From the NCBI GenBank assembly GCA_038213805.1, contig JBBQSO010000054.1:1-35950 (forward strand): a DNA stretch of 35,950 nt, given 5' to 3'. A model generated the notes under the pieces. The model saw nothing but the letters and a program-made list of their open reading frames with translations. It had not been told where the DNA came from and ran no database searches. Positions 1 to 35,950 of this stretch are shown here, one piece after another (positions within the stretch are counted from its first letter, which is position 1; each line of letters begins with the position of its first letter). Both the position numbers and the translations under genes were made by a program. The DNA comes from Planctomycetota bacterium. GTDB taxonomy: Bacteria; Planctomycetota; UBA11346.

Positions 1-1135
1 ATCCACCATGGTGTTCATGGTGTTCTTCAGGTCGAGCATCTCACCCTTGACGTCCACCGTAATCTTCTTCGACAGGTTTCCGCTGGCAACGGCCGTGGTC
101 ACTTCGGCGACGTTGCGCACCTGCGCCGTGAGGTTGCCGGCCATGTAATTGACCGAGTCGGTCAGGTCCTTCCACGTCCCCGCCACGCCCTTGACGTCGG
201 CCTGGCCGCCGAGGCGGCCCTCGGTGCCGACCTCGCGGGCGACGCGGGTGACTTCGCCAGCAAAGCTGTTGAGCTGGTCGACCATCGTGTTGATGGTGTT
301 TTTCAGCTCAAGGATTTCGCCCTTGGCCTCGGCGGTGATTTTCTTGGACAGGTCGCCGCGCGCGACGGCCGTTGTGACATCGGCGATATTGCGCACCTGG
401 GCCGTGAGGTGGGCGGCCATCGAGTTGACGTTGTCGGTCAGGTCTTTCCAGACGCCCGACACGCCGCGCACGTCCGCCTGGCCGCCGAGCTTGCCTTCCG
501 TTCCGACCTCGCGCGCCACGCGAGTGACTTCAGACGCGAACGACGACAGCTGGTCGACCATGGTGTTGACGGTGTTCTTCAGCTCGAGAATCTCGCCCTG
601 CACGTCGACGGTGATCTTCTTGCCGAGGTCGCCATTGGCGACCGCCTTGGTCACGTCGGCGATATTGCGCACCTGGCTGGTCAGGTTGCCGGCCATCGAA
701 TTGACGTTGTCGGTGAGATCCTTCCACGTGCCGGCCACGCCCTTCACCTCGGCTTGGCCGCCGAGCTTGCCTTCGGTGCCGACCTCGCGTGCCACGCGCG
801 TGACTTCGGAAGCGAACGACGACAGCTGGTCGACCATGGTATTGACGGTGTTCTTCAGCTCGAGGATCTCGCCCTTCACGTCGACGGTGATCTTCTTGGT
901 CAGGTCACCATTGGCGACCGCGGTGGTCACGGTGGCGATGTTGCGCACCTGGCTGGTCAGGTTCGAGGCCATCAGATTGACGTTGTCGGTGAGATCCTTC
1001 CAGGTGCCGGCCACGCCCTTGACGCGCGCCTGGCCGCCCAGCTTGCCTTCGGTGCCGACCTCGCGGGCTACGCGCGTCACTTCCGACGCGAACGACGACA
1101 ACTGGTCGACCATGGTGTTCACGGTCAGCGCGGTG
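1..1135 (-). repeat. 276-nt tandem HAMP-unit repeats
   Basis: The segment ggtcgaccatggtgtt...ggtgttcttcagctc recurs with variation at about 1, 276, 552, 828 and 1104 (period 276 nt = 92 aa). Confidence 0.85.
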
Positions 1136-1572
1136 CGGCGGAACTCGCCCTGCAGGGCGCGGCCCTCGATTTCCAACGCCATCGACTGCGAGAGGTCGCC
1201 CTTGGCCACGGCGCCGATCACGCGCGCGGTCTCGGAGGTCGGATGCACCAAGTCGTCGATCAGCGCGTTCACCGAGATGATGGTATCGGCCCAGGCGCCG
1301 GTCGCGGCGCCGACGGTGGCGCGCTGCGAGAGCTTGCCTTCCTTACCGACCACTCTGCTGAGGCGGTCGAGCTCGCGCACGGTCTTGCGGTTGAGGTCGA
1401 CGATCTCATTGAAGGTGTCGGCGATCTTGCCGTCGATCCCGGTCCACTCACTCGGCAGCTCGGCCGAGAAGTCGCCGCGCTTGAGCGAGGTCAGCGCCTT
1501 CAGCAACCAGCGTTTGTCGAGCGCCACCTCCGCCTCTTTGAGGGTGGTGGTCTTCTTGCCGGTGCTCTTCAT
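1..1572 (-). CDS. Poly-HAMP signalling protein, probably a hybrid histidine kinase (Nik1/OsaA-like); 3' part runs off the window
   Basis: Not in the ORF track because no stop lies in the window. ATG at 1572 reads [58 protein letters not shown]..., followed by 92-aa repeats ([52 protein letters not shown]). The kinase domain is not visible. Confidence 0.9.
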
Positions 1573-1768
1573 GGCTGATCCATCGGGCAGGCGCGTCGAT
1601 CGCGCGGGTCCGCGGTCGGGCGGCGGTCGGCCGTTGCGCTCGCAGCGCTGGTGCCATCCGCCGAAGGGGTCGTACCCCTAGAACCGCCCCGTCAGCCTAG
1701 TGAACCACGTGAGCGGAGTCGAGAGCCACCTGTGTCCTGCAAAATGCAATGTGACCGACGCTCGTGCC

Positions 1769-1777
1769 TGGTATAAC
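1769..1777 (+). promoter_or_regulatory. Candidate extended -10 promoter (TGgTATAAC) for the nucleotidyltransferase pair
   Basis: TG-n-TATAAC at 1769-1777; a second GGTATAAC lies at 1927-1934, just upstream of the ATG at 1958. No convincing -35. Confidence 0.3.
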
Positions 1778-1957
1778 GAGCCATGCTGGCCAGGAGTGGT
1801 GTAACCAAGCAGCCTACGCCGCAATCTCTTCACCCCCTTTTATCAATCCCGGCAGTCATGGCGCCTAGCTCAGGCGCAGATAGGCCATACGGTCGCGATG
1901 GATCACATTCCGCCTCCATCGTGCGGGGTATAACCGCGCCTCCGCCCGCGAAACCAC

Positions 1958-2875
1958 ATGACCCCGCCCATCCTCCCCATCGGCACCCAGGTTGTGACCC
2001 GTGCGGACCTGGCAGCCACACCCGAGCGCCTGGCGGTGCCGGCCGGCACGGTTGGCGTCATTGTGCGCTCTCCGGTTGACGGCTCGCACGCCTACCGGGT
2101 GCGCTTCCCCGATGGCTTCGAGGCCTCCTACCTGCGCGACGAGCTGGTGCTGCTCGGCACCTGGCTCGCCCAGGGGTTGACCGCATCCGCGGTGCTCGCC
2201 GATCACGACCTGACCCGTCACATCATCTACCGCTGCGTCATGGGCTCACGCGCCTTCGGTCTGGACGATGATGCGTCGGACACCGATCGGCGCGGCTGCT
2301 ATCTGCCGCCGGCCGAGCTGCACTGGTCACTCTACGGCGTGCCCGAGCAGATCGAGGACAACGGCAACGAAGAGGTCTATTGGGAGCTGCAGAAATTCGT
2401 CTCGCTCGCACTCAAGGCCAACCCGAACATCCTCGAGTGCCTGTGGTCGCCGCTGGTCGAGCACTGCGCGCCCATCGCCACGGAGCTGCTCGCGCTGCGC
2501 GGCAGCTTCCTCTCGCGCCTGGTCTACCAGACCTACAACGGCTACGTGGCCTCGCAGTTCCGCAAGCTCGAGGCCGATCAGCGCAATCATGGCCAGGTCA
2601 AACCCAAGCATGCGATGCACCTGATCAGGCTGCTGCTCTCCGGAATCGGCGTGCTTGAGACCGGCGAACTCACCGTCCGCGTCACCGCGCACCGCGAACG
2701 CTTGCTGGCGATCAAGCACGGCACCGTGCCCTGGGTCGAGGTCGATAGCTGGCGCCTCGAATTGCACCGGCGTTTCGAGGCAGCCAGCACGCGCTCCCCC
2801 CTTCCCGAGCATCCCGACTACCGCGCCATCAACGACTTCCTGATCCGCGCCCGCCGCGCGGCGGTGACCACATGA
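1958..2875 (+). CDS. Pol-beta-superfamily nucleotidyltransferase, RlaP/YcgL-like, with an N-terminal SH3/KOW-like domain
   Basis: GSRAFGLDDDASDTDRRG (GS..DxD motif), KANPNILECLWSP, KHAMHLIRLL, LP..PDY..INDFL. The N-terminal ~70 aa is beta-rich (PIGTQVV...GTVGVIV...YRVRFPDG). Confidence 0.88.
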   Translation: MTPPILPIGTQVVTRADLAATPERLAVPAGTVGVIVRSPVDGSHAYRVRFPDGFEASYLRDELVLLGTWLAQGLTASAVLADHDLTRHIIYRCVMGSRAFGLDDDASDTDRRGCYLPPAELHWSLYGVPEQIEDNGNEEVYWELQKFVSLALKANPNILECLWSPLVEHCAPIATELLALRGSFLSRLVYQTYNGYVASQFRKLEADQRNHGQVKPKHAMHLIRLLLSGIGVLETGELTVRVTAHRERLLAIKHGTVPWVEVDSWRLELHRRFEAASTRSPLPEHPDYRAINDFLIRARRAAVTT

Positions 2876-3663
2876 CGACCTATGATACGAACTTCGATCC
2901 CGCCACCCTCGACCCGCGCATCCATCAGGAGCTCGATCGCCAGCCGCAGCGTCTGGTGTTCGTCACCATCAGCGGCGCTCACCTCTACGGCTTCCCGTCG
3001 CCCGATTCCGACTTCGACCTGCGCGGCGCCCACCTGCTGCCTGCCGAGCGCGTGCTCGGAATGGATGTCCGCGACGAAACCCTTGAGGTCTCCGCCGACC
3101 GCGATGGCCTGGAGGTGGACCTGGTCACCCATGACCTGCGAAAATTCGTGGCGATGATGTTGAAGCGCAATGGCTACGTGCTGGAGCAGCTCCACTCGCC
3201 GCTGATCATCCGCACTTCGCCGCTGCACAATGAGCTGAAGCGCCTGGCCCACGGCTGCGTCACCCGCCACCATGTCCACCACTACCAGGGCTTCGCCCAC
3301 ACCCAATGGGACCTGTTCCGCAAGGAGCGCCCGCGTCGCGTGAAGCCACTGCTGTATGCCTACCGCGTGCTGCTCACCGGCATCCACCTGATGCGCACCG
3401 GCCGCATCGAGTCGCATTTGCCCACTCTCGACCAGGACCACCACCTGCCCTACCTGCCAGGACTGATCCACCGCAAGACCTCGACCAAGGAGAAGGCGCT
3501 CATCGAAGACGCCGACCTCGAACTGCACGAACGCGAATTTCTCCGCCTTGCCGCCTTGTTGGAGCGCGCCGCGGAGACCTCGACCCTGCCGGAGATGCCG
3601 AGCACGCACCGCGAATTGGAACAGGCTGTAATCGAAGCCCGCCTGGGACACCTGCGCGCATGA
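2872..3663 (+). CDS. Second RlaP/YcgL-like nucleotidyltransferase
   Basis: TISGAHLYGFPSPDSDFDLRG, HDLRKF..MMLKRNGYVLEQLHSPL, VKPLLYAYRVLLTGIHLM. ATGA overlap with the upstream gene. Confidence 0.88.
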   Translation: MTTYDTNFDPATLDPRIHQELDRQPQRLVFVTISGAHLYGFPSPDSDFDLRGAHLLPAERVLGMDVRDETLEVSADRDGLEVDLVTHDLRKFVAMMLKRNGYVLEQLHSPLIIRTSPLHNELKRLAHGCVTRHHVHHYQGFAHTQWDLFRKERPRRVKPLLYAYRVLLTGIHLMRTGRIESHLPTLDQDHHLPYLPGLIHRKTSTKEKALIEDADLELHEREFLRLAALLERAAETSTLPEMPSTHRELEQAVIEARLGHLRA

Positions 3664-3930
3664 GCCCACGGCACTGCTGCCGGTGCTGCGGGGCACGGGC
3701 GTGCACCACTTCAAAGACCCGGATGGATCGGCCGGATCGGGGCTAACCGCACAAGCCACCGCTGCGTCCTGCACAGCGGCATGCCATGGGTCAGCCCGTG
3801 TATCCTCCTCGGCTTGCGGCGGTATCCGCGGCTCCTCGCCATGGTCACCCGCTCCAGCCGATGCATCCGGGTCCCTGACCTCCGCCGTTGCTGTGATCGT
3901 TGCGTCAGCTCTGCTCCGTCCGCTGGCCCA

Positions 3931-4797
3931 TTACGCGCACCTGACTGCGCTGAGCAGCGCATCGACCAGGCTTGGCGCGACACCCGAGGCTTGCGGGCAG
4001 CCGCGCTGGGGAGTCGTTGCCACCGGAATGGCGCCATGCCCAAGCAGGTCCCGTACCGCCCACGGATCGCAGCCCCGTTCGAGCAGATGGGCGGCGCAGC
4101 ATTCGCGCAGGGTCTGGCTGCAGACCGGCGCGCGGATGCCGGCTGCGCGGAAAGCCAGGCGATGGATACCCTGGACCAGCTGCGGATCGAGATGCGGACG
4201 GGCTGGGCGGACCCGGCCGGGGTCGGCGGACTCCTCTGCGCCAGTGAACACATGGTGCCAGGGCCATGAGCCCGCTGCTGCCGCCGGCTTGCGTGGCGCG
4301 GCCGCGGGCGTGGCGCTCACTGGCCCAGCCTCACGCCGCCCGACAAGATGCTGGCGCAGTCGAACCGCGAGCAGTTCACGCAGTGGCGCTACGACTCCGA
4401 CCGGCAAAGGGACAACGCGGGCGGGACCGGTGGGAGCACGCACCACGAGCAGGCGCCTTTCCAGATCGAGGTCTGCTACGCGCAGGCGAACGGCCTCGAT
4501 CAGATGCAGGCCGCAACCGTACTGGAGCAGGGCGATCAGGCGCGGCAGACCAGCGAGGTGAGCGAAGAATGCTGCCACCTGCGCCCTCGAAAGCGCCGCG
4601 TCCAGGCCCGCGATCCGCTGTACGCCGTCAGCCAGTCCAGTCGGCGCGGTTCCAACTGCGATCACACGCGCTTGGCGAGGCCGACGGGTCCTGGGCCGCG
4701 CGGAGGCGATTGCCGCTGATGGCGGAAAGGCCAAGGCGCCCCCGGTTGGGACGATCTCGGCGTGGGATGATGCTGGGGAATGGAGCGCAGCGCGCAT
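3931..4797 (-). CDS. Integron integrase (IntI)-like tyrosine recombinase homolog, predicted catalytically inactive, N-terminal domain missing
   Basis: Collinear with the IntI C-terminal domain: LLQYGCGLHLIEAVRLRVADLD, IntI-specific insert ending SWPWHHVF..S.DP, AGIRAPVCSQTLRECCAAHLLERG.D..VRDLLGH..., S.VDAL. RBS GAGGT lies 5 nt before the ATG at 4797. No stop or frameshift. Confidence 0.8.
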   Translation of the reverse strand: MRAALHSPASSHAEIVPTGGALAFPPSAAIASARPRTRRPRQARVIAVGTAPTGLADGVQRIAGLDAALSRAQVAAFFAHLAGLPRLIALLQYGCGLHLIEAVRLRVADLDLERRLLVVRAPTGPARVVPLPVGVVAPLRELLAVRLRQHLVGRREAGPVSATPAAAPRKPAAAAGSWPWHHVFTGAEESADPGRVRPARPHLDPQLVQGIHRLAFRAAGIRAPVCSQTLRECCAAHLLERGCDPWAVRDLLGHGAIPVATTPQRGCPQASGVAPSLVDALLSAVRCA

Positions 4798-4932
4798 GAG
4801 ATACCTCGGGGATTTATAGGGTTTTTGATGGGTCAATAAGGGCCCACCATGGCACCGCCACCGCCGCTGCAAGGTTGGCAGGTACATGGCCCACCGTCTG
4901 CTGCTCTGCCCTGATCCGCCGTCTGGCCCGAT

Positions 4933-7900
4933 TCAGGGAGCGAGCTGGAAGATGCTGTTGTGGATGCTGCCGCTGACCGCCTGTCCATCCGCGGCCTGGA
5001 GATCGTAATGGATCTCCATGCCCCACGTCGGCTGCAGGTCCGGCACCTCGATACCCACGGTGCAACCGTCTTCGGAAAGCGTCACCGCGGTGATCGCCAA
5101 GGCGTGCTCATTGAGGTGCTTGGAACCATATTCCGCTGAACGCTTCAGGCCCCAGACGGTGAGCCCATAGGAGCTGGCCTGCAACGCCCGTGCGCGGTCG
5201 AGCGGACGGCTGAAGCCGAGTTCCAGGCGGTGTACGTGCGCATGCAGCGCTACCGGCACGTTCAGCTCTCCAGACGTCCTCCTGATCCTGGAGAAGCACC
5301 CCTCCTCATGCTGGTTGGTCGCCCAGCCGACCATGCCGCACAAGTAAAGATCGTTGCTTGTTGGATGGAAACGGCCGCGCATCAGACCGCTGGGCAGGGC
5401 GGGAAGGGGCAGCATGTAGAGGCCACCCTGGGTCTGGCCGGAAATGGTCTCGGTGAGCACACCGTAGAGCCGGCCGGTGCCATAGGACATGTTCAGCAGG
5501 TTGCCGCCCAGCGGGCCCCATGTGCCAGGCGGCACCCTCACCGGTTCGGCGGGAGAGCGGTCCATGGCATTCGTGATCCACACCACCGGCTGATCCATCG
5601 ACCCATCTGCGGAATCGCGCGTCGTGGAGCTGCCCATGTTTCCGTAGAAGCCGCCCGGCTTCACCAGATTCAGGCGGTTCTTCGGCGTCCAGTGGCCTTC
5701 CTGGTCGGTGATGAAGAACGTGCCGTCGTCGTTCACGCACACGCCATTGGGCGCACGGAAGCCGTTGGCGATGATATCCGTGCGCGTGCCATCTTTGCTG
5801 ACGCGCAGCAAGGTGCCGTGCTGGGGGACGAGCGCGGGCAGCGCGTGGCGTGCGGCCTTCCCATAGTAGAAATTCCCCTGCGCATCCGTCTGCAGGCCCA
5901 TGGCGAATTCATGGAAGTGTTCGGTGACCTGATGATCGTTGTTGAAATTTTCGATCAGGTCGGCCTCGCCATCGCCGTCGAGATCGCGCAGCACCGCGAT
6001 CTGATCGCGGCAGCAGACGTAGACCGCGCCGTCGACGATCTTCACGCCGAGCGGCTGGAACAACCCGCTGGCGATGCGCCGCCAGCGCAGCACACCATCG
6101 GCCCGGCCAAGGCCGGCGACCGACCACACGTCGCCGTTCCAGGTGCAGACCGCCGCCCTGGTGCCATCGGCGAAGAAGTCGAAACCACCCGGGCGCATCC
6201 ACGATCCGTAGGGATTCGCAGCCGCGACGGGGATGGTCAGCTGGTCCACGGCGAAGGGTCCGCTGCCACCGCCGCGCACCACCTGCGTGGTCACCTCAAC
6301 GGGCCAGCGCGCGCTTCCGCCATGCACCAGCATCTGCAGATCGGGCATGGGTGCGGCGCGCTCCAACGCCCGATCGACGACCGCCTGCCCGGCGTGCGCG
6401 AGCAGGATACGGACCCGCACCGGCTGGGCGGAGGGCAGGAACCGCGCCACCAGCACGCCGTCCTCAACCATGACCCGCACGGTCGGCGGCCCCTGGAGCG
6501 CCCAGGCGAGGTGAGCGGCCTCCGGGGCGAGCCGCAGGGTGAGCGACTTGGCGCTCGGTGACAGGTCGAGCGTCCGGGTGAAGACCGGCGCCGTCAGATC
6601 GGTGGCTGCCAGGCCGGGAGCCTCGAGCACCTCGACGTCACCGACAGTATAGGCCACCACTGCGGAATGGTCGTGCAGGTAGAGACCCCGGTAATGCACC
6701 CAGGCACGCGGCAGCGGGCCATACGGTCGGCCGTCCGTGCCACGCAGCCGGGTGTCATCCCAGCCGCCGTGCTGAGGCTCCGCCCAGCCGGGACCTTGCG
6801 GATTCACCCAGGCCCGCTCACCGACGATGCTGGGGCAGGTGCCATGCGAACCGTCGAAGGCCACGCCCTTCCAATCGATGAAGCCCTGCCCCGAATAGGC
6901 GGCGGCCACCCGCATGGTGTCGTGGTCGTAGACCATCCAGGCGTGGCCCGCGGCCACCCCTCCCGGTCCGGGATCGAGCCGGATGGCGATGCCCTTGTAA
7001 GCGAAGTTGCCCGGCGCCACCTGATAGGTCCAGAACAGCGCCGGTCCGAAATCCATGGTCTGGTACGGCGGCGGGCCCTTCACGGGCGCCGACTCGGGAG
7101 CCGCGCCCAGGATCGTCCTGGGCAGCGATGCGAGATAGCGGGCATCAACCACCGTGTATTGGCTCGGATTGGCGCTCTTGAAGAACTCCTCGCGCAGATA
7201 GTTGATCACATCGTATTTCTGTCGGGAGTCGTACTGCGGCAGCGCGATCATCTGGCCGAACCCGCGTTCGAGGGTGGCGAACAGATGATAGGGATCCGCG
7301 CCATTCTTCATCGGCTCCTTGGCGAAATGTCGCGAGGTCGGCAGCGAGCCCTCCTTGTCCGCAGTCCCATGGCAGGTGATGCAGAAGGTCTGGTAGATCA
7401 CCCGGCCGCGTTCGTGGCTCGCTTGATCCCAGGCTGCTATCAGCGCGACGTGGTCGGTCCGCTCAAGCGGCTGCAGCCAGCACGAGCGGATCGTTCCACC
7501 AAGCGGCAGATCGATGGCGATGGTGATGGGGACCGCGGCGGCAGGCGGAGCCGCAAGCAGCGGCGCGGTCGCGGAAGACGGCGTGCCTGCGACCGTCCGG
7601 GCCGGCACCGTAACAACGACGGGATCGGCGCGCCCGACGCGCTGCACGGTGATGCTCGCCGAACCAACGCCGAGGCGCTGGCAGAGGACATCGACCTCGA
7701 TGTCGGCAGCCTGGTCATCCAGAACGAGCGGAATGCGATAGCCGGCGCCAAGGACGATGGCGGCCGCGGTCGAGGCGGCCGGCAGGTGCGCCACCAGATG
7801 CAGACGCATATCCGCGTACGACCCAGGTAGGACCGCGGCCGGCGCACCAGGCTGCACCAGCACCACCTCGCCCTGATGCGACCAGCCCGGTCCGCCCAAA

Positions 7901-8004
7901 GCCGGCGTGCACGAGACCGCGGCGGGCGGCAACGGCGTCGCCGGCTCGACGGCGCCCAGCGCGAAGCATGAAATCACGAAAACCAGCGCCAAGAATCGCT
8001 TCAT
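4933..8004 (-). CDS. Secreted PVC-type cytochrome c / DUF6797-like / GSDH-like beta-propeller protein
   Basis: Signal peptide MKRFLALVFVISCFALGA; heme motif CITCH; AYKGIAIRLD.G.GG...YDHDTMR (DUF6797-like); propeller motifs SGLFQPLG, HFHEFAMGLQ, NGFRAPNG, DQEGHWTP. Confidence 0.8.
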   Translation of the reverse strand: MKRFLALVFVISCFALGAVEPATPLPPAAVSCTPALGGPGWSHQGEVVLVQPGAPAAVLPGSYADMRLHLVAHLPAASTAAAIVLGAGYRIPLVLDDQAADIEVDVLCQRLGVGSASITVQRVGRADPVVVTVPARTVAGTPSSATAPLLAAPPAAAVPITIAIDLPLGGTIRSCWLQPLERTDHVALIAAWDQASHERGRVIYQTFCITCHGTADKEGSLPTSRHFAKEPMKNGADPYHLFATLERGFGQMIALPQYDSRQKYDVINYLREEFFKSANPSQYTVVDARYLASLPRTILGAAPESAPVKGPPPYQTMDFGPALFWTYQVAPGNFAYKGIAIRLDPGPGGVAAGHAWMVYDHDTMRVAAAYSGQGFIDWKGVAFDGSHGTCPSIVGERAWVNPQGPGWAEPQHGGWDDTRLRGTDGRPYGPLPRAWVHYRGLYLHDHSAVVAYTVGDVEVLEAPGLAATDLTAPVFTRTLDLSPSAKSLTLRLAPEAAHLAWALQGPPTVRVMVEDGVLVARFLPSAQPVRVRILLAHAGQAVVDRALERAAPMPDLQMLVHGGSARWPVEVTTQVVRGGGSGPFAVDQLTIPVAAANPYGSWMRPGGFDFFADGTRAAVCTWNGDVWSVAGLGRADGVLRWRRIASGLFQPLGVKIVDGAVYVCCRDQIAVLRDLDGDGEADLIENFNNDHQVTEHFHEFAMGLQTDAQGNFYYGKAARHALPALVPQHGTLLRVSKDGTRTDIIANGFRAPNGVCVNDDGTFFITDQEGHWTPKNRLNLVKPGGFYGNMGSSTTRDSADGSMDQPVVWITNAMDRSPAEPVRVPPGTWGPLGGNLLNMSYGTGRLYGVLTETISGQTQGGLYMLPLPALPSGLMRGRFHPTSNDLYLCGMVGWATNQHEEGCFSRIRRTSGELNVPVALHAHVHRLELGFSRPLDRARALQASSYGLTVWGLKRSAEYGSKHLNEHALAITAVTLSEDGCTVGIEVPDLQPTWGMEIHYDLQAADGQAVSGSIHNSIFQLAP

Positions 8005-8059
8005 GGTGAATGCCTCTGCTGCGGATGTGGATGTGGATGTATGCCACTGACGGCTGAAG

Positions 8060-8086
8060 CCGGCCCGGAACTGGACTCCGGGCCGG
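8060..8086 (-). terminator. Intergenic stem-loop (10-bp perfect inverted repeat)
   Basis: ccggcccgga-actggac-tccgggccgg, 10 nt after the DUF1592 stop; no U-tract. Confidence 0.45.
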
Positions 8087-8095
8087 TCCGACGCG

Positions 8096-10585
8096 TCACC
8101 TGGTGGTGAAGATGCGGGACGTGCACACCGCCTTCACCAGGTCGCGCAGGCGGTACCCGTTGCCTTTGAGCTGCGCGCAGATGGCGTCGACCTCATCCTC
8201 GTCCATGGCACCAAGCTTCCTGCCGGTACCGTAGACCAACAACTTGCGCACCAGGTTCCCGGCGACCTGGTCCAGCGAGGCCCCGAGTTCATGCTTGAAG
8301 CCCGCGATGTCGGCGAAGGCCTTGCCGTTCGGCAGCACGCCCGAGGCGTCGATGGGGGCGTTCACGTAACTCGTCCGCCAGCGGCCGGACGCATCGAAGT
8401 TCTCCAGCGCGAAACCGATCGGATCGATGCGCCGGTGGCAGCTGGCGCAGCTCGCGTCGCTGCGATGCCGATCCAGGGCGGTGCGGATGGTGGTGGTCCC
8501 GCGCAGATCGGTCTGGAGCGGCTTAACTCCAGGCGGAACCGGTTCTGGCGGCTGCCCCAGAAGGTTGTCCAGGACGAAGATGCCCCTGACCACCGGCGAG
8601 GTGTCGACGCCATTCGCCGATGCCGCCAGGACCGCGGCCATGCCGAGCAACCCGCCGCGCTTCAGGCCGGGGGCGAGCGTCACCGGCCGCCACGCCGCAC
8701 TGTCGACGTCCTGGACCCCATAGAAATCGGCCAGCGAATCGTTCATGATGGTGAAATCGCTGTCGATCAACGCCGCCACCGGCAGGTTGCCGGCCAGCAG
8801 GTGCCGGAAGAACAGCACCGGTTCCTTGACGATCGCGTCCCTGGTCCCGGTGTAGCCGTGCGAAATGCGGTAGAAATCCCCGTACTTCTTCTCATCGGGC
8901 GGCATCTTGTCCATATTGCGCAGGTGCAGCCACTGCGACACGAAGCTGTCGACGAATTCGTCGCAGCCCGGGCCGGCGAGCAGGCGTTCGACCTGGCGGG
9001 CGTATGCCCCGGGCTCAGACAGCGTGTGCGCAGCGGCGAGAGCCGCGAGTTCGGCGTCCGGCATCGAGCTGGTCAGCGCGTACGACAGCCGGCAAGCCAA
9101 CGCATCGTCGTCGAGCCGGCCCGCGTTCTCGCGGATGTAGAGGAATCCGGGCGAGCACAGCATGGCCTTGACCGCGAGCGTACGCCCCTTGCTCTCGGCG
9201 AGGCGGTAGAAGGGCTCAAGCTCCGTCTCCGTAACCGGTCGACGGAAGGCGCGCCGTGCGAAGGCGCCCAGCGCCGCCCGGGTGTCCGGGGCGTCGAGCA
9301 CCTGGACCTGGAACGCCGACGGCCACTCTTTGTAGAATGGGCCGTCGATGGCCATTTTGTGCAGCCTGATCCTGGGCGAGATCGCGGTCCTGAGGAACTC
9401 CTTGCTCTGCGGAGTCTTCGGCTCCGCGTCCTGGTTGCGCTTGCGGATCGCCGCGCGCTCCTCCTGGGTGGCGCCGGGTGGGGTGGGGATCTCCTTCCAG
9501 TCGGTCAGCTCCTGGTAAAGGACCCACAGCGGGCACGCCGGGCCGTTCTCGAAGTACAGCTGCAGGCGCCAGTTCTTCGGCACCCACACCTCGTGCGCAA
9601 TACCGACGATCTGGTTGTCGGGCAGGTCGTGGATGGCCACGGTCTGCTCGATCTCCGGGAAGGTCCGCTCCGGCGACAGCAAGCGGATCGCCAGCTGGTG
9701 CGGACGCTTCGGGCTGTATTCGCGCAGCTTGCTGGTCACGTCGGCGCGGTCGCGGCCCAGGGACTCGACCTTGAAGGTGAGGTGGTACCAGCCCGCCGCG
9801 GTGAATGGCGTCCCGCCGATGATGCGCACGTGGCCGCATTCCTGGGGCGTGGTCCAGTACCCCCGCTCGATGTCGTAGTGGTTGTAGATCTCGTGGCCGA
9901 TCGGGTCGCCATCGATGCCACCCTCGAGGCGGTAGCGGTCGCTCTTATCGATGTACTGGCGGTAGACGCGTTCCGGCTTGGGTCCGCCGCTGCCAGCTTC
10001 ATCGATCATCTGCGATGCAGCGCGCAGGTAGTTCTCCATCAGCGTGTCGCTGACGCGCAGCTCATCGCCGAGCACGTCGAAGCCGGCGCCGCCGCGATCA
10101 TCGGGGAAGCCGCGCGTCGGATCCGCCATGGTCGTTTCGACGCCCATGAGATCGCGCATGGTGTTGCGGTACTGGACGCGGTTGAGGCGCTTGAGCGGCA
10201 CCTCCTCGGCATGCAGCCGCCCCGAGCGCTCGGCCGCGCTGACGCTGCGGGAGATCGCCGCAGCGATCGTCGCGGCCTCGGCCGCCGCAGGGCGCCGGGT
10301 CGCCTCCTCCGGGGGCATTTCGCCCTTCTCGAGCTGCCGGACCACGTGCTTCCAAATGCCATAGCTCCGCTCGTCCACCTCGCCTGCGCGCACCTGATCC
10401 AGGCGCAACTTGCCCTTTTGCTTGTCGGGCCCATGGCACTCGATGCAGTATGCTTTGGCGAAGCCCGCCCAGGCGTCGCCGCCGACCATCATGGGCTCTG
10501 CGGCACCGACCAACGCCCAAACGGCCGAAACTGCCAGCAGCACCAGGGTGGCCAAGCCCCGCTCACCGCGCAGACGCGCGCTCAC
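8096..10585 (-). CDS. Planctomycete cytochrome c / DUF1587-DUF1592-DUF1588-DUF1585 protein
   Basis: CIECH...GEMPP, KRLNRVQYRNTMRDL, LA.RLSY.L.SSMPD.EL, F.SQWL, RGGLLG, TSPVVRG, CASCH.RIDPIGFALENFD. GTGA overlap with DUF1552. Confidence 0.9.
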   Translation of the reverse strand: MSARLRGERGLATLVLLAVSAVWALVGAAEPMMVGGDAWAGFAKAYCIECHGPDKQKGKLRLDQVRAGEVDERSYGIWKHVVRQLEKGEMPPEEATRRPAAAEAATIAAAISRSVSAAERSGRLHAEEVPLKRLNRVQYRNTMRDLMGVETTMADPTRGFPDDRGGAGFDVLGDELRVSDTLMENYLRAASQMIDEAGSGGPKPERVYRQYIDKSDRYRLEGGIDGDPIGHEIYNHYDIERGYWTTPQECGHVRIIGGTPFTAAGWYHLTFKVESLGRDRADVTSKLREYSPKRPHQLAIRLLSPERTFPEIEQTVAIHDLPDNQIVGIAHEVWVPKNWRLQLYFENGPACPLWVLYQELTDWKEIPTPPGATQEERAAIRKRNQDAEPKTPQSKEFLRTAISPRIRLHKMAIDGPFYKEWPSAFQVQVLDAPDTRAALGAFARRAFRRPVTETELEPFYRLAESKGRTLAVKAMLCSPGFLYIRENAGRLDDDALACRLSYALTSSMPDAELAALAAAHTLSEPGAYARQVERLLAGPGCDEFVDSFVSQWLHLRNMDKMPPDEKKYGDFYRISHGYTGTRDAIVKEPVLFFRHLLAGNLPVAALIDSDFTIMNDSLADFYGVQDVDSAAWRPVTLAPGLKRGGLLGMAAVLAASANGVDTSPVVRGIFVLDNLLGQPPEPVPPGVKPLQTDLRGTTTIRTALDRHRSDASCASCHRRIDPIGFALENFDASGRWRTSYVNAPIDASGVLPNGKAFADIAGFKHELGASLDQVAGNLVRKLLVYGTGRKLGAMDEDEVDAICAQLKGNGYRLRDLVKAVCTSRIFTTR

Positions 10586-11844
10586 GCCAAACCCCGCAAA
10601 GTGCCGGTGCTTTTGTTGAAAGCCGTGGTCTCGACCCCAAGCCGCTGGAGCATGCTGAGGTAGAGGTTGCTGAGCGGCTGCTTGGCCTGCACGTCGATCA
10701 CCGTGCCGTGCGCGTAGCCGCCGCCGGCGAGGATGATGGGCAGATTTTGGTTACTGTGGACATTGCCGTCGCTCATCCCTGAGCTGTAGAGCAGTTGCGT
10801 CGTATCGAGCAGACCCAGGGCCGCGATGCGGTCGATGAGCAATGCGAAGCGCGAGAGGTGGAAATCGTCGATCGCTCGCAACTGCCGGACCTTGTCCGGC
10901 AGCTGCCCATGGTGGGTGAGGCTGTGGTAGTTGTCGACGATGCCCGGCAGGTCCCAGTTGGGGTTGGTGAACACGTCCATGGTGACGATGCGCGCGGAGT
11001 CGGTCTGCAGGATGAGCGGGATGAGCTCGATGAAGGCGTCGTAGGTCTTGGTCTGGCTCTCCTTCTTCACCGCCGCGATGCGCTCGCCCAGCAGCGCCGG
11101 TGCGGCCGGCTTGGGGATCGACAGCCAGTCGCGGTAGACCTGCACCTTGCGCTCGGCGTCGCGCACCGAGGTGAAGTAGTCGTCGAGACGGCTGCGATCG
11201 CGCACCGACACGGTCGCGGCCAGATTCCGCGCGCTCTCGTTCACGGTGTCCAGAACGCTGCGGTTGCCGGCCAGTTCGACGCCGCGCACCTCTTTCTCTT
11301 CGGTGGTCTGCTCGGAGAAGAGCAGGTTGAACAGCTCCAGTGGGCTGCCGACGTAGGGGATCTTGGCGCCCGAGCGCGCGAACGAGGTGTGCTGGTCGTT
11401 GTCGGGGTTTCCCCACAGGTTGAGCATCGGGAAGCGCGTCGCGGTGGCGTAGAGTTCGGCCGCGCGCGCGTCGACGGTGATGCCACCGTCGGGATGCGAG
11501 ATGGCCTCGGTACGTTTCATGTCAGAGAGGATGCAGGGCGCCGCGGCGTGCCCGCCCGTGACCGACAGCCCGAGATTTTTGAACACCGTCATGACCTGGC
11601 GGTGCCGTTCGAGCGGCCGCAGGCCATCGGTCATAACGTATCCCGCCCCGGCGTCCTGTGGGTGGAAGGACGGCGCGTACATGCCGAACTTGTGGGTGAG
11701 GTTGATCATGCAGCGCGGCTTGGCTGGGACGGCCTGGCCAGGTTCCGCCGCGCGCAGCGATTCCAGCCACGGCAGGGCGATCGCCACGCCGGCGCCCTTG
11801 AGGAAGGTGCGGCGATCGATGAAGCGCGGGAGCGTGGTACGCAT
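10582..11844 (-). CDS. DUF1552 (HXXSHH-type) Tat-exported protein
   Basis: Tat motif DRRTFLKG; ALPWLES; YHSLTHH; SGMSDGNVHSNQNLPIILAGG; PLSNLYLSML. Confidence 0.9.
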   Translation of the reverse strand: MRTTLPRFIDRRTFLKGAGVAIALPWLESLRAAEPGQAVPAKPRCMINLTHKFGMYAPSFHPQDAGAGYVMTDGLRPLERHRQVMTVFKNLGLSVTGGHAAAPCILSDMKRTEAISHPDGGITVDARAAELYATATRFPMLNLWGNPDNDQHTSFARSGAKIPYVGSPLELFNLLFSEQTTEEKEVRGVELAGNRSVLDTVNESARNLAATVSVRDRSRLDDYFTSVRDAERKVQVYRDWLSIPKPAAPALLGERIAAVKKESQTKTYDAFIELIPLILQTDSARIVTMDVFTNPNWDLPGIVDNYHSLTHHGQLPDKVRQLRAIDDFHLSRFALLIDRIAALGLLDTTQLLYSSGMSDGNVHSNQNLPIILAGGGYAHGTVIDVQAKQPLSNLYLSMLQRLGVETTAFNKSTGTLRGLA

Positions 11845-11880
11845 GGTGGTCCTCTGAAGTATGCGATGACGGACGCCGCC

Positions 11881-13458
11881 TCAGCGGCCGGCGCCAGGAA
11901 TGCCGGCCGAGCCGCTGCGGTACAGGTCGCCCACCTCCGCTGCGGTGAGCGCCCGGGAGAAGAAGACAAACTCATCCATGCGACCGGTCAGGTTGCGGAT
12001 CGGCGAACCGTCGGAGGAGTTCGCCGGGTTCCAGTTGCCGAGTTCGCCATGGCCGATGCGCAGCGCGGTTCCACCCTGCAGGGGGAAGCGCCCGACCGGC
12101 TGCCCATTCACGTACTGGATCAGCTGAAGCCGGACGCCGTCGTAGACCATGGCGACCTGGGTCCAGCGCCGCAGGTGCGCGGCGGAGAAGACGCCTGGCG
12201 AATCGAAGTTGTACTGCGCGACCACCGCGCCCTGCGGCCAACCGACCGCCGTGTGCAGGCTGCCATTGCCGCGGATCTGCCAGTGCAGCGCGCCCGTGGC
12301 GAAGCCGTCGGTCATGAACAGCGAATTGAAGGGGTGGTCGAGGGCATCGACGCGGACCCACGCCACCAGACTCGCCGAATCCACCTCGCCCGGCACGCTC
12401 ACGCGCACGCGGTCGCTCTGGTCGCGGAACTCCAGGGCCTGCTTGCCGCGCCAGCGGCCCTCGCCCGTCGCGCAACCGACGATGGTGGCGTCGCCGGCCT
12501 CACCACCGTGGGCGGCGCGATTGCGCAGGGTGCGGTCGGCGATGGATTCCTTCTCGAAATCGACATGCAGGATCAGCGCCGGATCGGCGTCCAACCTGCT
12601 CGCGGCCTGCCGCCAAGCCTCCATGACCTGATCCTGCGCAACGACGGACTTCCGAGCGAGATCGGCCGCAGAGGGGAAAGCGGAGGGATCCGCCGGGATC
12701 GCATGCGGCGCGCCGTCCCCGACCACCGCCATCGCCTGGTCCGCATGGAGTTCCTGGACCGGCCCCGCGATGGTCTGGAGCGTCACCCGCCCGGTGAAGA
12801 CGTGGACCTCCTCATGCACGCCATCGACCGCGAGTCCGAAAGCCGTGCCCAGGTCGACGACCGTCAGCCGCGGCGTGCGGATCGCGAAGCCGCGCGCCAG
12901 GCGCGGCACCTCGGCGCTCAGGCGCCCGGCGTCCAGGACCGCCGCCTTGCCCGAGAGCAGGTGCACATCGATCGGCCCCGCGCACACCAGGCGCACGCCA
13001 TTGTAGAATTCGACCTGGACGATTCCCGAGCGCAGGTGTAGCCAGCCCGGCTCGAGCGCTTCGCCCTGCGCATGCGCGTCGGCCGGCGCGGCCCATTGCG
13101 CATCCAGCACCCGCGAGAGCACGGCGATGGCGGTGGTCGTAGCCTCGACAGGCGCTGGGTCGACGCCGCCATACCAGGTCCACAGTGCCGCGCTGGCGAA
13201 AAGCGCCACGCAGGCTGCAGCCGCCAGGGCCGCGAAGGACCGACGCCGGGGTGGAAAGGCAAGATGCACCCGGGGCGCGGCTTGCGTCCCGCTGTTCTCG
13301 ACCTCGTGCAGCAGCGCATGCAGGGCCGCCTCGCGCCAATACTGCGTGCGCGCACCCGCGGAACGGCGCAGGGCATCCTCCAGCTCCGCCTGCTCATCAG
13401 GCGTGAGCTGGCCATCGAGATGATGGCCGACCAAGAGGGACAGGCGCAGGTCGCTCAT
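11881..13458 (-). CDS. FecR-like anti-sigma factor with a C-terminal LamG/ConA-like domain
   Basis: Start at MSDLRL (ATGA overlap with the sigma stop). Anti-sigma helix LDGQLTPDEQAELE, a TM segment, FecR motif F.IRTP...VVDLGTAFG...HVF.G.V, LamG motifs (W..VAMVYD, YVNG, IG, G.MDEF..FSRALT..EV). Confidence 0.88.
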   Translation of the reverse strand: MSDLRLSLLVGHHLDGQLTPDEQAELEDALRRSAGARTQYWREAALHALLHEVENSGTQAAPRVHLAFPPRRRSFAALAAAACVALFASAALWTWYGGVDPAPVEATTTAIAVLSRVLDAQWAAPADAHAQGEALEPGWLHLRSGIVQVEFYNGVRLVCAGPIDVHLLSGKAAVLDAGRLSAEVPRLARGFAIRTPRLTVVDLGTAFGLAVDGVHEEVHVFTGRVTLQTIAGPVQELHADQAMAVVGDGAPHAIPADPSAFPSAADLARKSVVAQDQVMEAWRQAASRLDADPALILHVDFEKESIADRTLRNRAAHGGEAGDATIVGCATGEGRWRGKQALEFRDQSDRVRVSVPGEVDSASLVAWVRVDALDHPFNSLFMTDGFATGALHWQIRGNGSLHTAVGWPQGAVVAQYNFDSPGVFSAAHLRRWTQVAMVYDGVRLQLIQYVNGQPVGRFPLQGGTALRIGHGELGNWNPANSSDGSPIRNLTGRMDEFVFFSRALTAAEVGDLYRSGSAGIPGAGR

Positions 13459-14009
13459 GGGCGCTGCCCCCCGGCCTTGCCGCTGCTCTCCATGCAGGTG
13501 CGCAGCGCCGCACGCGCCCGCGACAGGGTAACGTTGATGGCGTTCACCGACTGCGCGCGCAGCCCGGCGATGGCCTCGGGGAGATGTTCGCCGAAATAGC
13601 GCAGGCGCACCAGCTCGCGTGCCGTCGGCGCGAGCTGCTGGAGGCACGTGCGCAGACGGATGACCTGTTCTTCGTGCCGGCCGCCGTCGTCGGCAGGCGG
13701 CGCCGAGGCGGCCAGCGCCTCCAGCACGTCATCCGCCAACCGCTTGGCCGAGCGCTGACGGTCGCGCAGCACGGATAACACCTTGAACTTGGCGATACAC
13801 CGCGACCAGGCCTGGAAATTGGAGCCCAGCGCAAATCCATCAGCTTGACGCGTGATCTCGAGGAAGGTCTCCTGCATGACGTCGTCCGCGGTCGCGAAGT
13901 CGGGCGCCAGGCCCATCACGAAGGCGCGCAGCTGCGGCTGGTGCTGAATGAACAGCCGCTGGACGCTGAGACTGTGGGAATCCGCTGGCGTAGAATCAGG
14001 GTCGGTCAC
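13455..14009 (-). CDS. ECF sigma-70 factor, Rhodopirellula/Verrucomicrobium type
   Basis: ADDVMQETF, F..GSNF.AW, CLQQL...RELVRLRY, L.R.R..LRTC. GTG at 14009 is preceded by AAGGA; the ORF-track start at 14330 is probably too long. Confidence 0.9.
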   Translation of the reverse strand: MTDPDSTPADSHSLSVQRLFIQHQPQLRAFVMGLAPDFATADDVMQETFLEITRQADGFALGSNFQAWSRCIAKFKVLSVLRDRQRSAKRLADDVLEALAASAPPADDGGRHEEQVIRLRTCLQQLAPTARELVRLRYFGEHLPEAIAGLRAQSVNAINVTLSRARAALRTCMESSGKAGGQRP

Positions 14010-14195
14010 GTGCGTCCTTTCCATGCTGGAGATTCCGGCAGCCGGGTTGGACTTAGCAGACTCCGTGATCCATCGTCCAACCCCCTTGGTCCAGGCACTG
14101 ATCCAATGCCACCCAGAGACTTGGGAATGAACTCCATCTGCCTGGTAGCGCTCAACTTGTCGTGAGTATACAATGCGGAGCGCGGTCCTGCCATC

Positions 14196-14221
14196 AAACC
14201 GGACTCGCCGTGGCGATCCGG
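14196..14221 (-). terminator. Putative intrinsic terminator of the ThuA-like gene
   Basis: Minus strand reads ccgga-tcgcc-ac-ggcga-g-tccgg-TTT, 3 nt after the stop at 14225. Confidence 0.5.
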
Positions 14222-14224
14222 AGG

Positions 14225-15271
14225 TCAGTGCCGGACATCCTGCGGCCGGACCCCACGCTTGAAGCCATTCTCGCCCACCGGCGTGACGTCGGCCTTGGCC
14301 GGGATCACCTCCTCGAGCCCGACTCCCCAATAAACGGCGTTGACCAACAGCCGCCGCAGCGCCTCACTGTCCCAATCAGGCCGGCCGGCCATGCCGCCGC
14401 CCATCGTGGTGCTGAACACCCGTGCCGGCCGACCAGAAGGGCCGGTGTAGGTGCGCGTCCAGGCCACCGGCATCATCGGCGCGTTCTTGTCGATGGATCC
14501 ACTCGCGGCCGCGGGAAGGTCGTCCGGCTTCATGCCCGCCAGGACCTGCCCCATGACCAACGGCGTGGTTCCGGGCAGCATGGGCAGGGTCACTTGGTAG
14601 ACATCGGTGGTGACCCAGATCTCGCCATCGGCGATGCCACGCAGCAGCGGACTGGATGCGGCGCCCGGCGCGAACACCCCACGTGTGCTCTGGTGGCCAT
14701 GCTCACCCCAATGTGCGATCCAGGTCTCACCAAGCACCTGCCGTCCCCAGCCCCCCTCCCAGCCGGCCTCATGGCTGTTGAAGCTGCATTTCCGGTACGC
14801 ACTGTCACCTGGACCAAAATTGAACGCGTGGGTGGAGGTGCGCAGGCCGATGATGCCATGGCCAGAGTCGCAGAAATCGATGATGTGCTTCATCTGCACA
14901 TCGGGCAGCGCGCGAAAGCGCGTGAAGATCACCATCAGGTCGGCGTGGTCGAGCGTCTCCAGTCCTGGAATGTTGTCCCGGGTGTCAGTGTCGATGACTC
15001 CGGTGACTTTGTTGATCGCGAACAGCACGGTGCAATCGAAGCCATGCCGCTCGGCGAGGATGCGCGCGAGCAGCGGCATGCCCTCCTCGGAATGATATTC
15101 ATCGTCGCCAACCACGAACACCACCTGCTTGCCTTTGCCCGGCCCGGCCATGCCCGGGAAGGTCGCCCAAGCCTGCCCCTCCCCGGCTACCAAAGGGCAC
15201 AACCAAGCGGTGGCAAAAGTCAGGACTGCAACGGGCAGCCTAGCGATGTGGCTATGGAATTGATTCATCAT
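14225..15271 (-). CDS. ThuA-like (class I glutamine amidotransferase-like) secreted protein
   Basis: GDDEYHSEE, IPGLE.LD.ADL...FTRFR.LP, GLRTSTHAF, LGETW..H.G.H, PVAWTR, RVF.TTMG, RRLLVNAVYW. AGGA RBS before the ATG at 15271. Confidence 0.82.
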   Translation of the reverse strand: MMNQFHSHIARLPVAVLTFATAWLCPLVAGEGQAWATFPGMAGPGKGKQVVFVVGDDEYHSEEGMPLLARILAERHGFDCTVLFAINKVTGVIDTDTRDNIPGLETLDHADLMVIFTRFRALPDVQMKHIIDFCDSGHGIIGLRTSTHAFNFGPGDSAYRKCSFNSHEAGWEGGWGRQVLGETWIAHWGEHGHQSTRGVFAPGAASSPLLRGIADGEIWVTTDVYQVTLPMLPGTTPLVMGQVLAGMKPDDLPAAASGSIDKNAPMMPVAWTRTYTGPSGRPARVFSTTMGGGMAGRPDWDSEALRRLLVNAVYWGVGLEEVIPAKADVTPVGENGFKRGVRPQDVRH

Positions 15272-15469
15272 GTGCGTTCCTGGCAGGATGCCCCTGAGAG
15301 CATCGCGAGGCGGTGGGTGGCGGATGGCAGTGCGGCGTCGTGGCATCGCACGGGCACTTTCACTCGTCTATTCCGCCACGTTGAGGCGCCTTAGCAGCAT
15401 CTCCCCTGATGCCGTTCCGGGCATGACAGCTCCTGACATGCCCGTCCGTGACCGGCTGGTCGAGAACTG

Positions 15470-15503
15470 CGCTCTCCGCACATAATTTGGTATGTGCAGA
15501 GCG
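15470..15503. promoter_or_regulatory. Palindromic operator-like site between divergent genes
   Basis: cgctct-cc-GCACATA-atttgg-TATGTGC-agagcg. Confidence 0.45.
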
Positions 15504-15653
15504 GGCCCCGAAGACCCCGTGCTGTCGAGCATCACGTTCTAGGGGACATGCCTTGACCGCACAGCGCGGCCTGGTCACTTTCACAGCGACCGCAGGATGC
15601 CGGAATCCGGCCGGCACTTCCGCCCACGTGGTCTCCCCCGCGACAACCCGACC

Positions 15654-16913
15654 ATGAGCATCGCCGCCGCCATCGCCGAACTCTTCCGCAACGAACATCG
15701 ACGGGTGCTGGCGACCGTTGTTCGCCTGGTCGGTGATTTCGATCTGGCAGAGGACGCCGTGCAGGAGGCATTTCTCGTCGCGACGCGGCAGTGGCCGACG
15801 GAGGGGATGCCGGGCAATCCATGCGCATGGCTCGTCTCCAGCGCCCGCTTCAAGGCCATCGACGCCATCCGGCGGCGAGCCAGACAGCGCGACCTGGCGC
15901 CTGAGGTCGCCCGCCTTGCCGAAGAACTCGCGCTGGTCAGCTGCGCATTGTCCGAGCGCGAGATCAACGACGATCAGCTCCGCCTGATTCTGGCCTGCTG
16001 CCATCCCGCCCTCGATTTCCAGGTCCAGATCGCCTTGACCCTGCGAGAGGTCTGCGGCCTCACCACGGAGGCGATCGCTGCGGCTTTCCTGGTCGCTCCG
16101 GCCACCATGGCCCAACGCATCGTGCGCGGAAAATCCAAAATCCGCGATGCTGGCATCCCGTTCCAGATCCCCGGTCCTGATGAATTGCCCCAGCGTATCG
16201 ATTCAGTCCTGATGGTCTGCTACCTAGTGTTCAACGAGGGTTACTCGGCGTCATCCGGTGACCATCATACCCGTCCGGATCTCGCGCAGGAAGCAATCCG
16301 TCTCGGGCGGTTGCTGTGCGCACTGCTGCCTGACGCCGAGACCTTCGGGCTGTTGGCTCTGATGCTGCTGCATGATTCCCGACGCGCCGCGCGCACCACC
16401 AGCTCAGGCGATCTGGTGCTGCTTGAGGACCAGGATCGCTCGCTCTGGGACCAGGTAGGCATCCGCGAGGCGCATGCCTGGCTTGCGCAGGCCATGGCAG
16501 CCGAGCCCATCGGTGCGTATACGATTCAGGCCGCCATCGCCGCGGTGCATGCTGAAGCCGCGACTGTCCACGCCACCGATTGGGCACGGATCGCGGAATG
16601 GTACGATGCGCTGGTGCGAGCTTCGCCATCTCCGGTGGTCGAGCTCAACAGGGCCGTGGCGATCGCGATGCGTGATGGTCCGGAAGCCGGCTTGACCCTG
16701 GTCGAATCGCTCCATCCAACGCTGAACGAATTCCACCTGTACCACGCCACGCGCGCGGACCTTTTCAGGCGGTTGGGCCGCCTGTCAGAGGCGTGCGACG
16801 CCTTCCGCCAGGCATTGAATCTTGCCCAGCAAGAGCCTGAGCGGCGGTTCCTGATCCGACGATTGGCAGAACTGGGAGATGACGCCAGCACGCAAGCAAT
16901 CATGGCTAAGTGA
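15654..16913 (+). CDS. ECF42-group sigma factor with a C-terminal TPR/DUF6596 extension
   Basis: FDLAEDAVQEAF, DDQLRLI..CCHPAL, LTLREVCGL, MAQRIVR.K, YLVFNEGY, L.DQDRSLWD, QAAIAAVH, TDW..I..WYD, VVELNRAVA. DGPF genes are adjacent. Confidence 0.92.
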   Translation: MSIAAAIAELFRNEHRRVLATVVRLVGDFDLAEDAVQEAFLVATRQWPTEGMPGNPCAWLVSSARFKAIDAIRRRARQRDLAPEVARLAEELALVSCALSEREINDDQLRLILACCHPALDFQVQIALTLREVCGLTTEAIAAAFLVAPATMAQRIVRGKSKIRDAGIPFQIPGPDELPQRIDSVLMVCYLVFNEGYSASSGDHHTRPDLAQEAIRLGRLLCALLPDAETFGLLALMLLHDSRRAARTTSSGDLVLLEDQDRSLWDQVGIREAHAWLAQAMAAEPIGAYTIQAAIAAVHAEAATVHATDWARIAEWYDALVRASPSPVVELNRAVAIAMRDGPEAGLTLVESLHPTLNEFHLYHATRADLFRRLGRLSEACDAFRQALNLAQQEPERRFLIRRLAELGDDASTQAIMAK

Positions 16914-16946
16914 GTTACGATTATCCACCAGCCTATCAGAAGTTCC

Positions 16947-16973
16947 TGTCGATTCACAGCCACGTGGTTCGAC
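16947..16973 (+). promoter_or_regulatory. ECF42-type promoter TGTCGA-N17-CGAC
   Basis: TGTCGA at 16947-16952 and CGAC at 16970-16973, upstream of AGGAG RBS and the DGPF gene; matches the ECF42 consensus as I recall it (-35 TGTCGA, -10 CGA/TC). Confidence 0.75.
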
Positions 16974-17034
16974 TACGTGGTGAAACCCCCTCGGTGGCCC
17001 GTCCTGCGGCCCCGGATCAACCAGGAGCTCAGCC

Positions 17035-17877
17035 ATGCGAGTAGCCGTCTTTGTCAAAGCCACCCCGTCCTCGGAAAATGGCACCATGCCCAGCGAGCAC
17101 ATGCTCGCGGAGATGGGCCGCTACAACGAAACCCTGGTCAAGGCGGGCATCATGGAGGATGGCGTCGGTCTCCACCCCTCCGCCAAGGGCGTGCGGATAC
17201 GCTTCCGCGGTACGGAACGCACCGTCGTCAACGGCCCGTTTGCAGAGACCAGGGAACTGGTGGCGGGCTACTGGCGATGGAAAGTGCGCTCGCTCGAAGA
17301 AGCGATCGAGTGGCTGAAGAAATGCCCGAATCCGATGCCCGAAGAATCCGAGATCGAAATCCGTCCGCTCTTCGAGGCCGAGGATTTCGGGGCGGCGCTG
17401 ACGCCAGAGCTGCGTCAGCAGGAGGACCGGCTCGAAGTCGAGCTGGCCATGGGCAAGGCGACTGCGCAGCACTACCTGTTCTTCGCCGGCCGCTGCGAAG
17501 AAGCGTTGGAATTCTACCGCTCAGCGCTGCACGCCCGGGTGGGTATGGTCATGCGCTTCAGTGACAGCCCTGAGCAGCTGCCCGCGGGCATGCTCAAAGC
17601 CGGCTTCGAGCACAAGGTGATGCACGCCGAGTTCACCATCGGCGGTACGACCCTGATGGGGTCGGATGGCTGCGGCGAGCCGACGAAGTTCGATGGCTTC
17701 CGCATCGCGCTCACCGTTCCCACCGCCGCGCTAGCCGATGCCGCCTTCCAAGCCTTGGCCAATGGCGGCCGAGTCGACATGCCGCTGGCCAAGACCTTTT
17801 GGTCACCGCGCTATGGCATGGTCACCGATAAATTCGGCATCGGCTGGATGGTGATGGTCCCTGGCCAGAAACCGTGA
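17035..17877 (+). CDS. YciI/DGPF domain fused to a PhnB/VOC (glyoxalase-like) domain
   Basis: N half: GLHPS..G.R, NGPFAETRELVAGYW, EIEIRP. C half: YLFFAGRCEEALEFY, KVMHAEF.IG, L..TFW..RYGMV.DKFGI.WMV. Confidence 0.9.
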   Translation: MRVAVFVKATPSSENGTMPSEHMLAEMGRYNETLVKAGIMEDGVGLHPSAKGVRIRFRGTERTVVNGPFAETRELVAGYWRWKVRSLEEAIEWLKKCPNPMPEESEIEIRPLFEAEDFGAALTPELRQQEDRLEVELAMGKATAQHYLFFAGRCEEALEFYRSALHARVGMVMRFSDSPEQLPAGMLKAGFEHKVMHAEFTIGGTTLMGSDGCGEPTKFDGFRIALTVPTAALADAAFQALANGGRVDMPLAKTFWSPRYGMVTDKFGIGWMVMVPGQKP

Positions 17878-18104
17878 TGCAAGGCCGCTACCCGACCTGT
17901 GCGATCGATCAGGCACCGACCCGTGCCCGCCATCACAGGGAAATGACATGACGAGGCGCAGTTTGCGGGTCGGATCGCCAACCACGTACAAACCCCGGAT
18001 GCAGGTAGGCGTACGGGATTCGACTGTGGCCGCACGCTGCACATCGGCGACCGGACGTCCGCCCTTCCATACGCCAGGGCGTCAGGCTGGTAGCGCTGCA
18101 TCGC

Positions 18105-18140
18105 TCGGTCGACCACATCGGTCGACCCCATCGGTCGACC
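18105..18140. repeat. Three direct repeats of TCGGTCGACC with a 13-bp period
   Basis: Copies at 18105, 18118 and 18131; each contains the palindrome GGTCGACC; TTGACA follows immediately. Confidence 0.7.
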
Positions 18141-18181
18141 TTGACACCTAACCACGCATCGAGTTGCAGAAAGCAGCCGTT

Positions 18182-18589
18182 ATGACATCCAAGACCTCAC
18201 GCATGGCCGGCTGGATCCTGACTGGCCTGGTCGGCCTCTTTCTCATTGCCGGCAGTGGCATTCCGAAATTCATCGATTGGCCTGGAAAAACCGCAATGAT
18301 GAACCATCTCGCCCTGCCGCTCGAATTGGTGCCGGTGATCGGAGCGATCGAGATCGCGGTGACGCTGCTCTACCTCATGCCGCGCACTGCATTTCTCGGC
18401 GCGATCCTCCTAACAGGGTACCTTGGCGGCGCGCTCCTCACCCATCTGCGGATTGGCGATCCCTGGTTCTTCCCCCTCATTGTCGGAGTCTTGGCGTGGG
18501 CAGGACTCGCCCTGCGACGGCCGCTGGTGTTCCAGCTCGCCCTTGGCGCAGACCACGACACAACCCGCCACCACGCAGGCCAGCCATGA
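18182..18589 (+). CDS. DoxX family membrane protein
   Basis: Four hydrophobic segments; IG.IE....LYL.PRTA.LGAILLTGYLGGA..THLR.G. Confidence 0.88.
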   Translation: MTSKTSRMAGWILTGLVGLFLIAGSGIPKFIDWPGKTAMMNHLALPLELVPVIGAIEIAVTLLYLMPRTAFLGAILLTGYLGGALLTHLRIGDPWFFPLIVGVLAWAGLALRRPLVFQLALGADHDTTRHHAGQP

Positions 18590-19350
18590 ACTATCTGCTG
18601 CTCGCTTACAGCCCGGAGAGCGCGTGGACCCGCGAGGAGTGGCTCGCCTGCACGGTCGCCTCCGGTCTCGTGTGCAGCGACCTGCAAGCGCAGGGCGCCT
18701 TCATCGCCGCAGCGCCGTTGCACCCGGTCGCGACCGCAGCCAGCGTCCGTGTCCGCAACGGCGCGTCCGTGATCACGGTGGGTCCGTTCGCAGAGACCAC
18801 TGAACAGCTCGGTGGCTTCTTCCTCATCGACGTGCCCAGCCTCGATGCAGCCATCGCCGTCGCCGCGCGGCTGCCATCGGCGCACAAAGGCACCATCGAG
18901 ATCCGTCCCGTCCACCATTTGGACGATGTGCCGAGCGACCGCTTCGCCGCGCCCCTGCCGAATCCGGCGGAACGCACCCGCTACATGCTGCTGTGCTACG
19001 ACGACGAGCGGGCCTGGCAGGATGCCGGGCCCGCGGCGCTCCGTTCCGCCCAGGCCGAGGCGGTCGCATTGACGCGACAGCTGGCAGCGCGCGGCCAGTA
19101 CGTGGCCGCCTCACCGCTTCATCCCATAGCGACCGCCACCAGCGTGCGGATTCGCCACGGCAAGCGACTCATCACCGATGGCCCATTCGCCGAAACCCGC
19201 GAAGTCCTTGGCGGCTACTACCTGATCGACGCCCGCGACCTCAACGACGCCATTGCCATCGCCGCCCTCCACCCTGGAGCAACCCTCGGCACGGTCGAAG
19301 TGCGGCCAGTGGTCAACCTGGCATCCCTCCCAGATCGGAACATGGCCTGA
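18586..19350 (+). CDS. Tandem double YciI/DGPF-domain protein
   Basis: Two units: PLHP.ATA.SVR...GPFAETTEQLGGFF...EIRP and ...DGPFAETREVLGGYY...EVRP. ATGA overlap with DoxX. Confidence 0.9.
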   Translation: MNYLLLAYSPESAWTREEWLACTVASGLVCSDLQAQGAFIAAAPLHPVATAASVRVRNGASVITVGPFAETTEQLGGFFLIDVPSLDAAIAVAARLPSAHKGTIEIRPVHHLDDVPSDRFAAPLPNPAERTRYMLLCYDDERAWQDAGPAALRSAQAEAVALTRQLAARGQYVAASPLHPIATATSVRIRHGKRLITDGPFAETREVLGGYYLIDARDLNDAIAIAALHPGATLGTVEVRPVVNLASLPDRNMA

Positions 19351-19642
19351 TGGCATCATCCCTGCCGTGGAGTTTGCAGTCGATGCTGGCGTTAGACACC
19401 TCGTCCGTGACGCGCAGCTTACAATCGCGCCCGTGTTGCATGGATCAGGAGAACCGCTGACCTCAGCTTCGGATAAGCCTACGTCCGGAACCAACCCATG
19501 GCGTGCCGACGCAGCCGGACGCATGAAACGAAAACTTGTGATACGCTGGGCGAAACCCACCGCCCAACGCCCCGCCATTGCGCAGGTCAGGGCGACCGCC
19601 GAGCCAAGTAGCGGGGGCCTCGGGTGAAACACATGACGAAAA

Positions 19643-19720
19643 TGGTCGGACCGACAGGATTTGAACCTGCGACTTCTGCGTCCCAAACGCAGCGCTCTAG
19701 CCAAGCTGAGCTACGGTCCG
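19643..19720 (-). tRNA. tRNA-Pro (anticodon TGG), CCA encoded
   Basis: CGGACCG TA GCTC AGCTTGGCTA GAGC G CTGCG TTTGGGA CGCAG AAGTC GCAGG TTCAAAT CCTGT CGGTCCG A CCA folds into a full cloverleaf. Confidence 0.97.
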
Positions 19721-19823
19721 CCGTGGTGGACGGGATCGTGAGCGGATCCGAGCCCGCGTCCAGCCCCGACGTGCGCATCCGGAGCGGGCCCAGGTCGAGT
19801 GACGCAGTCGCCGCGGGCGGCGG

Positions 19824-21638
19824 TCAGCGCCCCGGCGCGAAGCGGTAGTTGAACCGTCCGTTCGGCGCCACGTCGCCATGGGTGAGGCAGTCCATGATTT
19901 CGCCGCTGCCGGTGGCGTTATCGCACCATTTGAAGTCCAAGGCGGGGGCCGCCTCCCCCTCTGATATGCCGAGCAGCGCGCGCGGGACCCCGACCACGAG
20001 CTGATCGCCCAGCACGCTCAGCGGCGCCTCGCCGATCGCCTGCCACACCCAGCCGGGTCCGCGGCAGCGCTCGACGATGGCGGTCTTCCCACCGCGGTTG
20101 AGGCGGTTGATGGCGTAGTCGTAGCCCTCCCAGCCGGTGGCGTGGTCGCGGTCGGCATCGATCAGCAGGGTCATCCAGTCGTGCTCCGGCGCGGCACTGA
20201 TGGGCGACGCGGTGCGCACCTGGAACCACACCCGCGTGCGGTCGTAGGCGACCTTGCAGGCGATCAGGTCATTGCGGCCGGTGTCGTCCGCGTAGCGCTG
20301 GACGTGATTGTAACCGACATGGTCGCGGTGCGCGACATCGCCCAGGTCGTCGCGGAATTCCGGCTGCACGTCCGCCCACGCCGCCGGCCCCGCCGCGATG
20401 TCGATGGTATGCGGTGGGCCGGCCACCGGCGCCGGACGGATGCCCTTGAAGCGGCGCACCTCCGCGACCAGTTGATAGTAGTAGGCGTCACCGTGCCCAC
20501 CGCGCATCGGCTCCAGGTCGCGGCTGTGCTCAAGGTCGAATTCGTCGACGAACACATTGGGCGCCCGGAAGCCGTTGAACTCGGGCAGGCGCGAGGCGAT
20601 CCACTCGTTCCAGCCGGTGATGAACACCGCCTGCGGAGCGAGTTCACGTGCGCGCTGCCACTGCTCGGCAAAGTTGAGGCCGAGGGGCTCTGCCTGCGGC
20701 CGCGGGTCGACCGCCCCGTCGTGGAAGCTGCGCCCCTGGGAACCCGGCTGACTCATCGAACCCAGCCGGCCGGCCACCGCGTTCTGCGCGACCCCGACCG
20801 TGACCTCTTCGGTGACGCCGGCGGCGTCGCGGAAGGGATGCTGGGGGTGCGACTCGAGCCATCCCCACTGGTCGGGCTTGGACGGGCCGTGGAAATAGTC
20901 CGGCTGGGTGGCACGGAAGGTGAAGCGTTCGCGCAGCGCCTGCATGCGCTCCGAGGGGAAGGGCAGGTGCGCTGGATCGACCAGCAGCAGCGGCTTGCCG
21001 CGCCACGCAAACCACAACTCGGGATGCAGCCGCGGCTCGTAAATGTCGGTGAGCAGTTGCTCGACCACCGGCACCACCGGCGGTCCGCCGAACGGGCAGA
21101 GGAAGCAGATCTGCGGCGTCCTGCCCCCCTGCGCGCGCACCGCGGCGAAGGTCTCGATCAGCGCCTTGGCCGCGCCCGGATAGGTCGGTCCGTTGGTGAC
21201 GTCGAAGACCAGGGCGTCGACACCCGCATCGGCGAGCATCTGCGCGTGCTTGCGCAGCACCCACGGATCGTCGCTGGAATAATAGCCGAACAGCGGCTCG
21301 CCCCAGTGGTGGTAGGTGTTCGGCGGTCCCCACGGCGGGCTGCCGGCCGCGGTCATCGCACCCGGGGCGCCGGCCAGGATGCGGGTGTTGTCAAAAGGGC
21401 CCTCGCCGACTGCGTTGTGAGCTCCCAGCCAGAGGAAATAGAACATCAGCACCGAGCGCTCGCGCGGTGCGCCCACGGTAGCAGCGTCGGGCAGGCTGCG
21501 CCCCAGCGCGTCGGTGGCGACCCAGGTGTCGGGCGCGGTATCACGCTCTGCGGCGCCGAGCGGGGTGCCGCCGAGGGCGAGCATTAAGGCGAGGGCGGCG
21601 GTCAGGGGTGCAACCGCGCGGATCGGGACGAGGGACAT
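19824..21638 (-). CDS. Secreted GH99/GH71-like glycoside hydrolase with a C-terminal beta-sandwich domain
   Basis: Signal peptide; TWVATDALGR, MFYFLW, HHWGEPLFGYY.SDD.WV.RKHA.ML.DAGVD, ITGWNEW, FVD.F..E.SRD.EP. GGAGG RBS. Confidence 0.75.
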   Translation of the reverse strand: MSLVPIRAVAPLTAALALMLALGGTPLGAAERDTAPDTWVATDALGRSLPDAATVGAPRERSVLMFYFLWLGAHNAVGEGPFDNTRILAGAPGAMTAAGSPPWGPPNTYHHWGEPLFGYYSSDDPWVLRKHAQMLADAGVDALVFDVTNGPTYPGAAKALIETFAAVRAQGGRTPQICFLCPFGGPPVVPVVEQLLTDIYEPRLHPELWFAWRGKPLLLVDPAHLPFPSERMQALRERFTFRATQPDYFHGPSKPDQWGWLESHPQHPFRDAAGVTEEVTVGVAQNAVAGRLGSMSQPGSQGRSFHDGAVDPRPQAEPLGLNFAEQWQRARELAPQAVFITGWNEWIASRLPEFNGFRAPNVFVDEFDLEHSRDLEPMRGGHGDAYYYQLVAEVRRFKGIRPAPVAGPPHTIDIAAGPAAWADVQPEFRDDLGDVAHRDHVGYNHVQRYADDTGRNDLIACKVAYDRTRVWFQVRTASPISAAPEHDWMTLLIDADRDHATGWEGYDYAINRLNRGGKTAIVERCRGPGWVWQAIGEAPLSVLGDQLVVGVPRALLGISEGEAAPALDFKWCDNATGSGEIMDCLTHGDVAPNGRFNYRFAPGR

Positions 21639-21822
21639 GCATCCTCCTGCGGGGCGACCGCAGGATGCTTGTACCGGTGGCGGCAGCGTTCATTTCCTGG
21701 TCACTTGGCCGCATACACGTACCGATCGGTGAGTTCGGACACGCGGGATGGACGTGGCCCGGGCTGCGGTTAAATCTCATTACTACATGCAGCACAGTGA
21801 TTTGAAAGAGTTCGATTAGCCC

Positions 21823-21849
21823 TGAACCTCCCGTCTGCAGCCACGTTAA
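21823..21849 (+). promoter_or_regulatory. ECF-type autoregulatory promoter (tGAAC-N16-CGTTAA)
   Basis: GAAC at 21824-21827 and CGTT at 21844-21847 give the classical AAC-N16-CGT spacing, just upstream of the sigma ATG at 21861. Confidence 0.55.
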
Positions 21850-21860
21850 CCCCCATCGCA

Positions 21861-22502
21861 ATGACCGCCGCCCTGCCTATTGTTCCCGACCCGGAGACCC
21901 TCCCCTCCGCCCCGCAAGGCATGAGCGACAACGACCACCGGCTGATGGAGCGCATCCGCGACGGCGGCGACGACGTGCAGGCCGCGATGGTCGAGCTGGT
22001 CGAGCGCTTTCAGAACGAGCTCGTCGGCTTCTTCTACCATCTCTGCTGGGACCAGCTGGTCGCCGAGGAGCTGGTCCAGGACGTCTTCGTCAACGTCTTC
22101 CGCTCGCGCGCGCGCTACCAACCGACCGCCAAGGTGCGCACCTTCCTCTACCGCATCGCGCACAACCTGTGGATCGACCACATCCGCCGGCGCAAGCACC
22201 ACCTCAGCCTCGACGCCGAGATGGGTGAGCGGTCGCTGCGCCTGATGGATGTGCTGCGCGCCCCCGGCGACGGCGATCCAGAGAACGCCAACCGCGACGC
22301 GACCGTGCGGACGCGCATCCAGGACGCCGTCGACGCGCTGCCCGAGGGCCAGCGCGAGGTGTTCGTGCTGGCCAACAACCACGGCATGAAATACCAGGAG
22401 ATCGGCGAGGTCCTCGGCATTCCCGAAGGCACCGTCAAGAGCCGCATGCACAACGCCGTGCGCTGCCTGCGCGACGACCTCCAGGACCTGCTTGAGTCAT
22501 GA
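21861..22502 (+). CDS. ECF sigma-70 factor
   Basis: AEELVQDVF, TFLYRIAHNLWID..R, LPE.QREVFVL....GMKYQEI.EVLGIPEGTVKSRMH. Alternative start at 21921. Confidence 0.93.
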   Translation: MTAALPIVPDPETLPSAPQGMSDNDHRLMERIRDGGDDVQAAMVELVERFQNELVGFFYHLCWDQLVAEELVQDVFVNVFRSRARYQPTAKVRTFLYRIAHNLWIDHIRRRKHHLSLDAEMGERSLRLMDVLRAPGDGDPENANRDATVRTRIQDAVDALPEGQREVFVLANNHGMKYQEIGEVLGIPEGTVKSRMHNAVRCLRDDLQDLLES

Positions 22503-24151
22503 GCACCGACTCCGATCCCCTGCTGCGCGCCGTCGCCGACGAGGACCCGGCCTGCCCCGACGGGCGGGTGCTGGTCGCGCTCGGCCGGCTGATCCGCGGC
22601 AACAGCAAGCCGGTGCGCAGCGTCGACCTCAGCGCCGACGTGCTCGGCCGCCTGCAGAGCCTGGCCAGCGACGACGCCGGCAGCATCGACGCATGTTACG
22701 ATCGCGGCGAGTCCGCCGTTGGTGCGCTTGCGCGCCTCGGCGAGCTGACCCGCGCCGCGGCCATGCCGCCGCGCCCAATCGATCTCGCGCCGCTGGTGCT
22801 GCGCCGCATCGCCCACGACCGCGAGCACACCGACGTCGCCGCCGCGCTCGACGGGCGCAGCCGCTGGCGCATCTGGAGCGCGGTGGTCGCCGGCCACCTC
22901 GCCGCCGTGCTCGCCTTCGCCATCTTCCAGGTCGGCGGCGGCCTGGGCGCGGGCGGCCGCGCGCCATCGGGTGCGCCCGGCGACCACGCCGTCGGCCAGG
23001 CTGCCGCGGACGCGCACGACGCGACCGGCGGCACGCCGGACGGCACCGGCCCCACCGACCGCTTCGCGAACGGCGGCGGCGCGGGCGAATCGCCTGGCAA
23101 GAGCCTCGACGACCGCAGCCTGCCGCTGCCGCCGCGCCTGCCCGCGATGTGGTCGGACATCCGCAGCCAGGGTGGCGACCTCTTCCTGCTGCGCCGCTTC
23201 CCCGCGCTGCGCCAGGCCGCGCGCGGTTTCTACCACATGGAGGACTCCGCGCAGGCGGTCGCCGACGGCCTCGCCTGGCTGCAGACCCGCCAGGACGCCG
23301 AGACCGGGTTCTTCGGCCATCCCAGCGGCGACGCCGAGCGCGACCTGGCGAGCCAGAGCCTGGCCGTGCTCGCCCTGCTCGGCGAGGGCTTCGGCGACCG
23401 CGTGCGCACCGCCGCGGCGCGCCGCGGTCTCGATTGGCTGGGCAATGAGATGGCCGCCCGCAACGCTCCCGCCGCCAATGCGGGGGACGCCGGCGCGCAA
23501 CCCGCGCCGCTGATCGGTGGCAACCCCATCACCGCCGGTCTCGCCTGCCTGGCGCTGGTCGAGGGCGGCCTGCTGCTCGGCGACCCCGACCTGCGCATCC
23601 AGGCCGAACAGGCGATGGCTGCGCTGGACCGCGGCGAGCCCCTCCAGCCCGGTGCCGCCGGCCTGGGTGGCTTCACCCTGCTCGCCCTTGAGACTGCGCA
23701 GCAGGGCGGGCTGTACGTGCCCGGCCGCCTCCTGCAGCAGGCGCGGCGCACGCTGGGCCGCAGCCTGCCCGCGCAGGACGACGACCTCGGCCGCCTCGGC
23801 CTGTCCGCTTTCGCGCGCCTCATCTACGGCCGCCGCGGCGACACCGCGACCGTGCACCAGATCGAGCACCTCGACCAGCAGCCGCCGCTGCGCGACGCCA
23901 ACGGCCGCGCCGATCCCCTGACCTGGTTGTTCGCCTCGCTCGCCATGCGCGAAGCCGGCGGCGACGCCTGGAAGCACTGGTCGGCCGCGCTCCAGGCCAA
24001 TCTGCTGCCGATGTTCACTGGCGAGGGCGCCAAGCGTCACGTCGACCCGCGCCAGGTGCGCCACCTCGACCAGGGCAGCGAGGTCTTCGCCACCGCGGTG
24101 ACGCTGCTGAACCTGCAGGTCGCGTACCGGTACCTGCCGCTCGCGCCGTAG
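22499..24151 (+). CDS. Putative anti-sigma factor with a C-terminal prenyltransferase/squalene-cyclase-like alpha/alpha toroid
   Basis: ATGA overlap with the sigma gene; TM segment WSAVVAGHLAAVLAFAIF; AVADGLAWLQTRQD, ARRGLDWL, WKHW..AL...L, VFATAVTLLNLQVAYRYLPL. Confidence 0.65.
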   Translation: MSTDSDPLLRAVADEDPACPDGRVLVALGRLIRGNSKPVRSVDLSADVLGRLQSLASDDAGSIDACYDRGESAVGALARLGELTRAAAMPPRPIDLAPLVLRRIAHDREHTDVAAALDGRSRWRIWSAVVAGHLAAVLAFAIFQVGGGLGAGGRAPSGAPGDHAVGQAAADAHDATGGTPDGTGPTDRFANGGGAGESPGKSLDDRSLPLPPRLPAMWSDIRSQGGDLFLLRRFPALRQAARGFYHMEDSAQAVADGLAWLQTRQDAETGFFGHPSGDAERDLASQSLAVLALLGEGFGDRVRTAAARRGLDWLGNEMAARNAPAANAGDAGAQPAPLIGGNPITAGLACLALVEGGLLLGDPDLRIQAEQAMAALDRGEPLQPGAAGLGGFTLLALETAQQGGLYVPGRLLQQARRTLGRSLPAQDDDLGRLGLSAFARLIYGRRGDTATVHQIEHLDQQPPLRDANGRADPLTWLFASLAMREAGGDAWKHWSAALQANLLPMFTGEGAKRHVDPRQVRHLDQGSEVFATAVTLLNLQVAYRYLPLAP

Positions 24152-24195
24152 GGCCTTCCCATTGCACCCGGCCCTCTGCGCGGCAGCGTGCCCGC

Positions 24196-24990
24196 ATGGA
24201 CCTGCCCCCTGAACTCGCTGTCGGCACCCTGACCATCGTCCGCGATCTCGCGCGCGAGGTCGGTGAGCGCATGGTCGCGCTCGCGGGCAGCCTGCGCAGT
24301 GCCAGCGCCAAGGGCGCGGTCGACGTGGTCACCGAGGCCGACCGCTACAGCGAACAGGCACTGTGCAGCGCGCTGGCGCGGCACTTTCCTTCGCACCGCA
24401 TCGCCGGCGAAGAGGGCACCCGGATCGGCCCGGCGGACAGCCCGTGGACCTGGCACATCGATCCGCTTGACGGCACCGCGAACTACGCGCGCGGCATTCC
24501 CTACTGGTCGCTGAGCATCGGCCTCGCCCACCACGATCGCCCGGTCCTGGGCGTGGTGCATGGCCCGCTCTGCGGCATCACGGTCAGCGGTGGCGCCGGG
24601 CTCGGCGCCTGGTCCGGCGATCTGCCCCTCCCACCAGCGACCCCCGCAGGCGAGGAGCGCACCTGGATCGTCGCCACCGACTGGCCGTGGGATCTCGCCG
24701 AGCGTGAGCGTAGCGTGCGCCTGCTCGCGCGCCTGGCGCCGCGCATCCGCCAATACAAGACCTTCGGCTCGGCCGCGCTCGACCTCGCCAACCTCGCGCT
24801 CGGCCACCTCGACGCCTACGCCATCCCCAAGATCTTCCCGTGGGACCAGGCGGCCGGAGCCGCGATCGCCGCCGCGCTCGGCTACGAACTGCGCACCTGG
24901 AGCGGCGCCCCCTGGGACCTCGCCCACAACGATATCGTCGCCTGCCGGCCGGGGATGTGGCCAGTGCTGGAGATGGCGACGGCGCCGTAG
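24196..24990 (+). CDS. suhB: Inositol monophosphatase family protein
   Basis: DVVTEAD..SE, GEE, W.IDPLDGT.NY, GSAALDLA, PWD.AAG. Confidence 0.88.
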   Translation: MDLPPELAVGTLTIVRDLAREVGERMVALAGSLRSASAKGAVDVVTEADRYSEQALCSALARHFPSHRIAGEEGTRIGPADSPWTWHIDPLDGTANYARGIPYWSLSIGLAHHDRPVLGVVHGPLCGITVSGGAGLGAWSGDLPLPPATPAGEERTWIVATDWPWDLAERERSVRLLARLAPRIRQYKTFGSAALDLANLALGHLDAYAIPKIFPWDQAAGAAIAAALGYELRTWSGAPWDLAHNDIVACRPGMWPVLEMATAP

Positions 24991-25024
24991 AGGTGCGAGG
25001 AACGGCCGGACGGACGCACGGGCG

Positions 25025-25600
25025 TCACCTCGGCATCAGCATGAGTTCGAGCAGGATGATGAGCGTGAGCAGCGCGGCCGAACCCACGACCTGCCCCGCC
25101 GCAATCCGCTCCCCGCCATTTCCCATCCCGAATGCCGGCCCCAATCCATGCCACGAGCGCAGCCCAGCCAACAGCATGGGCAGCCCGACCACGACCAGCA
25201 CCCACACCGGCGTGCCCAGGCCGATCAGGTCACCGGCATCGCCATCGCCGCTGCACGCGCCCGCCACCAGGTAGGCGCCATTCGCGACCAGGCAGAAGCC
25301 GGCGAAGAAGCGCGGCTGATGCGCCGCCGGCAGACATGCAAGGTGCCAGCCCAGCACCAGCGCCCATGGCAGCAGGGCGCCGAGCAGCGGACCGCCCCAG
25401 ATCTCGTACAGCGGGTGGGGGTTGTCGCGCATCTCGGTGCGCGACAACGCGAGCGGCCCCAGCACCACGCGCTCGACCGTGCCGCCGGTCGCCCACCCGG
25501 CCAGAACGTGGCCGAGTTCGTGCACCACCATCATCGCCAACCAGCAGGCCGGCAGAAAGGTGCCGATGAGCAGCGGCTGCCGCCAGCGTCCGACGCTCAC
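25025..25600 (-). CDS. M50-family membrane zinc metallopeptidase
   Basis: VVHELGH (HExxH), WGGPL.G, FFAGFCL.ANGAY, GDAGD. GTGA overlap with the mutY stop. Confidence 0.8.
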   Translation of the reverse strand: MSVGRWRQPLLIGTFLPACWLAMMVVHELGHVLAGWATGGTVERVVLGPLALSRTEMRDNPHPLYEIWGGPLLGALLPWALVLGWHLACLPAAHQPRFFAGFCLVANGAYLVAGACSGDGDAGDLIGLGTPVWVLVVVGLPMLLAGLRSWHGLGPAFGMGNGGERIAAGQVVGSAALLTLIILLELMLMPR

Positions 25601-26826
25601 GGCGCGGGCAGGCGGTGGTACGCGCGCATACGCTCCAGGATCGCCTGGTTCGCCGGTGGGAAGGCGAGGGCGACGAACTCCTCCGGCGTCACCCAGCGCA
25701 ACTCGTCGCTGGCCAGCGGCCGCACCGCGTCGGGAGCGAACAGCCGGCAGCGGTAGACCTGGAAGGCCAGATAGCGGTCTCCGTAATCGTGGGCGTAGGC
25801 GAGCAGCGCACGCGCCGCCAGCAGTTCTCCGCCAAGCTCCTCGCGTAGCTCGCGCGCCAGCGCGGTGCGGTCGTCTTCGCCCGCCTCGCGCTTGCCGCCC
25901 GGCAGTTCCCAGAAACCACCCACGTGGCTGCCGGCGCGGCGGCGCGCGACCAGATAGCGGCCCTCATGGTGGATGAGTCCAAGCACGATGCGCAGGCGCG
26001 GCTTGGACCGGTCGGTGATGACGGCGCCGTACGCGCGCTTCGTCACTTCGACCTTGAGCGGATTGGCGGTGGCAGCGATACGCTCGCCGTCGCCGCACGC
26101 CGCGCAGCGGCCCGCCCACGGACAGGCCGCGCAGTCGGCGCGGCGCGCACTGCACACCACCGCGCCGAGCTCCATCAGCGCGTTGTTGTAAGCGACCGGC
26201 TGCTCCTGGTCGACCTGGGTCGCCACGTGCGCCCACAGCGCGGCGCGGTCGAGCGGCAGCCCCAGGGCATCGCGCCGCGCGTAGACGCGCGCCACATTGG
26301 TATCGACCACCGCCACGGCGCGGCCGAAGGCGAAGCACGCTACCGCTGCGGCGGTGTACGGCCCCAGGCCGGGCAGCTCGCGCAGTCCGTCGACGGTGTC
26401 TGGCCAGCGCCCGCCGCGCTCCAGCACCACCCGGCAGGCGGCCTGCAGGCGCTCGACGCGGCTGGGATAGCCGAGACCCTTCCAGGCGCGGTGGATGGCG
26501 TCGAGGGAGGCGGCGGCAAGCGCGCGCTCATCCGGGAACAGCTCCAGGAAGCGCGTGTAGAACGGCACCACGCGGTCGACCTGGGTCTGCTGCAGCATGA
26601 CCTCCGAGACCAGCACGTGGTAGGGATCGCGGGTGGTGCGCCAGGGCAGCGCACGCGCCACCCGCGCGTACCAGGCGAGCAGCTCCGCCTGCGGCGTAGT
26701 CGTGGTCGACGCGTCCGCGCGCTCCTCTGCAAAGGCGATGCGTTCCTGCCGCGCGCGCACGGGCGCGCTGGCCGGTCGCGCCGCCGACGCCGGCTTCCCG
26801 GCCGCTCCAGCGACGCGCCGGCTCAT
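25597..26826 (-). CDS. mutY: A/G-specific adenine glycosylase MutY with a C-terminal Nudix (MutT-like) domain
   Basis: LPWR...PY.VLVSEVMLQQTQV, W.GLGY..R, HhH LPGLGPYTA.AV, VDTNV.RV, [4Fe-4S] motif C-X6-C-X2-C-X5-C, Nudix box GKREAGEDDRTALARELREELG. ATG at 26826 overlaps the upstream TGA. Confidence 0.93.
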   Translation of the reverse strand: MSRRVAGAAGKPASAARPASAPVRARQERIAFAEERADASTTTTPQAELLAWYARVARALPWRTTRDPYHVLVSEVMLQQTQVDRVVPFYTRFLELFPDERALAAASLDAIHRAWKGLGYPSRVERLQAACRVVLERGGRWPDTVDGLRELPGLGPYTAAAVACFAFGRAVAVVDTNVARVYARRDALGLPLDRAALWAHVATQVDQEQPVAYNNALMELGAVVCSARRADCAACPWAGRCAACGDGERIAATANPLKVEVTKRAYGAVITDRSKPRLRIVLGLIHHEGRYLVARRRAGSHVGGFWELPGGKREAGEDDRTALARELREELGGELLAARALLAYAHDYGDRYLAFQVYRCRLFAPDAVRPLASDELRWVTPEEFVALAFPPANQAILERMRAYHRLPAP

Positions 26827-27209
26827 TCCTCTATCCCGCTCCACGACACGAACTCCAGTTCGGTGCGCTCCTCGCTCTTCGGCACCTGGAATTGCAGGTA
26901 ATCGCAGGTGAACCAGCGCGGGCTGTCGTCACGCAGGTAGCCGAGTTTGACCAGTCCATCGGGGATGGGCTTGGCACCGCCGACCAGGTTGGCGAAGTCG
27001 ATCAGGCGGTTGCGGTAGCTGCGCAGGTACATGCGCACCGGGTAGGACGGTGGGTCGCGCGGCGGCAACTGCGCGCGCAGCAGAATGAACCAAGTGTCGC
27101 GCTCGCGCGTGTAGATGCTCCAGTGCGCATACTGCGAGGTGTTCTGGCTGGGCACGCGGCGGCGCACCACGATCACCCGGCCGCAGGGGCGTTCGGCTTC
27201 AATGTCCAT
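26823..27209 (-). CDS. RusA-like Holliday junction resolvase homolog
   Basis: N-terminal PSQN and R..IDFANLVGGAKPIPDGLVKLGYLRDDS resemble the RusA D-x-D-N..K...D.L...G...DD signature; 128 aa. Confidence 0.6.
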   Translation of the reverse strand: MDIEAERPCGRVIVVRRRVPSQNTSQYAHWSIYTRERDTWFILLRAQLPPRDPPSYPVRMYLRSYRNRLIDFANLVGGAKPIPDGLVKLGYLRDDSPRWFTCDYLQFQVPKSEERTELEFVSWSGIEE

Positions 27210-27951
27210 GCTGCTGCTGGGCGGGCAGCCCTGCGCGCGGCGCGATGAAGCGCGGTTGCGTCCAACAGGTGCCGCCGGCTGAACGGATCACCAAACGCAC
27301 ATAGGCCTCGTTGCCGCGATCAGCCCAGCTGCCCTCCACGCCCTGCTGGCGCGCAGCCTCGTATCCACCGCGCACGATCACCGTGGCTTCGGCGTCTACA
27401 CCAGTGCGCCAGGCGACACCAGCGCGGTCCTCGTCGAGGCGCTCGAGCGCGAGCCCCTCTTCACAGGCGAAGTTGCCGTAGGCCAGCGCGGACAGCACCG
27501 CGCCGGGGTGCGCGGTCAGACAGGCGCAGGCGATGCGCCCGCGCAGCCCGTAGACCGGCAGGCCGAGCGACAGCACCGCATCCCACGACGCCTCATCGGC
27601 CGCGTCGGCGAGGGCGAACAACCGCGCCCCCTCGGCGAGGGCGATCTGCGCCGGTGGGAAGATCGCAGGATTGAGGAGGACGAGCAGTGCACCGCTACCG
27701 CGCAGCGCGCGCTCGAGGCGCGCCAGCGCGCCCGTCGCGGACTCGCTGGGCTCTGCCGCGGGAAGTTCCAGGGGCTCTGCAGCGATGACCTGGAGGCGGA
27801 GATGGCGATCGGAGCAAGGCCGTTCGAGCACCTGCGTCCACAGCGCGCACAGCTCGCGCCCACCATCACCGAGCACCGGGATGCGCCCCGCACGCTGCGC
27901 CGCGGGATCGAGGGGTTCGCAGGTGGCGCGCACAGCAGGACCATAGTCCAC
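27199..27951 (-). CDS. Hypothetical protein, degenerate PHP-domain (CehA/McbA-like) homolog
   Basis: WDAVLSLGLPVYG...VLSALAYGNF...G, YVRL.I....G.CWTQP resemble the CehA/McbA C-terminal region; no metal-binding His motifs. Start uncertain (GTG at 27951 or 27933). Confidence 0.5.
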   Translation of the reverse strand: MDYGPAVRATCEPLDPAAQRAGRIPVLGDGGRELCALWTQVLERPCSDRHLRLQVIAAEPLELPAAEPSESATGALARLERALRGSGALLVLLNPAIFPPAQIALAEGARLFALADAADEASWDAVLSLGLPVYGLRGRIACACLTAHPGAVLSALAYGNFACEEGLALERLDEDRAGVAWRTGVDAEATVIVRGGYEAARQQGVEGSWADRGNEAYVRLVIRSAGGTCWTQPRFIAPRAGLPAQQQHGH

Positions 27952-28017
27952 GCGTGCGCAGCTGGAAGGACCGAGGGACAGCGGCCACAGCGTCGGAAGC
28001 GCCTCGCGGTGCCGGGT

Positions 28018-28240
28018 CCAGGGGCGGCCGCGCCCCTGGCGGGGCGTAGCGGGGCAGCGCCCCGCGAACAACGGTCCCCCGAGCACGCTCGCGCGTGCGA
28101 GCGGGGACCAGGCCTGGTCGAGCGCAGCGAGACGCGGCGGCGCAGCCGCCGCCGCTCGCGACGGACGGCGCGCCCCGCGCCGCAGGCGCAGCCTGCCCCG
28201 CCGCAGGCGGGATCCGCCGCGAGCGCAGGCCGGCAGGCCG
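28018..28240. repeat. Cluster of GC-rich hairpins (REP/BIME-like or ssDNA-structure element)
   Basis: ccaggggcg-gccg-cgcccctgg; gcggggc-agc-gccccgc; cgctcgc-gcgt-gcgagcg; gaccaggcctggtc; gcggcggc-GCA-gccgccgc; gcaggc-GCA-gcctgc; cccgcc-GCA-ggcggg. Confidence 0.6.
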
Positions 28241-28246
28241 GCAGCG

Positions 28247-28615
28247 CTAGAGGGGCTTCCGCCTATAGAGCAGGATCACCTCCTGCGCATCCGGAGCGAA
28301 CTGCATCATCTTGTCGAGCTGGGTGATCTTGAACAACGGCATGATTGCGGGCTTGACCCCGGTGATCGCCATGCGCCCCTTGCTGAGCTTGATGACGTTC
28401 TTGTAGACCGCGACCAGCTTGCCCAGCATCGCCGACGAGAGGAATCCCACCTCGCTCAGCTCAAGGATGAGGCTGATGTGCATGTGCTTGTCCACCAAGC
28501 TGTTGAGCTCATCGGCCAATGCGTTTATGCTGATCGGATCAAGCAGTCGATCCTTCGTGACCCTGGCCAGGACGATCTTGTCGTAGCGCTCAACGGTCAG
28601 GAAGTCACAGGGCAT
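28247..28615 (-). CDS. STAS-domain anti-sigma factor antagonist
   Basis: LILELSEVGFLSSAMLGKLV (phosphorylatable Ser position), I.PLFKITQLD. Confidence 0.88.
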   Translation of the reverse strand: MPCDFLTVERYDKIVLARVTKDRLLDPISINALADELNSLVDKHMHISLILELSEVGFLSSAMLGKLVAVYKNVIKLSKGRMAITGVKPAIMPLFKITQLDKMMQFAPDAQEVILLYRRKPL

Positions 28616-28621
28616 GGATCC

Positions 28622-29107
28622 TCAGGGGCTTTCAGGTGTGGCGGCGGCAGGGCGATCGGCACGTTGGCGGGCCAGCCACGCGCAGGCCCCACGTTCATAG
28701 TACACCAGATCCGCGAGCCATTCCTTCATGATCCTGATGCCGCGCCCATGCTCCAGCAGCAGGCTCGCCGGATCCTCGGGATCGGGCAGGGAAGCGGGAT
28801 CGAAGCCATGCCCCTGGTCGCGCACCGTCATCACCCAGCGCCCGGCGTCGTCAGCGAATAGCGCAACCACGACCGACAGCGTGGGATCGCCCTCGTTGCC
28901 GTGCAGCATGGCATTGACCACCACCTCATCGAGGACCAGAACCGCCCACGGTTCCTCTTCGGCAGTGATGAAACCGCGCCCAAGCAGCTCGGCAACCAGG
29001 GTGTCGAGAACCTCCTGCTTGTGGTCGATGCGCGATGGCCAGCTGCGCGCGAACAGGCACCCGCCGATGGGCGGTGGCGGACCGGGGAGGACTGCGAGGG
29101 GAGTCAC
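28622..29107 (-). CDS. RsbW/SpoIIAB-like anti-sigma factor / Ser kinase (HATPase_c_2)
   Basis: LVLDEVVVNAMLHGN, VRDQGHGFD..SLPDP, EHGRGI.IM. Probable GTG start at 29107. Confidence 0.87.
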   Translation of the reverse strand: MTPLAVLPGPPPPIGGCLFARSWPSRIDHKQEVLDTLVAELLGRGFITAEEEPWAVLVLDEVVVNAMLHGNEGDPTLSVVVALFADDAGRWVMTVRDQGHGFDPASLPDPEDPASLLLEHGRGIRIMKEWLADLVYYERGACAWLARQRADRPAAATPESP

Positions 29108-29214
29108 GGACGGCCACCGGTGCGGAGTGCCTGGAAACCGTGGGCGCGCGTTCCCGCCGGGGTGGCGAACCCGCGCCGGGATTGCGGTTGCGGTTGCCGC
29201 GCCGGCAGCGCGGT

Positions 29215-29238
29215 CACTCCGCACTCCGCACTCCGCAC
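29215..29238. repeat. Heptamer tandem repeat (CACTCCG)x3 with an inverted copy at 29119-29130
   Basis: cactccg cactccg cactccg cac; ggtgcggagtgc (29119-29130) is the reverse complement of gcactccgcacc (29228-29239). Confidence 0.7.
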
Positions 29239-29251
29239 CCGAGGATCCGTC

Positions 29252-30523
29252 TCACAACCGCTCCACGACGATGAGCGTCAGGTCATCCAGCGGTGGCCTA
29301 CCCGCAAGGTGCTGCTTGAGCGTGTTGATCACCCCGGCGCACACCGCGCTCGCGCCCTCCGGTGCCTTTGCGGCGATAACCTCGCGCAGCGGATCCATGC
29401 CCCACGGGCAGTACTCGCCCTCGCACTGCGCCTCGAAGATGCCGTCGGTGAACAGCAGCAGCAGGTCGCCCTTCACCAATGGCCGCATCACGCAGGATGC
29501 GCCATAACGCGCGTCGTCCATCATGCCCAGCGGGATGCCGCTACTCTCGCTGTCCGGCGCAAAGCCGTCGGCGAGGTGGTAGATGAGCGGCGGCTCGTGG
29601 CCAGCCGACACGTAGCTGACATGGCCGTCGTCCGCAAGTCGGCATAGCACCAGCGACATGAAGCCATCGTCGTGCATGTCCTCCTCGAGCAGCCGGTTCA
29701 GGCGCGTGATGATCTCGCCTGGCTCGTCGATCTGCTCGTGCAGCGCGCGCAGGAAGGCGCGCGCGGTGCTCATCAGCAGGGCCGCGGCGATGCCGTGCCC
29801 GCTGACGTCTCCGATCACCGCATCAAGGCCGCCGCCGCGCACCGGAATGAAATCGAAGTAGTCGCCGCCAGTGCGGTCGCAGGACTGGTAATAGGTGGCG
29901 ATGCGCCAGTGCTGGTGCTGTGGAGGCGCCGCCGGCAGCAGACCGAGCTGGATCTGCCGGGCGAGCTCCATGTCGCGCGCGAGGCGCTGGCGCTCAAGAT
30001 CGCGCAGCACCAGCTGGGCGTTGCTGATCGCCACCGCGGCGCTGCCGCACAGCGCGCCGAGCACCTGTTCATCGTAATCGCTGAAGGGCTCGCCGCTGCG
30101 CTTATTCAGCGCCTGGATCACGCCGACCACGGCGCCCTCGTGATCGGTGAGGGGCATGCACAGGATGCTGCGGGTCGTGTAACCGCTGCGCAGATCGTTG
30201 TCAGGGTTGAAGCGCTCATCGTGGTAGGCGTCGGCGATGTTGACGGTGCTCGCGTTCGCGGCCACCACGCCGGCGATGCCGCTGCCCAGGGGCATGCGGA
30301 TCGGCGCCGCGCCTTGCGAAATGCGCGTCCACAACTCGGCGCGTTCGCGATCGACCACGAACAGCCTGCTGCGGTCGGCCGCCACCAGATCGGTGACGGC
30401 CGCGACGATGAGGTCGAGCAAACGATCAAGATTGCGCTCGCTGCCCATGGAGCGCGAGATTCGCATGATGGTCTGCAGGTCGTGGGCCAGCCGGGCCGGA
30501 TCGGTGTCCATGCCGGGTAGCAT
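29252..30523 (-). CDS. GAF + PP2C (SpoIIE/RsbU-like) phosphatase
   Basis: GAF: GIAG.VA...NI.DAY.D.RFN...D..SGY.TRSILCMP...GVIQALNK..F...DE. PP2C: GGDYFD, IGDVSGHG..AALLM, AGHEPP, FTDGI.EA, DDLT. Alternative start at 30511. Confidence 0.92.
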   Translation of the reverse strand: MLPGMDTDPARLAHDLQTIMRISRSMGSERNLDRLLDLIVAAVTDLVAADRSRLFVVDRERAELWTRISQGAAPIRMPLGSGIAGVVAANASTVNIADAYHDERFNPDNDLRSGYTTRSILCMPLTDHEGAVVGVIQALNKRSGEPFSDYDEQVLGALCGSAAVAISNAQLVLRDLERQRLARDMELARQIQLGLLPAAPPQHQHWRIATYYQSCDRTGGDYFDFIPVRGGGLDAVIGDVSGHGIAAALLMSTARAFLRALHEQIDEPGEIITRLNRLLEEDMHDDGFMSLVLCRLADDGHVSYVSAGHEPPLIYHLADGFAPDSESSGIPLGMMDDARYGASCVMRPLVKGDLLLLFTDGIFEAQCEGEYCPWGMDPLREVIAAKAPEGASAVCAGVINTLKQHLAGRPPLDDLTLIVVERL

Positions 30524-30585
30524 ACCCCAGGTAACACGGCGGCGCCTCGGCGCGCAGGCCTACGCTTAGACGCGCAGGTCGGCGG

Positions 30586-32070
30586 TCAGGGCGGGAAGCC
30601 ACCGTTGCTGCGCGAGGTCCCACCCGTCGGCGGGGCCGCCGGGAAGGGGCTGCTGGGCGCCGCGGGCGTGGTCGCGCGCGCCGGCGCAGGGAAACCGCCA
30701 GGCGAGGTGCTGCCTGGGAAGCTGCCACCAGGAGCCGGGGTGCTGCCCGGGAAGGCGCCACCCGGCGTCGGGTAAGAGCCCGGCGTGGGATAGCCGCCAG
30801 GCGCGGGCGCGGGGGCCGGGGCGGGGAAGCTGGTCGGACCGTTGCCCAGGGGCGCGGGCAAGGTGCCGCCCCCACTCTTGGCCTTGCCCGGCAGCTTCAG
30901 CTTCTGGCCGATGCGCAGGTGGCTGCTGTCGACGCCGGGATTGAGCTCGGCGATCTTCCTGGCCAGCGCCTTATTGCCCAGCTCCTTGGTGGCAATGATG
31001 TCGAAAGTGTCTTTCGCCTTGACCACGTACTCGCCGGCGCCTTCGGGCACGCCGAGGGGGATGGGGGCCGGGGCCGGAAGAGCGCCGGTGTCCTTGGGCG
31101 CGGTGCCTGCGATCTCGGGCAGCACCAGCTTATCGCCGACCTTCAGGCCTTCGGGATCGACGCCGGGGTTGGCCTTGACGATCTCGCGCCACTTGGTGGT
31201 GGTGCCGTAATGTTTCTTGCTGATATCGCTGAGGGTCTCACCCGCGGCGACGATGTGGAACTTGCCCGCACCACCATCGCTGGCACCAGGCCCGACCGGC
31301 GGCGTGGGCTTGTCGTCGATGGTCTTGCCGGCGGGCAGCTTGATGACCTGCCCCTCGTGGAGATCCTCGGAGGCGATAGTATTGAGCTTCTGCAGCTCTT
31401 TCCAGCGGCTGGCGCTGCCCAGCTCGCGCTTGGCGATGAGGTAGTAGGTCTCGCCCTTCTTGACCTTGTAGGTGCGCTCACCCGGATTGGTCGACGGCGG
31501 CAGCTCGCCGACCTTGGGCGTCACCGGCGCGGCGGCGATGACCGGGATGGTCAGCTTCTGGCCGACCTGCAGCTCGTTCGGATCGACCTTGTTGGCCTCG
31601 GCGATCTTCTTCCAGTTCTTCGAAGTATTGTAGTACTTCATGCTGATGTCGCCGAGCGTCTCGTTCGCGGCGACAATGTGGGTCTTGGCCTCGCTAGCGA
31701 CAGGCGGCAGCGGGTCGAGCGGCGGAATGGGCGTCGGCGGCGTCGGCGGGAAGTTCTGCGGCTGCGACGGATTGAACGAGTTGGTCGACGGCGGCTGCTG
31801 GCCTAATCCCGGGCCCGTGGGCGGCAGCGGAGGCTGCTGGGTGAAGTTGTTGAAATTTGACGGCGGGGTGTTGCCCAATCCACCGGGCAGATCGCCGGGC
31901 AGGCCATTGTTGTCGGGGCTTGGCGGACTGGGCGCGGCGGGTAGCGGATCGTTGTTCGCCAGGTCCAGCGGCTGCGGGGCGCTCTTGTGCTTGGGCACGA
32001 CGAAGGCGACCGTGACCAGCCCGAGGCAGGCGGCGACGATGGCTCCGGCGATGATGACATCTTTGGACAT
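30586..32070 (-). CDS. Membrane-anchored protein with four LysM domains and Pro-rich linkers
   Basis: N-terminal TM; four LysM units (HIVAANETLGDIS..YY...WKKI.EAN...L.VGQKL.IP and similar); C-terminal PGGYPT/PGSYPT/PGGSFP repeats. Confidence 0.92.
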   Translation of the reverse strand: MSKDVIIAGAIVAACLGLVTVAFVVPKHKSAPQPLDLANNDPLPAAPSPPSPDNNGLPGDLPGGLGNTPPSNFNNFTQQPPLPPTGPGLGQQPPSTNSFNPSQPQNFPPTPPTPIPPLDPLPPVASEAKTHIVAANETLGDISMKYYNTSKNWKKIAEANKVDPNELQVGQKLTIPVIAAAPVTPKVGELPPSTNPGERTYKVKKGETYYLIAKRELGSASRWKELQKLNTIASEDLHEGQVIKLPAGKTIDDKPTPPVGPGASDGGAGKFHIVAAGETLSDISKKHYGTTTKWREIVKANPGVDPEGLKVGDKLVLPEIAGTAPKDTGALPAPAPIPLGVPEGAGEYVVKAKDTFDIIATKELGNKALARKIAELNPGVDSSHLRIGQKLKLPGKAKSGGGTLPAPLGNGPTSFPAPAPAPAPGGYPTPGSYPTPGGAFPGSTPAPGGSFPGSTSPGGFPAPARATTPAAPSSPFPAAPPTGGTSRSNGGFPP

Positions 32071-32305
32071 GGGTGCCCTTCTGGCGGCTCACGAGCGGGG
32101 ATGCTGACCACGGCGACCGGATCAGACGCGTGCTCTCTGGCGAAGGTCGTGCTTGTACTCCCCCTAAGCGGAAACTCAACCATATGCGAGGCGTCGCCCG
32201 TAGCGCGCGCGCCGCAGTGCGGTTCTGAAGGTCATTTCGCGGTCGATCCCACCCAGATGCCCGCTCGCTGCTTGCGCTGGGGGCGGGCCAGGCCGACAAA
32301 CGCCC

Positions 32306-33049
32306 ATGCTACGCCTGCTGCCGACCTTGGAAGCCGATGGGCCGACGCAGATGGCGACCGACGAGGCGCTGCTTGAGGCAGCCGCCGAGACCACCCTGCG
32401 CCTCTACCAGTGGCGGCCCGCAACGGTCTCTCTGGGTTATTTCCAGGCTTGGGAGGGGATCGCCCCCCACCTGCCGCCGGGCCCCACCGGCCCCCTGCAG
32501 GTAGTGCGGCGCATCACCGGCGGCGGGGCGATCTGGCATGAACACGAGGTCACCTATGCCCTGGTCGGCCAGCTCGGCCGCGATGGCCTGCCCGAGCGCG
32601 TCCGCGACGTCTATCCCCTCCTGCATGGCGCGGTGTTGGCGGAACTGCGCCGGCGGGGCGCCAGCCTCGACCGCCAGGACGCCGATGCCGGCGACCGCCG
32701 CTACCGTGAGGAGCCGCGCTGCTTCGCCAGCCCCGCGGCCGACGACCTGGTGAGCGCCGCCGGCGGCAAGGTGCTGGGCAGCGCCGCGCGCGTGCGCGAG
32801 CGGCGCATCCTGGTACACGGCAGCCTCAAGCTCGCCAGCAACCCCTGGGATGGCGCCGCCGTGGCCGCCTGCGGCCTGCCCTGGGACGAAGCTGCCGGCG
32901 CTGTGCTCACTGGCATCACCACCGCCCTCGGCCTTGCGACCGAGGACGGATTCCTGACGGCCGCCGAGTGCGCCGCTCGGGAGCGCATCCACCGCGAGCG
33001 GTACGGCAACGACGAGTGGGTGCAGCGCCGCGTCGGCCCGCGCGCCTGA
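32306..33049 (+). CDS. Lipoate-protein ligase A / LipM-like octanoyltransferase family
   Basis: MA.DEALL, LRLY.W...TVSLGYFQ, VVRR.TGGGAI.H, CF, KVLGSA, HGSL. Confidence 0.85.
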   Translation: MLRLLPTLEADGPTQMATDEALLEAAAETTLRLYQWRPATVSLGYFQAWEGIAPHLPPGPTGPLQVVRRITGGGAIWHEHEVTYALVGQLGRDGLPERVRDVYPLLHGAVLAELRRRGASLDRQDADAGDRRYREEPRCFASPAADDLVSAAGGKVLGSAARVRERRILVHGSLKLASNPWDGAAVAACGLPWDEAAGAVLTGITTALGLATEDGFLTAAECAARERIHRERYGNDEWVQRRVGPRA

Positions 33050-33094
33050 ATCCACCGCACTGTCCAGGGAAACGTGGTCTCGAGTCTCGCGCCT

Positions 33095-34027
33095 TCAAAC
33101 GACCTGCGCGAAGCCCAGCACATCCCCCGCCTTGTCAAGGTTCTTGAGTTCCGCCCCGGTAATGGTGCGACTGATCATGCCACCCAGGGTCTTGCCTGGG
33201 CCGAGCTCCCAGAACTGGGTGATTCCAGACTGCTGCATGGCCACCACTGAAGCGGCCCAGCGCACCGGCCTGGTGAGCTGCGCCTCAAGCAAGGCGGGGA
33301 TTTCCGCGGCCTTGGTGACGGGCTTGGCCGTGACGTTGGCGTAGACCGGCACGCGCGGGTCGCGGAAGGTGGTGGCGGCGAGCGCGCTGCGCAGGCGCGC
33401 AGCCGCGGGCGCCATCAGCTCGCTGTGGAAGGCACCCGCCACGGCCAGGGCGATGGCCTTGCGGATGCCGTGGTCCTTGGCGGCCGCGCAGGCGCGCTCA
33501 CAGGCTGCCTTGGTGCCGGCGATCACCACCTGCCCGGTGCTGTTGAGGTTCGCGACCTGCAGCACCTCCCCCTGGGCGGCGGCTGCGCAGAGCGTGACGG
33601 CGGCGGCTTCGTCGGCGCCGATCAAAGCCACCATGCCGCTGGGCACCAGTTCGGCTGCGGCCTGCATCGCTTGGCCGCGCAGGCGAACCAGCTTGAGCGC
33701 GTCAGCGAAATCGAGCGCGCCGGCGGCGACCAGAGCGGTGTACTCGCCCAGGCTGAGGCCGGCAACCGCGGCGAAGTCCAGGGGCTTGACCGTGGTGCGC
33801 AGCACCTCAAGGGCCATCAGGCTGACGACCAGGATGGCCGGCTGGCTGATGTCGGTGCGGGTCAACTCATCTTCGGGGCCGTTGGCGATGTAGTCGGACA
33901 GCGCCATGTTCAGCACGCGGTCGGCCTGATCGAGCAGCGCGCGCGCGACCGGGTGCTTTTCGGCGAGCTCCATGCCCATGCCGACGTATTGGGCACCCTG
34001 GCCCGGAAAAACCAGCGCTCGCGCCAT
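33095..34027 (-). CDS. fabD: Malonyl-CoA:ACP transacylase
   Basis: FPGQGAQYVGMG, QPAI, GLSLGEY, RGQAMQ, AN.N..GQVVIAG, GAFHS.LM, WELGPGK.L. Start MARALVF at 34027 with AGGAGG RBS. Confidence 0.96.
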   Translation of the reverse strand: MARALVFPGQGAQYVGMGMELAEKHPVARALLDQADRVLNMALSDYIANGPEDELTRTDISQPAILVVSLMALEVLRTTVKPLDFAAVAGLSLGEYTALVAAGALDFADALKLVRLRGQAMQAAAELVPSGMVALIGADEAAAVTLCAAAAQGEVLQVANLNSTGQVVIAGTKAACERACAAAKDHGIRKAIALAVAGAFHSELMAPAAARLRSALAATTFRDPRVPVYANVTAKPVTKAAEIPALLEAQLTRPVRWAASVVAMQQSGITQFWELGPGKTLGGMISRTITGAELKNLDKAGDVLGFAQVV

Positions 34028-34248
34028 GCGACCTCCTGTGCAGGGGGCGATTCGTAGCGCCGCACCGGCCCGATACCAGTCCCGGGCAACTGGGCGTGCA
34101 GATTCGCCACAGCTGCTGTTGAGATTCAGGGCGGAAGGAAGTCCATTCCAAGGGCTCCAGAGGAAGCTCAAGTGGTTTCAAACAAACATCTTGTGCGACC
34201 ACGAGGGTGCTGGCACGGGGCGTGCGTCCCGGAACCGCGAGGCCCTCC

Positions 34249-35685
34249 ATGCCCATGCCGCGCATCCTTCCCGTCGCCGCCCTCGCCGCCCTCGCGATCC
34301 TGCCTGCGTGCATGGACCGGGCTGAGGGCGATAAGCCGGTCCCGACCAAGACCGCCGTCAATCCGCCCGCGAAGGCCGATCCCCGCATCGCGGCGCCCGC
34401 CGAACAACAGGCCCCCACGCACAGGGAGGCCGAGGGCGCCCTGGTCAGCGTCAGCGAGACCGACAAGCAGGTGCTGGTCGAACTGCCGCTGGGCAGCGCA
34501 GAGGAGATCGAGCCAGGCACCTTCCTGCGCGTCTATGATCCTGCCGACGCCCACCTGCTGGTCGGCCTGATCCAGGTCACCGAGGTACTCGGTGAGCACC
34601 GCGCCGTCGCCCGCCAGATGGGGCTGAGCGACAACCTGCGCCACCTCCAGCCCAAGGACCGCGCACACGAGATCCGCGATCTCGCGAGCCTCATCGATGG
34701 CAAGGCCATCGCCGATCAGGCGCGCAAGACCGAGGCCGACTTCAACGCGCTGGATGCCGCCGACCAGCAGCGCTACGCCAGCCTGCGCACCCAATACCAA
34801 CAGGCGCTCGCCGCCGCCCAGACGCGTTTCGACGCCCAGCTCACCGCCACCGCCGCTGCCGGCGAAAAGCGCCTGGCCGAGGCCGACGCCGCGCACCGCC
34901 ACCAGCTCGAGCTCGAGCTGGTAAAGGCGCGCACCGACCTCGCCGCGCTGCGCACCGCCATGGCCGAACAGGTCGCCGCCGGCATCAGCGGGGATCGCAA
35001 GGCGCAGGAGGAGCGCTTCGCCGCGCTGACCGCAGAGCGCGCCAACCTCCAGGCCCAGGTCGACAGCCTGCTGCACAAAGAGCTGGAGATCGACGCGCAC
35101 GCCGCCGCGGTGATCAAGGAGCAGGCCGAACGCGACCGCGTCAGCCAGGCCACCGTCAGCGCCGAGGTCGAGGCCCGCCAGGTGCTGCAGGCGCGGCTCG
35201 ACGAACTCGAGGCACGCCTCGCCGGCCACGCGGTGGTGCCGATCACGGTGCTGGCCAACGACCCGACGCGCAACGAGACCGTACTCGAGAAGGTCAATCG
35301 CCTCAACCGTGAGCTGAACGTCGAGCACGAACGCGCCAAGCGCCTTGAGGCTGCGTTGTCCGAGTCCCAGGCCGGCCTCGCGAGCGCGCACCAGTCCGTC
35401 ACCGCCCTGGAGCAGCGCATCGCCGAACTCGGACCCGCCGATGCCCGCGCCCGCCAGCTCGACGACGACCTGGCCAAGGCACACACCTCACTTGCCGACA
35501 GCGAGCGCCAGCGCGCCGCCCTGGAGCTGGCGCGCCTCGAGGCGGAGCGCTCGCTCTACGACCTGGCCGCGCAGGTGCTGCGCCTCGATGGCGAACGCGC
35601 CACGACGGCCGCGCTGCAAGCACGCCTGCGCGCGACGCTCGGCGATCCGGAAGCGCCGGCGGCGCCGGTCGAGGGCAAGCCATGA
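34249..35685 (+). CDS. Putative lipoprotein with a small beta-barrel domain and a long coiled coil
   Basis: Lipobox LAILPA-C; beta-rich segment (VLVELPLGS...IEPG..LRVY...VGLIQVTEV); about 300 aa of Ala/Glu/Leu/Arg heptads. Confidence 0.65.
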   Translation: MPMPRILPVAALAALAILPACMDRAEGDKPVPTKTAVNPPAKADPRIAAPAEQQAPTHREAEGALVSVSETDKQVLVELPLGSAEEIEPGTFLRVYDPADAHLLVGLIQVTEVLGEHRAVARQMGLSDNLRHLQPKDRAHEIRDLASLIDGKAIADQARKTEADFNALDAADQQRYASLRTQYQQALAAAQTRFDAQLTATAAAGEKRLAEADAAHRHQLELELVKARTDLAALRTAMAEQVAAGISGDRKAQEERFAALTAERANLQAQVDSLLHKELEIDAHAAAVIKEQAERDRVSQATVSAEVEARQVLQARLDELEARLAGHAVVPITVLANDPTRNETVLEKVNRLNRELNVEHERAKRLEAALSESQAGLASAHQSVTALEQRIAELGPADARARQLDDDLAKAHTSLADSERQRAALELARLEAERSLYDLAAQVLRLDGERATTAALQARLRATLGDPEAPAAPVEGKP

Positions 35686-35950
35686 TCAACCGGGTGCGTT
35701 GCGGGCTGCCGCTCTTCCTCCTGCCGTTTTCCATCCTCATCGGCTGCCAGACGGCGGCGCCACGTGCCGGCACGGAAGCCGGCGCAGCGGAGCGCACGGA
35801 TGCGCCGCACGCGGCGCCGCCGGCTGCCGCCCCGGCCGCGACCGGGGCGGGGGTCGACCAGGAGGAGATCCAGGGCCACCTCGCCGAGCTCTCCGCCAAG
35901 ATCGCCGCGCTCGAGGGCCGCCTCGGCCAGGGCCGCGGTGCGCTGCGCGG
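35682..35950 (+). CDS. Putative lipoprotein, partial
   Basis: ATGA overlap with the preceding gene; MINRVRCGLPLFLLPFSILIG-C lipobox; open to the window end. Confidence 0.65.
   Translation, partial: MINRVRCGLPLFLLPFSILIGCQTAAPRAGTEAGAAERTDAPHAAPPAAAPAATGAGVDQEEIQGHLAELSAKIAALEGRLGQGRGALR

Follow-up and report, generated by a model that had tools for sequence, protein, structure and literature searches.

In Tn6022-like Tn7 transposons, an inactivated tyrosine-recombinase domain, TnsF, was co-opted as a target selector, as described in the accessible part of PMC10293859. For the integron integrases (IntIs), the accessible part of PMC11641012 reports that the dead IntI1 mutant Y312F still assembles on attC and that the C-terminal helix, which is buried in the neighbouring subunit, mediates subunit-subunit contacts and stabilises the synapse, while peptides mimicking this IntI1 helix lower recombination according to the available portion of a preprint (bioRxiv 10.64898/2026.03.10.710562). 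VchIntIA reads the extrahelical bases of attC via P232, H240, H241, Q145, W157, K209, Y210 and W219 (PMC3053210, available portion). Inactive intI genes are usually dismissed as debris of dying integrons, and the literature that we searched, with few subscription journals covered, returned no selected, catalytically dead IntI clade in titles or abstract openings.

Here, we analysed a gene in the window (the whole stretch of 35,950 nt of DNA under study) that the initial annotation had described as an intact, dead IntI homologue maintained rather than decaying at random. This reading held up, based on open orthologues, shared substitutions, omega values and neutral simulations. Overall, the gene probably encodes an exapted, non-catalytic IntI derivative (a pseudo-recombinase) that is held by purifying selection on its remaining fold.

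Results

An open reading frame with an IntI catalytic domain

A scan of genome contigs identified a single related locus, a 21-kb contig of a Planctomycetota MAG (JACDGQ010000006.1, hereafter L001), which was collinear with positions 2-4880 of the window at 87.7% nucleotide identity (83% over the ORF). The ORF listing starts the frame at its first ATG, giving 318 aa (Table 1). The ATG at 4797, from which a 288-aa form beginning MRAALHS is read, is the supported start because four orthologues open with MRAA or MRTA, the exception being P0002, whose annotated start is internal, because stops lie in frame upstream of this Met in L001, and because a GAGGT located 6 nt 5' of the ATG is conserved, with both the start codon and GAGG kept in L001. 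Residue numbers refer to the 288-aa form throughout. We thus confirmed the open frame of 288 codons and its ribosome-binding site (RBS), while the GC-biased third positions attributed to it stood only in part: GC3 (0.72) exceeded GC2 (0.59), but was below both GC1 (0.81) and the GC3 of neighbouring genes (0.82-0.87). No match to the sigma-70 consensus was found in the leader, and neither a sigma-70 promoter nor an intrinsic terminator consensus was found across 3500-5100.

Table 1 Features of the gene and its surroundings, with positions in the window.
Feature	Position	Strand	Basis
Whole gene: N-terminally truncated, catalytically dead integron-integrase derivative (288 codons + stop)	3931..4797	-	PF00589/TIGR02249 matches, 2a3v alignment, five orthologues, dN/dS
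ORF from first ATG (318 aa)	3931..4887	-	ORF listing
Conserved 5' leader with GAGGT RBS and AT-rich stretch (TTATTGACCCAT..AAAACCCT)	4798..4880	-	Window/L001 alignment; blastn blocks stop at window 4880
GAGGT	4807-4803	-	
Residues 1-55: low-complexity, Pro/Ala/Arg-rich N-terminus with conserved basic patch (RPRxRR-like), where IntI has its core-binding domain	4633..4797	-	hhalign, pLDDT, omega
Residues 56-258: interdomain linker and IntI catalytic-domain fold including the IntI-specific insert	4024..4632	-	hhalign, AF2, Foldseek, omega
Residues 259-275: degenerate remnant of the IntI nucleophilic-Tyr helix (TTMIYTHV to ATTPQRGC)	3973..4023	-	Alignments, low pLDDT
Residues 276-288: retained C-terminal helix with S/P-V-D-x-L motif, equivalent of the IntI GVxSPLDxL tail	3934..3972	-	In-frame alignment, AF2
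Arg-I position, H98	4504-4506	-	
Lys position, T123	4429-4431	-	
His-II position, Q228	4114-4116	-	
Arg-II, R231	4105-4107	-	
LGH His, H254	4036-4038	-	
Tyr column, P263	4009-4011	-	
RlaP nucleotidyltransferase gene, first of pair	1958-2875		
RlaP nucleotidyltransferase gene, second of pair	2872-3663		
Antisense ORF	3683-4561	+	
Antisense ORF	4266-4799	+	
Window counterpart of the sigma-70/DUF6596 gene of L001	15597-16913		
Single site of the R''/R' core-pair candidates	16643-16778		Crude core-pair scan

The protein descends from IntI, and a chance match is excluded by the E-values obtained with PF00589, TIGR02249, PDB 2a3v and hhalign. The PF00589 match (E 2.4e-12) scored 47.4 bits, above the Pfam gathering cut-off of 27.1, and the best NCBIfam match was the integron integrase model TIGR02249 (E 3.3e-34, profile positions 99-291 of 315). 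Both HMM searches proposed in the initial annotation therefore returned a match, with TIGR02249 below its curated cut-off (118.6 bits compared to 265), as was NF011946 (90.8 bits compared to 435). The closest solved relative was VchIntIA (PDB 2a3v, E 5.4e-17), in an alignment that runs through the IntI insert, and hhalign of the family against 34 true IntIs (E 8.4e-49) paired family columns 56-284 with IntI 99-328. The IntI-specific segment (alpha-I2 / beta-4,5 insert) is present and aligned to approximately 190-245 of 2a3v with one single-residue gap, as well as to the 34 IntIs, with its W, F, DP and RxH conserved. The three alignments (TIGR02249, 2a3v and hhalign) bear out the proposed collinearity with the IntI catalytic domain including the insert. 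The replacement of the core-binding domain by a low-complexity N-terminus was likewise recovered, as homology begins at residue 56; the first 55-62 or so residues had no IntI homology by hhalign and were predicted to be disordered. The N-terminal SAM-like core-binding domain (PF13495/PF02899) was not found by Pfam, which yielded PF00589 only, and tblastn with five true IntIs detected no remnant of it in any frame. Nor did the other frames contain frameshifted remains of the Tyr helix. Within the C-terminal helix, V278, D279 and L281 were invariant in all six family members.

An ordinary chromosomal neighbourhood

In the Pfam scan, the window was an ordinary Planctomycetota chromosome (PSD/PSCyt-domain proteins, DUF1552, ECF sigma factors), and no Tn7 genes were found among the neighbours, which are long chromosomal genes. 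A pair of RlaP nucleotidyltransferase genes converges on the gene, which has a 1023-aa haem/DUF6797 gene 135 nt upstream on its own strand. Synteny between the window and L001 stops approximately 83 nt 5' of the ATG, and the upstream neighbour in L001 is a divergent sigma-70/DUF6596 gene. The gene, both RlaP genes and the upstream repeat protein had no defence-system match in PADLOC. A conserved 168-nt inverted repeat (3711-3878) that can form a hairpin is located 53 nt downstream of the stop codon of the gene. Rfam matched nothing in 3500-5000 and only one tRNA across the whole window.

Neither the 36-kb window nor the 21-kb L001 contained a second intI (tblastn with five true IntIs), and neither showed an attC array or an attI core. 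No canonical integron was evident because a crude scan restricted to R''/R' core pairs gave four candidates that all fell on one site inside the sigma-70/DUF6596 gene.

Loss of catalytic residues in a single IntI clade

Five orthologues (P0002-P0006; 241-286 aa, 59-79% identity to the query, PF00589 only) were found among 5.8 billion word-indexed proteins, one of them carrying the name 'MAG: tyrosine-type recombinase/integrase [Planctomycetes bacterium]'. A repeat of the protein search with the family profile returned no members beyond P0002-P0006. When 1.84 billion representatives were scanned exhaustively with HMMER, the family was recovered as one cluster (one 50% cluster) at 501 bits, followed by a true IntI at 231 bits, with the rest at 154 bits or less (17,822 hits with E no higher than 1e-3). 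The family is thus small, with six sequences that all come from uncultured organisms. The orthologue frames were open, with no stops or frameshifts, and all six members were truncated, had GLH and lacked both the Lys and the Tyr, matching the orthologues that the initial annotation had called for.

The window protein keeps two of the six residues of the catalytic R-K-H-R-H-Y set, Arg-II (R231) and the His of an intact LLGH (H254), and the four changes proposed at the other positions were all recovered. Arg-I is H98 (GLR to GLH), the catalytic Lys of the beta-hairpin is absent in VVRAPTGPARVV with T123 in its position, His-II is Q228 (HTLRH to QTLRE), and the Tyr column is occupied by P263, with no Tyr in residues 255-288 and none after residue 93. 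His at Arg-I and the absence of Lys and Tyr were found in 6/6 members and Gln at His-II in 4/6, since P0005 and P0006 retain His-II; P0004 is without the LGH His. Among the 159 proteins collected, all six canonical residues were present in 134 of 153 homologues outside the family.

In 85 IntIs, 48 columns showed conservation of 90% or more; the family keeps 31 of these and has lost 17. The claim that loss was focused on catalytic residues was not statistically shown (4/6 catalytic compared to 13/42 other columns, Fisher p = 0.17). Other lost columns within the active-site motifs were K125, H232, F234, T236, T259, T260 and H265. The change at H232, the His that follows Arg-II and is replaced by Glu232, places an acidic residue next to Arg-II and may weaken canonical DNA binding. 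Classification of the protein as an integron integrase is not warranted because it scores below the model cut-off, lacks the full catalytic set and has no N-terminal domain.

A maximum-likelihood tree of 29 of 163 proteins grouped the six members as monophyletic (100/100); their stem measured 1.7 substitutions per site, compared to crown branches of 0.05-0.33. The rows for the tree and alignments were hand-picked as near-full-length and IntI-like, leaving out fragments and long fusions. The dead clade was nested inside a 99/99 IntI clade together with P0007, P0011 and P0160-P0163, which places it within the IntIs; P0160 and P0162 are named by their sources as Planctomycetes/Planctomycetota integron integrases, P0007 and P0011 are unnamed, and the nearest true IntIs were 44-49% identical. 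The inactivation is ancestral to the family because the six dead members form one clade inside the IntIs.

Purifying selection on the catalytic domain

Selection at the DNA level was evaluated on one close pair, the window and L001, while P0003-P0006 were compared as proteins. The pair aligned over 285 codons without gaps, with 38, 31 and 75 differences at the first, second and third codon positions, respectively. Omega was estimated by NG86 and LWL85; for the whole gene, NG86 gave a dN of 0.129, a dS of 0.370 and an omega of 0.348, and dS was about 0.35-0.37 compared to 0.23-0.40 in neighbouring genes. Omega was 0.225 for residues 67-258, 0.55 for residues 1-66 and 0.72 for residues 259-285, compared to 0.09-0.20 at similar dS for four neighbouring genes. 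In 1000 neutral simulations that preserved the observed substitution spectrum, the observed omega was reached by none (0/1000), for the whole gene and the domain alike. The dN/dS below 1 anticipated in the initial annotation was therefore obtained (0.35 overall, 0.23 in the domain), on this one DNA pair. The N-terminus and the tail were matched by 66/1000 and 330/1000 neutral simulations, respectively, and neither was distinguishable from neutral. Together, an omega above and a GC3 below those of the neighbouring genes fit weak constraint or low expression.

As 217/1000 neutral simulations of the whole gene stayed stop-free, the open frame alone proves little. Between the window and L001, the intergenic DNA (about 1620-1957) contained 5 gap columns in approximately 340 nt, compared to none in the 867-nt ORF. 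At the protein level, residues 56-258 were 69-81% identical among the deepest branches of the family, with no indel columns in six sequences, compared to 30-55% identity and in-frame indels in the N-terminus. The former Tyr helix was 6-53% identical among the deeper branches and 75% for the near-identical P0005 and P0006. Down to 59% identity, the six sequences contained no frameshifting indels, every indel being in-frame and outside the domain. Conservation within the family tracked conservation in IntI (Spearman 0.23, p 5e-4). The marks of a pseudogene (stops or frameshifts, an omega near 1, changes not shared by relatives) were absent, as the frame was open in 6/6 sequences, omega was 0.35 for the gene and 0.23 for the domain in one DNA pair, and five relatives were found.

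Predicted structure, charge and attC contacts

An AlphaFold2 (AF2) model based on an alignment of 91 of the 159 proteins (mean pLDDT 76, pTM 0.71) predicted a confident IntI catalytic-domain fold, with 2a3v as the top PDB match. Residues 1-62 were modelled as disordered (pLDDT below 50 at 1-52 and 55-62), residues 67-255 were mostly above 90, the former Tyr helix (about 256-275) was of low confidence (about 48-65), and a C-terminal helix was predicted at 277-287 (84-92). The best Foldseek matches in the PDB were the 2a3v chains (E 2.4e-11), followed by XerA, XerD, phage integrases (lambda Int) and Cre.

The net charge of the domain was +6 to +11 in the family, within the range of true IntIs (mean +10.9, sd 4.1). 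Using VchIntIA numbering, the attC contact residues P232 and H241 were kept in 6/6 members, K209 in 5/6 and W219 in 3/6, while Q145, W157, Y210 and H240 were replaced in the family. Erosion of four or five of the eight contacts to extrahelical bases weakens the earlier suggestion of binding to attC hairpins.

Discussion

The fold, Arg-II, the basic surface charge and the C-terminal helix are retained in a protein whose family has no Arg-I, Lys or nucleophile. A Planctomycetota IntI would have lost its core-binding domain and active-site chemistry once, in the ancestor shared by a small clade; fast divergence would have followed, and later purifying selection on the fold of the catalytic domain. 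Because the protein cannot cleave DNA, it would most likely act by binding. It may serve as a non-catalytic nucleic-acid-binding or architectural protein via its basic catalytic domain and basic disordered N-terminus; alternatively, the C-terminal helix and the acceptor surface could dock on a full-length IntI encoded elsewhere, thereby modulating or poisoning recombination synapses. Against exaptation stand the small family, the single DNA pair, the near-neutral N-terminus and tail, an omega above and a GC3 below those of the neighbours, the absence of a sigma-70 match, the eroded attC contacts, the acidic residue beside Arg-II, a loss that is not significantly focused on catalytic residues, and the failure to see a partner IntI, attC array or attI core in the window or L001.

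The main alternative explanation is that the gene is an ordinary relic, i.e. an intI pseudogene of a lost chromosomal integron that has stayed open by chance, which we consider unlikely although it accounts for several observations. Inactivation of intI is very common, with roughly one in three intI genes in genomes called pseudogenes in the accessible part of PMC2426708 and widespread inactivation in Xanthomonas described in that of PMC12444791. Stop codons are rare in DNA of 68% GC, the sampled genomes are close relatives, and the share of stop-free neutral pair simulations, the near-neutral N-terminus and tail and the weak constraint are all in line with a relic, as are the TIGR02249 score far under the cut-off, the failure to see a cassette array nearby and a GC3 below that of host genes. 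However, an omega of 0.23-0.35 was matched by 0/1000 neutral simulations, differences were in excess at third positions (38/31/75), six sequences were without frameshifts, and the start codon and RBS were conserved in L001. The selective retention of structural-core residues of IntI (31/48 columns) and the short within-clade branches after a stem of 1.7 also argue against a relic.

Constraint on an overlapping feature, be it an antisense gene or an element in DNA or RNA, rather than on this protein is highly improbable. Two long antisense ORFs are present and the gene is closely followed by a structured inverted repeat that is conserved, but both antisense ORFs have stops in L001, substitutions show the periodicity of the IntI frame, conservation goes with the structural core of IntI, and Rfam had no match in 3500-5000. 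A still-active recombinase or nuclease using a non-canonical active site is scarcely credible: the protein retains Arg-II, the LGH His and the fold, and some tyrosine recombinases tolerate a non-Arg residue at Arg-I, but no Tyr occurs past residue 93, the C-terminal 34 residues hold no conserved Ser, Thr or Tyr in the six members, the Lys hairpin is lost, an acidic residue lies beside Arg-II, and the DNA-clamping core-binding domain is absent.

For an exapted IntI derivative, a more specific and rather doubtful proposal is that it represents a natural IntI exaptation, possibly the first, in one of two forms. Consisting of the catalytic domain only, it could be a trans-acting brake on integron recombination in Planctomycetota that caps IntI subunits via its C-terminal helix and pocket without a nucleophile, or it could bind folded DNA or RNA in a structure-specific manner, with the 168-nt inverted repeat downstream as a possible target. 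If a dead IntI is under selection, integron integrases would be recruitable for non-catalytic roles, similar to TnsF. The protein would then be a natural one with which to study IntI subunit contacts or hairpin recognition without catalysis, and it would allow one to ask whether decoy subunits restrain bacterial integron shuffling. The counting of 'pseudo-integrases' by integron finders in environmental phyla would also be affected.

Compared to known systems, the window protein is similar to IntI (TIGR02249; 2a3v; P0160, P0162, P0007, P0011) in its fold, the W..VF...DP....RxH motifs of the insert, Arg-II, the LGH His and the C-terminal SP-x-D-x-L helix, but it is without the core-binding domain, Arg-I, Lys and Tyr, and no adjacent attI or attC array was seen. 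It resembles intI pseudogenes (class 2 intI2, Xanthomonas and many chromosomal integrons) in being truncated and predicted to be incapable of recombination, as the accessible parts of PMC2426708 and PMC12444791 describe those; pseudogenes, however, carry stops, frameshifts or deletions that vary among close strains, according to the same portions, whereas this gene is an open frame in six diverged sequences with an omega of 0.23-0.35. The Y312F and helix-peptide systems are laboratory constructs with the N-terminal domain, whereas the window protein is known from sequence. By analogy, the closest functional precedent is TnsF, a bacterial tyrosine-recombinase domain that lost catalysis and was kept for DNA recognition or bending; as presented in the accessible part of PMC10293859, TnsF belongs to an unrelated branch of the superfamily, has zinc fingers and two core-binding-like domains, and is encoded by a transposon, unlike the window protein.

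Features flanking the dead integrase gene

The catalytically dead integron-integrase derivative (dead-intI) is followed by an inverted repeat whose 31-nt arms are 84% complementary and separated by 106 nt, with a second strong hairpin nested inside. The arm sequence is unique in the window, where it matched twice (the two arms themselves) versus 0.01 matches expected. The repeat is kept in L001, a related locus from a Planctomycetota MAG (JACDGQ010000006.1), where the stem differs at its base by two pairs in which both partners have changed with pairing preserved. The repeat contains neither attC cores nor bulged bases; it may act as a terminator in both directions, as an RNA element or as a site for protein binding. 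The convergently transcribed RlaP paralogues share 27–31% identity with each other and are highly conserved between the window and L001 (amino acid identity of 96% and 92%, omega of 0.09–0.11).

Coordinates of the features in the window and in L001
Feature	Window	Strand	L001	Remarks
Giant tandem-repeat protein, end	1-1578	+	13056-19559	blastn
RlaP (PF10127) nucleotidyltransferase genes	1958-2875, 2872-3663	+		Tandem, overlapping, paralogous
Inverted-repeat arms	3711-3741, 3848-3878			Intergenic, between convergent genes; 53 nt past dead-intI stop
Synteny breakpoint	4881-4904		9848-9917	Window/L001 collinearity
Window-side block at breakpoint	4905-15543			~10.6 kb; first gene, 1023-aa haem/DUF6797
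tRNA gene	19646-19720	-		Rfam RF00005, 65.8 bits

The giant repeat protein is 2167 aa long in L001 and consists of tandem repeats of approximately 276 nt; window positions 2-1125 aligned to L001 by blastn at many offsets spaced by 276 nt. Its window part matched nothing in Pfam or PADLOC. The tRNA gene was the sole Rfam match at gathering score in the window.

Synteny break and integron-like sites

Within the window, RYYYAAC...GTTRRRY pairs occurred only at 16643-16778, inside a sigma-70/DUF6596 coding sequence, and are probably due to chance rather than part of an attC array. At the breakpoint, the initial 2.8 kb of the window-side block has a counterpart roughly 7 kb away in L001, and the remainder had no match in that locus. 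No GTTRRRY core was seen at the junction on inspection by eye. Collinearity is lost approximately 83 nt before the start of dead-intI, the position at which a real integron would carry attI.
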